Shown one piece after another: positions 1-64,000 of a DNA stretch of 64,000 bases. Source of the DNA: Myxococcota bacterium. Its GTDB lineage: Bacteria > Myxococcota_A > UBA9160 > UBA6930. The notes below the pieces were generated by a model. It was not told the DNA's origin. It was given only the letters and a program-made list of their open reading frames with translations, and did no database searches. Positions within the stretch are counted from its first letter, which is position 1; the number at the start of each line of letters is the position of its first letter. The stretch lies in the NCBI GenBank assembly GCA_965223415.1, contig OZ245002.1, positions 448,001 to 512,000 on the forward strand, given 5' to 3'. Position numbers and translations under genes: made by a program.

Positions 1-627
1 GTCCTTGAAGACGTAGGTCCACAGGCCGGCCAGGGCCAGGACGCCGGCCGCGCCCAGGCCGCCCCAGGCCCGGGCCGGGATGCGCACGAACGGCAGGTAG
101 GTCGCGGCGATCAGCAGGGTGAGGACGGCGACGCCCATGTCGCGCTGCAGGACGATCAGGCCGATGGGGCCGGCGGCGATCAGGGCGGGCGCCCACAGGT
201 CGCGGACGCGACGGATCTCGCCGGGCGGATTGCGGTGGAAGTAGCGGGCCATCGCGAGCACGAGGCCGACCTTCGCCAGCTCGGCGGGCTGGAGGGAGAG
301 CGGGCCGTAGATGAGCCAGGAGCGGTTGCCCCGGGTGACCGGAGCCAGCACGAGGGTCGAGGCGACCAGCAACAGGGTGGCCACGTAGACCGGCACGGCG
401 AGGCGCTCGAGCCGCCGGTAGTCGAGCACCAGGGCGAGGAGCAGCCCTCCCGTACCGACGCCCAGAGCCAGGAGCTGGCGCCGGAACTCCGACGGCATCC
501 CCGAGACCGCCCCTGGCGAGGCGGCCGAGTAGAGGTTGGCGAAGCCGATCGCCACGACCGCCAGCACGAGCCCGAGCAGCACCCAGTCGAAGTGCTGCAG
601 GGATCGTCGGTCAATCGCCGGCCGCAT
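1..627 (-). CDS. rodA: Rod shape-determining protein RodA (runs off the left edge of the window)
   Basis: Own translation from ATG 627: MRPAIDRRSLQHFDWVLLGLV..., hydrophobic, with SEDS motif LQPAELAK; directly downstream of and overlapping mrdA. Confidence 0.9.
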   Translation of the reverse strand, partial: MRPAIDRRSLQHFDWVLLGLVLAVVAIGFANLYSAASPGAVSGMPSEFRRQLLALGVGTGGLLLALVLDYRRLERLAVPVYVATLLLVASTLVLAPVTRGNRSWLIYGPLSLQPAELAKVGLVLAMARYFHRNPPGEIRRVRDLWAPALIAAGPIGLIVLQRDMGVAVLTLLIAATYLPFVRIPARAWGGLGAAGVLALAGLWTYVFKD

Positions 628-2518
628 CGGGCTCTCCGTTCTCGGCGCTGGCGGCGGCCACCAGCGGCGCGCCGTGCTTCTTCTCGAAGTAGCGGGCGAG
701 GATCCGCTGCGCGATGGGCGCCGCCGCGGTGCTGCCGTGCAGCCCGTGCTCGACGAACACGGCCACGGCGATCTCGGGATCGTCGACGGGGGCGAAGGCG
801 GCGAACCAGCCGTGGTCCCGCTGGCGGATCGGGATCTCGTGCTCGTCGAGGCCCTCGACCCGCTCGAGCCGCACGACCTGGGCCGTACCGGTCTTGCCGG
901 CCACCTCGACGCCGGGTACGCGGGCGCGGGGGCCGGTGCCGCCGGGCTCCTCGACCACGGCGCGCAGCCCGGCTCGCACCAGGGCGAGACGGGCGGGAGT
1001 GACCGGGACCTCGCCGACCACCTCCGTGGGGAAGTGCTTCACGGTGATGCCGTCCTGGGTCTCCAGCCGCAGCACGAGCCGCGGCTTCATCACCTTCCCG
1101 CCGGAGGCGATGGCGGCGTAGGCCACGGCGAGCTGCATGGGCGTGTACAGGTTGAAGCCCTGGCCGATGCTCGCGGACACGGTCTCGCCCGGGAACCAGG
1201 GTTGCCCGAAGCGCCGGCGCTTCCACGAGCTCGACGGCACGAGGCCCGGCGCCTCACTCCCCAGCCCGAGGCCTTGCTTGCGACCGATGCCGAAGGCCTT
1301 GGCGTAGACCGCGAGCTTGTCGATGCCGAGCTTCTGACCGTAGGTGTAGAAGAAGACGTCGCAGGACTCGCGGAGCGCGTCGATCACGTCGACGGTGCCG
1401 TGCCCCGCCCGCTTCCAGCAGCGGTAGATGCGGCCGCCGAAGCGGAAGAAGCCGGGACAGAAGGCCGTGGTGTGGCGACCGATCACGCCCTCCTGGAGCA
1501 GCGCCGCCGCCACGATCGCCTTGTGGGTAGAGCCCGGGGGGTAGTGGTTCTGGATCGCGCGGTTCTGGAGGGGGTCCCAATCGTCGGAAGTGAGCCCTTT
1601 CCACGTGGCTGTGTCGATGCCGCCGGCGAAATCGTTCGGGTCGAAGGTGGGCCGGGACGCGAGGGCCAGCACGTCGCCGGTCGCGACGTCGAGGGCGACG
1701 GCCGCGCCCATGTGGAGCGGCTCGCCCTCGGGCACGTGGGCGAAGCCCTCCTCGGCGGCCCGCTGGAGATCGCGGTCGAGGCTCAGCACCACGCGTCCGC
1801 CGGGCACCGGAGGCACCTCGAGGAGCGGGTCGCCCACCTCGCGCCCGGCCGCGTCCACCATGACGTTGCGTCCGCCCTCGCGGCCGCGCAGGTGGCTCTC
1901 GAAGCGCGCCTCGAGGCCGGTCTGGCCGATCACGTCGCCTGCCCGGTAGTCCCGGAAGCGCTCGCGCTCGAGCTGATCGGCGCGGATCTCACCGATCGTG
2001 CCGAGCAGGTGAGCGGCCAGCGGGCCGTCGAGGTAGTGGCGACGGGGCTCGACATGGGTAGCGACGCCCGGCATGGCGAAGCGATGGGACTCGACCTGCG
2101 CGAGGGTCTCGAAATCGAGATCGTCCGCGAGCACCCGGCGTCGGAAGCGGCCCCGGCCGGTGCTGGAGCCCGCCATCTCGTCGAGCACCGCCGGCTCCGC
2201 CTGGAGCAGCTGGCCCAGGGCGGCGAAGGTGTTCGCGCGGGCGGCGAGATCGTTCGGCGTCACCTCGACCCGGTAGGCGGGACGGGTCGACGCGAGCACC
2301 CGGCCCTCCCGGTCGAGCACCTCGCCGCGGGGCGCCTCGAGACGCACCTGGCGCACCGAGTTCTGCTCGGAACGCCTCCGCAGCTCGTCTCCCTCCAGCA
2401 CCTGGAGCTGGAAGAGGCGGACGACGAACACCAGGAGGACGAGCAGGATCAGCGCACCGGCCAGGCGCAGCCGGCCCTCGATGGGCGGCTGGCTACTGGC
2501 CAGGTGGCCGCCGCTCAC
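611..2518 (-). CDS. mrdA: Penicillin-binding protein 2
   Basis: N-terminal TM, PGSTHK (SxxK), SCD, KTGTAQ; mre operon context. Confidence 0.95.
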   Translation of the reverse strand: MSGGHLASSQPPIEGRLRLAGALILLVLLVFVVRLFQLQVLEGDELRRRSEQNSVRQVRLEAPRGEVLDREGRVLASTRPAYRVEVTPNDLAARANTFAALGQLLQAEPAVLDEMAGSSTGRGRFRRRVLADDLDFETLAQVESHRFAMPGVATHVEPRRHYLDGPLAAHLLGTIGEIRADQLERERFRDYRAGDVIGQTGLEARFESHLRGREGGRNVMVDAAGREVGDPLLEVPPVPGGRVVLSLDRDLQRAAEEGFAHVPEGEPLHMGAAVALDVATGDVLALASRPTFDPNDFAGGIDTATWKGLTSDDWDPLQNRAIQNHYPPGSTHKAIVAAALLQEGVIGRHTTAFCPGFFRFGGRIYRCWKRAGHGTVDVIDALRESCDVFFYTYGQKLGIDKLAVYAKAFGIGRKQGLGLGSEAPGLVPSSSWKRRRFGQPWFPGETVSASIGQGFNLYTPMQLAVAYAAIASGGKVMKPRLVLRLETQDGITVKHFPTEVVGEVPVTPARLALVRAGLRAVVEEPGGTGPRARVPGVEVAGKTGTAQVVRLERVEGLDEHEIPIRQRDHGWFAAFAPVDDPEIAVAVFVEHGLHGSTAAAPIAQRILARYFEKKHGAPLVAAASAENGEPDAAGD

Positions 2519-2576
2519 CGCGGCCCCGGGAGCGACGGGTGCCGCGGCCCCGAGAGCGGAGCCTGCCGCGGCCGCA

Positions 2577-3110
2577 TCATCGGACCGCGGGCCTCCGCGT
2601 GTCGAGGCGCATCTCGCGCCGGGCCTGGCTCTCGTCCAGCCGGTCCACGAGGCCCTGGGCGAAGCTGCCGGCGAAGGGCGCGCACACGCCCGTCGCCACC
2701 GTGCGAACCAGGACGCCGCCGACCTCGGACCAGTGGAAGGCGAGCCCCAGGAAGAACCGGCTCTGGGCGACCAGCAGCAGGGCGTCGACGGCGGCCAGGG
2801 TCGTCACGAAGACGACCAGCGGCAGGCCGTGGCGCAGGTCGAGCTGGGACGCGACGACCCGCGTCGCCAGGAACTCGAGCAATCGCAGCATCGCCTGCTG
2901 TCCGAGCAGCGTGCCGGAGAGCGCGTCGGCACCGAGGCCCACGAGGAATGCCACCACCAGCCCCTCACCGGGCCCCAGCACGAGCCCGGCCGCCACCGCC
3001 GCGAGGAGGGAGGCCTGGGGCACGAAGCGCACCGGGACGCCGCTCGTGAGCGCGCTCTCGAGCACCAGCGCCAGGAGGCCGAGGACCAGGACGGCGGCGG
3101 TCTTCCTCAC
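2577..3110 (-). CDS. mreD: Rod shape-determining protein MreD
   Basis: Hydrophobic 177-aa ORF from a GTG overlapping the mreC stop (GTGA), between mreC and mrdA. Confidence 0.8.
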   Translation of the reverse strand: MRKTAAVLVLGLLALVLESALTSGVPVRFVPQASLLAAVAAGLVLGPGEGLVVAFLVGLGADALSGTLLGQQAMLRLLEFLATRVVASQLDLRHGLPLVVFVTTLAAVDALLLVAQSRFFLGLAFHWSEVGGVLVRTVATGVCAPFAGSFAQGLVDRLDESQARREMRLDTRRPAVR

Positions 3111-4048
3111 CGGACCGGCGCTCCCGCGGCCACGTCGTCTCCCTTCCCGGGCGCGGAGGCATCGTCCGCCTCCGGGTCCGGCAGGTCCCCGTCTCCGGCG
3201 TACAGGAGATCCATGGTGGGCGCGCGGCGCAGCATCACGAAGACCTGCTCGAGGTGTCCGAAGTCCACCGACGGCACCACCTTCGCCTTGTGCAGGAGCT
3301 CGGCGCGGTCGGTGCTCACCTCGGTCACCTCGCCGATGCGCACGCCCTTCGGGTACACGCCGCCCACGCCGGAGGTGATCACCACATCGCCCGGAACCAC
3401 GTCGTCGCCGCGCACCATGAAGACGAACTCGATCTCGCCGGTGCCCGTGCCGCGGACGATCCCGCGCGCCCGGCTGCGCTGTACGATCGCATCGGCGGCG
3501 CTGCGCCGGTCGAGGAGCAGCATGGCCCGCGCCGCGGTGAACGAAGTGGCCGTGACGACGCCGACCAGCCCGCGGTCCGAGACCACCGGCATGCCCGAGA
3601 GCACGTCGGCGCCCCGTCCGCGGTCGAGGAGGATGGCGTGGAACCAGGACGACACGTCCTGTCCCACGACCTGGGCCGGCAGGAGCGGCACCTCGAAGCC
3701 CTCCCGCATGCGCGCGATCGCGTCCAGGTGGCCGCCGGCGACCAGGGCCTCGCGGAACTGGAGGTTCTCCTCCTCGAGCTCGGCCACGCGGCTCTCCAGC
3801 AGCTCGTTCCGCTCCCGCAGGTCGACGAGGGCGAAGTAGTTCGCCCAGGTCTCGCCCAGCCACTCGACCGGGCTGGCCAGGGCCTTCTGCAGCGGGGCCG
3901 CCACCTCGAAGATCGAGTTCGGCACGGCGGAGGCGGCGGTGTCGTCGCCGGTCGGCCCCTCCCGATCGGCCAGCATCAGGACGAGGGTCAGCAGCAGCAG
4001 CCCCGCGAAGAGAAGGGGCAGGCGGATGCGGCGCAGGAAATCGCCCAT
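3107..4048 (-). CDS. mreC: Rod shape-determining protein MreC
   Basis: N-terminal TM, coiled coil, GDVVITSGVGGVYPKG motif. Confidence 0.93.
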   Translation of the reverse strand: MGDFLRRIRLPLLFAGLLLLTLVLMLADREGPTGDDTAASAVPNSIFEVAAPLQKALASPVEWLGETWANYFALVDLRERNELLESRVAELEEENLQFREALVAGGHLDAIARMREGFEVPLLPAQVVGQDVSSWFHAILLDRGRGADVLSGMPVVSDRGLVGVVTATSFTAARAMLLLDRRSAADAIVQRSRARGIVRGTGTGEIEFVFMVRGDDVVPGDVVITSGVGGVYPKGVRIGEVTEVSTDRAELLHKAKVVPSVDFGHLEQVFVMLRRAPTMDLLYAGDGDLPDPEADDASAPGKGDDVAAGAPVR

Positions 4049-4070
4049 GGCCTCCCCATGGGCGGGGGCA

Positions 4071-6959
<2,889 letters not shown>

Positions 6960-7170
6960 CCTCTCATGGGGCCTAGCCCGGCGGCCCCCTGGTGACGCAC
7001 GGATCCAGCAGATGGAAGCGGGGTCGGAGACCCTGGCGAGCTTCGGCGCGGTCAACGTGCGCCGGGCCTCACTGGGTTCCAGCGCCTGGGGGATCCCGAA
7101 GGACCTCGGGATCGAGGCGATCACGGAGCACTGCACCTCCTCTCGAGATCCCCCCGCACCGAGCGGCCCG

Positions 7171-7209
7171 AAACGAAACGGGCCCCCGGCGCCTAGCGCC
7201 GGGGGCCCG
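7171..7209 (-). terminator. Intrinsic terminator of the sigma factor gene
   Basis: 14-bp GC stem (7179-7209) with 3-nt loop, followed by TTTCGTTT on the minus strand. Confidence 0.8.
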
Positions 7210-7230
7210 CGGGATCGAGAGGCGGCGGGG

Positions 7231-8778
7231 CTAGAGCGTCGCCTCGAACACGAACGCCTCCAGCCGGTCCCGGCTGTCGGAGTTCCGCAGCTTCGCCAGC
7301 GCCCGCGCCTCGAGCTGGCGCACGCGCTCCCGGGAGAGACCGAGCTTGCCGCCGATCTCCTCCAGGGTGTGCTCGCGCTCGCCCTTCAGGCCGAAGCGCC
7401 AGCGCAGGATGTTGCGCTCGCGCTCGCAGAGCTGGGCGATGGACGTGTCGCTGGCCCGCTCCAGCCGGGCGTGGTCGAGGCCCGCCACCGGCGAGATCGG
7501 GTTCTGGTCGGCAACGATGTCCTTGACCTTCTTCGAGTCCGTGCCGGGCACGTCCTTCTCGAGGCTCACCGGCTCCCGGACCATGCGCTGGAGCTGCTCG
7601 GCCCGCTCCTCGTCGATGTCCATGGCCTTGGCGATCTCGAGGGTGGTCGGATCCCGGCCCAGCTTCTTCTCGAGCGCGTTGTACGCCCGGTAGTACTTGA
7701 GCAGCGTGTCGTGCACGTGGCTCGGGATACGGATCGTCCGCGAGTGGTTCTGGATCGCGCGGATCAGCGCCTGGCGGATCCACCACACGGCGTAGGTCGA
7801 GAACTTGTGGCCGCGCTGGTACTCGAACTTCTCCACTGCCCGGATGAGCCCGATGTTCCCCTCCTGGATCAGGTCCTGGAAGGTGATGCCCATGTTCCGG
7901 AAGTCCTTGGCGATGGCCACGACGAGCTTCAGGTTGTGCTGGACGAAGACGTTCTTCACCTCGGACAGCCGCTCCCACTCGTCCTCCACCCGGCCCATGT
8001 GGGCGACGAAGTCCTCGGGCTCCATGCCGACCTCGTAGGCGAGCTCGGCGCCCTTCTCCCGCCAGCGAGCCAGCTCCTGCTTGCGCTTGGCCTTGCCCGC
8101 CTCGCTCTGGGGAGCGCGCTTGCTCGAGGTGAGCGCCGCCACGCGCCGGTTGGCGCGGGCCGCGCTCTTGTACAGCTCGAGCAGGCCCTTGCGGATGCGG
8201 CCCAGGAGCTGCATCGAGAGGTCGGCCTCCTTCAGCAGCCGGGCGGCCCGCCGGTCGTACTTCGGCACCTCGGCGGTCTTGCCGGCCTCGATGGCGGCCT
8301 CGCGCTTGCGCAGGGCCAGCTCGATCTTTCCGAGGATCTGGTCGATGCGACCGCCGAGATCGACGCCCTCCGGCGAGCCGGAGCCGAAGCTCTCGCACAT
8401 CTTGCCGGTGGCTCGATTCTCCGCCTTGAGACCCTGCCAGATGCGCACGGCCTCCTTCGCGGTCCAGGGGATCGTGACCATGCCTTCGCGGAAGGCGAGG
8501 GTCGCGGCCTCGATCTCCTTGGCGAGGATGACCTCCTCCTCCTTCTTCAGGGTCGCGATCTCCGCGATGTCCTTGAAGTAGGAGACGAGGGCACCGCGCT
8601 CGCTCGAGCGCTGGCTCTCGGTCTGGGTGTTCAGCCGCTTCGGATCGACGCGGGTCATCGACTTCGCGTTCTTCACGGCCTGGGCGTCGGTCTCCTGACC
8701 GAGCTCGTTGTCGGGCGCGATGCGCCGCCAGGTGGCGCGTCGCCGCTCCACGATGGAGAGATGGTTCTGGTTGCTCAC
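7231..8778 (-). CDS. Alternative sigma70-family factor (RpoD/RpoS-like, no region 1.1)
   Basis: Region 1.2 [17 protein letters not shown], region 2 [37 protein letters not shown], region 4 [20 protein letters not shown]. Confidence 0.92.
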
Positions 8779-9185
8779 CCCTCACCCTCCTCATGCCCTG
8801 CAAGCGACGGATAGGGGCCGCCGCTCTTCGAAGTCCCGCCGCGCGCTCGCCCCCCGGGCTCTCCGGACGGCCCCTGCTCGCGTGCAGGCCCCGATTCGTT
8901 TTGTTGTGGTCCGGACACGCCTCGCGGCGCTCGTTCGGGCGCTTCGCTGGCGCGGGGGGCGTCGACTTCGTCCGATCCGCCCCGCTCTCCCTGCGCCTGC
9001 CTTCCGCCTTCGCCGGGCTTCGGGACGATCCAGGCGCCGCGTTGGGGTTTCGCGCCGTCCCCGTCGTCCCGCGAGCCGCTCGACGCATCGCAGCAGAGCG
9101 CTTTCGCTTGGAGAATCGGACAGTTCGGCAGGCCGGTTCCGGCTGGAGGTGCCGGGCTCACGCCCTTCCGTTCCAATCGGACTGC

Positions 9186-9214
9186 AGGGTATGCCGCTTT
9201 ACGGGGTTTGCCAA
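9186..9214 (-). promoter_or_regulatory. Candidate sigma70 promoter of the sigma factor gene
   Basis: TTGGCA-17 nt-TACCCT on the minus strand. Confidence 0.55.
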
Positions 9215-9364
9215 GCCCAAAATGACGCTGTGAGGTGAAATAAATTCATAAACAAATTCAATGAGTTATCGGTCGTTATGGGACTTGAGAGCGCTCGATG
9301 CTGACGCGGCGCGCCATGACGCTCGATCGAGTGGTCAGAAACGCCGCGTCATGGCGCCCCTCCG

Positions 9365-9946
9365 CTACGCGAAGGACGCCTTGCGATGCCGGATCAGCTC
9401 CATGAACTCCGAGCGGGTCTTGGAGTCGCTCTGGAAGACGCCCTTCAGCGAGCTGGTGATGGCGAAGGCGTTCTGCTGCTCCACGCCGCGCATCATCATG
9501 CACAGGTGGATCGACTCGGCGACCACCGCCACGCCGCGCGGGTGGAGCACCTTCTCGATGGTCTCGGCGACCTCCATCGTCAGGCGCTCCTGCACCTGGA
9601 GACGGCGGGCGAACATGTGGACCAGGCGGGGGATCTTCGAGAGGCCCACGACCTTGCCGTTCGGGATGTAGGCCACGTGGAGCCGGCCGAAGAAGGGAAG
9701 CATGTGGTGCTCGCAGAGGCTGTAGAAGTCGACGTCCTTCACCAGGACCATCTCGTCGTAGGTCACGTCGAACATGGCGTCGTTCAGGATCGTGACCGGA
9801 TCCTCCTCGTAGCCCTTGGTCAGGAAGCGCATGGCCTTGGCCACCCGGGCCGGCGTGCGCTGGAGGCCGTCGCGCTGGGGGTCCTCGCCCAGCTCCTTCA
9901 GCAGGCGCTCGATCAGGGGCTCGATCGCGTCGCGGGAGTCGCTCAT
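9365..9946 (-). CDS. folE: GTP cyclohydrolase I
   Basis: [36 protein letters not shown]. Confidence 0.97.
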
Positions 9947-9968
9947 GGGCCGATGCTAGCCCGCGGGC

Positions 9969-10571
9969 TCAGTAGCTGCGCAGCAGCCCCCGGACGACGC
10001 CTCGGATCTGGACGTCCTGGGCCGGCACCTCGATGGGCCGCAGCGCCTGGTTCGCGGGCTCCAGCACCACCTTCGCGCCCCGCTTGTAGAACCTCTTGAG
10101 CGTCGCCTCGCTGCCGCGCACGAGGGCCACGACCGTCTCGCCGTTGCGGGCCTCGGGCCGGCTCTCGACCACCACGTAGTCCCCGTCCTGGATGTGGTCG
10201 TCGATCATCGAGTCGCCGCGCACCTGGAGAACGAAGCTCTCGCCCTGGCGCCGGACCATGTCCCGGGGCACGGCCACCCGCTCGTCCTGCTCGTAGACCT
10301 CGATCGGCGCGCCCGCGGCCACGGTGCCGAGCAGGGGCAGCTCGACCAGCCCGCTGCGCTCCTCGTCCATGGGCTCGACCGAGCGGGAGCGGTTCCAGGC
10401 CTTCTTCAGGAAGCCCTTCTCCACCAAGTGCTGGACGTGCTTGTGGACGGTGGCGACCGAGGAGAGGCCGAAGGCCTGGCCGATTTCCTCGAGGCTCGGC
10501 GAGTAGCCGTGCTCATCCACGAACTGGCGGATGAAGTCGTAGATCTCGCGCTGGCGGCGGGTGAGCGCCAC
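9969..10571 (-). CDS. lexA: SOS repressor LexA
   Basis: LTRRQREI winged helix, VAAG cleavage site, GDSM (Ser), TLKR (Lys). Confidence 0.96.
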   Translation of the reverse strand: MALTRRQREIYDFIRQFVDEHGYSPSLEEIGQAFGLSSVATVHKHVQHLVEKGFLKKAWNRSRSVEPMDEERSGLVELPLLGTVAAGAPIEVYEQDERVAVPRDMVRRQGESFVLQVRGDSMIDDHIQDGDYVVVESRPEARNGETVVALVRGSEATLKRFYKRGAKVVLEPANQALRPIEVPAQDVQIRGVVRGLLRSY

Positions 10572-10589
10572 GGGATGCCTCCTCGTGGT

Positions 10590-10626
10590 TTCGCCAAAGC
10601 TTCGCCGAAGAGAAGGCGAAGGTCAA
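10590..10626 (-). promoter_or_regulatory. lexA promoter with overlapping GGCGAA/TTCGCC repeats (candidate operator)
   Basis: TTGACC-17 nt-GAAGCT on the minus strand; three copies of the hexamer at 10590, 10601 and 10615. Confidence 0.55.
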
Positions 10627-10683
10627 GGAAATCTGACCGATCGCTTGACGGCGAGCCCCGGGTGCACAGCGTCCCGGCCAGGT

Positions 10684-10710
10684 TTGGCAAACGGGGGCGC
10701 CGAGTGCTAA
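10684..10710 (+). promoter_or_regulatory. CIRCE element (HrcA operator) upstream of groES
   Basis: TTGGCAAAC-N9-GAGTGCTAA; right arm perfect, left arm 6/9; hrcA is in the window. Confidence 0.8.
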
Positions 10711-10819
10711 CTCGGTGCGCTCGGGTTCGCTCATCTGGCGAGGAGCCCGGGGCATCCCATCCCCATCATCCCCGCCCCACCCCCTATCCCGGGTGAGGGC
10801 CTCGGAGGAACGGACAGGC

Positions 10820-11107
10820 ATGAAGATCCGACCGCTCCAGGACAGGATCCTGGTCAAGCGCGTGGACGAGGAAGAGACGACGGCCGGGGGCATCATCATC
10901 CCCGATACCGCCAAGGAGAAGCCCCAGGAGGGCGTGGTGATCGCCGCCGGCGGCGGCAAGGTCCGCGAGGACGGCACCGTCCAGCCCCTGGACGTCAAGA
11001 AGGGCGACAAGGTGCTGTTCAGCAAGTACGCGGGCACCGAATGCACCCTCGATGGCGAAGAGCACCTCATCATCCGCGAGGACGACATCCTCGGGGTCCT
11101 GGAGTAG
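10820..11107 (+). CDS. groES: Co-chaperonin GroES
   Basis: [13 protein letters not shown]...[13 protein letters not shown]. Confidence 0.98.
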
Positions 11108-12760
<1,653 letters not shown>

Positions 12761-12817
12761 GCGTCTTCGGACGGCTGCCAGACTCCTGTAGGGGTCTAGC
12801 GACACCTGCGGAACGTC

Positions 12818-12854
12818 ACCGCCCCGGAGCCCTCGCTCCGGGGCGGTCTTCGTT
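12818..12854 (+). terminator. groESL terminator
   Basis: ACCGCCCCGGAGC-CCTC-GCTCCGGGGCGGT followed by CTTCGTT. Confidence 0.75.
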
Positions 12855-12907
12855 GGGATGCAGGTCACACATTCAAGCCCCCGCGCGATCGGGCCGAAAC
12901 GCCTTTC

Positions 12908-14266
12908 GTGGACGAGCGTCAGGCCCAGGAGCGACTCGCGAGGCGGCTGCGGGGGATGGGACTCGAGGTCGAGATCCTTCCCGGCGGGCGCTGTGTGCGC
13001 GGGGTGCTCCCGCTGGGCCCGGAGCCGTTGCTGACGCCGTCTGGGCCCTTCGCCGCCGCGGCGGTGGAGTTCGCCAGCGTCGGCCCCCAGCGCATCAAAT
13101 GCCTGCGGCCGGCCGCCCTCTTCCAGCTACCGATCGTCTCGATCGCGGGCTGCGGCGACGCGATCGAGCTCGAGGGACGGGTGCGGGCGGCCTGGATCGA
13201 TCACATGGCCCACCTGCGGACCGCCCGCGACGTGCTCGACGCCGGCGGGGTCGAGCACGAAGGCGAGTGGCACGATGCGGGGCTGGCCGTCGCCATCCAC
13301 CAGGATCCCCCCGATGCCCGGGCCCGTTGGGTGGCGAAGCGCACCCTCTCCCTGCCCTCTCCCGGACCGCTCGCGGGCCGCGCCCTGGCGGCGCCCGCCG
13401 AGCGGGTGGTCGAGCTACCTGCAGAGGCGCGCTCCGCATCCGAGATCGAGCTCGCGGTGGGCGCCCGCCTCGAAGCCCTGGGGCGTCAGCTCGACGAGCG
13501 CGACGAACGCCGGCGGCGGCGACACGCCCACGAGGGCGAGCCGGGTGTGCCCCAGCCCCTCCACCCGGTCTTTCGCGGCCGGGACCGCGACGTGCTGCTG
13601 GTCGGCCCCCAGCTCTCCCAGGAGTTCGAGCTCCAGGGCGCCCTGCGCCAGCGCGGCTTCCGTTCCACCCTGGCCCGGGGCGCCGACGCGGCGCGGGCTG
13701 CCTTCGACGAGAGCTCCTTCGAGGTGGTCGTGGTGGATGCAGTGCTCGATCGCGCCGAGGGCCTCGAGCTCATCCCGACCCTCGCCGACGTGCCGGGCAT
13801 CGGCGAGCTGCCGGTCGTGCTGATCGACGACCGGGCCCGCGAGAGCCGCCGGGAGGCCGCCCGCGCGTTGGGCGCCGCCGGCTACCTGGTCCGGCCCCTC
13901 GACGCCCAACGGCTGGCGGCGGGCCTGGAGAGGCTCGTCACCGAGCGCCCCCAGCGGCGCTTCGACCGCTTCTCCCACAAGCTGGCGGTGGCCTGGGAGG
14001 ACGGCTGCGACGGCTTCACCACGGTGGTCGGTCGCCGCGGCCTGTTCGTCTCCACGCCGCGCCCGAGCCCACCGGGCGCTCTCGAGAAGGTCGAGCTGGC
14101 GCTTCCGGAGACGGGCGAGCGGGTCTCGATGGACGTCGAGACGCTCTACCGGGTCGAGGCCCGAGGTGGACGCGACGCAGGCATCGGGGTGCGCATCCGC
14201 GCCTTCCCCGACGACCACGAGACACGCTGGATCGACTACCTGACGGCGCTGGAACGGCCCGGCTGA
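12908..14266 (+). CDS. Unknown N-terminal domain + receiver domain + PilZ-like domain
   Basis: REC-like FEVVVVDAVL...LGAAGYLVRP; C-terminal QRRFDRF (RxxxR) and GLFV...GIGVRI PilZ-like barrel. Confidence 0.7.
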   Translation: MDERQAQERLARRLRGMGLEVEILPGGRCVRGVLPLGPEPLLTPSGPFAAAAVEFASVGPQRIKCLRPAALFQLPIVSIAGCGDAIELEGRVRAAWIDHMAHLRTARDVLDAGGVEHEGEWHDAGLAVAIHQDPPDARARWVAKRTLSLPSPGPLAGRALAAPAERVVELPAEARSASEIELAVGARLEALGRQLDERDERRRRRHAHEGEPGVPQPLHPVFRGRDRDVLLVGPQLSQEFELQGALRQRGFRSTLARGADAARAAFDESSFEVVVVDAVLDRAEGLELIPTLADVPGIGELPVVLIDDRARESRREAARALGAAGYLVRPLDAQRLAAGLERLVTERPQRRFDRFSHKLAVAWEDGCDGFTTVVGRRGLFVSTPRPSPPGALEKVELALPETGERVSMDVETLYRVEARGGRDAGIGVRIRAFPDDHETRWIDYLTALERPG

Positions 14267-14288
14267 GCCGAAGCCCAGCCGGTCGGCC

Positions 14289-14501
14289 TCAGCCCAGCTT
14301 GGCGCGGGCCTTGTCGATGTCGCCGTCCATGATCGTCTTGCGCTTGTCGGCGATGGCCGAGGCGTGGGCTTCGCGCGCGAGCCGCGCGAGGTAGTCCTCG
14401 GTCGCATCGACGGCACGCTCGATCGCCGAGCCGGAAACCCGGAGCCCCTCTCCGTGCTTGGCGATGAGTCGCTTCACGACCGCGTTGGGCAGGTCAGCCA
14501 T
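14289..14501 (-). CDS. Histone-fold protein, archaeal HMf-like
   Basis: 70 aa: DLPNAVVKRLI (alpha1), RVS (L1), long alpha2, RKTIMDGDI (L2, RKTxxxxD), intact alpha3; SD AGGAGGG 4 nt upstream of ATG. Confidence 0.88.
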   Translation of the reverse strand: MADLPNAVVKRLIAKHGEGLRVSGSAIERAVDATEDYLARLAREAHASAIADKRKTIMDGDIDKARAKLG

Positions 14502-14533
14502 GCGTCCCTCCTGGCCTGGTGTGCGTTGCCAAG

Positions 14534-14563
14534 AAACTACGAGCGGCCGGGGAGGAATGCCAA
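14534..14563 (-). promoter_or_regulatory. Candidate promoter of the histone gene
   Basis: TTGGCA-18 nt-TAGTTT on the minus strand. Confidence 0.5.
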
Positions 14564-14588
14564 CCCCGCCAAGCGTGGCGTTTCACCC

Positions 14589-15809
14589 TCATGCGTTCCG
14601 AGCGGCATCCTCGGCGGCGCGCACGATCTCGGCGAGGGGCCGATCGGCCCGGCGCGCCGCGCGCTTGCAGTCGTCGTACTCGGCAGAGACCTGGGTGCTC
14701 CCGTCCGGCGCCGTCACGTACTTCACCCGGATGGAGCCGAAGGGCGTGTCCACGGAGCGCACCTCCCGGGGCAGGACCAGGCGATCGGCCTCCACGCTGC
14801 GCACCCCCAGGCTCCCGGTCACCGCGAGCAGGCGGCTCGCCAGCGGGACGCGGCGGGCGGGCGTGGTGAGCACCCGCAGCAGGAAGCCGGGCCGGTTCTT
14901 CTTCGTCTGCACGTACTGCAGGGAGACGTCCAGGGCGCCGGCGGCGAGGAGCTCGTCCATCACGTGATCGAAGTGCTCGGGCACGAGGTCGTCGAGGTTG
15001 GCTTCGAGGCACACCACCCGGTCCGCTCCGCCGCCGCTCTCGCGTCCGACGACGACGCGCAGCACGTTGGGCAGTGGCCCTTTGCGGTCGTTGCCCGCAC
15101 CGTGACCGATCGACTCGACGGTCATGGCGGGCAGGCCCGTGAACTCGTCCGCCAGCGTGCGCAGGATCGCGGCGCCGGTGGGCGTCACCGTCTCCCACCG
15201 AACGTGGGCCGGCACCGTCGGCACGCCCCGCAGCAGCTCGAAGGTCGCGGGGGCCGGGAGCGGCAGGCGGCCGTGCTCGGTCTCGACGGTGCCCTCGCCC
15301 AGGGCGACGGGCCCGACCGTAACCCGCTCGATCGCCATGGCGTGGACGGCGATCGCCGCGCCGGCGATGTCCACGATGGCGTCCACCGCGCCGACCTCGT
15401 GGAAGTGGACCTTCTCGACGGGAATGCCGTGCACCCGTGCCTCGGCCTCCGCCAAGGCCGCGAAGATCGCCTGGGCGCGGTCGCGCACGGCGGCCTCGAG
15501 CTTGGCCGCATCGAGGAGCCGGCGGATCGCGGCGTAGTGCCGGTGGTGGTGGTGACCGTGGCCGCCCTTCGCCCGGGGCTTCGGCACCTTCACGTCGACG
15601 TAGGGCGCCGCCAGGGCGCCGCGCTTCACCTTCTTCACGACCAGTCGGTGCGCGACGCCGAGCCCGGCGAGCCCTTCGCCGAGCTTCCGGCGCGGCAGCC
15701 CGGCATCGAGCATCGCGCCGAGGAACATGTTGCCGGCGGTCCCCGAGAAGGGGTCGAGATGGAGGACGCGCCGGCCCGCCACCGGTGCACCGGTCTTGCG
15801 CCGCGCCAC
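14589..15809 (-). CDS. larC: Nickel pincer cofactor nickel insertase LarC
   Basis: DPFSGTAGNMFLGA, His-rich GHGHHHHRH, VHFHEVGAVDAIVD, TPTGAAIL, EANLDD, AEYDDC. Confidence 0.92.
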   Translation of the reverse strand: MARRKTGAPVAGRRVLHLDPFSGTAGNMFLGAMLDAGLPRRKLGEGLAGLGVAHRLVVKKVKRGALAAPYVDVKVPKPRAKGGHGHHHHRHYAAIRRLLDAAKLEAAVRDRAQAIFAALAEAEARVHGIPVEKVHFHEVGAVDAIVDIAGAAIAVHAMAIERVTVGPVALGEGTVETEHGRLPLPAPATFELLRGVPTVPAHVRWETVTPTGAAILRTLADEFTGLPAMTVESIGHGAGNDRKGPLPNVLRVVVGRESGGGADRVVCLEANLDDLVPEHFDHVMDELLAAGALDVSLQYVQTKKNRPGFLLRVLTTPARRVPLASRLLAVTGSLGVRSVEADRLVLPREVRSVDTPFGSIRVKYVTAPDGSTQVSAEYDDCKRAARRADRPLAEIVRAAEDAARNA

Positions 15810-15811
15810 GC

Positions 15812-16567
15812 TCAGAGCCGATTGATCAGGGTCGCCACCGTGGCGGCGCCGAAGCCGTTGTCGATGTTCACCACGGTCACGTTCGATGCGCAGCTGTTGA
15901 GCATCGCGAGCAGCGCGGCGATCCCACCGAAGGAGGCGCCATAGCCGACGCTCGTCGGCACGGCGATCACCGGCTTGTCGACCAGGCCACCGACCACCGA
16001 GGCGAGAGCGCCCTCCATGCCGGCGACGGCGACGACCACCCGTGCGCTGCGCAGAAGCCGGCTCTCGGCCAGGAGGCGGTGCAGCCCGGCCACGCCGACG
16101 TCGGCGAGGAGCTCCACCTTGTTGCCGAAGCGCCGGGCCACGCTGGCCGCCTCCCGCGCCACGGGCAGGTCAGAGGTGCCCGCACAGACCACGGCGATCG
16201 TGCCCTTGCCCTGGATCTCCACCTCGGCCGGGCCGTACCAGAGGAGCCGGGCGTCCGGGTCGTACTCGCCGCCGGGCAGGAGGGCGAGCACCTCCTCCGC
16301 CGCGTCGGGCTCGATGCGGGTGGCGAGCGCCGATTGGCCGGCCTGGGTGAGAGTGCGGGCGATCTCGGCGACCTCCGCGGCCCGCTTGCCCTGGCCGAAG
16401 ATCACCTCGGGCAGCCCCTGCCGCAGGGCCCGGTGCACGTCGACCCGCCCGGCCCCGGACGGCGTCTCGATGATCGGCGGGTGGGCGAGCGCCTCGAGGG
16501 CCTCGTCCGTGTCCAGCTCTCCGCGCCGAACCGCCTCGAGCAGGGCGCGCGCGCGTTCTCGCTCCAT
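15812..16567 (-). CDS. larB: Nickel pincer cofactor biosynthesis protein LarB
   Basis: PEVIFGQGK, AGTSDLPVA, DVGVAGLHR, PTSVGYG, VNIDNGFGAA. Confidence 0.93.
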   Translation of the reverse strand: MERERARALLEAVRRGELDTDEALEALAHPPIIETPSGAGRVDVHRALRQGLPEVIFGQGKRAAEVAEIARTLTQAGQSALATRIEPDAAEEVLALLPGGEYDPDARLLWYGPAEVEIQGKGTIAVVCAGTSDLPVAREAASVARRFGNKVELLADVGVAGLHRLLAESRLLRSARVVVAVAGMEGALASVVGGLVDKPVIAVPTSVGYGASFGGIAALLAMLNSCASNVTVVNIDNGFGAATVATLINRL

Positions 16568-16588
16568 CCAAGCAACGTTAGCCGAGAT

Positions 16589-16661
16589 GTGAGACAAGGG
16601 GACGTTCCTTTCTGTCTCACGGCTTTGCCGTGAGACAGAAAGGAACGTCCCCTTGTCTCAC
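16589..16661. repeat. REPIN-like palindrome, family A, copy 1
   Basis: Perfect 35-nt arms GTGAGACAAGGGGACGTTCCTTTCTGTCTCACGGC with loop TTT. Confidence 0.92.
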
Positions 16662-17240
16662 TCAGTCGACGAGGCGGTCTGGCACGTAGACGAGCAGGCC
16701 GTGGATCTCGCCGTCTCGGTCGGCGATCTCGGTCTCGATGCGCAGGGCGGCCGGGGCGGCGTGGGGTGTGAGGCGCTCGGCCAGGACGGCGCCGGCGTCG
16801 CGGAGGACCAGGTCGGGCACCGAAGGCAGCACCACCGCGCCGGTGGTCTCGCCGATGGACGAGGCGACGTGGGAGACGAGGATGTTGCCCAGCTCGCGGA
16901 GCGCGGATTCGGCCATCTCCCGGTCGACGGGGCGCCCGCCGGTCAGCATGTCGACCAGCCGGTCGCGGACGTCGCCGGGGAAGATCAGGGCGAGGTAGCC
17001 ACCGGGCCCGCCGTGGAGCTCGAAGAAGACGCCCATGCGATCGGGGCCCTCGGCGTCCGCCACGATGAAGGGCTCGGCGAGACGCTGGGCAGTGAGGACC
17101 CGCACCGTCGGGACCCGCATGGAGCAGGGGCGTCCGGTCATCGCAGCGAGCGCGTTGGCGGCGTGGCCGGCGCCGATGCTGGTGAGCTCGCGGATGCGAT
17201 CCACCTGGGTCTCGTCGAGCTGCTGGGAGAGGTCGGTCAT
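16662..17240 (-). CDS. cheC: CheC-family phosphatase (DifG-like)
   Basis: ELTSIGAGHAANAL and ELGNIL motifs; last gene of the che cluster. Confidence 0.85.
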   Translation of the reverse strand: MTDLSQQLDETQVDRIRELTSIGAGHAANALAAMTGRPCSMRVPTVRVLTAQRLAEPFIVADAEGPDRMGVFFELHGGPGGYLALIFPGDVRDRLVDMLTGGRPVDREMAESALRELGNILVSHVASSIGETTGAVVLPSVPDLVLRDAGAVLAERLTPHAAPAALRIETEIADRDGEIHGLLVYVPDRLVD

Positions 17241-18909
17241 GCCAGCTGGTTCACGTCGAGGAGGAACACGGGACAGCCGTCGCCGAGGACCGTCAGGCCG
17301 GCGAGCAGACGCGCGCTGGCCAGGAGCCGCGGCACGGGCTTGACGTAGATCTCCTGCTGGCCGGCCAGGTGCCCGACGCGCAGGCCGACGCGTTCGCCCC
17401 GGACCTCGGCCAGCACGAGGGGGCTCGTGCCGCCGTCCTCCTCATGGGTCGGGAAGCCGATGCGGCGGGCGAGGTCGAGCACCAGCACCGGCTCGTCCTC
17501 CACCAGGCAGAACTGCTCGCTGCCGGCCACCTCGATGGCGTCGGCGGCGACCTCGACCACGCGCTCGACCTTCGCGATCGGCACCGCCACGGTCTGGCCG
17601 CCAGCGCCGACCAGCAGCACGCGCTGGACGGCGGCGGTAATCGGCACGACGAGGGCGGTCGTCGTGCCCAAGCCGGGGCGGGAGCGCAGCTCGACCCGTC
17701 CGCCGAGGGCCTCGATGGTCGCCTTCACCGCGTCCATGCCGACGCCGCGCCCGGACACCGTCGACACCTCGGCCGCGGTGCTGACCCCGGGCCGGAACAC
17801 GAGCGAGGCGATCTCGTCCGGCGGGAGATCGTCGGCCAGGTCCTCGTGGAGCACGCCGGCGTCGATCGCGCGGCGCTTCACCGAAGCGAGATCGATGCCG
17901 CGGCCGTCGTCCTCCACCGAGATCAGCACCTGGTCCTTCTCCCGCCGGGCCTCGACCACGACCCGGCCCGAGGGCGGCTTGCCCACCTCCCGGCGCGCCT
18001 CCGGCTCCTCGAGCCCGTGGTCGACGGCGTTGCGGACCAGGTGGACCAGGGGATCGCCGAGCCGATCGAGAATCGCCCGGTCCAGCTCGAGCTCGGCACC
18101 CCGGAGCTCGACGTCGACTTCCTTGCCGGTGGACCGCGCGATCTCCCGGGCCATGCGCGGCAGCGCATCCATCACGCGCAGGAGCGGAGCCGTGCGAAGC
18201 GAGAGGGCGCGGCGCTGGAGATCGCCGACCACCCGCTCCATGCGATCGAAGCCGGCGCCGAGGGTGGGGGCCATCGCCGAGTCGCCCGTACCCTCCGCCG
18301 TCGAACGCAGATGACTCGAGCTCAGGATCACCTCGCCCACAGAGGCGAGGAAGCGGTCCAGGGTCTCCGTGCGTACCCGGACCGAAGGCGGCGGCGCGCT
18401 CGAGATGACCGGGGTGGGTGCACCCGCCGCAGCTCCCGCCCCGGCCTCGGGCGCTACGACGTCGCCGCTTTTTTTGGGTCCGGCTCCGGCGGCAGCTCCG
18501 ATGCGGGAGCGATCTCCGATTCCTGCGCCGGGTCGACCGCCGCGCCGAGCCTGTCCAGGAGCTCCGGGTCGGGCGGAGAGGGCTCGCCCTGGGCGCGGAT
18601 CGCCCCGACCATCGCCTCGAGGCCCTCGAGACCCGCGAAGAGCAGCGCCGTGCCGGCCTCGCCCGCCGGCACGACACCGGCGGCGCGGAAGCGATCCATC
18701 ACGTCCTCGAGCTTGTGGGCGAGCTCGGTGATGGCGTCGTAGCCGAGGGATCCCGCCATGCCCTTGATGGAGTGGGCCATGCGGAACACCTCGTCGATCG
18801 CTTCGCCGTCGCCGGGCGCCTTCTCGAGGACGAGGAGCGCCCTGCTCATCTCGGCGAGATGATCCGTCGCCTCTTCGAGGAAGAGCGCCCGGTACTTGGC
18901 CAGGTCCAA
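17237..18909 (-). CDS. cheA: CheA histidine kinase (DifE-like), split by a -1 frame change at an A7 run (18469-18475)
   Basis: Hpt domain (FRMAHSIKGMA) in 18454..18909; dimerisation, HATPase (HLVRNAVDHG, SGRGVGMD) and CheW domains in the -1 frame. Confidence 0.9.
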
Positions 18910-18948
18910 GGCTCAGCTCCCTTTGCCGTCCGTCTTGGGGCCCAAGGC

Positions 18949-19317
18949 CTAGCCTTCCTTCTCGAGCACCTTGGCGAGCGTCGTGAGCACGGCGTCGGGC
19001 TTGAAGGGCTTCACGATGAAGTCCTTGGCGCCGGCCTGGATCGCCTCCATGACCAAAGTCTCCTGCCCCAGCGCACTGCACATCACCACCGTGGCGCCGG
19101 GATCCTCTGCCTTGATGGCCTTCACCGCGTCGATGCCCGAGCGCTTGGGCATGACGATGTCCATCATGACCAGGTCGGGACGCAGCTCCAGGAACTTCTC
19201 CACGACTTCGACGCCGTCGGACGCTTCGCCCACCACCTCATAGCCTTCGGGCTCGATGATGTCGCGAATCATCTGCCGCATGAAGGACGCGTCGTCGGCA
19301 ACCAGAACCCTCTTCAT
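18949..19317 (-). CDS. cheY: CheY-like response regulator (DifD-like)
   Basis: MKRVLVADD...MMDIVMP...FIVKPF. Confidence 0.93.
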   Translation of the reverse strand: MKRVLVADDASFMRQMIRDIIEPEGYEVVGEASDGVEVVEKFLELRPDLVMMDIVMPKRSGIDAVKAIKAEDPGATVVMCSALGQETLVMEAIQAGAKDFIVKPFKPDAVLTTLAKVLEKEG

Positions 19318-19814
19318 GTCGTTCCCCCGTGGGTTGGCTCGCTGGCGCCATTCGCCACCGAGTTCGAGATCACTTCCGCCGCCCGCTCGAGCAGGCGTTT
19401 CGGATCCAGCACGCTGACCATCCGCCCGTCGAGAGGGCGGCGCTCCGCCACCGGGTCCGCCTCCAGGGCGTGAGCCGGCGGCCCGTCGATCAGCCCCAGG
19501 ATGCGGTCCACCGGCACGCCGTAGCGGTCCGGGTCGTCCGGATCCTTGGCCAGGATCAGGAGCGGCCGTTCGATCGGGTAGCGCGAGCGATGCGCACCGA
19601 AGAGCGCGTCGCCGAAGACGATGGGCACGGCGTCGCCGTGGTGGTTCACGACGCCGCCCACCCGATGGTGCACCATCGGCACCGAGGCGAGCTGGTCGAG
19701 CTCGGCCACCTCGGCGACGTCGGCGATGGGCAGGGCGTAGAGGGCATCGCACAGCTCGAAGGCGAGCAGGCGCTCGCTGAGCTCCATGGGAGGGATCTGG
19801 GGGGGCGCGCTCAC
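19314..19814 (-). CDS. cheW: CheW-like coupling protein (DifC-like)
   Basis: [36 protein letters not shown]; lies between the MCP and cheY. Confidence 0.78.
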
Positions 19815-21112
19815 GAGGCGTCCGGGTCCGAGCCAGTGCGGAAGCGCCCGACCATTCCGGTGAGATCGCCGGACAGCTCCGCGAGGGAAGCCGAGGCTTC
19901 GGTCATCTCGCCGACGGCCTCCTGCTGGCGATGGGCCAGCTCGGCCACCTCCTCCACCGCGGACGCGTTCGCCAGGGAGACCTTCGCCACCTCGTCCATC
20001 GACTCGACCATGGTCTCGGCGTCGCGGGCCTGGTCGTCGGCCTGCTGGAAGATCTCCTCGGCGCGGCCGGCGGCCTCCCCCACGGCGGAGCGGATCTGCT
20101 CCAGGGAGGCGGCGATCGTGTTCACGTCCTCGCGGCCCTCGGAGATCATCTGGCCGGATTCGCGCATCTCGTCGGCCACGCTCTGGGTATCGGTCTCGAT
20201 CTCGCCGACGAGCTTCGAGATCTCCTCCGCGCTGCGGGCGGCGCTCTCGGCGAGCTTGCGGATCTCGTCGGCGACCACCGCGAAGCCGCGCCCGGCCTCA
20301 CCGGCCCGCGCCGCCTCGATCGAGGCGTTCAGGGAGAGGAGGTTGGTGCGCGACGCCACGCTCGTGATGATCTCGGTGATCTGGTGCACGTGCCGGGTCT
20401 TGGCTTCGAGCTGGAAGACGTTGCCCCCCGAGTGCTCCACGCGCTCGAACACGCTGCGCATCTTCTCGATCGCGAGCCGGGACACGTCGACGCCGGCGTT
20501 GGCCTTCTGGTTCGCCTCGGCAGCGAAGCCGAAGGCCTCGCGCGCGCGTGAGGCGTTCACCTCGATGGCCGACGCGATGTGATGGATCAGGCGCGTCACG
20601 TCGCCGAGCAGCTTCTGCTGCTGGCTGGCGCCCTTGGAGATCTCGGACAGCGTGGAGGTCATGTCTTCGGCCGAGGTGTGAACGCCGTTCACGGCGCCGC
20701 GCAGGGTGTCGACGCCGCGATGCACCTGCTCGGCGTTGTGCTGGATGCCAGCCATCACCTCGCCGAGAGCGCGCACGGATTGCGCCATGTTGCGGGCGAG
20801 CTCGCTGCTCTCGTCCGGGAAACGGCCGGCGGGAACCTGGGGGAACTCGCGCAGATCCCCGGCGACGATGCGCTCGGACAGCTCCAGCACCGGACGGTAG
20901 CCGCCGGCGATGCGCGCCGAGAGGCGCCACGCCAGCACCCCGCCCGCTCCCAACGCGAGGAACGGACGCGCCCACGGCGCCATGGGAATGCCGCCCTGCT
21001 GGACCAGCCAGGGGATGAGCAGCACGACCCCCGCGACCAGCATCGAGCCGATCGCGACCTTGTGCGAGAGGGAGAGCCTCACACCCCCGGGTATCGGCCT
21101 CCCCGCGCGCAT
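19811..21112 (-). CDS. Methyl-accepting chemotaxis protein (DifA-like, almost no periplasmic domain)
   Basis: Two closely spaced TMs; [35 protein letters not shown]; exact start uncertain. Confidence 0.92.
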
Positions 21113-21211
21113 TCTTGACGTGCCCCTGGCCCGAAAACCCCAGACGGATCGCGGCCCTTTCGCTTCTCGGGCCCCGTCGGACGGGCCCCCTTCGCACGGC
21201 GTCCGCTGGGA

Positions 21212-22153
21212 TCAGAAGTGCTGCCAGCCGGCGCGTTCCGGGTCGGGCCCGCGGGCGCCGACGAGCTCGAGGCCCCCTCGGGCGAGGACGCCGACCGGCG
21301 TCAGCGGCTCGCTCGCCCGCATCTCCGGCGGCAGCACGACGGGAGCGGAACCCCGCACGCTGAACAGGAGTTCGTAGTCCTCCCCGCCCCCGAGCAGGAG
21401 CGATTCCGCATCCACGCCAGCGCCCTTGCAGGCCCGGTCGAATCCGGCCGGGCGCGGCAGCGCCCCGACGTCGAGACGGGCGCCGGCGTCGGAGGCCCGG
21501 CACAGATGGGCGAGGTCAGCGAGCACGCCGTCCGAGACGTCGATGCAGGCGCTGACGCGCCCGGTCCAGGCCAGCGCGCGGCCCAGGGCGATGCGCGGCA
21601 CCGGCACGTGCTGCACCCGGCCCTGCACGCGCTCGAGGGCCGACCGGCCGAGGGTGCCGGAGACGTAGAGGCGATCGCCGGGACGACCGCCGGCCCGCCG
21701 CAGGGCCCGGCCGCGGGTCACGGCGCCGAGGGCGGTGAGGTGGAGCTCGAGGCCAGGGCCCGCCGCGACGTTGCCGCCGACGAGCGGACAGGCGTGCTCG
21801 GCCGCCACCTCCAGGGCGCCGCCCACCAGGGCGAGCAGCACCTCGACCTCCCGCTCTGGGGCGGCCGATAGCGAGAGGGTGAAGCCGAGCGGCCTGGCCC
21901 CCATCGCCGCCAGGTCCGAGAGGGTCGCGGCCAGGGCCCGCCCCCCGGCCGTGGCCGGCGTCTCGTGGTCGAAGCGGAAGTGCACGCCTTCGACGAAGGC
22001 ATCGGCCGTGACCGCCACGTCCTCGCCGGTCCTGGCTCGAAGCAGCGCCGCATCGTCGCCGATGCCCAGGGCCACCCCGCCCCCGCGGACGCGCCGGGCC
22101 TCGCGCTCGATGCGCTCGATCAGCCCGAACTCTCCCAGCTCCCGCAGCTCCAC
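21212..22153 (-). CDS. thiL: Thiamine-monophosphate kinase
   Basis: GEFGLIERI, GIGDDAA, SDLAAMGA, DVSDG, GGEDYEL. Confidence 0.95.
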   Translation of the reverse strand: MELRELGEFGLIERIEREARRVRGGGVALGIGDDAALLRARTGEDVAVTADAFVEGVHFRFDHETPATAGGRALAATLSDLAAMGARPLGFTLSLSAAPEREVEVLLALVGGALEVAAEHACPLVGGNVAAGPGLELHLTALGAVTRGRALRRAGGRPGDRLYVSGTLGRSALERVQGRVQHVPVPRIALGRALAWTGRVSACIDVSDGVLADLAHLCRASDAGARLDVGALPRPAGFDRACKGAGVDAESLLLGGGEDYELLFSVRGSAPVVLPPEMRASEPLTPVGVLARGGLELVGARGPDPERAGWQHF

Positions 22154-22167
22154 CCCACGAGTGTAGG

Positions 22168-22240
22168 GCGAGACAAAGGGACGTTCCTTTCTGTCTCACG
22201 GCGGAGCCGTGAGACAGAAAGGAACGTCCCCTTGTCTCAC
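22168..22240. repeat. REPIN-like palindrome, family A, copy 2
   Basis: Same 73-nt palindrome with 2 substitutions in the left arm, loop GGA; contains the lon stop codon. Confidence 0.92.
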
Positions 22241-24660
22241 TGTCGGCGCGGCTTGGCGGTGGCGACGCTGCTTCGGCTGGTGCGGGTGCTGCCCCGGGGC
22301 ACGCTGCGCTTGGGGCGGGAGAGCGTTCCGTCGAGGGCCGCCTCGAGCACGTCGTCCATGTGGCTGGCGCCGATGAAGCGGATCCGCTTCGCCAGCTCGC
22401 CGGGAACCTCCCTCACGTCCGCCAGGTTGCGCTCCGGGAGGATCACGGTGGTGATGCCCGCTCGAAGCGCCGCCAGCGCCTTCTCCCGGATGCCGCCGAC
22501 GGGCAGGACCTTGCCGAGGAGGGTCACCTCCCCGGTCATGGCCACGTCCGGACGCACCGGCACGCCGCTCGCGAGGGACACGATCGCGGTCGCCATGGTC
22601 ACGCCCGCCGAGGGTCCGTCCTTGGGGATCGCGCCGGCGGGGACGTGGACGTGCACCTCCCTGCGCTCCAGACAGGAGGCCTCGAGGCCCAGCTCGGTCA
22701 CCTTCGAGCGCGCCCAGGTGAGGGCCGCGTGTCCCGACTCCTTCATCACCTCTCCGAGCTGGCCGGTCAGCACGAGCCCGCGGCCGCGAGTCACCGCGGC
22801 TTCGACCCGCAGCACGTCGCCGCCGGCCTCGGTCCAGGCGAGGCCGTTCGTCACGCCGATCTCGCCTTCGTTGTGCGGCTCGTCCGGAGCGTGGCGCGGC
22901 GGCCCGAGGAGCTTCGGCAGCGAACGCTTGTCGATGCGCATCGGCCGCTCGTCGCCTTCCGCCGCCCGACGCGCCGCCTTGCGGCACACCCCGGCGATCT
23001 GGCGCTCGAGAGCGCGCACACCGGCCTCGTAGGTGTAGTCGGTGACGATCCGCGAGAGGGCCGAGTCGGACCAGTGGATGCGATCCGCGGGCAGGCCCGC
23101 GTCTTCCACCTGCCGCGGCACCAGATAGGAGCGCGCGATCTCGAGCTTCTCTTCGGGCGTGTAGCCGGACACCCGGATCACCTCCATGCGATCGCGCAGG
23201 GGACCGGGAATCGACTCGAGCAGGTTCGCCGTCGCCACGAAGAAGACGCCGGAGAGATCGAAGGGCACGTTCAGGTAGTGGTCGCTGAACTTGCTGTTCT
23301 GCTCCGGATCGAGCACCTCGAGCAGGGAGGAAGAGGGATCCCCGCGGTAGTCGTTACCGAGCTTGTCGATCTCGTCGAGCATGAAGACCGGGTTGTTGGT
23401 CCCGGCCTGCTTCAGCCCCTGGATGATGCGCCCGGGCAGCGCGCCCACGTAGGTGCGGCGGTGGCCACGGATCTCCGCCTCGTCGCGCACGCCGCCCAGG
23501 GAGATGCGCACGAACTCGCGCCCCATGGCTCGCGCGATCGATCGGCCGAGGGAGGTCTTGCCGACACCCGGCGGCCCCACGAAGCAGAGGATCGAGCCCC
23601 GCGAATCGGCCCGCAGCTTACGCACACCGAGGAACTCGAGGATCCGGTCCTTGATTCCCTTCAGGTGCGCGTGGTCGCAATCCAGGATCTCGCGGGCGTG
23701 GGAGAGATCGAGGCGATCCGGCGAGGTGCGGGACCAGGGCAGGTCCGTCATCCACTCCAGGTAGCTGCGCACGACCTGGGCCTCGGGCCCGTCCGGATGC
23801 ATGCGTTCGAAGCGGCGAAGCTGCTTCATCGCCTCGTCGAGAGGCTCCGGCGGGAGGGCCGCTTCCTCGATCTTGAGCCGGTACTCGGCCGCCTCCTCCA
23901 TGCGCGGGTCCACCTCGCCGAGCTCGGCCTGGATCGCCCGCAGCTGCTCGCGCAGGTAGTGCTCGCGCTGGCCGCGGCTGATCTCCTCCTTGGCCTGGCT
24001 CTGGATCTCGGCCTGCATGGTCGTGACGTCGAGCTCCCGGCGGAGCAGGCGGTCGACCTTGCGCAGCCGCGAGATCGGATCGACGACCTCCAGCACCTCC
24101 TGGGCCTCGCCCAAGCGGAGCTTGAGGTTCGAGGCGACGAGGTCCGCCAGGCGGCCGGGCTCGTAGACGTTCGAGGTGATCGAGAGCACCTCCGGCGGGA
24201 GGTTCTTCAGGGGCAGCAGCTCCTCGACCCGGGTGCGCACGGTGCGCATCAGCGCCTCGGCCTCCACGCACCAGTCGCCCTCGCCTTCTTCCGGCAGCGC
24301 GGACACGGCGGCCCAGGTCGCGGGCTCGCTGTCCACGAAGGAATCGATGCGCGCCTTGGTGAGCCCCTGGACCAGCGCCTTCACGCGGCCGTCGGGCAGG
24401 CGCAGGATGCGCATGACCATCGCGACGGTGCCCACGCGATAGAGATCGTCCGCGTCCGGGTCCTCCACCTCCGCGTTGCGCTGGGCGGCGAGGAGTACGA
24501 GACGGTCGCCCGCGAGCGCGTCCTCCACCGCGGCGATGCTGCGCTCGCGCGAGACGAAGAGCGGCAGCACCATGTACGGGAAAACCACGAACTCGCGGAG
24601 CGGCAGCACCGGGAGCTCGTCGGGAATCCCGAAGTCGAAGGAGGAGGTGTCGTTCGCCAT
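22237..24660 (-). CDS. lon: ATP-dependent protease La
   Basis: LPVLPLR N-domain, [17 protein letters not shown] (Ser), GGIREK (Lys). Confidence 0.97.
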
Positions 24661-24692
24661 CCCGAAGCGTTTCGACCCTTCGGGGAACGCGC

Positions 24693-26870
24693 TTAAGCCG
24701 CCGGCTCCCTCGAAGACGCAGCGGGCGGCTCGCCTTTCGCCGGCTCCACCTCACGCATGCGCAAGTAGGGCGCAACACCGTTCTCGTCGACGGAGATGAT
24801 CTCCCCGCGGTCGACCCCGAGGAGCTGCGGACGCCGCACCGCCTGCCCCTCGGGCCCCATCGACAGCACGCCGGAAGCGCCCACCACCCGCTTGGCGCGA
24901 AGGACGCCGTGGAGGACCGCGTCCCGCCCGAGAGATCCACGGGCGACCTGCAGCGAGACGAGATGAGCGGCATCGAAGCCCTGGGCGGCGAGGAAGGTGG
25001 GCTGCGCGTCGAAGGTGCCCTGGTAGCGGCGCGTGAACTCGGCCACGAAAGGATGGCGACTCCCGGCGAAGAACGGCGCAGTGAAGACCGCACCGTTCAC
25101 GTGGGTGCCGCCGATCGTCACCAGGTCGGGGTGGTTCCAGCCCGCGGTCCCGAGGAGCCGGACCCCACGCACCTCGTGGAACGCCAGGTGGGGCGCCAGG
25201 AGCGCCACGTTCTCATGGGCGTCGGGAATGAAGAGCGCGTCGAAGTCGACGAAGGGCGGCAGCGGAGCCCCGCCGGAGGAGGTGAGGGTACGCGCCTTCT
25301 TGCGCAGCTCCGCGGCCCGTTCCGGGGGCAGCCGCTTGGCCCGCTTCTCGAGCCGGGCCCGCTCGACCAGGGCTCGCTCCTGGCTCCGGGTCAAGAACTC
25401 GAAGCCGATCAGGCGACGGATGGGATCGCGGAAGTCGGTGGCGTCCGAGGCGTAGCGGGCGACGCCCACCACCTGACCGCCCCGCTCCTCGATCGCGTCC
25501 CAGAAGCTGGCCCGCAGGGCCCGGCCGTAGGCATCGTCGGGATAGAGGATGGCGAAGCGTCGCAGACCCAGGTCGCCGGCGGCGAACTCCGCCAGCACCT
25601 CCGCCTCCAGGCGCGGCGTGGACCCCATCCGCAGCACGTAGCGGCCGAGCTCGGCCACCGACTCCCGGCGGGTCAGGGTGAGCAACGGCAGGCCGTGATC
25701 CTCGGCGACCGGTGCGGCGGCCTCGGCGGCGGAGGCCAGGAGCGGCCCGATGCAGGCGATCACCTGGGGATCGGCAGCCAGCTCCGCCACCGCGGCGGCG
25801 GCACGCACGGGATCGCCCCCGCTGTCCCGCACCTCCAGCCGTAGCGCCGAGGGCGCGCTGCGGCTCGCGTCGAAGAGGCCGGCGGCGAGGAGCACGCCCT
25901 GGAGCGTCTCCTGACCGAAGGCCGCGTAGGGCCCGGAGAGCGGCAGGACGACGCCGAGGGTCGCGGCCTCGGCGGGAAGCGCCCAGCTGCCGGCCCCGTC
26001 GGCATCCCTCCAGCCGGGGAGATCGAGGCGACCCCCACCCGGCCGGGAGAGGCGTTCCTTCAGGTGGGCCAGGCGACCCGCTTCGGAGGGGCTCAGCGGC
26101 AGCCGCTCGGCCCGTGCGAGGGCCGCGAGGGCGGCGGGCCCATCGCCCTCGCCGAGGGCGCGCTCGGCCCGGTGGAGCCAGAGCCGCCCGGCGGGCAGCC
26201 GCCGCCCGAGGCCCGCCGCGATGCGCTCGAGGGCCGGACCGTCGAGCCCGGCCATCACCTCGTCCATGCGCGACTCGACCGGGGCCATGTCCCCGGGATC
26301 ATCCTGGTCGGCGCGCACCCGGCCGAGCCAGCGGAGCTCCTCGCCGGCATCGCCCTGGGCATGCGCCACGGCAGCCCGCAGGCGGTGGGCGCTGCGCCGC
26401 CGCTCGGCGTCCAGCAAGGCGATGCGGATGAGCTCGGCGTTGCCGGCGGCGGCCTCCACTTCACCGGCGTCGAGCTGGAGCCCCGCCAGCTCGAGCCGCA
26501 CCGCATCGCTCTTGTCGCCGCGAGGGTGGCGCGCCAGGGCCCACTCCAGGTGCCGCCGGGCCTCGGGCGCCTGACCCGCGGCGAGGGCGAGCTCGGCCAG
26601 GCGCAGGGCGGCGTCGTCGGCGTACAGGCTCGTCGGATGCGCCTGGAGGAAGGAGGCGAGGGCCGCGCGACCGGCCGGCGGGTCGACGGCGAGCAGACTC
26701 AGCGCGTCCGTGTAGGCGGCCCGCGCGAGTCCGCCGCCCGGCAGCCCCGACTGGCAGCCGGCGAAGAGCAGCGCAGCGAACAGGACGGCACGACCGAGGC
26801 CGGTTCCGGAAGGGGCACGACCGAGGCCGGTTCCGGAAGGGGCACGACCGAGGCCGGCGGCGCGCCTCAA
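24693..26870 (-). CDS. LpoA/LppC-like lipoprotein (TPR region + periplasmic-binding-protein domain)
   Basis: TTG start overlapping the dnaJ stop (inferred), lipobox LFAGC, TPR-like helices, [18 protein letters not shown]1-type domain. Confidence 0.72.
26787..26857. repeat. 27-bp tandem repeat, 2.6 copies
   Basis: Unit GGCACGACCGAGGCCGGTTCCGGAAGG; encodes GLGRAPSGT repeats in the signal peptide. Confidence 0.9.
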
Positions 26871-27982
26871 TCGAAGAGGTCCCGCAGCTTGTCGAGGAAG
26901 CCCTTCGTCACCGGCGAGGCCTCGGTGCCCGTCTCCTCGGCGAACTGCTCGAGCAGCTCGCGCTGGCGTCCGGTGAGCTTCGTCGGCACCTCGACGAACA
27001 CCCGCACGAGCTGGTCGCCGCGGCCGGCGCCGTTCAGGGAAGGCACGCCCTTGCCGCGCAGCCGCAGGATCTTCCCCGGCTGGGTGCCCTCGGGAATTCG
27101 CATCTTCACCTTGCCCTCGAGGGTGGGAACCTCCACCTCGGTGCCGAGGGCGGCGTGGACGAACGGAACGGGGACCTCGCAGTGGAGATCCGGACCGTCG
27201 CGCTCGAAGAAGGGATGGGACTTCAGGTGCATCACCACGTACAGGTCGCCGGGCGGGCCGCCGGAAATACCCGCCTCCCCCTCCCCGCCCACGCGCAGGC
27301 GCATGCCGTCCTCGATGCCCGCGGGCACGCGCACCTTGATCGACTTCTGGCCTTCCGTCCGCCCGCTGCCCCGGCACCCGCCGCACGGGTCCCGCACCAC
27401 GAAGCCCTCGCCCGCGCAGGCCTCGCAGGGACGGCTGATACGGAAGAGGCCCTGCTGGAAGATCGCCTGCCCCGTTCCCTGGCAGCGCCCGCAGCGCTCG
27501 GGCTGGGAGCCCTCGCGGGCGCCGGAGCCGCCGCAGGTGCCACAGGGCATCATCTTCGGCAGGTCGAGGGAGATCTCCTTGCCCTCGAGCACGTCGGCCA
27601 GGTCGATCTCCAGGTTGTAGCGGAGGTCGGCGCCGCGCTGACCGCGGGTGCGACCGCCGCGGCCGCCCATGCGGCCGCCGAAGAGATCCCCGAACAGGTC
27701 GCTGAACAGGTCGCCGAAGTCCTGGAAGCCGCCGGGAAAGCCGCCGGGACCGCCGGCGCCGACGCCCTGGTGCCCGAACTGGTCGTACTGCCCCCGCTTC
27801 TCCGCATCCGAGAGCACCGCGTAGGCCTCGGACGCCTCCTTGAAGCGCTCCTCCGCCTCGGCGTCGTCCGGATTGCGGTCCGGATGGTTCTCGAGCGCCA
27901 GCTTGCGGTACGCCGCCTTCAGATCGTCGTCCGAGGCGGTGCGGGCCACCCCCAGCACCTCGTAGTAGTCACGCTTGGCCAT
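26867..27982 (-). CDS. dnaJ: Chaperone DnaJ
   Basis: [14 protein letters not shown], four CxxCxGxG repeats. Confidence 0.98.
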
Positions 27983-27994
27983 GCGAGGGGGGAA

Positions 27995-28022
27995 AGATGG
28001 GGCCTGGGGCGGGAAGGTCAAG
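27995..28022 (-). promoter_or_regulatory. Candidate sigma32-type promoter of dnaJ
   Basis: CTTGACC-13 nt-CCCCATCT on the minus strand. Confidence 0.55.
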
Positions 28023-28371
28023 CGGGGCCCCTCGGGGAGGGGGCCGCTTCGCTTCTGCGAGCGGGATCGCGGGGCGGCCGGGGGGCCCGGCGCTCCATGG
28101 CTCGCTGCGGCCTTCGAACGCGCGCGGACGGCGGGTGCGCGACCCGGGCCGCCCTGGGCGCGTACTCGAAGGCCTTGCTGCGCTTGACTTCCGCGCCGGG
28201 CCCACCGGCCGCCCCGCGATCCGTTCGGGGTGGATTCGGGTCCCGGCAACGTGCAGGGGGTGGGGAAGGAAAGGGGGGGAGGTGCGCGAACGTGGGTCCT
28301 GCCTCGATGCGCCGAGACGGCTCCACCCATTCATCAGAAAGGAATCGGCGTCCATCCGTGCGGGGGACGCG

Positions 28372-28542
28372 CGCCGGGTGCGGGTGCAGGCCGGGCGGAA
28401 ATCAAGCGCAGGCAGGCACAATGATCGTCGTGCGCACAGGTTGCCGCCGGCGAAGCCGGAAGCGGCGACCCCGCCATGCGACACCGTACGCGGCCGGCCC
28501 CCCGGCCGAGCCATTCCGCCCGGCCTGCACCCGCACCCGGCG
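28372..28542. repeat. Perfect 29-bp inverted repeat flanking 113 bp
   Basis: CGCCGGGTGCGGGTGCAGGCCGGGCGGAA (28372-28400) and its exact reverse complement (28514-28542). Confidence 0.85.
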
Positions 28543-28587
28543 ACTCCGCATCCCGCGAAAGGAGCGAAGCGGCCCCAAGCCGTATCC

Positions 28588-30417
<1,830 letters not shown>

Positions 30418-30459
30418 CGAACGCCGGCCCTCCGTGGCAGGCCCGCGTCCGGCGCCCGC

Positions 30460-31173
30460 CTAGCCTTCGGTCTCGTCCTCGGGCTTTTCGGCCATCCCGC
30501 CCTCGGGCTTTCGCGAAACCACGACCCGGGCCGGCCGGAGCAGGCGGTCCCGGAGCTGGTAGCCGCCCTGGAGCACCTGCATCACCGTGCCCGACGACGC
30601 CTCGTCGCTCTCGACCTGGGCCATCGCCTCGTGGACGTTGGGGTCGAACGGCTGGCCAAGGGCCTCGACCGGCGTGACCGCGTGGTGAGCCAGCACCCCG
30701 AGGAGCTCCCGCCGCACCAGCTCCACGCCCTGCAACATGCTCTCGAAGTCCCCGGATTCGCTCTGCTTTGCGTGATCTATGGCCCGATCGAGGTTGTCCA
30801 CCGTCGCCAGCAGATCCCGGGCCAGGCCCTCGTGGCCGTAGCTGTGGGCGTCCTGCCGCTCCTTCAGGGCGCGCTTGCGGTGGTTGTCGAAGTCGGCCTG
30901 CAGGCGCAGGGCGCGCTCCTTGAGGGAGTCGATCTCCTGCTTCGCCTGCTCGAGCTCCTCGAGCACCCGCTCGTGGGTCTCCCGGGGCACGGCCACGACG
31001 GCGCCGCCGCCCTTGGGCTTCTTGCGGGCCTCCTCCCGGGCCTCCACCGCCTCGGCCGCCTCGCGGAGGGCCTCCTCCAGCTCGGCGCTGGGCGCGATGG
31101 TGCCCTCGCTGGGCTCCTCGGCGAGGGCCTCCCAGCCCTCGGTCCGGTCCGAATCGTTGCCGCCCTGGTTCAT
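30460..31173 (-). CDS. grpE: Nucleotide exchange factor GrpE
   Basis: [38 protein letters not shown] overlaps the hrcA stop. Confidence 0.95.
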
Positions 31174-32246
31174 GAGGCTCCCACCCAATCGGTCGCGAGA
31201 CGCGACACACAATCCACGAGGGGCACGACCCGTGCGTAGTCGAGGCGGCTCGGGCCGATCACGCCGAGCGTGCTGCGATGGGCGCCGCAGCCGTAGGGCG
31301 CAGCGACGACGACGCAGCCCTCCAGGGCCTCTTCGCCGGTATCGTCGCCGAACACGATGGTCACCCCTTCCTCGCCGAGCATCCGGTCGATCAGCTCGAC
31401 CAGACGCTCGTTCTCCTCGAGGGCAGCGTGCAGCGCCCGCACGCGCCGGGCGTCCTGGAACTCGGGCTGCTCCAGCAGCGCGAGCCAGGTGGCGACGAGG
31501 AGCTCGTTCTCCTCCTCGGTCCCGGAGGCCGCGCGGCCCAGCCGCAAGGCGTTCTCGAGCAGCACGTCCGCCTCGCTGCGCAGGTCGTCCGCCTCCCGCA
31601 GGAGCCGGCGGCGCAGGGAGGGAAGGGTCTCGCCCACGAGCCGCTCGTTCAGGCTGGCCGCCAGCTGATCGAGGTGGGCCTGGTCGCCGCGGCCGATCCG
31701 CTCGACGACTCGTTGATAGGCCGCCCCGTCGCGCGAGACGAGCACGCACATCACGCGCTCCGTCGAGACCCGGACGAAGCTCACGTGCTGCATCACGGCG
31801 CGGTCGAGGCGGGGCGCCAGCACGAAGCCCAGCTGGCGGGTGCGCTCCGAGAGCAGGCGCGAGATGCCCGTCGCCAGCCCGGGAGCGACCTCGGTCTCGA
31901 GCTGCCCCGCCACGTCCCGGGCCTCGTAGGGTCCGAGCTCCCGGGGCGCGAGCAGCTGGTCCACGTACACGCGGAAGCCGTCGAGGGTGGGCAAGCTGCC
32001 GGCCGAGCGGTGGGGCTTGGCGACGAGGGAGAGCGCGCCCAGCTCGGACAGAGTGGAGCGCACGCTGGCGGAGGAGAGGGCCACCGGCAGCAGCGCCGAG
32101 ATGCGATCGGAGGCGACCGGCGCCGCCTCGCCCACGTAGGACGAAACGACCACGTTCATCACCTGGCCCTGACGGTCCGACAGCACGGGGCCGGGGCTTC
32201 GTCGTGTGTGCAGCGGACCGGGCAGGATCGCGGACTCCTCGGGCAC
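31170..32246 (-). CDS. hrcA: Heat-inducible repressor HrcA (divergent)
   Basis: [41 protein letters not shown]; upstream of grpE. Confidence 0.9.
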
Positions 32247-32288
32247 GCCCCCGCGGGCTCCCCGCGGGCCGAAAACCCAATGAAATCA

Positions 32289-32326
32289 GAGGGCTGACCC
32301 ATACCATCGGCCCGACGGAGCGTCAA
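32289..32326 (-). promoter_or_regulatory. Candidate hrcA operon promoter with a CIRCE half-site
   Basis: TTGACG-17 nt-TATGGG followed by TCAGCCCTC (7/9 match to the CIRCE left arm). Confidence 0.4.
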
Positions 32327-32334
32327 CGAAAGCC

Positions 32335-33501
32335 CTACACGAGGGCCGCCGACACCGTATCGGCCAGCAGCCAGCCGCGTCGGGTGAGCCGCCAGGCCGA
32401 GGCGGCCACTTCCAGGAGGCCCGCCTCCCGCATCTCCAGGAGGGCCGGCCAGCAGGCCTCCGGAGCCAGGCCGAACTCGGCCTCGAAGGCGCCCCGGGCC
32501 AGGCCCTCCCGGGTGCGAAGGGCGAGGAAGGCCGCCTCCGCCCGCGCGGTGGGCTCGTCCAGCCGCTCGAGCCCGGGCGGCGCGGCGCCACGGCCGGCCG
32601 CGATCCGGGTGAGCCAGAGGGAGAGCTCCCGCTCGTTGGCCCGGCGGGCGCCGAAGGGCGCCCCCGGGCCGGGCACCTCGCTCGAATGGGCCCCGGGACC
32701 GAGGCCCAGCACGGGCTGCCGGCGCCAGTAGCGCCGGTTGTGGCGGGCCTCGGAGCCGGCGCGCGCGTAGCTCGAGACTTCGTACCGCAGGAGTCCCGCC
32801 TTCTCGAGGGCGTCGGCGGTCGTCTCCATCATCGCCGCCGTGATCTCCTCGCCTGGCGGGACGAGCTGCTCCCGGGCCACCGCCGTGGCGTAGGGAGTTC
32901 CCTCCTCCACCGTGAGAGCGTAGGCCGAGACGTGCCCGGGCCCGTGGCCCAGGGCCGCCTCGACGTCCGCGGCCACGCCCGCGGCGTCCTGGCCCGGGAT
33001 GCCGAAGATGAGATCGACCGAGAGCTGGGCGAAGCCCGCCGCCCGCGCCGCCTCGAGGGTGCGGTGGCCCTCCTCCGCCCGGTGGGCCCGGCCCAGCCGG
33101 TGCAGACAGGCGTCGTCGAAGGACTGGATCCCGATCGAGAGCCGGTCGACACCGGCCTCGCGAAAGCCCGGCAGACGGTCGCGCTCGACGCTGCTCGGGT
33201 TCACCTCGAGGGTGGTCTCCGCCGGTGCGCCCTCGAAGGTCTCGCGGATCCCAGCGATCAGCCGGGCGATGGATTCCGGACGGAGGAGCGAGGGTGTGCC
33301 ACCGCCGAGGTAGATCGTGGCCAGGCGGTGCCCAGGGTAGGCCCCGGCCCGGGCCTCCAGCTCGGCGAGGAGCCCGGCGACCGTGCGCTCCTCCTCGGCG
33401 GGCAGAAGCCTGCGGCGGGCGACGACCGCGAAATCGCAGTAGGGACAGACGCGCTCGCAGAACGGCACGTGCAGGTAGATCCCGAGGTCCGGCGGCGTCA
33501 C
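32335..33501 (-). CDS. hemW: Radical SAM heme chaperone HemW
   Basis: YLHVPFCERVCPYCDF, GGGTPS, HNRRYW; usual position upstream of hrcA. Confidence 0.92.
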   Translation of the reverse strand: MTPPDLGIYLHVPFCERVCPYCDFAVVARRRLLPAEEERTVAGLLAELEARAGAYPGHRLATIYLGGGTPSLLRPESIARLIAGIRETFEGAPAETTLEVNPSSVERDRLPGFREAGVDRLSIGIQSFDDACLHRLGRAHRAEEGHRTLEAARAAGFAQLSVDLIFGIPGQDAAGVAADVEAALGHGPGHVSAYALTVEEGTPYATAVAREQLVPPGEEITAAMMETTADALEKAGLLRYEVSSYARAGSEARHNRRYWRRQPVLGLGPGAHSSEVPGPGAPFGARRANERELSLWLTRIAAGRGAAPPGLERLDEPTARAEAAFLALRTREGLARGAFEAEFGLAPEACWPALLEMREAGLLEVAASAWRLTRRGWLLADTVSAALV

Positions 33502-33584
33502 GCTTCCATACTAGGGAGGCGTGTCGGTACGCACGAAGGGCCGCTGGTTCGATCCGCCCGGTCGGGACGGTTACCCTCGCCGCG

Positions 33585-36185
33585 ATGCACGCCCCCGTCC
33601 ACGTCGAGACCCTGCCCGGGGGGCCCACGCTCCTGCTTCGGGAGGCCCACGTGGCACCGGTGGCAGAGGTGCAGGTGCTGGCTCGGGTGGGCGCCGCCGA
33701 CGAGGGGCCGGGCGAGGCCGGGCTCGCGCACTTCCACGAGCACATGCTGTTCAAGGGCACCGCGAGCCGCGGTGTCGGCGAGATCGCCGGCGCGATCGAG
33801 GGGGTCGGCGGAAGGATCAACGCCTGGACCTCCTTCGACACGACCTGCTACCACGCGACGCTTCCGAGTGACGCGGTGGCGATCGGGCTCGACGTGCTGG
33901 CGGATGCCACCCAGCACTCGGTGTTCGATCCGGAGGAGACCCGCCGCGAGATCGAGGTGGTGCTCGAGGAGATCCGCCGCTCCGAGGACGAGCCGCACCA
34001 CGTGCTCTCGGACCTGATCTTCGCCACCACCTATCGCGCCCATCCCTACCGGGCACCGATCCTGGGGAGCCGGGAGAGCGTGGCCGCACTCACCCCCGAG
34101 CGGCTGCGTGCGTTCTACGGCCGTTGGTACACGCCGGCCAACCTGGTGGTGGTGGCCACCGGCGACTTCGACACGGGCTGGATGCGCGAGCGCATCGCCC
34201 GTGCCTTCGGCTCGACGGGGGACGGCGCACCGGAGCGCCGGCGCAGCGGCGAGCCCGGCCAGGACGGCCTGCGGGTGGCCCTCGAGCGTCGGCCCTTCGA
34301 GCGCGCGTGCCTCGATCTCTCGTGGCCGGTCACCCGGCTCGCCCACCCGGACACGCCGCTCCTCGACCTGCTCGCCTACGTGCTCGGCGGCGGCGAGAGC
34401 TCCCGGCTCGTGCGCCGCGTGAAGGAGGAGGCCGGGCTCTGCGATCGGATCGACGCCTCCTGCTACACGCCGCTGGACCCGGGGCTCTTCGGCGCGACGG
34501 TGGACCTGGAGGCCGAGCGCAGCGAGGCCGCGATCGAGGCGATCGTGCGGGAGACGGAGCGCCTGCGGCAGGAGCCGGTGAGCGGCGCAGAGCTCGAGCG
34601 CGCGCGGGCGAACTTCGTGGCGAGCCAGGCCTGGGAAGGCGAGAGCGTCTCGGGCATGGCGCGCAAGCTCGGCAGCCACTTCGTCCTGGCCGGCGACCAT
34701 CGCCACGCCGATCGCTACCTGGACGCGGTGCGCACGGCCACCGCCCACGACCTGCAGCGCGTCGCCGCGACCTACCTCGACCCCCGGGCCCTCTCGGTCG
34801 CCGGCGTGCTGCCGGAGAGCGCGCCGGCTCCGGGCGAAGAGCAGGTGCGCCAGGCGGTGCGACGGGCCTGCGAGCGGGCCGAGCGTGCCGCGGCGCCGCC
34901 GCGGCACGAGGCGCGGGCCCCCGCCGCGAAGCCGGCGGCGGGCGCGGCGGCCGAAGAGCTGCAGACCTACGAGCTGCCCGGCGGCACCAGGCTCGTGGTG
35001 GCGCCCCGGCCGGAGGTGCCCGTGGTCGCCGTACGCGCCGCGATGCTAGGCGGCCAGCTCGCGGAGGAGGAGGAGAGCGCGGGCCTCGCGAGCTTCCTGG
35101 CCGGCATGTGGCTTCGCGGCACCCGGGGCCGCTCGGCCGCGGACTTCGCCCGGGAGGTGGAGAATCTGGCCGGCGACGTGGACGGATTCTCCGGCCGCAA
35201 CAGCTGCGGCCTGACCATGGACGCCACTCGCGAGCAGTTCCTGCCCGTGCTCGATCTCTTCTGCGAGGCCCTCCTCTCGCCGGGCTTCACCGCCGACGAG
35301 ATCGAGCGCGAGCGGCGCGACACCCTGGCCGCCATCTCCCGCCGGGAGGACCGGCTCTCGGCCCGGGCCTTCGACCTCTTCGCGCGCACCGAGTTCGAGG
35401 GCCACCCCTACCGGCTACCGCTGATGGGCGCCCCGGAGACCGTCGCCCGCTTCGACCGCGACGCCCTCCTGGCCCTGCACGAGCGGCTGGTGGGCGGCCA
35501 GAACCTAGTGGTGGCGGTGGCCGGCGACGTCGACCCGGACGAGGCGGCCGGCGAGCTCTCGCGCCGGCTGGCCGAGCTGCCGGAGGGCGCCGACCTCGCC
35601 GGCGCGCTGCCGCGCCAGGAGACCCGGGCCCCCGGCATGCGGACCGCCGAGGAGTGGAAGGACCGGGCCCAGGCCCACCTGGTGGTGGGCTTCCGCGGGC
35701 TGGACGTCCACGACCCGGAGCGCGTCGCCCTCGAGGTGCTGTCCCAGGCCCTGGCCGGCCAGGGCGGGCGACTCTTCCTCGAGCTGCGCGACCGGCAGAG
35801 CCTGGCCTACGCGGTCACCGCGGTGAACGTGGAGGGCCTCGCGAAGGGCAGCTTCGCCGTGTACATCGCCACGGCGCCGGAGAAGCTCGAGCAGGCGAAG
35901 AGCGGCATCACCGACGAGCTGCGCCGCGCCGCCGAGCGGGCGATGCCCGACGCCGAGATCGAGCGCGCCCGCCGCTACCTGATCGGTCACCACGCGATCG
36001 ACGCCCAGCGCAGCGGAAGCCGTGCCCTCCAGCTCGCCCTCGACACCCGCTACGGCCTCGGCCCCGAGGCCCACGCCCTCTACCCGGAGCACGTTCGCAG
36101 CATCACCGCCGAGGACGTACGACGCGTGGCCGAGCGCATCCTCGACCCGGCCGCCGCAACCCTCGCCATCATCCGCCCGGAGTAG
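33585..36185 (+). CDS. M16 family zinc peptidase (two fused halves)
   Basis: AHFHEHMLFKGT (HxxEH), NAWTSFDTTCY; second half lacks the motif. Confidence 0.92.
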   Translation: MHAPVHVETLPGGPTLLLREAHVAPVAEVQVLARVGAADEGPGEAGLAHFHEHMLFKGTASRGVGEIAGAIEGVGGRINAWTSFDTTCYHATLPSDAVAIGLDVLADATQHSVFDPEETRREIEVVLEEIRRSEDEPHHVLSDLIFATTYRAHPYRAPILGSRESVAALTPERLRAFYGRWYTPANLVVVATGDFDTGWMRERIARAFGSTGDGAPERRRSGEPGQDGLRVALERRPFERACLDLSWPVTRLAHPDTPLLDLLAYVLGGGESSRLVRRVKEEAGLCDRIDASCYTPLDPGLFGATVDLEAERSEAAIEAIVRETERLRQEPVSGAELERARANFVASQAWEGESVSGMARKLGSHFVLAGDHRHADRYLDAVRTATAHDLQRVAATYLDPRALSVAGVLPESAPAPGEEQVRQAVRRACERAERAAAPPRHEARAPAAKPAAGAAAEELQTYELPGGTRLVVAPRPEVPVVAVRAAMLGGQLAEEEESAGLASFLAGMWLRGTRGRSAADFAREVENLAGDVDGFSGRNSCGLTMDATREQFLPVLDLFCEALLSPGFTADEIERERRDTLAAISRREDRLSARAFDLFARTEFEGHPYRLPLMGAPETVARFDRDALLALHERLVGGQNLVVAVAGDVDPDEAAGELSRRLAELPEGADLAGALPRQETRAPGMRTAEEWKDRAQAHLVVGFRGLDVHDPERVALEVLSQALAGQGGRLFLELRDRQSLAYAVTAVNVEGLAKGSFAVYIATAPEKLEQAKSGITDELRRAAERAMPDAEIERARRYLIGHHAIDAQRSGSRALQLALDTRYGLGPEAHALYPEHVRSITAEDVRRVAERILDPAAATLAIIRPE

Positions 36186-36257
36186 TGAGACAAGGGGACG
36201 TTCCTTTCTGTCTCACGGCGAAGCCGTGAGACAGAAAGGAACGTCCCCTTGTCTCAC
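36185..36257. repeat. REPIN-like palindrome, family A, copy 3
   Basis: Perfect 35-nt arms with loop GAA, between convergent stop codons. Confidence 0.92.
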
Positions 36258-36259
36258 CC

Positions 36260-38008
36260 TCACGGGCCTAGCGCGACGCCGTCGCCGCGGGGGTCGCTGC
36301 CGCCGAGGTGGAGGCCGTCGGGCTCGACCACGATGGCCTGGGCGCTGGACCAGTTGCGCTCGGAGATCTCCACGGTGTGGCCGCGCCGGCGCAGGCCCTC
36401 GACGACGTCCGCCGGCGTCGCGTCCTCGACCAGCACCCGGTCGGGCACCCACTGGTGGTGGAAGCGCGGGAACGAGACCGCCTCCTGTACGTCCATGCCG
36501 TAGTCCACCACGTTGACGATCGACTGCAGAGTGGTGGTGATGATGCGCGGGCCGCCGGGGCTGCCTGTGACCATACGCACGCGCCCGTCCTTCATCAGGA
36601 TCGTCGGCGTCATGCTCGAGAGCGGGCGCTTGCCCGGGGCGATGGCATTGGCACCGCGGGTATCGATGAGCCCGAAGGCGTTGGGCGTCCCGGGCGCGAT
36701 CGAGAAGTCGTCCATCTCGTCGTTCAGCACGATACCGGTGCCCGGCGCGGTGATGCCGGAGCCGAGGATCAGGTTGACCGTCTGGGTGATCGCCACCGCG
36801 CCGCCCGCCGCGTCGGTCACCGAGAGATGGGTCGTGCCGCCGCCGCGGGGCGGGTCCCCCGGCGCCTCGACCCGGATGGCCACCTCGCGCCGCCCCCAGG
36901 TCCAGGGCGGCCGCCGCCACCAGCCCGGGTTGATGCGCCCGCGCAGCGCTGCCGCCCGCTCCGACGAGACGAGCCAGGCGATCGGCACGTCGACGAAGTC
37001 CGCATCGCCGAGGAAGGTGTTGCGGTCGGCGAAGGCCAGCTTCATCGCCTCCGAGAGCCGATGCAAGCTCGCCGAGGAGCCCGCACCCAGGGCGGCCAGG
37101 TCGTAGGCCTCGACGATGCCGAGGATCTGCACCAGCGCGACGCCGCCGGACGACGGCGGAGGGAAGGAGAGGACCTCGTGGCCCCGGTAGGTCCCGCGGA
37201 TGGGCTCGCGCTTGCGCGCCGCGTAGCCGGCCAGGTCCTCCAGGGTGAGCAGGCCGCCGTGGGCCTGGACCGCCGCGACCATCGCCTCCGCGATCGGCCC
37301 CGTGTAGAACGCGTCGGCGCCGCGCTTCGCGATGGCGCGGAGGGTCTTCGCCTTGTCCCGTTGGACGAGCCGCCAGCCCGCCTGGATCGGGCTGCCGTCC
37401 GCCGGCAGCTGGATGCGCGCGGTCTCCGGGAACGCCTCGGCCAGACCGAGGCGCTGCCAGAAGGCCAGCCCCGCCGCGTGGCGCGGCCCCACGGCGAAGC
37501 CCTCCTCCGCCAGCCGGATCGCCGGCGCCAGCACCTGCGCTAGGGGCAGCGTGCCGTACTCGGCGAGCGCCTCGGTGAGCCCGCGCACGAGCCCCGGCGT
37601 CGCCACGGCCAGCCCACCGATGCGCGAGGCGTGCTCGGGCAGGCCCGGGGCCAGGTACATGTCTGCCGTAGCCGCCGCCGGCGCCGTCTCCCGGGCGTCG
37701 AGGGCCACGGTTCGGCCGTCGGCCGTGCGGATCAGCAGGAAGCCGCCCCCGCCGATCCCGGAGTGATGGGCATCGGTCACCGAGAGGGCGAAGGCCGTGG
37801 CCACCGCCGCGTCCACCGCGTTGCCGCCGGCCTCGAGCATGGCGACGCCGGCGCGGGTCGCGTCCGCCTGGGGGCTCGCGACCATGCCGCCGCGGCTCCG
37901 CGCCGGCGCAGGCGCCGCGGCGTGGGCAGCCGGGGTGGCGGCGAACAGCGCGGCGAGCGCCAGCGCGGCGATCGCCGCCCGCCTTCCTACACTGGAGAAG
38001 CGTCCCAT
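36260..38008 (-). CDS. ggt: Gamma-glutamyltransferase
   Basis: GGNAVDAAVA, SGIGGGGF, TTHLSV (Thr nucleophile), NDEMDDF, KRPLSSMTP; signal peptide. Confidence 0.95.
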   Translation of the reverse strand: MGRFSSVGRRAAIAALALAALFAATPAAHAAAPAPARSRGGMVASPQADATRAGVAMLEAGGNAVDAAVATAFALSVTDAHHSGIGGGGFLLIRTADGRTVALDARETAPAAATADMYLAPGLPEHASRIGGLAVATPGLVRGLTEALAEYGTLPLAQVLAPAIRLAEEGFAVGPRHAAGLAFWQRLGLAEAFPETARIQLPADGSPIQAGWRLVQRDKAKTLRAIAKRGADAFYTGPIAEAMVAAVQAHGGLLTLEDLAGYAARKREPIRGTYRGHEVLSFPPPSSGGVALVQILGIVEAYDLAALGAGSSASLHRLSEAMKLAFADRNTFLGDADFVDVPIAWLVSSERAAALRGRINPGWWRRPPWTWGRREVAIRVEAPGDPPRGGGTTHLSVTDAAGGAVAITQTVNLILGSGITAPGTGIVLNDEMDDFSIAPGTPNAFGLIDTRGANAIAPGKRPLSSMTPTILMKDGRVRMVTGSPGGPRIITTTLQSIVNVVDYGMDVQEAVSFPRFHHQWVPDRVLVEDATPADVVEGLRRRGHTVEISERNWSSAQAIVVEPDGLHLGGSDPRGDGVALGP

Positions 38009-38034
38009 GGCAGGACGCTAACAGGGGGTGGGAC

Positions 38035-38754
38035 ATGAAGCGACAAGCACGGACCACGCTCGTGCTCGTGGCGTCGGTGCTCGCGCTGGGCTGCGGCCCG
38101 GCAGAGGAGCCCGAAACCGCTTCCGCCCCGGCCCCCGCCGCGGCTCCCGTCGTGCCCGTGCCCGACGCGCTGCAACCCCGCGACGTCGCCGTCCTCGACG
38201 TGGCGGGCCACGGCGAGATCCGCGTCGAGCTGCTCCCGGAGCTCGCGCCGAAGAGCGTCGAGAGCTTCGTGGCCCTCGCCGAGTCCGAGCTCTACGACGG
38301 CACGCGCTTCCACCGGGTGATCCCGGGCTTCATGGTCCAGGGCGGCGACCCCAACTCCAAGGACGATGACCCGAGCGACGACGGCCAGGGCGGCCCTGGC
38401 TACACCCTCCCCGACGAGTTCAGCCAGGTCTCGATGGTGCGCGGCATCGTCGCGATGGCCCGTCCTCCCCAGCCCGACAGCGCCGGCTCCCAGTTCTTCA
38501 TCGTCCACGAGGACAGCCGCCACCTCGACGGCCAGTACACCGTGATCGGCCACGTCACCCAGGGCATCGACGTGGTCGACTCGATCACCCGCGTCTCCGT
38601 CGATACCACCGGCGAAGCCGGCCCCAAGGACCGGCCCCGCGAGGACGTCTTTCTCCGCGCCGTACGGATCGAGCGCGGTGCCGACTCCACCGACGACGAC
38701 GCGCCGGCGCCTCCGCCCGCGAACGCCCGGGAGTGGGACGAGGGCAGCGCCTAA
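38035..38754 (+). CDS. Cyclophilin-type PPIase, lipoprotein
   Basis: Lipobox LALGC; FHRVIPGFMVQGGDP, SAGSQFFI. Confidence 0.92.
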   Translation: MKRQARTTLVLVASVLALGCGPAEEPETASAPAPAAAPVVPVPDALQPRDVAVLDVAGHGEIRVELLPELAPKSVESFVALAESELYDGTRFHRVIPGFMVQGGDPNSKDDDPSDDGQGGPGYTLPDEFSQVSMVRGIVAMARPPQPDSAGSQFFIVHEDSRHLDGQYTVIGHVTQGIDVVDSITRVSVDTTGEAGPKDRPREDVFLRAVRIERGADSTDDDAPAPPPANAREWDEGSA

Positions 38755-38806
38755 GCCCGCTCCGCTGGCTCCCCGCGGGCTTTGCGGCTACGTTCCGCGA
38801 CCCCGT

Positions 38807-38882
38807 GGCCCGGTAGCTCAGTTGGTAGAGCACCGCACTGAAAATGCGGGTGTCGCCAGTTCGATTCTGGCCTGGGCCACCA
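38807..38882 (+). tRNA. tRNA-Phe(GAA)
   Basis: 76-nt cloverleaf GGCCCGG...CTGGGCCACCA, D arm AGCTCAGTTGGTAGAGC, anticodon loop CTGAAAA, TTCGA, encoded CCA. Confidence 0.97.
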
Positions 38883-39015
38883 CCGCTTCGGAACCCGACG
38901 GCTCAAGAGCGGATCGCCGCTCCCGCCGCGCACGAGCCCCGACGAAGCTCCGCCGACGAGACAGGTCTCCTCGGGCGCTAGCATCCGGCCCGGGTGGAAC
39001 GGAGGGAGATCGTCG

Positions 39016-39591
39016 ATGCAGCGGGACTACCTGGTAGCGATTGGCCTCTACGTCGCGGCGGCCGTGATCACCGGGCTGCCCTTCCTCGGCATCCTGCGCT
39101 TCGAGCTGCCGCTGTCGTACCTGACGCTCAAGCTGCTGCACATCTTCTTCGTCTTCCTCATCCTGTGCATCCTGGTCGGGCAGATGATCGCCTACAACGT
39201 GATGCAGCACGCCGGCATCACCACACAGCGCGCGCTCCACTACCTCTCGCTCCTCGATCACATCATCCCCGTGAGCCTCGTCTTCATCGGCATCCTGGGC
39301 CATTCGATGGCGGCGCAGCTCGGCCCGCTTTGGGAGACACCCTGGCTCTACGAGGCCGCGTTCCTGCTCTTCGCCTACACGTTGGGGGGCCTCTTCGTGA
39401 CCCTCAACTTCCGGCGAACGGGAATGAACCTGGACGAGGAGTCGCGCAGCTCGGCGGGCGTCTACGTCGGAAGCGGCAGCGGGGTCCTCTTCCTCCTCGT
39501 CATCACCGCGGTGATGGTCTACAAGGACGTGCCGTTCCGAACAGCGCATCACTTCGCCGACATCACGAGGTTCTTCGCCGGCGCACTCTGA
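39016..39591 (+). CDS. Integral membrane protein, about 5 TMs (possibly DUF2269-like)
   Basis: Hydrophobic ORF with SD GGAGGGAG and typical codon bias; family call is weak. Confidence 0.7.
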   Translation: MQRDYLVAIGLYVAAAVITGLPFLGILRFELPLSYLTLKLLHIFFVFLILCILVGQMIAYNVMQHAGITTQRALHYLSLLDHIIPVSLVFIGILGHSMAAQLGPLWETPWLYEAAFLLFAYTLGGLFVTLNFRRTGMNLDEESRSSAGVYVGSGSGVLFLLVITAVMVYKDVPFRTAHHFADITRFFAGAL

Positions 39592-39669
39592 GAGCCGTCG
39601 CTCGCCGGGGAGGATCGGGGGCGTAGTCGTGCTGCAGGCCACGCCCCGGGAAGCCGCCCGGCCTGCCCC

Positions 39670-40571
39670 TTACGACCGCAGCAGGAACACCATCACCCGG
39701 TGCTCCGTGCTCTGACGCGGCTCCGCGTCGGGGGGTGTGCCCGGCAGGGCGAACGCGCCGTGGAAGCACGCGTTCACCCGCGGCGCCGCGTGCTGCTTCG
39801 TCACCTCGAAGTTCGTGAACGCCAGCACCTCGTCGGTCGTCATGCCGGGGTAATAGCACCAGCGCTGGTTCGGCGCAGCGCCAGCTGGTTCGTCGGGCGA
39901 CCGGTGGGTGCGAAGTCGAGCAGGCCGAAGGGGACGCAGTCCTCGAGGCGCACGGAACGGGGCTCGCAGACGGCCAGCGGCATGTGGACGAGAGGACCGG
40001 TCGCGTAGACGGGGCGCCAGAAGTTGATGACGAGGTAGCCCTCCACCTCGTCGCGCTCGTACTGGCTCCGCCACCAGCGAACGGCCTCGGGCGGGGCGAA
40101 GGCCTCCAGGCTCTCGGCGTAATCCTCGGCGGTGAGCCCGTAGTCCTGGTGGACGCCGGCTCCGTACTCGGGGTTGGGGCTGCCGGGGCCGCGGCGCTGG
40201 AGGGGCGCCTGCACGATCTCGAGGCGACGGCCGGGAAGCAGGCGCTCGCGGACGAGGGCTTCGACCTCCGGGTGATAGACGCGGACGACGTCCTGCTCGC
40301 CGGCGGGGCGCGAGGGATCGAGGTCCCAGCTCGTGACCGCCGAGGGGTGGGAGAGGAGGACGAAGCCGTGCTCCCCGAAGAAGGCGGCCTCGGACCGGCC
40401 GGCTTCCCGTTGCAATGCGCGGGCGTCGTGGATCCGGGTGGGCCCGGCGCCGGGCGTGGCGGGCGTGACCGCGCCGACGTCCTCGAGGCGGGCGAGCACG
40501 CGCTCGCTCGCCTCGAAATCCGGCGGGAAGAAGCCTTGGAGATCGGCTTCGATGAAGGGGGCTGTGGTCAC
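39670..40571 (-). pseudogene. CmcJ/NvfI-like oxidoreductase, frameshifted near 39875
   Basis: VHQDY, INFWRP and PLAVC in 39840..40571; RWCYYPGMTTDEVLAF, FHGAF and PRQSTEHR in another frame ending at 39670. Confidence 0.72.
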
Positions 40572-40699
40572 GAGGAGCTCCGGCTCGCTCGCCCGAGGAT
40601 AGGGCCGCTGCCGCGAAGCTTCATCGTTCGGCCGGGGCCCCTTCCGGCGCCGGCCGCAGTAGCATCCTCGAGTGACTGGGGGGACTCGGAGATGAGCGC

Positions 40700-41116
40700 A
40701 TGAAATGGGTGGTTCGGCTGATCGGCCTCCTCTTGGCCCTCCCGGTGCTGCTGGTCCTCCTGATCTACGGGGCCTCGGAGCTGGGCGGCGAGGTCGTCAC
40801 CCTCGATCGGGCCCAGGCCGACGGCAGCGTCAGCCCCGTGCGCATCTGGATCGCCGACCAGGACGGCCGCTCCTGGGTCGAGCACGGGGAGCCGGACGCG
40901 TTCTGGATCACCCGGTTGGCGGAGTCGCCGGAGCTCTCCCTGACCCGGAAGGGACACACGGACCGCTACCGCGGGGTGCCCGACCGGGGCGCCCACGAGC
41001 TCTACCACCGACTGCGGCGCGAGAAGTACGGCCTGGCGGATCGGTTCCTCGCGCTCCTGCTCGGGAGCGCGGACGCGTGCCCGGGCGTACCGGTCCGGCT
41101 GGAGCCGACCGGCTGA
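40700..41116 (+). CDS. Hypothetical membrane-anchored protein
   Basis: 138-aa ORF with N-terminal TM, SD GGAG and typical codon bias. Confidence 0.65.
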   Translation: MKWVVRLIGLLLALPVLLVLLIYGASELGGEVVTLDRAQADGSVSPVRIWIADQDGRSWVEHGEPDAFWITRLAESPELSLTRKGHTDRYRGVPDRGAHELYHRLRREKYGLADRFLALLLGSADACPGVPVRLEPTG

Positions 41117-41129
41117 GTGCCGGGGGCTA

Positions 41130-42341
41130 GTGTCCTGTTTCGGAAAAAAATACGCAAAATAGTGCGAACTCCCAACGTGCAGGGGGCATCTTACCGGCAT
41201 CACGTTGGGGGGACGTATGGCGAATCGTGGCCGGCCCAAGACGCCGATTGTGCTGACGGATGCGGAGCGAGAAGAGCTCCAGACGCACGCCAGAAGGCGG
41301 AAGAGCGCGCATCAGTTGGCCTACCGCTCGCGCATTGTATTGCTCGCAGAGCAGGGGCTGACGAATGGGGAAATCGCGGAACGCGTAGGCAAGCGACGAG
41401 AGACCGTCGGGATCTGGCGCAAGCGCTTCGTCGAAAAGCGGATCGCTGGGCTCTACGACGAGCCCAAGCCGGGAGCGCCCCGGACGGTGACCGACGAGCA
41501 GGTCGATGAGGTCGTGCGCTTGACGCTAGAGGAAACGCCCACGGGAGCGACGCACTGGTCCGTTCGCCTGATGGCGAAGCGGGTAGGCCTCCCGACGACG
41601 ACGGTTCATCGCATCTGGCGAGCATTCAGCCTCCAGCCGCACCGAGTCGAGCGCTTCCGGCTCTCCAACGATCCCCATTTTGTGGACAAGGTGGTGGATA
41701 TCGTCGGCCTGTACATGTCTCCGCCGGCGAACGCGGTCGTCCTCTGCGTCGACGAGAAATCGCAGATCCAAGCGCTGGAACGGAACCAGCCTGTCTTGCC
41801 GATGCAACCGGGCCGGGCGGAGCAGCGCACACACGGATACCTACGCCATGGCACGACGACACTCTTTGCCGCACTCAACATCGCAACGGGCGAAGTGATC
41901 GGATCCCTCCATCGCCGGCACCGCACGGAGGAGTTCCTGAAGTTCCTCAGGACGATCGACGACAACGTACCCGCCGAACTCGACATCCATCTCGTGCTCG
42001 ACAACTACACCACGCACAAGACGAAGCGAACTCGGAGCTGGCTCGCGCGCCACCCTCGTTTCCACGTGCACTTCACCCCGACGTACAGCTCATGGCTGAA
42101 TCAGGTCGAGCGGTTCTTTGCACTCATCACCGAGCGTTGCATCCGTCGCGGCGTGCATCGCAGCACGAGGGCGCTCGAGAACGACATCCGGAGCTTCCTG
42201 AAGACGACGAACGACGATCCGAGACCCTTCGTCTGGACCAAGACCGCGGATCAGATCCTCGCGAGTGTGCGGCGCTACTGTGGTCGCGTCCTCGACGTCC
42301 ACTCCGATTCTAATCGAGTGGTTTCTTCTGGAACAGGACAC
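41130..42341 (+). mobile_element. IS630-family insertion sequence
   Basis: Terminal inverted repeats GTGTCCTGTTTCGGAA / TTCTGGAACAGGACAC (14/16); TA duplication at 41128-29 and 42342-43 in a CTAG context; lower GC. Confidence 0.95.
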
Positions 42342-42344
42342 TAG
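41217..42344 (+). CDS. IS630 transposase
   Basis: HTH region, [29 protein letters not shown] (DDE); stop formed by the right end plus TA. Confidence 0.95.
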
Positions 42345-42353
42345 CCTCCGGCC

Positions 42354-43077
42354 GTGACTTCCAACAGCGGTTCGCACACGGCGGCCGAGCGCTCGGGCGG
42401 CATCCGCCTGCGCGGTCTCGAGATGACGCGGGTCGAGACGTTCACGGACGCGGCGTTCGCCTTCGCCGTGACCCTGCTCGTCATCTCCATCGACCGGGTC
42501 CCCACCCACCTGGACGAGCTGGAGCTGGCGCTGCGCGACATCCCGGCCTTCGGCGTCTCCTTCGGCCTGCTCGGTCTCTTCTGGTGGGGCCACCACACCT
42601 GGAGCCGGCGCTTCGGCCTGGTGGACGGCCCCAGCATCGCCCTCAGCCTGCTGCTCGTCTTCCTCGTGCTCTGCTACGTCTACCCGCTGCGCTTCCTGTT
42701 CGGCGCCTTCATGAACTGGATGACCGGCGGCTGGGCCTCCCCGGCCACCGCCATCGGCGACGAGCCCGGCGAGCTCGAGCGCGTCTTCGTCCTCTACGGG
42801 CTCGGCTACATGGCGATGAGCGCCTGCATCGGCGCCCTGAACCTGCACGTCTGGCGGCTGCGCGCGGTCCTCGAGCTCGATTCCGAGAGAGGAACGGGGC
42901 GTGCTGCGCGAGGTGCGCGCCTGGGGCCTGAACGCGGGCGTCGCCCTGCTCTCGATCGGCCTGGCGGCCTTCGGCCCGGGCAACGACTTCGGGCTCGCGG
43001 GCTGGGTCTACCTGCTGCTGCCGATCCTGCTCCCCTGGGACGCCTGGCGCTCGCACCACCTCCCGGAGGAGAGCTAG
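42354..43077 (+). pseudogene. TMEM175/DUF1211-family channel, frameshifted at the GAGAGAG tract (about 42885-42891)
   Basis: RVETFTDAAFAFAVTLLV and FWWGHH signatures; the last two TMs (VRAWGLNAGVALL...WVYLLLPILL) lie in another frame ending at TAG 43077. Confidence 0.75.
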
Positions 43078-43115
43078 CGACTCCGATGGCCGTCTCCTCA
43101 CCCCGTCGCGTCCAG

Positions 43116-44177
43116 CTAGCGGAGCTCCCGGGGCCCGCCCTCGGCGTGCAGGTAGATGCGGTCGCCGCCGGCGCGCTTCGCGGCGTACATGGCGGCATCG
43201 GCCTCGCGGAGGAGATCGTCGCCGCTGGCCGCGGCGGCCGGGCCGCCGAACCGGGTGACTCCGATGCTGCCGGTGGTCGCGATGGTCTGGCCCGCCGCCG
43301 TGAAGGGCCGGCGCAGGACCTTTTGGAGCTTGCGGGCGACCACCTCGCTGCCCTTCGGGTCCCCGAGCTCCGCGAGCAGCAGCACGAACTCGTCGCCACC
43401 GATCCGCGCGGCCGTGTCCACGCTGCGGGTGACCGAGGCGATGCGCTCGGCGGTCACGCGAATCAGCTCGTCCCCGGCGGCATGGCCGAGCCGGTCGTTC
43501 ACGGGCTTGAGGCCGTCGAGATCCAGATAGAGCACGGCGCCGGTCCGCTCGTAGCGCCGTGCGCGTTCGAGAGCGTCGCCGAGCGCGCGGATCAGCGCAC
43601 TGCGGTTGGCCAGGCCGGTGAGCGAATCGGTGGTCGCGCGGCGCTCGAGCTCGGCGGCCTGGCGGTCCTGGGCACGGCGGAAGCTGACGGCGAAGCCGAG
43701 GATGGTCACCAGGGTCACCGCACGCACGGCGAAGGTGAGGCCGACGCTCACCTCGCGGGTGATCGCCGGCGGGTCGAAGGCCGAGGCGGCCACGAGCCCG
43801 AGGGCGGGAAAGCTCCAGAAGAGCGCCGCCCGCGCCCCCAGGATCTGGGCCGAGGCCAGCAGGACGAAGGAGCCGACGTAGACGGTGATCACGGGAGCCA
43901 GCCCCAGGCCGAACACCGCGTAGCCCGCGGCGACGAGGCTCAGGCCGTACACCGAGTGGGCGGCCCAGCGGAACGCCCCGGGATGGGAAACGGCGGCGAG
44001 GGTCACGGCCAGGGCGACGACCACTGCCAGGCCGAGGACCGCCAGGCTGGGGAGCCCGAGCCAGAGGGGAATGCCGACCGCGAGCCCGCCGACCACTCCG
44101 ATGGCCACCCGTAGCGGCACGCGGGCGCGGCGGATCATGACGGCGGCGCGCCGGGCTCCGGACTCCGAGAGATCCAT
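43116..44177 (-). CDS. Membrane-bound diguanylate cyclase
   Basis: Several TMs, TDSLTGLANR, DLDGLKPVNDRLGH, RIGGDEF. Confidence 0.93.
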   Translation of the reverse strand: MDLSESGARRAAVMIRRARVPLRVAIGVVGGLAVGIPLWLGLPSLAVLGLAVVVALAVTLAAVSHPGAFRWAAHSVYGLSLVAAGYAVFGLGLAPVITVYVGSFVLLASAQILGARAALFWSFPALGLVAASAFDPPAITREVSVGLTFAVRAVTLVTILGFAVSFRRAQDRQAAELERRATTDSLTGLANRSALIRALGDALERARRYERTGAVLYLDLDGLKPVNDRLGHAAGDELIRVTAERIASVTRSVDTAARIGGDEFVLLLAELGDPKGSEVVARKLQKVLRRPFTAAGQTIATTGSIGVTRFGGPAAAASGDDLLREADAAMYAAKRAGGDRIYLHAEGGPRELR

Positions 44178-44222
44178 GCGCTCGCATCGTCCGTCCGTGC
44201 CCGGGGGCTGAGGGCAGGCGAC

Positions 44223-44876
44223 TCAGCGCCGGCAGGCCGCCCGCGCCCGGCCGTAGCGCTCGGCCACGCGCTCGACGCAGCCGAGCTGGGCTGCGTCGCC
44301 CGGCTCTCCATCGCACGCGCCGAAGGCCTCCGCCCAGGCCGCGTCGACCTCGCCGCGGCAGGCCACGTAGTCCTCGGCCCCGGCCACGGCGCGCAGGAGG
44401 GTGCGCCACGGCACGTAGAGCCCCCCGCCGTCCGCCAGCTCGAGGGTGGTCATGCCGGGCGCGCCGGCTGCGATGCTGCCCGCTGCGAACCAGCCCTCGC
44501 CCCCGAGCTGCAGGGACACGGGCAGGCTGTAGGCCATCGCGTCGATCACGCAGAGGTCTTCCACCGAGCCGTCGCATTCCCGCGCGAGCACGAAGGCCTC
44601 GCGCGCGTCGATCGGCATCCACGAGAGCAAGCGGACCTTGCCCGCGTCGCCGCGAACCCGGTCGACGACCCAGGCGTCGTAGTCGTGCAACGGGCCGCTC
44701 CAGCTCGGAGGCACGTCCTCGGGGAGGCCCGGTGCTTCCTGGAGCACGACGCGGGCGACGAAGCTCGCGGACACGACCAGGTCTTCGAACTCCAGCGGCG
44801 GGCAGGAACGGGCCGGTGATGCCAGAGGAAGGAGGAGTAGGAGCAGCGAGAGCGCGCGGAGGAGGAAGGGCATCAT
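44223..44876 (-). CDS. Hypothetical secreted Cys-containing protein
   Basis: Signal peptide and typical codon bias. Confidence 0.6.
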   Translation of the reverse strand: MMPFLLRALSLLLLLLPLASPARSCPPLEFEDLVVSASFVARVVLQEAPGLPEDVPPSWSGPLHDYDAWVVDRVRGDAGKVRLLSWMPIDAREAFVLARECDGSVEDLCVIDAMAYSLPVSLQLGGEGWFAAGSIAAGAPGMTTLELADGGGLYVPWRTLLRAVAGAEDYVACRGEVDAAWAEAFGACDGEPGDAAQLGCVERVAERYGRARAACRR

Positions 44877-44915
44877 CCATGCGACACCGGCGGAGTCCGC
44901 CGGTTCCCGATCGGC

Positions 44916-46562
44916 CTAACAGCCCCGGACGGCCTCGATGGCCTGGCGCGCCACCCGGGCCCCCTCCTCCTGGAGGCGCCCCAGGTGATCGCTGCCCTCG
45001 AAGCTCTCGGCGTAGAGCTTGATGGTGGCCTCGGTGCCCGAGGGGCGGATCGCGAACCAGCCGCTCCCGGTCTCGACCTTGACGCCGCCGATCGGTGCGT
45101 CGTTCCCGGGCGCCCGGGAGAGGACGCGCTCGACGGCGGCGCCCGCCACCGCCGCGGCCTCGACGTGGCGCGGCTCCATCCGTTCGAGCGCGAGGGCGTC
45201 CTCCGGCGTCGCCGGCCGATCGATGCGACCGGAGACGTGGGGCCCGTAGGCCTCGTCCAGGGCCGCGTCGCACTCGGCCAGGTTGCGCCCGGTGGTGGCG
45301 AGGATCTCCGCGGCCAGCAGGCACGGAGCGATGCCGTCCTTGTCGGTGGTCCAGGAACGGCCGTCGCGGCACAGCAGGGCCGCGCCGGCGCTCTCCTCGG
45401 CGGCGAAGCCCAGCCGCTCGGAGCCGAGACCGTCCACGAACCACTTGAAGCCGGTCGGGGTCTCGACGAGATCCCGCCCGTGGGCCGCGGCGATGCGATC
45501 CAGCAGATGGGTCGTGACGACCGTCTTGCCGAGGGCGGGCACCCGCTCCCGCGGCCAGCCGCGTCGCGCGAACAGGTGCTCCGCCGCCACCGCCAGGAAG
45601 CGGTTGGGCTGCATCAGCGCGCCGCCGGGCGCCGCGACGCCGTGGCGATCCGCGTCGGTGTCGGTGGCCACGGCCAGGTCGGCGCCGGCGGCCAGGGCCG
45701 CGAGCCCGCTCATGGCGTGAGGCGAAGAGCAGTCCATGCGAATCCGCCCGTCCCAATCGAGCCGCACGAAGCGGAAGGTGGGGTCGGGCTCTGCGTTGTG
45801 GATCGAGAGGTCCAGGCGGTGGCGCTCGGCGATGCGCGGCCACACGGCGAGGGCCGCACTGCCGACGGCGTCGACGGCGATCCGCAGGCCGGCGGCGGAG
45901 ACCGCCGCCAGGTCGATCACCCGGTCGAGCTCGGACACGTAGGCGCCGGCGAGGTCTGCCTCGGTCGGCGCCGGCATGGCGCTTCGCCGGACGTCGCGCA
46001 GCCCCGCCCGGAGGATCGCGTTCGCCCGCTCCTCGATCCAGGACGTCACCTCAGGGCCCGCCGGGCCGCCGTGGGGCGGGTTGTACTTGATGCCACCGTC
46101 CTCGGGCGGGTTGTGGGACGGGGTCAGGACGATACCGTCGCTCGGGCGCGCGCCGTCGCTGCCGCGATTCGCGGCGAGGATCGCGTGGGAGAGCACTGGC
46201 GTGGGCAGGTGCTCGCCGCGGGCCTGCACGACGACGTCGACCCCGTTCGCCGCCAGCACCTCGAGCGCCGCGTCGTAGGCGAGCTCCGAGAGCCGGTGCG
46301 TGTCCCGGCCCAGGAAGAGCCGGCCCCCGACGCGGTGGGCCCGGCGGTAGTCCGCCACGGCCTGCACGATCGCCAGCACGTGGGCCTCGGTGAAGGTGCC
46401 GCCCTGCGCGGTCCCCCGATGGCCTGAGGTGCCGAAGCGCACGGGCGGGAGGTCCGTGACCTCGGCAGGCGACGCTTGATAGGCGGCGTCCAGCGCCGGC
46501 AGGTCGACGAGGTCCTGCCCGCGCGGAAGCTCACCGGCCCGCTCGTGAACCTGCTGTCCCAT
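44916..46562 (-). CDS. pgm: Phosphoglucomutase
   Basis: FGTSGHRG, TPSHNPP, DTDADRH, GFKWFV, RPSGTE. Confidence 0.93.
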   Translation of the reverse strand: MGQQVHERAGELPRGQDLVDLPALDAAYQASPAEVTDLPPVRFGTSGHRGTAQGGTFTEAHVLAIVQAVADYRRAHRVGGRLFLGRDTHRLSELAYDAALEVLAANGVDVVVQARGEHLPTPVLSHAILAANRGSDGARPSDGIVLTPSHNPPEDGGIKYNPPHGGPAGPEVTSWIEERANAILRAGLRDVRRSAMPAPTEADLAGAYVSELDRVIDLAAVSAAGLRIAVDAVGSAALAVWPRIAERHRLDLSIHNAEPDPTFRFVRLDWDGRIRMDCSSPHAMSGLAALAAGADLAVATDTDADRHGVAAPGGALMQPNRFLAVAAEHLFARRGWPRERVPALGKTVVTTHLLDRIAAAHGRDLVETPTGFKWFVDGLGSERLGFAAEESAGAALLCRDGRSWTTDKDGIAPCLLAAEILATTGRNLAECDAALDEAYGPHVSGRIDRPATPEDALALERMEPRHVEAAAVAGAAVERVLSRAPGNDAPIGGVKVETGSGWFAIRPSGTEATIKLYAESFEGSDHLGRLQEEGARVARQAIEAVRGC

Positions 46563-46577
46563 CCGGTCGAGGGCGGC

Positions 46578-47093
46578 CTACTCGGCGGCCGCCTCGCCCG
46601 CCGCCGGCTCGAGCCCGAGCTGGACGCGGAGCGCCTCCACCGTCGCCAGGTGGTGCACGGCTCGCAGGGTGAGCCGATCCAGCTCGAGGATCGTCGCCTG
46701 TCCCTCCGCGTCGGGAAGGCGGGCGGTGGCGCTGCCGTCGCGATCGAGGAGCACCGGGTAGGGGCGGTCGCGCATGCGCGGGATCGCGATGAAACGCGCC
46801 ACCAGGCCGGGCATGCGGTGGATGTCGGCCACGTAGGCGGCGCCCAGGGCCGCGAGGCTCTCGGCGGTCTGGTCGCCCACGGCCTCTCGCAGCACGTCGC
46901 CCCCGTCCATGTCGCGGCTGAACAGCACGAGCTTCACGCTCTCGTCGACGGCGTGACGTTCCCCGTGCTGGTCGTCCAGCTCGAGCGGCGGGATGCGCTC
47001 GCCCACCGCGTAGGCGGCCTCCTCAGCGGCGGCGGGCAGCGCGCCGAGCAGGAGGGCCCCGGCGGTCAGGATCGCGAGAGTCGTTGCACCCAT
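46578..47093 (-). CDS. Exported protein, thioredoxin-like fold without CxxC (tentative)
   Basis: Signal peptide, LELDDQHGE, YVADIHRMP, YPVLLDRDG. Confidence 0.6.
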   Translation of the reverse strand: MGATTLAILTAGALLLGALPAAAEEAAYAVGERIPPLELDDQHGERHAVDESVKLVLFSRDMDGGDVLREAVGDQTAESLAALGAAYVADIHRMPGLVARFIAIPRMRDRPYPVLLDRDGSATARLPDAEGQATILELDRLTLRAVHHLATVEALRVQLGLEPAAGEAAAE

Positions 47094-47118
47094 GGCCGCG
47101 AAGGTAGAGCATCCCGGC

Positions 47119-47358
47119 ATGGACGAACGCCCCGCGCCGGTCGTGATCCCTCCCGAGGAGCTGGAGGCCGAGACCCTGCGCGGCCTGGTCGAGGCCTTCG
47201 TCGGCCGCGAGGGCACCGACTACGGCGCGACCGAGCGCAGCCTCGAGGAGAAGGTGGAAGACGTGATGCGCCAGCTGCGTCGCGGCGACGCATGCATCGT
47301 CTTCGACCCGGAGACCGAATCGATCAACGTCGTGACCGAGCGCGAACGCCCTCGCTGA
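47119..47358 (+). CDS. yheU: YheU/UPF0270 family protein
   Basis: IPPEELEAETLRGLVEAFVGREGTDYG. Confidence 0.85.
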   Translation: MDERPAPVVIPPEELEAETLRGLVEAFVGREGTDYGATERSLEEKVEDVMRQLRRGDACIVFDPETESINVVTERERPR

Positions 47359-47359
47359 A

Positions 47360-48004
47360 TCAGGCGGTGCGCAGGTCCGCCGGCTGGGCGGGCTCCTCTT
47401 CCGGTGCGGGAGCGGCCTCCTCGGCCTCCGGCGACGTGCCGGCCTCTTCCGGGGGTGCGGCGACCTCTTCCGCGGGTGCGGCAGCCTCTTCCGCGGGTGC
47501 GGCGGCCTCTTCCGCGGGTGCGGCGGCCTCTTCCGCGGGTGCGACCTCCGGCGCGGCCAGGAGGTCTTCGTCGGTCTCGAGGGGCTCGCCCTCCGGGGCG
47601 CTCGCCAGGGACTCCTCGGTGACCGGCGGCGGCGCCAGCTCCTCGGGCAGCGCGTCGAGGCCCAGGCCGCCCTCGAGCTTCTCCAGGCTGTCCGGACACA
47701 GCTGGCCGGCGCCGGCTGCCAGGTGGTCGTAGACGGCCCGGTACTGGAGCGTCAGGTCGTGGAGCTTGCGGGAGGTCTCGGCGAAGTGGTCCGCGACATG
47801 GCCGCGGTACTCACCGTAGGCGTTCTCGGCGCTCTCGCGCTCCTGGCGGGCGTCCTCGAGGGCGCCCTGGAGCTCGTTCACCTGGGCGACGTTGTCGCTG
47901 GTCCGGCGCCCGACCCAGAAGGCGAGCAGCAGGCCGCCCAGAAAGATCGGCAGCGCCACCTCGGGCTGCAGCAGCACGGTCAGCCATTCCTGCGTCTCGG
48001 GCAT
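47360..48004 (-). CDS. YhcB/ZapG (DUF1043)-like protein with acidic repeat tail
   Basis: N-terminal TM, coiled coil, VADHFAETSRKLHDLTLQYRAVYDHLAAGA. Confidence 0.8.
   Translation of the reverse strand: MPETQEWLTVLLQPEVALPIFLGGLLLAFWVGRRTSDNVAQVNELQGALEDARQERESAENAYGEYRGHVADHFAETSRKLHDLTLQYRAVYDHLAAGAGQLCPDSLEKLEGGLGLDALPEELAPPPVTEESLASAPEGEPLETDEDLLAAPEVAPAEEAAAPAEEAAAPAEEAAAPAEEVAAPPEEAGTSPEAEEAAPAPEEEPAQPADLRTA
47443..47547. repeat. 21-bp coding tandem repeat, 5 copies (APAEEAA)
   Basis: CCTCTTCCGCGGGTGCGGCGG-like units at 47443, 47464, 47485, 47506 and 47527. Confidence 0.88.
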
Positions 48005-48106
48005 CGACTTCCCTCTCCCTGCGCCGTCGGCCGGTGGGGCGGCGGCGGGCTCCTGACGTTAGCACGGCCGCAGCTCACCGACGGAGACGCGCGCGGGTCG
48101 AGACGA

Positions 48107-49102
48107 TCAGGAACGTCCCTTCGTCGCGCCGACCGGGACCTCGAAGTCGCAGAGGACGCCGGGAGCGAGGCCGTGCTGCTCGCGGAAGTCGGGCATCCGC
48201 CGCCGCACGTCGGCCAGGGCGACCTGGCCGGCGGTGAAGCGAGCGTTCAGCTCGACGACCGGACGGAAGGCCTCGCAGCCGGCGGCGTCGCGCCAGACGA
48301 AGCCGTCCACGCCGCAGGGGCCGTGGTAGCCGACCTCGGCGGCCGCCAGGGCGACGGCCACCGCGGCTTCCCGCAGGGCCTCGTCGTGGGGAGAGCCGGA
48401 GCTCGTGCGCCCGCGGGAGTCGACCCGGCCCCGGTGGCCCTGCACGATGCCCGCCTCCGAGGTGCGCTGCTCGAAGGTGCCGAGGAGCAGCACGCTGCCG
48501 CCCTCCTCCACCAGGAGCTGGGCCGACAGATCGGCGCTGCGCGGGACCCAGGGCTCGAGCAGGGCGCCGCCGCGGAGGGCGAGCCGGGGAAAGGCGCCAC
48601 CGATCGCTGCCCGGTCGAGGCCTGCACGGGGTACGGCGACGCGCCCGCGGCCGCTGCTTCCGAGCCGCGGCTTGAGCGTGAACCCGCCGAGGCTCTCGGG
48701 GGCGGAGGCGAGGGCGGCCTCCAGGATCGCCCAGGCGGCGGCGCCGTCGCGCAGCTCGTCGGGCTCGAGGACCGCCACCTCGTCCCACGGCGGCGGCAGC
48801 AGGCCGGCTTCCCGGGCCGCCGCGAGGGCGAAGGCCTTGTCGTGGACCTTCGCCACCACAGCGGGCGGAGCGCCGAAGAGGCGCCGGCCGGCCGCTTCGG
48901 CCCAGTCGAGCGCCTCCACGGTGTTGAGCCAGGCCGCGGCCTCCACCTCTTCCAGCCAGGCCAGCGGCACCGGCGGCGCGAACAGGCTCTCCCAGGCCCG
49001 GGCCAGGGCCGCCGCGGCGGGCTCGCGGATCCGCTCGCGCCAGCCGGAGCCCTCTTCCGCCGAGAGGTTCGGGAGCAGGATCGGCCCGTCCGGCGTGCTC
49101 AT
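48107..49102 (-). CDS. ATP-grasp-like protein
   Basis: VHDKAF, LKPRLGSSGRG, LLEPWV, CGVDGF, VELNARFT; ATGA-coupled to the upstream gene. Confidence 0.72.
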   Translation of the reverse strand: MSTPDGPILLPNLSAEEGSGWRERIREPAAAALARAWESLFAPPVPLAWLEEVEAAAWLNTVEALDWAEAAGRRLFGAPPAVVAKVHDKAFALAAAREAGLLPPPWDEVAVLEPDELRDGAAAWAILEAALASAPESLGGFTLKPRLGSSGRGRVAVPRAGLDRAAIGGAFPRLALRGGALLEPWVPRSADLSAQLLVEEGGSVLLLGTFEQRTSEAGIVQGHRGRVDSRGRTSSGSPHDEALREAAVAVALAAAEVGYHGPCGVDGFVWRDAAGCEAFRPVVELNARFTAGQVALADVRRRMPDFREQHGLAPGVLCDFEVPVGATKGRS

Positions 49103-49929
49103 CGCCGCTCCTGGGAGGAGCGCGCCCGGCGCACGTGCTCGATCAGCGCTTCGTCGAGACCGGCCCGGCGACGGGCGGCGGCGTCGAAGTGCCGGCCCTT
49201 CGCCCGCGCCGCGGCGAAGGGGAACGGCACGGCGGCCTCGTAGCGTGCGACCGGGTCGCCCTCGGGACACAGCGCCTCGAGCCAACGGGCCGCGAAGGCC
49301 ACGTGGCCCACCTCGTCGTCGTGCACCTGCTGGCACAGCCGGGCGCTCTCCTCGTCACCCGCCTGCCGGAAGGCGTCGCGATAGAGCAGGCTGAAGTCGA
49401 GGTTCGCCTGCTCCAGGGTGAGACCCATCGCCGCAAGGAAGGCATCCGGCCCGTCGATCGCGTCGACGTTCTTCCAGAAGTAGTCGGAGTGGGGCGCGAA
49501 GTCCGCGAAGGCAAAGCCCAGGGCGCCGAGGCGCGCCAGGTAGCCTCCGGCGTGGCGCTGCTCGTCGGCGAGGATGCGCAGCCAGCCCGCCGTGAGCTCC
49601 TGGGGCAGCGAGGGCCAACGCAGCAGCGCCCAGGCGAAGAGCTCGACGGCCTGCAGCTCGTGGTGGGCGAAGCGGGCGAGGCACAGGGCGCGCGCCGGCT
49701 CGGACACGAGGGCGCCCGGACGCGGCAGCGGCGCGGCGCCGCTCGCCATCTCGAGACCGGGCCCGCGGGCGGGGCGTGCCGGCGGCTCGGGAGAAGCGCC
49801 GGCGTCGAAGTTCGCGCCCCCGGCGACGTCGATCGGTGTTAGCTTGGCCTCGAGGTCGCCGCAGACGAGGATCCGCACGCACGCCTCGCGCACGCTCCCC
49901 TGCTGAGCCCGGATGCCGATGTCGCTCAT
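49099..49929 (-). CDS. Ferritin-like diiron protein (DUF455-like)
   Basis: HHELQAVEL, DEQRH, EQANLD, DEVGH. Confidence 0.8.
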   Translation of the reverse strand: MSDIGIRAQQGSVREACVRILVCGDLEAKLTPIDVAGGANFDAGASPEPPARPARGPGLEMASGAAPLPRPGALVSEPARALCLARFAHHELQAVELFAWALLRWPSLPQELTAGWLRILADEQRHAGGYLARLGALGFAFADFAPHSDYFWKNVDAIDGPDAFLAAMGLTLEQANLDFSLLYRDAFRQAGDEESARLCQQVHDDEVGHVAFAARWLEALCPEGDPVARYEAAVPFPFAAARAKGRHFDAAARRRAGLDEALIEHVRRARSSQERR

Positions 49930-50054
49930 CTGCGCGCAGCCTACCAGCCTGCGGGTTGGAGCCTAGGAGTTGGGCACGAATGCCCGATGGACGGGCAGGA
50001 CGGCCTCGGGGGGAGGACCGCGGGATCGCAGGAAGGGCGGCGGGGCCGAGCGCG

Positions 50055-50070
50055 CGGTATGCCCCTTGCA
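50055..50070 (+). promoter_or_regulatory. Candidate sigma54 promoter
   Basis: CGGTATGCCCCTTGCA (GG-N10-GC), upstream of SD GGAGG and ATG 50097. Confidence 0.5.
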
Positions 50071-50096
50071 CTCCCGTCGGGCCGGAGGAGAGGGCG

Positions 50097-50696
50097 ATGT
50101 GGGTTCGGGTCTTCGACGACACGCAGCAGACCGACGGCGGCGAAGGCGGTGGGCGGGGCTTCGAGATCCGGCCGCTGCCAGGAGAGCGACTCCAGCTGCG
50201 CCTGTGGGGCCCGCTGCCGCGGCGTTGGGCCGAGGGCGTGTGCAGCGGGCTGGCCCGGGCGCGCATCACCATCGAGAGCGGCCTGGCGCGCCGGGACGCG
50301 TCCGACGGCTGGTTCGCGAGCTTCCAGGTGGCGGCGGGGGCCGCGCTGCAGGACCCGCTCTCCCTCGACCTGCTGGAGCTGTCGCTGCACCCGCCGACGC
50401 CGGCCGCCTGGATCCCGATGCGGGTGGAGGGCTACGCCCTGCGCGACGACCCGGCGCTCGGGGCCTTGCGCCTCGACCTGTTCGGGCCGGACCAGCACGG
50501 CTTCCTGGGTGGGCTCCTCGAGCGGCTGGCGTTCCTCGGCCTGGCGCCGGTCGAGATGGTGATCGAGACCAGCGAGCACGGCCTGTACGACATCCTCCAC
50601 CTGCAGACGACCGACGGCCGGGTGCCGTCCGGGGTCCACCGCCGGGCGGTGGAGGAGCTGCTGGGCGGCTGCGTGTTCGAGGGCGACCACCGGTAG
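50097..50696 (+). CDS. Tandem ACT-like domain protein
   Basis: LDLFGPDQHGFLGGLLERLAFLGL...YDILHL resembles GlnD C-terminal ACT domains. Confidence 0.6.
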   Translation: MWVRVFDDTQQTDGGEGGGRGFEIRPLPGERLQLRLWGPLPRRWAEGVCSGLARARITIESGLARRDASDGWFASFQVAAGAALQDPLSLDLLELSLHPPTPAAWIPMRVEGYALRDDPALGALRLDLFGPDQHGFLGGLLERLAFLGLAPVEMVIETSEHGLYDILHLQTTDGRVPSGVHRRAVEELLGGCVFEGDHR

Positions 50697-50742
50697 GCTG
50701 CGACGAATCGACAGGGCGGGCTCCACGTCCCACCTTGACGAG

Positions 50743-51696
50743 ATGACCTCACGACGCCGGAGCATCGCCTGGGCCCTGGGCCTCGCCCTCGCCGGCACCG
50801 CGGCGAGCGCCCAGCCGGCGCCGGCCGGCGTCAACATCCGGGTGCTCTCCTGCGACGAGTACGCGGGCCGGCCGGATCTCCGGGTGGCCCGGGTGCAGAT
50901 CCGCGTCGGGCCGGAGGACGCCGTGCTCCCGGACCTCCAGTGCGGCGCCTTCGAGCGCGGCACGGATCGCGCGTTCTTCCTCAACGCGGTCGAGGGCCTG
51001 GGGCGGCTGCCGGCGGGCTCGGAACGGATCGCCCAGGTGGTGTTCCCGGCGTCGCCGCGGCATCCCGTGTGCCGCTGCGTCCTGGGCGCCCGGGTGGCAC
51101 TCCGCCAGGCACGGCCGCGGCGGGGGCCCGAGTGGTGGGACGAAGAGAGCTGGGAGCCCCCGCCCCTCGACCCGGGCCTGCTGGGCGAGCCCGACGAGCC
51201 CCCTGCCCTGCCCGGCCCCGGCGCGCTGCGCCGCGAGCTCGTGCTGCGCCCGGCGACCGAGCTGCGCGGCACCCCGGACCGGGCGGCACCGGTGCAGGGC
51301 CGGCTGACCGCATGGGAGGTGCTGGACGTCCTGGCGATCCAGCGCGGCTGGAAGCAGGTGCGGCGCCAGGACGGCGAGACAGGCTGGATCCGCTCGGACA
51401 CCGCCACGCCGGACCTGGAGGCGCCGGCCCGGGTCGGCGCCCGCCTCGACGAGCTGGCCCTGGCGCTGCTCCCCGACGGCACCGCGCCGGACGCCCTGAC
51501 CGCCTCCTGCCCCGTCTCGGCCGCCGACGCCCTCCCCGAGCTGGTCTTCGCCCTCGTCCCCGCCACCCACACGGTCTACGTCACCAACCTCTGGTACGCC
51601 CTCCACGACGTCCAACGCGAGGCTTTCCAGGCCTGGGTCCACGGCTGCCACGAGGTCACCCGCATCGTCGAGCTCGCCACCGGCGCCGAGCTTTAG
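50743..51696 (+). CDS. Secreted protein with bacterial SH3-like domain
   Basis: Signal peptide; ELRGTPD...GWKQVRRQDGETGWIR. Confidence 0.7.
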   Translation: MTSRRRSIAWALGLALAGTAASAQPAPAGVNIRVLSCDEYAGRPDLRVARVQIRVGPEDAVLPDLQCGAFERGTDRAFFLNAVEGLGRLPAGSERIAQVVFPASPRHPVCRCVLGARVALRQARPRRGPEWWDEESWEPPPLDPGLLGEPDEPPALPGPGALRRELVLRPATELRGTPDRAAPVQGRLTAWEVLDVLAIQRGWKQVRRQDGETGWIRSDTATPDLEAPARVGARLDELALALLPDGTAPDALTASCPVSAADALPELVFALVPATHTVYVTNLWYALHDVQREAFQAWVHGCHEVTRIVELATGAEL

Positions 51697-51770
51697 AAAC
51701 GGGGCCAGAGTTAAGAATTCAGTTACGCCCTTCGGGGCGTAACTGAATTCTTAACTCTGGCCCCGTTTCT
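51695..51770. repeat. Perfect 36-bp-arm palindrome with TTCG loop (family B)
   Basis: AGAAACGGGGCCAGAGTTAAGAATTCAGTTACGCCC-TTCG-reverse complement. Confidence 0.92.
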
Positions 51771-51783
51771 GTAGCATCGAGAG

Positions 51784-52002
51784 ATGGCGGAGTGGTGGCG
51801 GTTGGCGGGGTCGACGAGCGTGGTGCGGCGGGCGCTGGGCTACGCCGTGGTGGTCGGGGCGATCCTGATCGCGATCAACCACGGCGACGCGCTGCTGCAG
51901 GGCGAGCTGGATGCGACGCGGCTCTGGAAGATGGGGCTGACGGTGCTCGTGCCCTACACCGTGTCGACGCTCTCGAGCGTCTCGGCGCTGCGGAGTCGCT
52001 AG
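51784..52002 (+). CDS. NrtS-family small membrane protein
   Basis: AVVVGAILIAINHGD...LTVLVPYTVST. Confidence 0.78.
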   Translation: MAEWWRLAGSTSVVRRALGYAVVVGAILIAINHGDALLQGELDATRLWKMGLTVLVPYTVSTLSSVSALRSR

Positions 52003-53156
52003 GCGGCGCCGAGGCCCTCGTAGGCCGCGCCGATCAGCCCGAAGCCCCGGGCGTCGCCGGCCAGGCCCATCTGCATCTGGTTCATCACGTAGGCGAAGCC
52101 GACCTTCGCATCCGGGTCGGCGAAGGCGATCGAGCCGCCGGCGCCAGGGTGGCCGAAGGCGCGGGGATTCGGCCCGAGCGGGATCATCTGCTGGGTCATG
52201 AAGTAGCCGAGGCCGAAACGCATCGGCATGCCCATGAGCACCTCGTCGGGGCCGTTGGCCTGCTCGGTGTTGGCGCGATCGGTGGCCTCGGCACCGAGCA
52301 CGTGCACGCCGTCGAGCTCGCCGTCCATCGCCAGCGCCCCGTACACCCGGGCCAGGGAGCGCGCGTCGCCGTGGCCGTTGCCCGCCGGAATCTCGGCCTC
52401 GCGCCACTCCTTCGAGTTCACGGCGTCGCGCCGCGAACGCGGGTTGTCGAACACCTTGCCGAGCAGCGACTCGCCGTCCTCGGCGGCCTTGCCGAAGACA
52501 TCGGGGACACCCGGCGGCGGGGGCGGCGCCGGAATCATGTCGGCGCAGCGGGCGTGGAGCGGAGCCGGCGTGCCGATGTGGAAGTCGAGCCCGAGCGGCT
52601 CCGCGAGCTCCTCGCGGAAGTAGCTGCCGAGGCTCCGGCCGTCGATGCGCCGGACGACCTCTCCCACCAGGAAGCCGAAGGTCAACGCGTGGTAGCCGTG
52701 CTTCGTGCCGGGCTCCCACCAGGGCTCCTGCTCGGCCAGGGCGGTGCACATCCCGTCCCAGTCGTAGAGAGCGTCCTGCTCGAGGCGCTTGCGGACGGCG
52801 GGCAGGCCCGCCTGGTGGCTCAGCAGCCAGCGCACCGGGATGTCCGCCTTCCCGGCCTGGGCGAATTCCGGCCAGTAGCGGGCCACGGGCGCGTCGAGAT
52901 CCAGCCGCCCCTCCTCGACCAGGCGGTGGGCGCAGAGCGCGGTCATGCCCTTCGTGGTGGAGTAGACGTTCACCAGGGTGTCCCGCTGCCACGGCCGGCT
53001 GCCCTCGGCGTCCGCGTGACCGCCCCACAGGTCCACCGCCAGCTCCCCGTCCACCATCACGGCCACGGCGGCGCCCACCTCCCCCTTCGAGAAGCTCTCG
53101 GCGAACACCTCGCGCAGGGCGCCGAAACGCTCGTCACAGTGGCCGTGAATCGTCAT
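51999..53156 (-). CDS. Serine hydrolase, beta-lactamase-like esterase
   Basis: YSTTKG (SxxK), LLSHQAGL, GYHALTFG, FGHPGAGGS. Confidence 0.92.
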   Translation of the reverse strand: MTIHGHCDERFGALREVFAESFSKGEVGAAVAVMVDGELAVDLWGGHADAEGSRPWQRDTLVNVYSTTKGMTALCAHRLVEEGRLDLDAPVARYWPEFAQAGKADIPVRWLLSHQAGLPAVRKRLEQDALYDWDGMCTALAEQEPWWEPGTKHGYHALTFGFLVGEVVRRIDGRSLGSYFREELAEPLGLDFHIGTPAPLHARCADMIPAPPPPPGVPDVFGKAAEDGESLLGKVFDNPRSRRDAVNSKEWREAEIPAGNGHGDARSLARVYGALAMDGELDGVHVLGAEATDRANTEQANGPDEVLMGMPMRFGLGYFMTQQMIPLGPNPRAFGHPGAGGSIAFADPDAKVGFAYVMNQMQMGLAGDARGFGLIGAAYEGLGAA

Positions 53157-53234
53157 CGGGCTCTCCTCGTCGCAGCGGATGCGGCGGGTATGTTACCCGC
53201 TCGGGGCAGCGCAGCGCGGGGGCACGGATCGGAC

Positions 53235-54548
53235 ATGGCACGCAGGGCGGAGTGGGCGGTCCTCGCCCTGGTTCTGGGCTTCTCCGGCCGCGCAGGCGCC
53301 GCACCGCCCGTCGAGCTCGACCTGCTGGTGGACACCGAGTACGCCATGGGCCTGCGCGGCGCCTCGAGCCAGAAGCTCGAACTCGTAACCCAGCCGGAGC
53401 TGCGCTGGGCCCTCGGCCCGGAGACCCGGCTCACGGCCATCGGCCGTCTTCGCCTGGACGCCTTCGACCGCATCGAGCCCGGCCACCCGAGAGCGGCGGA
53501 GGTCTCGTCCCTCTCGCGCCGCGGCAGCGCCGGCGACCACGTGGATTTCGAGCTTCGCGAGCTCACCCTCGAGACCCAGTGGGGCCACACCTGGCTCACC
53601 CTCGGCAAGCAGCAGATCGTCTGGGGCCAGGCCGACGGGCTGAAGGTGCTCGACGTCGTGAACCCCCAGGACTTCCGCGAGTTCATCCTCGACGAGTTCG
53701 ACGAGTCGCGCATCCCGCTGTGGGCGGTGAACGTGGAGGCGCCGCTGGGCGACGCCACCCTCCAGCTGCTGTGGCTTCCCGATCCCTCCTACCACGAGCT
53801 GCCGGCGCCGGGCGCCACCTTCGCCTTCACGGCGCCGCGCTTCCTCCCGCCGCGTGTCCCCGGCCTCGTGCCGAGCTTCGAGGCCACGAACCGCCCCCGC
53901 CGCCTGCTGGCGGACTCGGACGCCGGCGCCCGGGTGGCCGCCCTCGTCGGCGGCTTCGACCTGAGCGTGAACTACCTCTACCACCGGGACGACCGCCCGG
54001 TCTTCGAAGGACGGCGCGGGCCGGGCCGGGTGGCCTTCACGCCGCGCCATCGCCGCACCCACCTGCTCGGCGGCACCTTTGCGAGCGCCTTCGGTGACCT
54101 CACCGTGCGCGGCGAACTCGGCTGGACGAGCGCGCGCGTGCTCTCCGTCGACGATCCGACCGATGCCGACCTGGTCGGCCGCACCGGCGAGCTCGCCTAC
54201 GTGCTCGGCCTCGACTGGTTCGGCGTGCGCGACACGCTGCTCTCCCTCCAGGTGTTCCAGAGCTGGCTGCTGCGCGATCGCCCGGGCTGGCTGCGCGATC
54301 GGGTCGACACCAACGTCACCTTCCTCGCGAGGCGCGAGCTCATGAACGAGCGCCTGCGCCTCGAGGGAATCGTGATCCACAACCTGAACGACGGCGACGG
54401 CCTCCTGCGGCCGAAGCTGAGCTTCGAGCTGCGAGACGGGCTCTCGGTGTGGGCCGGGCTCGACGTGTTCTACGGCCGGAGCCGCGGTGTGTTCGGCGAG
54501 TTCGACGGCCGGGACCGCGCGGTGCTGGGGATGCAGTGGGGATGGTGA
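53235..54548 (+). CDS. Outer-membrane beta-barrel (DUF1302-like)
   Basis: Signal peptide, GKQQIVWGQADG, DVVNPQDF, C-terminal W. Confidence 0.75.
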   Translation: MARRAEWAVLALVLGFSGRAGAAPPVELDLLVDTEYAMGLRGASSQKLELVTQPELRWALGPETRLTAIGRLRLDAFDRIEPGHPRAAEVSSLSRRGSAGDHVDFELRELTLETQWGHTWLTLGKQQIVWGQADGLKVLDVVNPQDFREFILDEFDESRIPLWAVNVEAPLGDATLQLLWLPDPSYHELPAPGATFAFTAPRFLPPRVPGLVPSFEATNRPRRLLADSDAGARVAALVGGFDLSVNYLYHRDDRPVFEGRRGPGRVAFTPRHRRTHLLGGTFASAFGDLTVRGELGWTSARVLSVDDPTDADLVGRTGELAYVLGLDWFGVRDTLLSLQVFQSWLLRDRPGWLRDRVDTNVTFLARRELMNERLRLEGIVIHNLNDGDGLLRPKLSFELRDGLSVWAGLDVFYGRSRGVFGEFDGRDRAVLGMQWGW

Positions 54549-55339
54549 GGCGACTCGGCCCGCTGCTCGTCTCTCTGCTCGCCGTCGCGGCTGCCGCCCA
54601 GGAGCTGCCCGGCGGCGCCGAGGTGGCGCGGCGCATCAACGCCCGGGAGGACGGCGGCGCCGTCTCGCGCACCCTCGAGATGCAGCTGATCGACAAGAGC
54701 GGCCACACCCGCACCCGCACGGCCCGCATGCTGCGGCGCTGGTTCGGCGAGGAGAAGCGCCTCGCCCTCTTCTACCTGAGCCCGTCGACGATCCGGGACA
54801 CCGCCTTCCTCGTCCACGACTACCCGGAGCCCGGGCGCGACGACGCCCAGTGGCTCTACCTCCCGGCCTTGCGCAAGACACGGCGCATCGCCGCACGGGA
54901 CCGCGGCAAGGACTTCCTCGGCACCGACATGAGCTACGAGGACATGAAGAACGAGACCCGCGTGGCGGCCGCCGACTACCGCTGGACCACCCTTCGCGAG
55001 GAGGCCTGCGGCGAGGCGACCTGTCTCGTCGTCGAGGCGGTGCCGGTGGACGAGGATACGGCGCGGGCGGTGGGCTACGGGAAGATCACGTACTGGGTCG
55101 ACCGCGCGCTCTGGATCGCCCGGCGGGCCGAGTACGAGGATCGGGCCGGGCGTCCCAAGAAGAGCGCGGCGATCGGCGACATCCGCCAGGTGGACGGCAT
55201 CTGGACCGTCCACCACATCGAGGTGAAGAGCCTCAAGAGCGGACACCGCACGGTGTTCCGGGTGTCGGACGTGGACTACGCCTCGGAGATCGAAGAGGAC
55301 CTGTTCACGGAGCGGGCGCTGCGGCGCGGGGTGCGCTGA
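54542..55339 (+). CDS. Outer-membrane lipoprotein-sorting (LolA-like) protein
   Basis: QWLYLPALRKTRRI, FLGTDMSYED, LFTERALRRG. Confidence 0.82.
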   Translation: MVRRLGPLLVSLLAVAAAAQELPGGAEVARRINAREDGGAVSRTLEMQLIDKSGHTRTRTARMLRRWFGEEKRLALFYLSPSTIRDTAFLVHDYPEPGRDDAQWLYLPALRKTRRIAARDRGKDFLGTDMSYEDMKNETRVAAADYRWTTLREEACGEATCLVVEAVPVDEDTARAVGYGKITYWVDRALWIARRAEYEDRAGRPKKSAAIGDIRQVDGIWTVHHIEVKSLKSGHRTVFRVSDVDYASEIEEDLFTERALRRGVR

Positions 55340-56567
55340 GGGCCGCGCCGAGCCCGGGGATCGGCTCGCCCTCGGAATGGGCCGGCGGCTCGATGCCGAG
55401 CAGCGCCGCGACGCTGGGCGCCAGGTCGACGGCACGAGGCCGTCCGAGGGATGCGCCCTTCGCGACGCCGCGGCCCATGGCGAGCAGGATCGCGTGCATG
55501 TCGTCGTGGGTGGCGGGGTCGTAGCCGTGGGCTCCGCCGTGGGAGGCGCCGAAGAGCCACTGCAGGAAGGCCTGGGCGCGGCGCCGCGTGCCGCCCAGAC
55601 GGAGTGGCGGCTCGGCCAGGAGCACCACCTGTCCGAGCCGCGTCGGGTGGCGGTAGCGAAGCGCCCGGGGCACGGCCTCGGCGCGGTAGGCCGTCAGGTG
55701 ATCGAGCTCCGCGAAGGCCGCCAGCGCGTCGTCGACCTGGGACGGATCGCCCAGGTGCAGGTGAGCGACGGAGGTGCCGTGCACGACCCGTCCACGCACC
55801 CCCGCCCGGCGCAGGAGAACGCGCGCGTCGAGGACCCGGCCGGCGGCGGTCATGCCGTGGTCGCTCGACACGACGAGGGTCGTGCGCGGCCAGAGGCCGC
55901 GGGCGTCGATCCCGGAGAGGAGTCGCTCCAGCTCGCGATCCTGGCCGCGCAGCTGTGCGGCCACCTCCGGCGCATCCGGACCGCCGTCGTGCCCGGCGCG
56001 ATCGGCGCCGTGCCACCAGGTCATGATCAGCCCGGGACGCTCGGCTTCCGGGAGATCGAGCCACGTCAGGATCTGGTCGACCTTCTCCCGCTCCGGAAGA
56101 CGTCCGTCGAAGGGCGTGCGACGGTACGTGGCGCCGACGCCGCGCCAATCGGTCTCGGAGGCGACCCAGAAGAAGACCGCCGCTCGTACGTCCTGCCGCT
56201 CGGCGGCCACCCACAGGGGCTCCGCGTCCAGGAAGCGCGCGTCTGCCGAGTAGTCGAACTCGCCCAGCCCGGGATCGAGGAAGCGGTTGGCGACGATGCC
56301 GTGCCGGTCCGGGTAGGTGCCCGTGGCCTGGGACACGTGGTTGGCGAAGGTCGACGAGGGGAACACCGGGACCAGGCGCTCGGCCGCGGCACCCTCCCGG
56401 GCGATGCGCTCGAGGGCCGGCAGGCCCTCTGCCGCGAGGGCGTCGTGACGGACGCCGTCGAGGGAGAGCCACACCACGATCGGCGCGTCTTCCGCCGGGG
56501 CGACGGCGGCCCCGAGCAGCAGCCCCGCACCGACGGCCCACGCGCGCAGCACCGGGGCCACGGCCAT
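55305..56567 (-). CDS. Nucleotide pyrophosphatase/phosphodiesterase (alkaline phosphatase superfamily)
   Basis: SLDGVR, FPSSTFANH, SDHGM, HGYDP. Confidence 0.88.
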   Translation of the reverse strand: MAVAPVLRAWAVGAGLLLGAAVAPAEDAPIVVWLSLDGVRHDALAAEGLPALERIAREGAAAERLVPVFPSSTFANHVSQATGTYPDRHGIVANRFLDPGLGEFDYSADARFLDAEPLWVAAERQDVRAAVFFWVASETDWRGVGATYRRTPFDGRLPEREKVDQILTWLDLPEAERPGLIMTWWHGADRAGHDGGPDAPEVAAQLRGQDRELERLLSGIDARGLWPRTTLVVSSDHGMTAAGRVLDARVLLRRAGVRGRVVHGTSVAHLHLGDPSQVDDALAAFAELDHLTAYRAEAVPRALRYRHPTRLGQVVLLAEPPLRLGGTRRRAQAFLQWLFGASHGGAHGYDPATHDDMHAILLAMGRGVAKGASLGRPRAVDLAPSVAALLGIEPPAHSEGEPIPGLGAALSAPRAAAPAP

Positions 56568-56570
56568 GGG

Positions 56571-57758
56571 TCAGGCGTTCGCCGCGATGGCGTCGCCGAA
56601 GCTCGCTCCCTCGGCGATCAGGCGGCGCGCCGCGTTGAGCTGGCGCGGCCGACGGAAGGCGGCGGCGCCGGCCAGCCGACCGCCCCGCCCGAAGAGCGCC
56701 AGGAAGCGGCCCGCCTCCAGGCTGCCGTGGCAGAGGTGGAGCTCGTCGCCCTCGGCGGGCTCGCCGGCGATGGCGATGCGCATGTCGAACTGGTCGCTCC
56801 AGACGTAGGGCACCGTGTCGAGGGCGCCGACCGCCTCGCCGTGGAGGAGCCGTTTGGCCGCATGAACGCCCTGCTCGACCGCGTGGGTCCAGTGCTCGTA
56901 GCGTCGCGGCGGCTCGCCGTTCGGCCCCGACCAGCGCGCCACGTCGCCGGCCGCCATCACGTTCGGCGCGGCCACCCCGGCGCCGTCGCAGACCACGCCG
57001 TCGTCGAGTGCGAGGCCCGAGCCGACGAGCCAGTCGCAGGCGGGCCGGGCGCCGATGCCGACCAGCACCACGTCGGCAGGAACAGTCTTGCCGTCGGAGA
57101 GCTGCACGGCCTCGACCCGGGCACTCCCCGCGAAACCCTCCACGCCGACACCGAGCCGGAGCTGCACCCCTTCGGCCCGGAAGCGATCGGCCACGAAGCC
57201 GCCCAGGACCTCGCCGAGACCGCGGACCAGTGGCGCCGTCAGCGGCTCGACCACGGTGACCTCGAGGCCCCGCTCGCGACAGGTGGCCGCCACCTCCATG
57301 CCGATGAAGCCAGCACCGACCACGACGACCCGGGGGCCGGCCTCGAGATCGGCGCGCAGCCCGCGGGCGTCGTCGACGGTGCGAAGCACGTGCACGCCGG
57401 CGAGGCCGTCGCCGAAGGGGAGACGCTGCGGAACGCCGCCGGTCGCGATCATCAGGCCCTCGTAGGGCACGCGCTCGCCGCTCTCGAGGGACAGGGCGGA
57501 GTCGGCGAGCTCGAGGGCTGCGGCACGCTGCCCGAGGCGCCACTCGACGGACAGGTCGTCGACGCCCTGCCTGCGCAGGGCGATCTTCTCCTCGTCCCAC
57601 TCGCCCTTCAGGAACTGCTTCGAGAGCGGCGGGCGGTCGTAGGGGAGCACCGGCTCGGCGCCGATGGCGACGAGCTCGCCCTCGAAGCCCTCGGAGCGCA
57701 GGGTCTCCAGGGCCCGAAGGCCGGCCAAGGAAGCACCGACGACGACGATGCGCTGCAC
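56571..57758 (-). CDS. FAD-dependent ferredoxin reductase-like oxidoreductase
   Basis: GASLAG, PYDRPPLSK, GAGFIG, AAGDVA, WSDQF. Confidence 0.92.
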   Translation of the reverse strand: MQRIVVVGASLAGLRALETLRSEGFEGELVAIGAEPVLPYDRPPLSKQFLKGEWDEEKIALRRQGVDDLSVEWRLGQRAAALELADSALSLESGERVPYEGLMIATGGVPQRLPFGDGLAGVHVLRTVDDARGLRADLEAGPRVVVVGAGFIGMEVAATCRERGLEVTVVEPLTAPLVRGLGEVLGGFVADRFRAEGVQLRLGVGVEGFAGSARVEAVQLSDGKTVPADVVLVGIGARPACDWLVGSGLALDDGVVCDGAGVAAPNVMAAGDVARWSGPNGEPPRRYEHWTHAVEQGVHAAKRLLHGEAVGALDTVPYVWSDQFDMRIAIAGEPAEGDELHLCHGSLEAGRFLALFGRGGRLAGAAAFRRPRQLNAARRLIAEGASFGDAIAANA

Positions 57759-57779
57759 GGCCTACGTTGTAGCGGGGCT

Positions 57780-57850
57780 CGCAGGCCATCTCCAGCGTTC
57801 AGCTCCCGCAGGCCATCTCCAGCGTTCAGCTCCCGCCGGGCATCTCCAGC
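57780..57850. repeat. 27-bp tandem repeat (2 perfect copies + 1 partial)
   Basis: Unit CGCAGGCCATCTCCAGCGTTCAGCTCC. Confidence 0.88.
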
Positions 57851-58287
57851 AGCTCGATCACGGACCGGCCGAGCGAATCCGGCGCCTCGAGGTAGGCGAA
57901 GGCCACGGTCTCGGCGAAGCGCTTCTCGAAGACGGACGTGAAGCCGGCTTCCTCCAGCTCGCGGCAACGCGCGCCCAGGTCGGCGACGCGGAAGCGCACA
58001 TGGTGAAGGCCCTCGCCGTGGCGGCGCAGGTGCTCCGCGTGGGGCGCCTCGCCGCCGACCACCTCGATCAGCTCGATCTCGAGGGGGCCCTCGTCGTTCA
58101 CGGCGAGCCGGAGGTGGCAGTCCACGTTCCGGCCGCGGTAGGTGCAGCCCGTGAGCGGGCTGTCGGCCACCCGGAAGGGACCGAACAGCGCCTCGTAGCG
58201 GGGAAGCGAAGCCTCGAGGCTCTCGACCACGTAGGCGACCTGGTCGATGGGGCCGAGGGCGAAGCGGCGGGCGATCTCGCTGGACAC
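57826..58287 (-). CDS. VOC family protein (methylmalonyl-CoA epimerase-like)
   Basis: IDQVAYVV, EIELIE, GEGLHHV; start at GTG 58287, alternatively ATG 58311. Confidence 0.85.
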   Translation of the reverse strand: MSSEIARRFALGPIDQVAYVVESLEASLPRYEALFGPFRVADSPLTGCTYRGRNVDCHLRLAVNDEGPLEIELIEVVGGEAPHAEHLRRHGEGLHHVRFRVADLGARCRELEEAGFTSVFEKRFAETVAFAYLEAPDSLGRSVIELLEMPGGS

Positions 58288-58309
58288 GTGGCGTAGTGTA
58301 GGCTGGTTC

Positions 58310-59908
58310 ATGGTCTGCTTCTCGCGAACCTGCGGCACGGTCCTCCTTCTCCTCCTCCTGCTCGCGAGCGCGTCCGGCGCCGCGCCCCGGGTGGTGCTGG
58401 TCGGCCTCGACGGCGCCTCCTGGTCGGTGATCGACCCGCTCGTCGCCGCCGGGCGCATGCCGCGGCTCCAGGCGCTCCTGGAGCGCGGCGTCCACGCGGA
58501 GCTCGCGACGGTCGAGCCGGTGATCTCGCCGGTCGTGTGGTCCTCGGTCGCGACCGGCCGGGTGCCCGAGGCCCACGGGATCGGGGACTTCTACGGCGAT
58601 GCGCGCTCGCTCCGGGTGCCGACGATCTTCGAGCGAGCGGCGGTGCAGGGGCTGCGGGTCGGGCTCTTCGAGTGGCTCGTCTCCTGGCCGGCGCAGGAGC
58701 TGCCCGGCGGCTTCGTCGCACCGGCCTGGCTGCGGCGGGACGGCGCGACCGCGCCCGCGGACCTGTTCGGCCGCGCGGGGATTCCGCGCTACGCCTACTC
58801 CAACCAGGGGCTGCGCAGCCGCGGCGACTTCTTCGAGTCGTCCTTCGCCGAGCTGCGCGAGAAGCCGGCCACCTGGAACGCCCTGGCCCGGAGCTTCGAC
58901 CTGGATGTCGGAGCCGTCACCTTCTACGCCCTCGACGCCCTCTCCCACCGCTTCTGGGCCGACTCCTTTCCCGAGGGCTTCGACCCGGCCGACCTGGCGG
59001 GCCGGGGCCTCGAAGCCGAGTTCCGCCAGGCCGTCCAGCGGGGCTACGAGGGGGTGGACCGCGCGCTCGGCGAGCTGGTGGACGCGCTGCCCGTGGAGAC
59101 CGCGCTGCTCATCGCCTCGGACCACGGCTTCCAGGCCCACGACTCGTTCCAGCGGCGCTGGTCCTTCGACCTCGAGGAAGACCTGGGACGCGCCGGGCTG
59201 GTGGCCGGGAGCGAGGCCTTCCGCATCGAGAGCCAGTTCGGCTTCCCGGTGCTGCGTGTGCTCCCCGGCCCCTTCGACGAACGCGAGCCGGTGCTCGAGC
59301 GACTGCACGCCTTCTTCTCGGAGGCGCGAAACGCCGAGGGCGCGCCGCTCTTCGACGTCGTCGTGCTCGACCGGGTGGAGCGCCCGGCGGGCCACGAGCG
59401 CGGCCTCCTCGAGCGGCTTCGCCAGTGGGCCTACGAGACCGCCGCCCGCTGGCTGTTTTCGATCGACTTCGACGCACCCGCCCACGCCGTGCTAATCCTC
59501 CTCCCGGAGGGCGACGCCCTGGAGGCCGCCTGGCCGGACGGAGAGGTGACCCTCGGTGGGAAGACCCGACCCGCCCGCGAGCTCGTCTACGGCGACGGCT
59601 TCACTGGCGACCACCATCCGACCGCCGTGTTCGTCGCCGCCGGCGGCCCGATCCGCGCTCTCCCGGAGCGCCAGCAGCTCCGCGTCCTCGACATCGCCCC
59701 CCTCTACCTCCACCTCGCTGGTGCCGCCGTCCCCGACGACCTCGACGGCGAGCTGCCCACCCACTTCCTCGACGAAGCCTGGAGCAGCACACACCCGCTC
59801 CGAACCGTCCCCGCCGCCAGCCTGGAACGCCTCCCCCCACCCAAGGGCCCCGACCACGAAGACGCCCTCCTCCGCGACCGCCTCCGAGCCATGGGCTACA
59901 TCGACTAG
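58310..59908 (+). CDS. Alkaline phosphatase superfamily protein
   Basis: Signal peptide, VGLDGASW, SPVVWSSVATG, SDHGF, RLRAMGYID. Confidence 0.85.
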   Translation: MVCFSRTCGTVLLLLLLLASASGAAPRVVLVGLDGASWSVIDPLVAAGRMPRLQALLERGVHAELATVEPVISPVVWSSVATGRVPEAHGIGDFYGDARSLRVPTIFERAAVQGLRVGLFEWLVSWPAQELPGGFVAPAWLRRDGATAPADLFGRAGIPRYAYSNQGLRSRGDFFESSFAELREKPATWNALARSFDLDVGAVTFYALDALSHRFWADSFPEGFDPADLAGRGLEAEFRQAVQRGYEGVDRALGELVDALPVETALLIASDHGFQAHDSFQRRWSFDLEEDLGRAGLVAGSEAFRIESQFGFPVLRVLPGPFDEREPVLERLHAFFSEARNAEGAPLFDVVVLDRVERPAGHERGLLERLRQWAYETAARWLFSIDFDAPAHAVLILLPEGDALEAAWPDGEVTLGGKTRPARELVYGDGFTGDHHPTAVFVAAGGPIRALPERQQLRVLDIAPLYLHLAGAAVPDDLDGELPTHFLDEAWSSTHPLRTVPAASLERLPPPKGPDHEDALLRDRLRAMGYID

Positions 59909-59947
59909 ATGTTAAGTTAGGGGCCGGTTCCGTTTGTTAAGTTGTCG
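59908..59947. repeat. 40-bp dispersed repeat, family C, copy 1
   Basis: 34/40 identical to 63872..63911. Confidence 0.8.
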
Positions 59948-60359
59948 CTTCGGGGTGGCCCGCGGCGCGGAGGGCAGCGCGGAGCTTCTCGGCGGCGGCG
60001 TCCATGGCTGCCGGGTCGGGGCTCTGATCTGCCCGGGCGAAGTCGAGATCGTGCAGGCCATCGATGGGCACGACGTGCAGGTGGACGTGAGGGACCTCGA
60101 GGCCGGCGATCATCAGGCCGACCTTCGTCGGAGCGAAGGCCTCCTGGACGGCCTTGCCGATGCTCTGGGCGACGGCGGTGAGATGGCTCGTCAGGTCCGG
60201 ATCGCAGTCGAGCCAGTGGTCGATCTCCTCGACGGGCACGACCAGGGTGTGCCCAGGCCGCAGCGGCGCGATCGTCAGGAAGGCGACGGCCCGCTCGTCC
60301 CGCCACACGAAGCGGCCGGGCAGCTCGCCCTGGATGATGCGGGTGAAGATCGACGGCAC
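59937..60359 (-). CDS. HIT family protein
   Basis: SIFTRIIQGELP, PGHTLVVP, VPHVHLHVVP; SD AAGGAG. Confidence 0.92.
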   Translation of the reverse strand: MPSIFTRIIQGELPGRFVWRDERAVAFLTIAPLRPGHTLVVPVEEIDHWLDCDPDLTSHLTAVAQSIGKAVQEAFAPTKVGLMIAGLEVPHVHLHVVPIDGLHDLDFARADQSPDPAAMDAAAEKLRAALRAAGHPEATT

Positions 60360-60389
60360 GTGGGCTCCTTTCGGGGTTATCCTCCGCCC

Positions 60390-60785
60390 ATGGTACAAGC
60401 CCTGCGCGTCTTCGTAGCCTTCACCGCGATCCTCCTCGGCTGCGGGGCGGCCGCCGAGGGCTACCCGGAGGTCGCGCCCGGCGAGATCGAGGCGGTCCTC
60501 GCCGGCGACGACGCACCGCTGCTCCTCGACGTCCGCTCGGCGGAGGAGTTCGGCGGCGGGCACGTGCCCGGCGCCCTGCTGATCCCGATCCAGGAGCTCC
60601 CGGATCGTCTCGCCGAGCTGGCGGCCTTCAAGCAGCGAGGCATCGTGACCTACTGCGAGAGCGGCCGGCGCGCGACGAAGGCACTGCAGATCCTGGAGGA
60701 GGCCGGCTTCGAGAACCTGCGCCTCCTCGCCGGCAGCATGAAGCGCTGGCGCGAAGAGGGCCGGGAGGCGGCGACGCCCGACTAG
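60390..60785 (+). CDS. Exported rhodanese-like protein
   Basis: Signal/lipobox LLGC, LDVRSAEEF, GHVPGA, YCESGRR. Confidence 0.9.
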   Translation: MVQALRVFVAFTAILLGCGAAAEGYPEVAPGEIEAVLAGDDAPLLLDVRSAEEFGGGHVPGALLIPIQELPDRLAELAAFKQRGIVTYCESGRRATKALQILEEAGFENLRLLAGSMKRWREEGREAATPD

Positions 60786-61747
60786 CGAGCGAGTGCCTGC
60801 GCCATCCGCTCGAGCTCGCCGTCCACGTCCGGCCCCATGGGCCAGTAGACGAGTTCGGCGACACCCTGCCCCTCCATCTCGCGCGCCTTCTCCCGCAGCT
60901 GCTCCGCCGTACCGGTGAAGAGCACGCCCCCGAGCTCGGGGGCCACGTTCCGGCGATCCCGCTCGGTCATCTCCACCAGGTGGCCCTCGTGGACGTAGAG
61001 GTGCCGCGACGCCTCGGGGAAGCGCTCCACCGCCTCGCGCCAACCCTTGCCGCCGGGAAGGGCGTCGACCCCCTCTCCCGCCGCCTCGTAGGTACCGTGA
61101 TAGGTGACCGCGATGCCGGGCCCGATCGCCTCGAGCACCCGCGGCGTGTCGAGGGACTCGCCCTCTCCGAGCACGGTGCCCATCGTGAGCATGGCGGCGT
61201 CGCTCGCTCCCTCCGGCAGCACGCCGGCGCACACCAGCCCGCAGCCGAGCTCGCGGGCGATCCGGAGCCCCTTCGGCCCGTTCGCCGCCACGAGGATCGG
61301 CGTCGCAAGCGGCAATGGGGCGGACACTCCGGCCGGGTGCATCAGCTTCGCGATCCGCCCCCCGACCTCCACCTCCTCTCCCTGGAGGAGCCCGCGCAGC
61401 TGCCGCACGTAGGTCTCCATCGTCTTCCAGGAGAGGGCCTTCTGGCCGAACATGCGCCGCCCTGTGAAGCCGGTCCCCAGCGCCACCCGAAGGCGCCCGG
61501 GCGCGATCGCCTCCAGGTGCGCGATGGCCGCGGCCGTCACCGCCACGTGTCGCAGGCTCGGGATCAGCACACTCGTGCCGAGCCCCACGCGCTCGGTAGC
61601 GCGGGCGGCCTCGGCCAGCGCGATCCACACGTCGCCGTACAGGGCCGGGGAGTCGGGGAACCACACCCGTTCGTAGCCGAGCGCCTCGGCGCGGCGCGCT
61701 CGCGGAGCGGCCTGGGGATCGGGGATCAGGGCGCAGGAGAGTCGCAT
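60782..61747 (-). CDS. LLM-class flavin-dependent oxidoreductase
   Basis: [34 protein letters not shown]. Confidence 0.88.
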
Positions 61748-61821
61748 GGCGGCAGCATACGCCATCGGCCGCTATCGTCCGCTCCCGCAACGCAGCCATC
61801 GCAGCACGAGGAGACACCCCC

Positions 61822-63015
61822 ATGGGTCGCAAGGCATTCGTCGTCGGTGTGGGCATGACCAAGTTCGAGAAGCCGGGCTCCCGGGAATGGGACTACCCGG
61901 ACATGGGCCGCGAGGCGGGCGAGAAGGCCCTGGCCGACGCGGGCCTCTCCATCGACGACATCGAGCAGGCAGCGGTGGGCTACTGCGCCGGCGATTCCAC
62001 CTGCGGCCAGCGCGCCTTCTACGAGCTCGGGACCACGGGCATCCCGATCTACAACGTGAACAACAACTGCTCCACGGGCTCGACCGCGCTGTTCATGGCC
62101 AAGCAGTTCGTCGAGGGCGGCCTGGCGGAGTGCGCGATGGCGCTGGGCTTCGAGAAGATGGAGAAGGGCTCCCTGGGCATCAAGTACACGGACCGCACCA
62201 CGCCCATGGACAAGCACTTCAAGCTGATGATCGAGGAGCGCGGCTTCGATGCGAAGGCTCCGGGCGCGCCGCAGATGTTCGGCAACGCGGGTCTCGAGCA
62301 CATGGAGCGCTACGGCACCACCGCCGAGCAGCTCGCCAAGATCGGCTGGAAGAACCACAAGCACTCGGTGAACAACCCCTACTCCCAGTTCCGCGACGAG
62401 TACACCCTCGAGGAGATCCTGGAGTCGCCCACGATCTACGGTCCCCTCACCAAGCTGCAGTGCTGCCCCACCTCCGACGGCGGCGGAGCAGCGGTCGTGG
62501 CCAGCGAGGCGTTCGTCCGCGAGCACGGCCTCGAGGCCCAGGCGGTGGAGATTCTCGGCCAGGCGATGGCGACGGATTTCGCCAGCACCTTCACCGAGAA
62601 GTCGATGATCAAGATGGTCGGCTCGGACCTCACGAAGCGCGCTGCCCAACAGGTCTACGAGCAGAGCGGCCTCGGCCCGGAGGACGTGGACGTGGTCGAG
62701 CTGCACGATTGCTTCAGCGCCAACGAACTGATCACCTACGAGGCCCTCGGCCTCTGCCCCGAAGGCCAGGGCGGGAAGTTCGTCGACGAGGGCGCCCAGA
62801 CCTACGGCGGCCAGGTCGTGGTGAACCCCTCCGGCGGCCTGATCTCGAAGGGCCATCCCCTCGGCGCCACCGGGCTCGCCCAGTGCGCCGAGCTCTGCTG
62901 GCAGCTCCGCGGCGAGGCCGAGGCCCGGCAGGTGGAGGGCGCCAGGGTCGCCCTCCAGCACAACCTCGGGCTCGGCGGCGCGGCCGTCGTCGGCATCTAC
63001 CGCAAGATGCAGTAG
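61822..63015 (+). CDS. SCP-x type thiolase / lipid-transfer protein
   Basis: [34 protein letters not shown]. Confidence 0.92.
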
Positions 63016-63024
63016 GGCGGCGCC

Positions 63025-63873
63025 GTGCAGCGCTGGAAGATCGGCGACGTGACGATCAGCAAGATCGTGGAGGAAGAGGTCCCGGGAGAGCCGACCTGGA
63101 TCCTCCCGGACGCCACGCGCGAGCGGCTCGCAGCCGTCCCCTGGCTGAAGCCCCACTTCGTGACCACGGACGACGACGCGATCCTGAGCGTGCACGCCCT
63201 GGTGGTCGAATCCGAGGGACGTCGCATCCTCGTCGACACCTGCATCGGCAACGACAAGGAGCGGGCGATCCCGGGCTGGTCCATGCGGCAGGGCCCGTTC
63301 CTCGACGACCTCTCGGGGGCCGGCTTCCCGACCGATTCGATCGACACGGTGCTCTGCACGCACCTGCACGTGGACCACGTCGGCTGGAACACCCGCCTCG
63401 AGAACGGCCGCTGGGTGCCCACCTTCGCGAACGCCCGCTACCTGTGGAACCGCACCGAGGTCGAGCACTGGCAGGCGAACCCGGACACCCACTTCGGCGA
63501 CGTGCTCGGCGACTCGATCCAGCCGGTCCTCGACGCCGGTCGGGTCGACTTCGTCGGGACGGACCACCGCGTCACCTCGGAGGTCGTGCTCGAACCGACG
63601 CCGGGCCACACGCCCGGCCACGTGAGCGTCCACGTCACCTCCCGGGGCGAGGAGGCGGTGATCACCGGCGACCTGATGCACCACCCCGTCCAGTGCGCCC
63701 ACCCGGAATGGGGCTCGAGCGCCGACGTCGACCCCGTCGCTGCGCTCGCCACCCGCCGCGCCTTCCTCGAGCGCTACGCCGACCGCCCTGTCCTCATCCT
63801 CGGCACCCACTTTGCGGGCCCGACCGCCGGCCAGATCGTCCGCGACGGCGACGCCTACCGCCTGGACGTCTGA
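63025..63873 (+). CDS. Metallo-beta-lactamase fold hydrolase
   Basis: THLHVDHVG, PGHTPGH, TGDLMH. Confidence 0.92.
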   Translation: MQRWKIGDVTISKIVEEEVPGEPTWILPDATRERLAAVPWLKPHFVTTDDDAILSVHALVVESEGRRILVDTCIGNDKERAIPGWSMRQGPFLDDLSGAGFPTDSIDTVLCTHLHVDHVGWNTRLENGRWVPTFANARYLWNRTEVEHWQANPDTHFGDVLGDSIQPVLDAGRVDFVGTDHRVTSEVVLEPTPGHTPGHVSVHVTSRGEEAVITGDLMHHPVQCAHPEWGSSADVDPVAALATRRAFLERYADRPVLILGTHFAGPTAGQIVRDGDAYRLDV

Positions 63874-63911
63874 TGTTGCGTAGGGGGCCGGTTCCGTTTG
63901 TTGCGTTGTCG
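63872..63911. repeat. 40-bp dispersed repeat, family C, copy 2
   Basis: 34/40 identical to 59908..59947. Confidence 0.8.
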
Positions 63912-63919
63912 GAGGGGCC

Positions 63920-64000
63920 GTGGAGTACCTGAGCGTCGAGGAGGCTCGGGAGAAGCCCGGGCTGCGGTTGGTGCTGACGGCGGGGGTGCCCGGGCCGTGG
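63920..64000 (+). CDS. Partial gene, possibly glutathione S-transferase-like N-terminus
   Basis: SD GGAGG then GTG: VEYLSVEEAREKPGLRLVLTAGVPGPW, truncated by the window edge. Confidence 0.5.
   Translation, partial: MEYLSVEEAREKPGLRLVLTAGVPGPW

What the first reader, a model, noticed from the sequence alone, without database searches (positions are those of the whole stretch)
14289..14563. Stand-alone archaeal-type histone gene in a bacterial chromosome
Seen: a 70-aa ORF, MADLPNAVVKRLIAKHGEGLRVSGSAIERAVDATEDYLARLAREAHASAIADKRKTIMDGDIDKARAKLG, with a strong SD and its own TTGGCA/TAGTTT promoter, among ordinary bacterial genes and with host-like codon bias. Known: this matches the HMfA/HMfB pattern (ELP..P..R, RVS in loop 1, RKTI...D in loop 2) and keeps a full alpha3 helix, unlike the alpha3-truncated Bdellovibrio-type histone. 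By-eye alignment to HMfB puts Ser, Ala and Lys at the tetramerisation positions L46, H49 and L62, while the DNA-contact residues and the R52-D59 pair are retained. Inference: a DNA-binding histone with a non-canonical oligomer interface, possibly a chromatin protein of a poorly studied lineage.
Basis: partly seen in the sequence, partly recalled or inferred. Interest (0 to 1): 0.85.

Follow-up and report, generated by a model that had tools for sequence, protein, structure and literature searches.

The report
Full-length histone in uncultured Myxococcota bacteria
A small, real and strongly conserved bacterial gene encodes a histone with the full archaeal-style fold but without the residues archaeal histones use to stack into nucleosome-like fibres, a type that the current literature describes as absent from bacteria.

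Summary
Window 14289-14501 (-) is an intact 70-aa ORF. It scores above Pfam's cut-offs for Histone and CBFD_NFYB_HMF and folds with pLDDT 93 into helices 6-16, 24-51 and 59-69. So alpha2 and alpha3 are full length, unlike the alpha3-truncated bacterial histones described so far.

It lies in a bacterial core chromosome (MreB, sigma-70, LexA, GroESL, DnaK). Orthologues sit at the same place in 80 of 80 fetched MAG loci, mostly titled Myxococcota or Deltaproteobacteria. They show dN/dS of about 0.19, a Shine-Dalgarno site in 80 of 81 and a promoter-like site in 58 of 81.

DNA-contact and fold-clamp residues are invariant in 225 of 225 relatives. The tetramer positions L46/H49/L62 of HMfB are Ser/Ala/variable, with no His or Leu.

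Best reading: an expressed nucleoid protein that binds DNA as a dimer and does not form a canonical hypernucleosome.

The oligomer model could not be run, because complex prediction never accepted the job.

One member is listed, without comment, in Hocher 2023 Table S1. I rate it a new variant of a known kind, interest 0.6.

The parts
14289..14501 (-). Histone-fold gene, 70 aa (P0001), 7.5 kDa, pI 9.2. Predicted helices: alpha1 residues 6-16, alpha2 24-51, alpha3 59-69.
14506..14512 (-). Shine-Dalgarno sequence AGGAGGG, 4 nt before the ATG.
   Evidence: An SD-like motif lies within 20 nt of the start in 80 of 81 orthologues.
14534..14539 (-). Putative -10 hexamer TAGTTT. The lineage consensus is TAGGAT/TACGAT.
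   Evidence: Not found by the consensus scan.
14558..14563 (-). Putative -35 hexamer TTGGCA (TTGACA in most orthologues), 18-nt spacer.
   Evidence: 58 of 81 orthologues carry the site, and 46 of 81 have exact TTGACA. The spacer is 18 nt in 50 of 58.
14260..14281 (.). G+C-rich hairpin with a 9-bp stem and UUCG loop, just after the stop codon, between the convergent histone and response-regulator genes. There is no U run. A role as terminator or stabiliser is inferred only.
   Evidence: ViennaRNA fold. One search finds no canonical intrinsic terminator.

Best explanation
This is a real, vertically inherited and probably well-expressed histone of an uncultured Myxococcota lineage.

Each chain has the complete archaeal/eukaryotic-length histone fold. 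As for all histone folds, the working unit should be a handshake homodimer; this is inferred from the fold, not modelled here.

The dimer keeps the whole DNA-binding face: the alpha1 Arg (R11), the 'sprocket' Arg (R21), the L2 motif K53-R54-K55-T56, and the R54-D61 clamp. It should therefore grip about 30 bp of DNA through minor-groove contacts and bend it.

It lacks three of the four residues that HMfB-type histones need for the four-helix-bundle dimer-dimer contact, and all three HMfB stacking pairs. The most likely behaviour is therefore a dimeric DNA-bending or DNA-coating nucleoid-associated protein, not a hypernucleosome former.

Shown here: the gene, the fold, the helix lengths, residue conservation, synteny, purifying selection and conserved expression signals. 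Inferred: dimerisation, DNA binding, abundance and the absence of higher oligomers.
For: Fold:
- Pfam Histone and CBFD_NFYB_HMF score above their cut-offs.
- AF2 gives pLDDT 93.3 with helices 6-16, 24-51 and 59-69.
- Foldseek gives TM 0.8-0.9 to H3, Cse4 and NF-YB.
- A PDB profile search gives H3 at 1.2e-5 and archaeal HPhA at 5e-5 over residues 1-65.
- After its own clusters, the nearest Atlas clusters are 69-aa archaeal histones.

Residues:
- R11, R21, R54, K55, T56, D61 and P5 are invariant in 225 of 225 stored relatives.
- G17 (= HMfB G16) is present in 209 of 225.
- Position 51 (= H49) is never His, and position 64 (= L62) is never Leu.
- Position 64 and the rest of the outer alpha3 face (60, 63, 67) have the highest entropy in the protein.
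- Henneman 2018 requires L46/H49/D59/L62, G16 and stacking pairs for hypernucleosomes.
- Hocher 2023 shows that Bd0055, with S45/A48/I61 at these positions, cannot wrap DNA until they are mutated to the archaeal residues.

Gene status:
- 81 of 81 ORFs are intact, with RKT at the same index.
- Median dN/dS is 0.19 over 545 of 600 sampled pairs.
- Median identity to the window protein is 75%. That is higher than LarC in 72 of 72 loci and CheA in 53 of 54, and lower than GroEL in 30 of 32.
- Position is fixed between larC (or the AIRS gene) and the RR/GroEL genes.
- Histone and GroEL pairwise identities correlate (Spearman 0.47, 378 pairs).
- There is no match in plasmids or phages.

Expression signals: SD-like motif in 80 of 81; promoter-like site in 58 of 81 against 0.15 expected.
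Against: - No expression, abundance or binding data exist for this lineage.
- Net charge is modest (13 K+R against 11 D+E, pI 9.2).
- Ser48 (89%) and Ala51 (85%) are themselves conserved. This could mean a constrained, tightly packed alternative interface rather than a lost one.
- The oligomer state was not modelled, because complex prediction never accepted the job.
- The window's own promoter fails the tool's consensus scan.
- For the one well-studied dimeric bacterial histone, the binding mode (bending or coating) is itself disputed in the papers read.
Confidence: 0.6

Rival explanations
1. It wraps DNA after all. Dimers join through a non-canonical interface, for example close packing of the Ala/Ser-rich end of alpha2 (A45, A47, S48, A49, A51), into tetramers or a fibre. 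This would be a bacterial analogue of the hypernucleosome.
For: Full-length alpha2 and alpha3 give the same dimer geometry as wrapping histones. G17 (= the stacking-permissive G16) is conserved in 209 of 225 relatives. S48 and A51 are conserved at 89% and 85%, and D61 (= D59) is invariant.
Against: Only 1 of the 4 HMfB interface residues is kept, and 0 of the 3 HMfB stacking pairs. Position 64 and the outer alpha3 face are the most variable in the family. Archaeal histones and HMfB mutants without H49 fail to form stable tetramers, according to Hocher 2023 (passages read).
Confidence: 0.22
2. It is a gene-specific regulator of the NF-Y/HAP3 kind, as some public annotations of relatives say, and not a general chromatin protein.
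For: NCBI names for relatives include 'NFYB/HAP3 family transcription factor subunit'. NF-YB chains are among the best structural matches, with TM 0.85-0.90.
Against: NF-YB works only with an NF-YC partner. The window holds a single histone-fold ORF, and no second one lies beside it in the 80 loci, whose neighbours are all accounted for. The name is an automatic Pfam-derived label. The sprocket Arg and the RKT motif are those of DNA-wrapping or DNA-bending histones.
Confidence: 0.1
3. It is a histone fold that no longer binds DNA, as proposed for DUF1931 proteins, and serves as a protein-protein module.
For: There is a weak sub-threshold DUF1931 hit (15.6 bits against a cut-off of 21.8). Overall charge is modest.
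Against: All DNA-contact residues are invariant in 225 of 225 relatives. It is a singlet, not a pseudodimer. pI is 9.2.
Confidence: 0.05

Closest known systems
Archaeal nucleosomal histones HMfA/HMfB and HPhA (PDB 1a7w, 1hta, 1ku5, 5t5k)
   Same: Length is the same (69-70 aa). alpha2 and the three-turn alpha3 are full length. The LP-A N-terminus, R10, G16, the R19-V-S loop 1, the R52-K53-T54 loop 2 and the R52-D59 clamp are all kept.
   Different: L46, H49 and L62 are replaced by Ser, Ala and a variable residue. The HMfB stacking pairs K30-E61, E34-R65 and R48-D14 become D32/D63, D36/A67 and I50/K15. There is one extra residue in loop 1. The score is below the NCBIfam archaea_histone cut-off (38.6 against 50). 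The host is a bacterium.
Bacterial dimer histone HBb/Bd0055 of Bdellovibrio (alpha3-truncated class)
   Same: Bacterial, a stand-alone singlet, with its own strong expression signals. Ser and Ala sit at the L46 and H49 positions: Bd0055 has S45/A48 (Hocher text) and this protein has S48/A51. Read by eye from Table S1 rows, the end of alpha2 and L2 share the pattern SA-x-ADKRKT-x-x-D-x-D with alpha3-type bacterial singlets.
   Different: alpha2 is about 4 residues longer: 31 against 27 residues between the L1 Ser and the L2 Arg, by eye. alpha3 has 11 residues instead of one turn. The sprocket Arg, which Hocher reports as not conserved in bacterial singlets, is invariant here. No computed alignment to HBb could be made, because no stored HBb sequence was available.
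Face-to-face histones HLp (Leptospira) and HTkC
   Same: A histone singlet. FtF histones are reported for Myxococcota too (Schwab 2024, Hu 2025; passages read).
   Different: FtF is defined by truncated alpha2 and alpha3 and by tetramer residues R48/N52 in the HMM numbering where R54/T56/D61 are the RxTxxxxD motif. This protein has S48 and D52 and full-length helices.
Archaeal histone variants lacking H49
   Same: Full-length fold with a disabled four-helix-bundle interface. Such variants fail to form stable tetramers, as cited in Hocher 2023 and predicted in Henneman 2018 Table 2.
   Different: In archaea these usually coexist with a canonical paralogue. Here no canonical partner is seen in the window. 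The whole genome could not be checked.
71-aa sister family in other bacterial MAGs (P0288 and relatives, alignment A4)
   Same: hhalign probability is 99.7% over 71 ungapped columns. The predicted helices are identical (6-16, 24-51, 59-70; pLDDT 93.7). R11, R21, R54-K55-T56 and D61 are the same.
   Different: Identity is about 46%. Position 48 is His, Tyr or Asn, and alpha1 is more acidic. The few named members are titled Verrucomicrobiota, Acidobacteria or 'bacterium'. A Lentisphaerae member in Hocher Table S1 has pI 6.1.

Membership tests
Histone-fold superfamily (Pfam PF00125 / PF00808) | Profile score above the curated cut-off. | tested here: met
   41.8 against 26.4 bits, and 34.2 against 21.4 bits.
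Histone-fold superfamily (Pfam PF00125 / PF00808) | Helix-loop-helix-loop-helix fold with a long central helix. | tested here: met
   AF2 pLDDT 93.3 with H6-16, H24-51 and H59-69. Foldseek TM 0.8-0.9 to H3, Cse4 and NF-YB.
Archaeal nucleosomal (HMf-type, hypernucleosome-forming) histones | Full-length alpha2 and a roughly 10-residue alpha3. | tested here: met
   28-residue alpha2 and 11-residue alpha3. The alignment to HMfB via P0177 is ungapped except for one residue in L1.
Archaeal nucleosomal (HMf-type, hypernucleosome-forming) histones | DNA-anchoring R10 and R19, the L2 K53/T54, and the R52-D59 clamp. | tested here: met
   R11, R21, K55, T56, R54 and D61 are each present in 225 of 225 relatives.
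Archaeal nucleosomal (HMf-type, hypernucleosome-forming) histones | Dimer-dimer interface residues L46, H49, D59 and L62 (Henneman 2018). | tested here: not met
   The residues are S48, A51, D61 and K64. Across 225 relatives, position 48 is Leu in 5, position 51 is His in 0 and position 64 is Leu in 0.
Archaeal nucleosomal (HMf-type, hypernucleosome-forming) histones | Small residue at G16, and stacking pairs between dimers i and i+2/i+3. | tested here: inconclusive
   G17 is present in 209 of 225 relatives (met). The three HMfB pairs are not conserved (D32/D63, D36/A67, I50/K15), but these pairs also vary among archaea.
Archaeal nucleosomal (HMf-type, hypernucleosome-forming) histones | NCBIfam archaea_histone NF043032 cut-off. 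| tested here: not met
   38.6 bits against a cut-off of 50.
Archaeal nucleosomal (HMf-type, hypernucleosome-forming) histones | Tetramer or hypernucleosome assembly on DNA. | not tested
   The complex-prediction job (4 copies, alignment A2) was never accepted. The first attempt was and the last was. No bench data exist.
alpha3-truncated histones (Schwab 2024: FtF, bacterial dimer, ZZ, phage, Rab) | alpha3 of only 3-4 residues and alpha2 shorter by 4-5 residues. | tested here: not met
   alpha3 has 11 residues and alpha2 has 28. 14 residues follow RKT, against 7 in an alpha3-type row of Hocher Table S1 (by eye).
Face-to-face histones | Tetramer residues R48 and N52 (FtF HMM numbering). | tested here: not met
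   S48 and D52 in P0001. Position 48 is Ser in 201 of 225 relatives.
Bacterial dimer histones (HBb cluster) | Sequence clustering with HBb (CLANS). | not testable with these tools
Only a by-eye similarity of the alpha2-end/L2 motif was seen.
DUF1931 pseudodimeric histones | PF09123 match and two folds in one chain. | tested here: not met
   15.6 bits against a cut-off of 21.8. It is a 70-aa singlet.
NF-YB/HAP3 transcription factor subunit (public label of relatives) | A partner NF-YC-type histone-fold subunit. | tested here: not met
   Only one histone-fold ORF is found in the six-frame HMM search of the 64-kb window. The rest of the genome was not available.

The most novel reading that the evidence does not exclude
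This family, together with its 71-aa sister family in other bacterial phyla, is a third major kind of bacterial histone: a full-length, archaeal-geometry histone fixed in a whole uncultured Myxococcota lineage as a main chromatin protein.

Its mosaic make-up points to an evolutionary intermediate. The N-terminal half, sprocket Arg and helix lengths are archaeal. The Ser/Ala tetramer positions and the ADKRKT-type L2 are bacterial. That would link archaeal nucleosomal histones to the alpha3-truncated bacterial histones. It may also assemble on DNA through an interface not yet seen in any histone.
Probability: 0.2. Interest if true: 0.85.

Novelty: new variant of a known kind. Interest (0 to 1): 0.6.

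Why it matters
The papers read here state that nucleosomal-type histones occur only in archaea. They describe bacterial histones as alpha3-truncated or DUF1931 (Schwab 2024 sections 6, 7 and 14; Hu 2025 passages). Hocher 2023 calls a short alpha2 'diagnostic of bacterial singlet histones' and says the sprocket Arg is not conserved in bacteria (passages).

This family breaks each of those generalisations. It is conserved, in the same chromosomal place, in 80 of 80 species-level genomes examined.

It offers a natural test of whether full helix length or the H49-type interface decides between bending and wrapping. It also gives a new data point on how histones entered or persisted in bacteria. 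The protein has 70 residues and should be easy to make, so the question is directly testable in vitro even though the hosts are uncultured.

Tried and rejected
The answer was always 'queue full' or 'no usable answer'. No model and no verdict were obtained.

I therefore could not get UniProt accessions, and could not look the family up in Schwab's per-accession category file (supplement 3, seen). Whether they filed it as 'Undefined' is unknown. Their large supplementary PDF (MOESM1) was not readable.

3. A 33-residue C-terminal query against the PDB gave no hit.

4. A tree of 106 rows was too poorly resolved to place the family: 73 columns, 16 of 99 inner branches starred, and long-branch warnings.

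5. Alva & Lupas 2019 is not held. I recall it only as a survey of bacterial histones.

6. The paper search returned only unrelated microbiome papers. Searches found no paper describing a full-length bacterial histone family.

7. A spurious ORF was rejected on the evidence.

8. Recent horizontal acquisition or a mobile element was rejected. Codon bias is host-like (GC3 0.90; CDS GC 68.5% against 72.0% for the window), synteny is fixed, and there are no plasmid or phage matches.

9. A functional operon with larBC was rejected. The gene has its own conserved promoter. larBC and the che genes are absent upstream in L007, L009 and L056. An alpha/beta-hydrolase gene is inserted in L018.

10. The 'longer' length search for fused forms was not made. 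Searches did show a few multi-domain relatives.

Full report
OBSERVATION

AGGAGGG lies 4 nt upstream of the ATG. TTGGCA, 18 nt and TAGTTT lie at 14563-14534.

The window has 72% G+C, so long spurious ORFs are everywhere. This ORF is not one of them:
- It scores 41.8 bits on Pfam Histone (cut-off 26.4) and 34.2 bits on CBFD_NFYB_HMF (cut-off 21.4).
- It scores 38.6 bits on NCBIfam archaea_histone, which is below that model's cut-off of 50.
- It has 403 homologues at E<=1e-3 among 404 scored candidates, nearly all 70-74 aa.

FOLD

AlphaFold2 on a 39-sequence alignment gives mean pLDDT 93.3, with helices at residues 6-16, 24-51 and 59-69. Foldseek against the PDB returns H3, Cse4 and NF-YB chains at query TM 0.8-0.9. 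By sequence, the best solved relatives are eukaryotic H3 (E 1.2e-5 with the family profile) and the archaeal histone HPhA (5e-5, residues 1-65 against 4-67). In the ESM Atlas, the nearest clusters after its own two Myxococcota-labelled clusters are 69-aa archaeal histones.

The protein therefore has a 28-residue alpha2 and an 11-residue, three-turn alpha3. That is the architecture of archaeal and eukaryotic histones.

SETTING

The window is ordinary bacterial core chromosome. In order it carries:
- PBP2, MreC, MreB, a SurA-like protein and a sigma-70 factor;
- FolE, LexA and GroES-GroEL;
- a 452-aa protein with a receiver domain, convergent with the histone;
- the histone;
- LarC and LarB;
- a chemotaxis cluster (CheC/X, CheA, a receiver protein, MCP);
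- an AIRS-domain protein and Lon;
- DnaJ, DnaK and HrcA, and more.

A six-frame search with the family HMM finds no second histone fold in the 64 kb. The gene's GC3 is 0.90, against 0.86-0.98 for its neighbours. CDS G+C is 68.5%, against 72.0% for the window.

RELATIVES AND INHERITANCE

A scan of one genome per GTDB species found 96 loci encoding a relative, and 80 were kept. All are MAGs. By title:
- 30 are Myxococcota, Myxococcales or Myxococcaceae;
- 30 are Deltaproteobacteria or 'delta proteobacterium';
- 11 are 'uncultured Spirochaetales';
- 9 carry other labels.

All share the same gene order, so the odd titles are probably unreliable bin labels.

larC lies upstream on the same strand in 77 of 80 loci, and larB in 72. 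GroEL, LexA and FolE follow downstream wherever the contig reaches. In L007, L009 and L056 the che-larBC block is missing and the histone follows the AIRS gene. In L018 an alpha/beta-hydrolase gene sits between larC and the histone. The histone is therefore a fixed landmark and not a member of the lar operon.

Evidence for selection and vertical descent:
- All 81 copies (80 loci plus the window) are intact at 70-75 aa, with RKT at the same index.
- Median dN/dS is 0.19 over 545 usable pairs out of 600 sampled, with dS near saturation.
- Identity to the window protein has a median of 75% (range 63-94).
- That identity is higher than LarC in 72 of 72 loci, CheA in 53 of 54, the receiver protein in 47 of 47, LarB in 55 of 68 and LexA in 29 of 35.
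- It is about equal to FolE (higher in 14 of 29) and lower than GroEL in 30 of 32.
- Histone and GroEL pairwise identities correlate (Spearman 0.47, 378 pairs).
- There is no tblastn match in the plasmid or phage collections.

This is old, vertical inheritance under strong constraint.

EXPRESSION SIGNALS

An SD-like motif lies within 20 nt of the start in 80 of 81 copies.

A site of the form TTGAC[AG]/TTGGCA, N16-19, TAnnnT lies within 140 nt upstream in 58 of 81 copies, and TTGACA is exact in 46. Shuffles give 0.15 expected. Random 140-nt windows of the same loci give 18 of 1600. The spacer is 18 nt in 50 of 58. The -10 is mostly TAGGAT, TACGAT, TACGCT or TAGCAT. The median distance from the -10 to the ATG is 30 nt.

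The window's own site fails the tool's stricter consensus scan, which also finds no intrinsic terminator. A 9-bp UUCG hairpin without a U run follows the stop codon. A near-consensus -35 kept across a lineage of about 70% G+C points to a dedicated and probably strong promoter. Strength is an inference.

RESIDUE-LEVEL COMPARISON

P0177 is a stored relative with a nucleosomal-type sequence. It aligns without gaps to HMfB (1a7w residues 2-65 = P0177 62-125). It aligns to P0001 at 46% identity with one gap in loop 1. Chaining the two alignments gives these P0001 = HMfB equivalences:
- DNA contacts, G16 and clamp: R11=R10, G17=G16, R21=R19, R54=R52, K55=K53, T56=T54, D61=D59.
- Tetramer positions: S48=L46, A51=H49, K64=L62.
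- Stacking positions: D32=K30, D63=E61, D36=E34, A67=R65, I50=R48, K15=D14.

Among 225 stored family members (at least 60% identity, of 343 stored proteins):
- P5, R11, R21, R54, K55, T56 and D61 are invariant.
- G17 is kept in 209.
- Position 48 is Ser in 201, Ala in 18 and Leu in 5.
- Position 51 is Ala in 191 and never His.
- Position 64 is Lys in 106, Ala in 35 and Thr in 28, with Ser, Arg and Gln also common. It is never Leu.

Per-column entropy shows that positions 60, 63, 64 and 67, the outer face of alpha3, are among the most variable in the protein.

Henneman et al. 2018 (passages read) set three criteria for hypernucleosome formation: the L46/H49/D59/L62 interface, G16, and stacking pairs. 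This protein meets only G16 and D59.

MECHANISM

I infer a handshake homodimer, as for every histone fold. It would present two L1-L2 sites and an alpha1-alpha1 site, all intact. From the chained alignment, the DNA face carries more basic residues than HMfB: K10, K15 and K53 where HMfB has G9, D14 and G51.

Without the four-helix-bundle residues, the dimers should not polymerise in the HMfB manner. Hocher et al. 2023 (passages read) make the same link experimentally. Bd0055 carries S45/A48/I61 at these positions and cannot bring DNA ends together, and it gains that ability when mutated to the archaeal residues A48H/S45F/I61L. They also cite HMfB mutants and natural H49-less archaeal histones that fail to form stable tetramers.

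The most likely behaviour is therefore a dimeric bender or coater of DNA acting as a nucleoid-associated protein.

The main rival is a non-canonical assembly. It is kept alive by the conservation of small residues at positions 48 and 51 and by the intact G16 equivalent. I could not model oligomers, because complex prediction never accepted the job (first attempt, last).

RELATION TO WHAT IS KNOWN

Schwab et al. 2024 (sections 6, 7 and 14 and other passages read) split prokaryotic histones into nucleosomal ones ('exclusively in archaea'), alpha3-truncated ones and minor groups. The alpha3-truncated ones are defined by an alpha3 of 3-4 residues and an alpha2 that is 4-5 residues shorter. Bacterial members of that class are FtF and 'bacterial dimers'. 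Hu et al. 2025 repeat this (passages). Hocher et al. 2023 call the short alpha2 'diagnostic of bacterial singlet histones' and note that the sprocket Arg and H49 are not conserved in them.

The present family fails the defining features of the alpha3 class and of FtF: its helices are full length, and it has S48/D52 in place of R48/N52. It also fails the interface test for nucleosomal histones. It sits between the two.

By eye, in rows of Hocher's Table S1, alpha3-type singlets end 7 residues after RKT and have 27 residues between the L1 Ser and the L2 Arg. The figures for this family are 14 and 31. Yet both share an SA-x-ADKRKT-x-x-D-x-D pattern at the end of alpha2 and in L2, where HMfB has LARHAGRKTIKAED. 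The protein therefore looks mosaic: archaeal in its N-terminal half and its helix lengths, bacterial at the tetramer positions and L2. This is a reading by eye, not a computed alignment.

The family is not unrecorded:
- Hocher's Table S1 lists one member, Deltaproteobacteria bacterium UBA6930 DKAI01000097.1-5 (70 aa, pI 9.3). This is my locus L007.
- The same table lists a 65-aa alpha3-type histone from another contig of the same genome.
- It also lists a 76-aa Lentisphaerae protein of the sister family.
- None of these is discussed in the text passages I read.
- Public annotations call relatives 'histone-like protein', 'NFYB/HAP3 family transcription factor subunit' or 'histone H3/H4'.

Full-text searches found no paper describing a full-length bacterial histone family. 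Schwab's main supplementary PDF could not be read. I could not map accessions to their category file, so they may hold it as 'Undefined'.

WIDER FAMILY

Against 1.84 billion 50%-identity representatives, only 59 proteins reach E<=1e-3 and 16 reach 1e-10. The group is therefore compact.

A profile of the distant hits finds 292 proteins. They include a 71-aa family whose few named members are titled Verrucomicrobiota, Acidobacteria, 'bacterium' and one 'archaeon'. That family aligns to this one over 71 ungapped columns (hhalign 99.7%). It is predicted to have the same three full-length helices (pLDDT 93.7). At least two bacterial families thus share this architecture.

A tree of 106 rows was too weakly supported to root or order them.

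VERDICT

It is a new variant of a known kind: a bacterial histone with archaeal helix lengths and DNA contacts, bacterial-type tetramer positions, lineage-wide conservation and its own promoter. DNA binding, abundance and oligomeric state remain inferences.

Noticed in passing
L007 (record DKAI01000097.1) and another contig of the same genome, DKAI01000171.1, which is not held: Hocher 2023 Table S1 lists two histones for Deltaproteobacteria bacterium UBA6930: the 70-aa full-length type and a 65-aa alpha3-truncated type. The lineage may carry two histone kinds side by side, as many archaea do. The window's genome could not be checked beyond the 64 kb.
   Followed up: partly
Proteins P0288, P0283, P0295 and others (alignment A4): A 71-aa sister family has the same full-length predicted fold. 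It is found in MAGs titled Verrucomicrobiota, Acidobacteria and 'bacterium'. A Lentisphaerae member in Hocher Table S1 has pI 6.1, so this family is less basic.
   Followed up: partly
Loci L009, L025, L026, L030, L071, L075, L051, L080 and others: 20 of the 80 loci carry titles outside Myxococcota/Deltaproteobacteria: 11 are 'uncultured Spirochaetales', and others are Planctomycetota, Opitutales or Geobacter. They nevertheless share the che-larBC-histone-GroEL-LexA-FolE order. The record labels look unreliable.
   Followed up: partly
window 14589-16597 (-): larC (nickel-insertion protein) and larB (AIR-carboxylase-like) lie directly upstream of the histone. No larA or larE was recognised among the neighbours scanned.
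   Followed up: no
window 16662-21112 (-): A chemotaxis-type cluster (CheC/CheX-like phosphatase, CheA, a receiver-domain protein, MCP) is conserved with the larBC block in most related loci. It is absent in L007, L009 and L056.
   Followed up: no
window 10715-12760 (+), 22237-24660 (-), 26867-32246 (-): There is an unusual concentration of heat-shock genes within 22 kb around the histone: GroES-GroEL, Lon, DnaJ, DnaK and HrcA.
   Followed up: no
L018 4929-5936 (+): In part of the lineage an alpha/beta-hydrolase gene (Hydrolase_4, E 2.5e-16) is inserted between larC and the histone. About 900-bp gaps at the same place are seen in many other loci.
   Followed up: partly
Proteins P0165 (500 aa), P0140, P0162, P0163, P0166, P0171 (436-843 aa) and P0157 (155 aa): The representative search also hit longer proteins. 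One has a C-terminal histone domain 45% identical to this one, several have two or three matched stretches, and one is a natural doublet. The dedicated 'longer' search for fused forms was not run.
   Followed up: no
window 12908-14266 (+): The convergent neighbour is a 452-aa protein whose only Pfam match is a weak receiver domain at residues 241-338 (36.7 bits). It is the least conserved gene of the neighbourhood, with median identity 40%.
   Followed up: no
window 38807-38882 (+): A single tRNA-Phe (GAA) is the only Rfam or ARAGORN hit in the window.
   Followed up: yes

Follow-up and report, generated by a model that had tools for sequence, protein, structure and literature searches.

The gene for the chemosensory kinase CheA in this genome of a Myxococcota bacterium is interrupted by a change of reading frame at a run of seven adenines, and this break is almost certainly a real, conserved programmed recoding site. 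The gene is located in a window of 64,000 nucleotides (contig OZ245002.1, positions 448,001 to 512,000), which is the whole stretch of DNA that was analysed, and it extends on the minus strand from 18909 to 17237, spread over two frames. At the break the minus strand reads GAG CCG GAC CCA AAA AAA GCG GCG ACG TCG TAG. The reading that is favoured here, with moderate confidence, is that a -1 slip at A_AAA_AAA allows one mRNA to yield both a free 151-aa Hpt protein, likely an extra phospho-acceptor, and a 557-aa kinase.

A Pfam domain search identified a dif-like operon of five genes on the minus strand, coding for an MCP, CheW, CheY, CheA and CheC (Table 1). ORF and Pfam searches bore out what an earlier note on this DNA had assigned from its letters: frame 0 holds the 151-aa Hpt ORF and the -1 frame the kinase domains, with H-kinase_dim, HATPase_c and CheW following each other up to the stop at 17237. 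The predicted full-length CheA has 557 aa (147+410 aa) and contains the core domains P1, P3, P4 and P5 (by Pfam), the phospho-histidine and the ATP-binding motifs (by motifs across loci), while no P2 domain was detected in it by the Pfam search. The AlphaFold model of ORF1 is a helical bundle (pLDDT 86) with a tail that is disordered after about residue 132; as predicted, the short product comprises an entire P1 bundle, His46 included, and this disordered tail.

Table 1. Features of the cheA recoding site and of the surrounding operon; positions are those of the window.
Feature	Position	Strand	Evidence or remark
ORF1 in frame 0, Hpt/P1 alone, 151 aa, TTG start	18454..18909	-	Pfam Hpt PF01627, residues 6-106, E 1e-19
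Phospho-acceptor His46 of ORF1	codon 18774-18772	-	comparison with CheA P1 structures
SD-like GGAG, candidate 5' stimulator	18484..18487	-	8 nt upstream of heptamer; -5.8 kcal with the genome's anti-SD
Slippery heptamer A_AAA_AAA (CCA AAA AAA, Pro-Lys-Lys), A7 run	18469..18475	-	in frame 0 in 109/109 loci with the -1 layout
Near hairpin, stems of 9 bp and 4 bp, candidate 3' stimulator	18425..18461	-	-23.4 kcal; 7 nt after run; holds the frame-0 stop
Frame-0 stop TAG, made up of TA from the rare -1-frame Val codon GTA and the next G	18454..18456	-	
Distal stem, alternative fold overlapping the near hairpin, less conserved	18407..18446 (18446-18435/18418-18407)	-	
-1 frame: Ala/Pro linker, P3 dimerisation, P4 ATPase, P5 CheW; 410 aa past the shift	17237..18469	-	
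cheC, difG-like phosphatase	16662..17240	-	ATG overlaps the cheA stop (ATGA)
cheY, difD-like response regulator	18949..19317	-	domain search; DifD specificity residues
cheW, difC-like	19314..19814	-	domain search
MCP, difA-like: two N-terminal hydrophobic stretches, without a large sensor domain	19811..21112	-	

By its gene types and its CheY residues the operon can be classed as Dif-type, with the arrangement MCP-CheW-CheY-CheA-CheC and a DifD-type receiver. The Dif system of Myxococcus xanthus (DifA, C, D, E and G) has the same five gene types in one operon, and His46 would correspond to His47 of DifE. Compared with the specificity residues of DifD given in the part of PMC4671073 covered here, CheY agreed at 5/5 primary and 5/7 secondary positions, counted by eye with an offset of 1. 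Unlike in the M. xanthus system, epsW was not found in this genome, which is 97% complete; fliG and pilB are present. Another 60 genomes of the phylum gave no DifD-like CheY at E 1e-36 in a search that was run without a positive control. The neighbours of the operon are larB-larC (nickel pincer cofactor genes, 14589-16597) on one side and thiL (21212-22153) on the other, and the gene order thiL-mcp-cheW-cheY-cheA-cheC-larB is kept among the relatives compared, the sister order included. Pairs of palindromic repeats, apparently dispersed inverted-repeat units of this genome, are located just past cheC (16600-16660) and just ahead of thiL (about 22150-22200). Elsewhere in the window, a gene adjoining groEL (12908-14266, plus strand) encodes a protein of 452 aa whose receiver domain is degenerate and whose C-terminus weakly matches TIGR02266.

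Orthologues were collected from 41 related genomes (best 30 loci), GTDB contigs (75 loci), a sample of the phylum (40 stretches, 13 of them paralogues) and metagenomes (52 loci). Duplicate and part-missing loci were dropped (20 and 7 in one genome scoring round, 7 and 2 in the other, 3 and 14 among the metagenome loci). Order-level orthologues had both parts present, with more than 55% identity in the genome set and 58-100% identity in the catalytic part. The -1 break at an in-frame A_AAA_AAA was found in 107 of 119 such orthologues (78/85 genome loci and 29/34 metagenome loci), and continuous, run-less orthologues are not the rule, so that the -1 programmed shift to a free Hpt and a 557-aa CheA, as it had been proposed in the earlier note, fits the comparative evidence. 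The other 12 comprise six fused genes without the run and six variants. Among the genome loci, five were fused without the run, one (L122) is in frame with an A10 and one (L123) requires a +1/-2 shift; among the 34 metagenome loci, four require +1/-2 and one is fused. The 78 genome loci carry A7 (43), A8 (12), A9 (10) or A10 (13); one of them, L082, has an assembly gap and was assigned by eye. Break and run were also present in 2/6 loci of the sister order. The run is in the single phase that gives X_XXY_YYZ at each of the 63 A7 loci that have the -1 layout, and A_AAA_AAG was used by none of the 109 loci with this layout, although kinship inflates all these counts, the phase argument for A7 included.

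Outside this group, all 20 paralogous or distant cheA genes were continuous without a break, as were 20/21 scored cheA loci in the phylum of a Geobacteraceae genome, where six loci carry an in-frame A7 or A8 by chance in DNA of lower GC content; a plasmid search gave distant cheA only. A distant cheA (L153, G462:C5) breaks by -1 at G_GGA_AAG, where its Hpt is followed by a P2-like region; it was rejected as an independent frameshift because a 99% identical relative has an open frame of 721 aa, and it is probably an isolated indel.

When a tree was built from the catalytic part, each fused form branched on its own within a break clade, which indicates that the fused protein is the functional kinase; from this distribution the recoding site seems to have been present in the ancestor of the order and to have disappeared several times through fusion. 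The linker of one fused cheA (L026) reads Lys-Ser-Gly-Asp with AAG and resembles the predicted transframe junction of the window locus; it is possibly a fixed relic of the recoding site. At the single locus L122 (G238:C165), cheA is in frame, the A10 is retained and a stop in the -1 frame follows five codons on, so that both products would still be made, in a layout that is reversed as in E. coli dnaX. The short product has 125-192 aa across loci, and the site is always located in the linker past a complete Hpt. Of 120 stand-alone ORF1 homologues from the protein database, where they are annotated as 'Hpt domain-containing protein', 111 have Lys-Lys within the last 25 residues.

Several features of the sequence around the run point to selection for recoding. 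A stop in frame 0 follows within 15 nt of the run in 80% of the 80 genome loci, compared with a background of 10.3%. In 56/80 loci this stop is a TAG formed from the rare -1-frame codons CTA or GTA; in the catalytic region, TAG made up 43/612 of such off-frame stops and CTA 38/3,506 of the CTN Leu codons. From the run onwards the -1 frame is open for 395-497 codons in 79/80 loci, the exception being L082 with its assembly gap. At L013 and L017, flanking stops restrict the shift to a 15-nt box that contains only the run. The GC3 values past the run (0.78 vs 0.81) did not favour the -1 frame, and this linker test did not discriminate. The codon context is unusual for this 5.83-Mb genome of 71% GC, which has no more than 15 A/T runs with a length of at least 7 nt. 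The observation that Lys is nearly always encoded by AAG held in 2,947 long ORFs, where AAA accounts for 781/26,020 Lys codons (3%) and none of 931 Lys-Lys pairs is read as A_AAA_AAA. Apart from the cheA run, no A6-[AG] run in the genome joins two long frames of high GC3 by -1. Genes for both tRNA-Lys(UUU) and tRNA-Lys(CUU) are present. Six of the 15 long A/T runs belong to a repeat that is at least 50 nt long, identical from copy to copy and similar to an insertion-sequence end (contig positions 489144, about 41144 in the window, 2137564, 3287668, 4049085, 4607629 and 4768306).

In the proposed mechanism, two tRNA-Lys(UUU) on AAA AAA would regain full pairing after moving into the -1 frame, the ribosome perhaps being held meanwhile by an SD:anti-SD duplex and by the hairpin 7 nt ahead. 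The use of AAA instead of AAG would be explained because AAG would be read by tRNA-Lys(CUU), which is expected to be unable to re-pair on AAA. Ribosomes that do not slip would meet the stop four codons after the run and release the free Hpt, and those that slip would make the Hpt-P3-P4-P5 kinase. Surplus P1 might then be phosphorylated in trans by array-bound kinase, and the free Hpt could buffer phosphate or ferry it to the DifD-like CheY and other regulators. As the start of cheC overlaps the kinase stop in 50/79 break loci and 8/9 fused loci, only shifted ribosomes would reach the cheC start, and the slip rate would set the level of the kinase and, via the ATGA overlap, probably also that of CheC. 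A link between loss of cheC and the fused forms was considered and rejected, both BLAST misses having kept an ORF of CheC size at this place.

That the free Hpt is functional is judged to be somewhat better than an even proposition. A role as phospho-acceptor in trans is favoured because liberated Hpt/P1 is functional and extra Hpt can offset the lack of a P2 domain (Berry et al., PMC10782961, citing others). The run has disappeared from at least six lineages, which produce CheA in fused form only, so that the free Hpt is dispensable there. The main rival is a pure dosage role, in which the -1 ribosomal shift merely throttles the kinase and the coupled CheC relative to MCP, CheW and CheY, and the Hpt is a trimmed by-product. 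This is rather unlikely, but several observations agree with it: run-less fused forms arose repeatedly, cheC is commonly overlapped by the kinase stop, and an early stop would also be selected merely to avoid a junk tail. Against it, a throttle has no need for a site that always lies past a complete Hpt, L122 has retained its run and nearby -1 stop despite being in frame, and a weak start would be a cheaper solution.

The elements around the heptamer were compared across loci. Pairing with the anti-SD peaked, family-wide, in windows that end 5-7 nt before the heptamer, with 45-50% of loci at -5 kcal or below at the peak and 2-12% at positions further upstream. The resulting SD-like spacing is 6-8 nt, and Glu and Gly codons may partly account for the motif. 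At the window locus the GGAG noted earlier is indeed present 8 nt upstream of the run (18487-18484); its role as stimulator is less secure, as the spacing is under the 9-14 nt given for internal SDs of -1 shifts (PMC5009743). Downstream of the run, folding reached a mean z of -1.8 in windows from +4 and was near 0 upstream and from +20. In a clade of 16 loci, a 9-bp hairpin 13 nt after the run is 97% paired with nine two-sided changes, a result that was as high in 0/500 shuffles and above all slid controls, with the reservation that the structure was picked from the same sequences and that kinship can inflate covariation.

The near hairpin of the window locus is the consensus fold of four sequences of the genus and is modest when taken alone (z -0.8 to -1.6). 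Its start at 7 nt falls inside the range of 5-8 nt downstream at which 3' stimulators begin, as described for insertion sequences, where A_AAA_AAA is among the two commonest heptamers (PMC4066793). The earlier note had considered the more distal stem instead. This stem exists, 22 nt away, with 11/12 pairs, one of them G-U, and a z of -2.6 in isolation, but it overlaps the nearer hairpin and folds differently in 2/5 genus members (L003 and L005). The 3' stimulator is therefore probably not the distal stem, and the near hairpin (18461-18425) is the probable candidate.

Whether the extra product arises from the ribosome or from the polymerase may differ between loci. If RNA polymerase slipped on the A7 and added one A, a fraction of the mRNAs would encode full CheA for normal reading by the ribosome. 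For the window locus this is improbable. Efficient transcriptional slippage is cited for runs of 8-9 (PMC1088944; PMC3711429), a length that the window's A7 falls below and that 34 A9/A10 relatives reach. The window combines the A7 with an SD and a hairpin at ribosome-type spacing and has no third-frame stop close by, so that a -1 ribosomal shift is the best reading there and, from these features, a very probable one. The phase held by every A7 locus with the -1 layout also argues against slippage.

The longer runs are different. In the genome set, the SD was found at 41/56 and the hairpin at 42/56 A7/A8 loci, compared with 5/24 and 2/24 A9/A10 loci, whereas a third-frame stop within 15 nt was present in 22/34 A9/A10 but only 7/75 A7/A8 loci (background 3.8%). 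Because the stimulators are mostly absent and a third-frame stop is present, transcriptional slippage is suggested for the A9/A10 relatives, in line with Thermus dnaX, where stops are placed in both non-productive frames (PMC1088944; PMC5009743). With kinship handled, the link between run length and stimulators remained no more than suggestive (5.3 same vs 0.3 opposite in 10 independent pairs, median p 0.06). Run length compared with SD, hairpin or third-frame stop gave the same direction without significance (6 pairs; 10 pairs), and the hairpin alone was not significant either in the independent-pair test (3.2 same vs 1.6 opposite).

A strict -1 model leaves five +1/-2 loci in or near one clade unexplained (L123, L177, L183, L190 and L193). 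In these the run is in the Hpt-P3 linker with TGA two codons past it; four of the five could be placed on the tree and form one clade (support 84), which fits a phase-blind process such as slippage. L123 and L183 have an A7 one base off the usual phase, an SD of -10 kcal and a hairpin. This arrangement would allow a fully paired -2 slip, and the two loci are candidates for a bacterial -2 frameshift, or for slippage. A wider proposal, that recoding throughout this uncultured, Myxococcota-related order sets the stoichiometry of kinase and free Hpt, with repeated switching between ribosomal and slippage mechanisms and one clade that moved to -2 (or +1), is put forward tentatively, at somewhat less than even confidence.

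Two separate genes, one for a free Hpt and the other for a kinase that lacks Hpt and starts independently, as in the bipartite CheA3/CheA4 of Rhodobacter, are a very improbable explanation. Such CheAs have been reported (PMC10782961) and relatives of ORF1 are annotated as stand-alone proteins, but a conserved start codon for the kinase part was not found. The absence of ATG, GTG and TTG in the -1 frame between run and P3 motif, noted before for the window locus (L001), was confirmed and is shared by 38 of the 75 loci in which the P3 motif could be recognised; this speaks against a kinase with a start of its own. The other 37 have some such codon, but only 8 have an ATG, and the positions are scattered. 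In addition, none of the 80 genome loci has a -1-frame stop between run and P3, whereas upstream of the run this frame closes within 12-60 nt in 10 of them, and a split gene would not need an invariant in-phase A run.

The run itself is an A7, and not an A8, as had been noted: 18475-18469 was exactly matched in public-run contigs from two samples (X1, depth 9.4; X2, depth 78.6), which cover 18000-19000 with 0 differences and 0 gaps, although both samples are from one study and either is possibly the source of the present assembly. A 151-nt contig from a second study (X5) covers 18382-18532 with no difference. Since the A7 is identical in contigs from two samples and in the piece from the second study, and the break is conserved across genomes, a sequencing error at the run is excluded. 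Homopolymer error, pseudogene formation or DNA-level phase variation together have a negligible chance of accounting for the break, for although the assembly is a single contig of long-read type, contig pieces of the low-depth run X4 (2-2.7) stop at the run and one A10 locus is in frame, the frame offset is equal in the 107 orthologues whatever the run length (7-10), just one run is in frame and the catalytic motifs are intact, with G boxes in 77/80 loci.

The closest parallel to the recoded cheA is dnaX, which has an A-rich heptamer at a domain boundary, an SD-like motif, a hairpin and a nearby stop, gives a short and a long product from one gene, and apparently uses both mechanisms within one family (PMC5009743, PMC3711429, PMC1088944). 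In E. coli the -1 shift takes place at A_AAA_AAG with SD and hairpin, in T. thermophilus slippage occurs on an A9, and Chlorobi have a two-ORF dnaX. Unlike dnaX, which codes for a replisome subunit, cheA codes for a signalling kinase, the shift gives the long, essential product, the heptamer is A_AAA_AAA and the SD is closer (6-8 nt). Conserved chromosomal recoding that frees an N-terminal domain is also found in the magnesium (cobalt) chelatase gene chlD, in copA and in csoS2; the chelatase uses A_AAA_AAR, and its A7 gives 10% in an E. coli reporter (PMC3711429; PMC5009743). However, none of the three is chemosensory or two-component, and the short form is the shifted product in E. coli copA and in csoS2. 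IS3 orfA/orfAB shares the A_AAA_AAA, the short default product with a fusion made by the shift and a stimulator 5-8 nt downstream (PMC4066793), but cheA is a non-mobile core gene with conserved synteny. In split CheAs (R. sphaeroides CheA3/CheA4; Berry et al. 2023), Hpt and kinase are likewise on different polypeptides and phosphorylation occurs in trans. Here, in contrast, a single gene would supply both: a kinase that, by prediction, still carries an Hpt of its own, and the free Hpt as the additional species. The short form of CheA in E. coli arises from an internal start and lacks the phospho-histidine; the predicted free Hpt is its complement.

Recoding of cheA was found in no title or abstract in full-text literature searches, in which most subscription journals are outside the coverage. 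The main text of Antonov 2013 (PMC3711429) contains neither 'chemota' nor 'histidine kinase', and its supplements could list such a cluster; the portion of Atkins 2016 that was searched has no 'CheA' or 'chemotaxis'; and 'frameshift' is absent from the text of Berry 2023 (PMC10782961) covered here and from a term search of its three supplements, cases of a separate Hpt being read there as bipartite. The mechanism is known in kind from dnaX, IS3, the chelatase and copA, and its use in a chemosensory kinase appears to be new.

Few non-mobile genes of bacteria are known to be recoded in a conserved way (prfB, dnaX, copA, csoS2 and the chelatase), and cheA would be added to them; the literature searches gave no example from a cheA or any two-component kinase. 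The ratio of free P1 to kinase, set during decoding, would be a new control point for chemosensory signalling, and the ratio of the kinase to the CheC phosphatase is probably set in the same way. The free Hpt would be a natural counterpart to the experiments with liberated P1, and, going by the present case, single recoded genes may lie behind some 'bipartite CheA' annotations. With over a hundred natural A7-A10 cassettes, with and without stimulators, the question of ribosome or polymerase becomes directly testable. If the switching throughout the order is true, cheA would be the first recoded two-component kinase and would provide a natural series in which one recoding mechanism becomes another.
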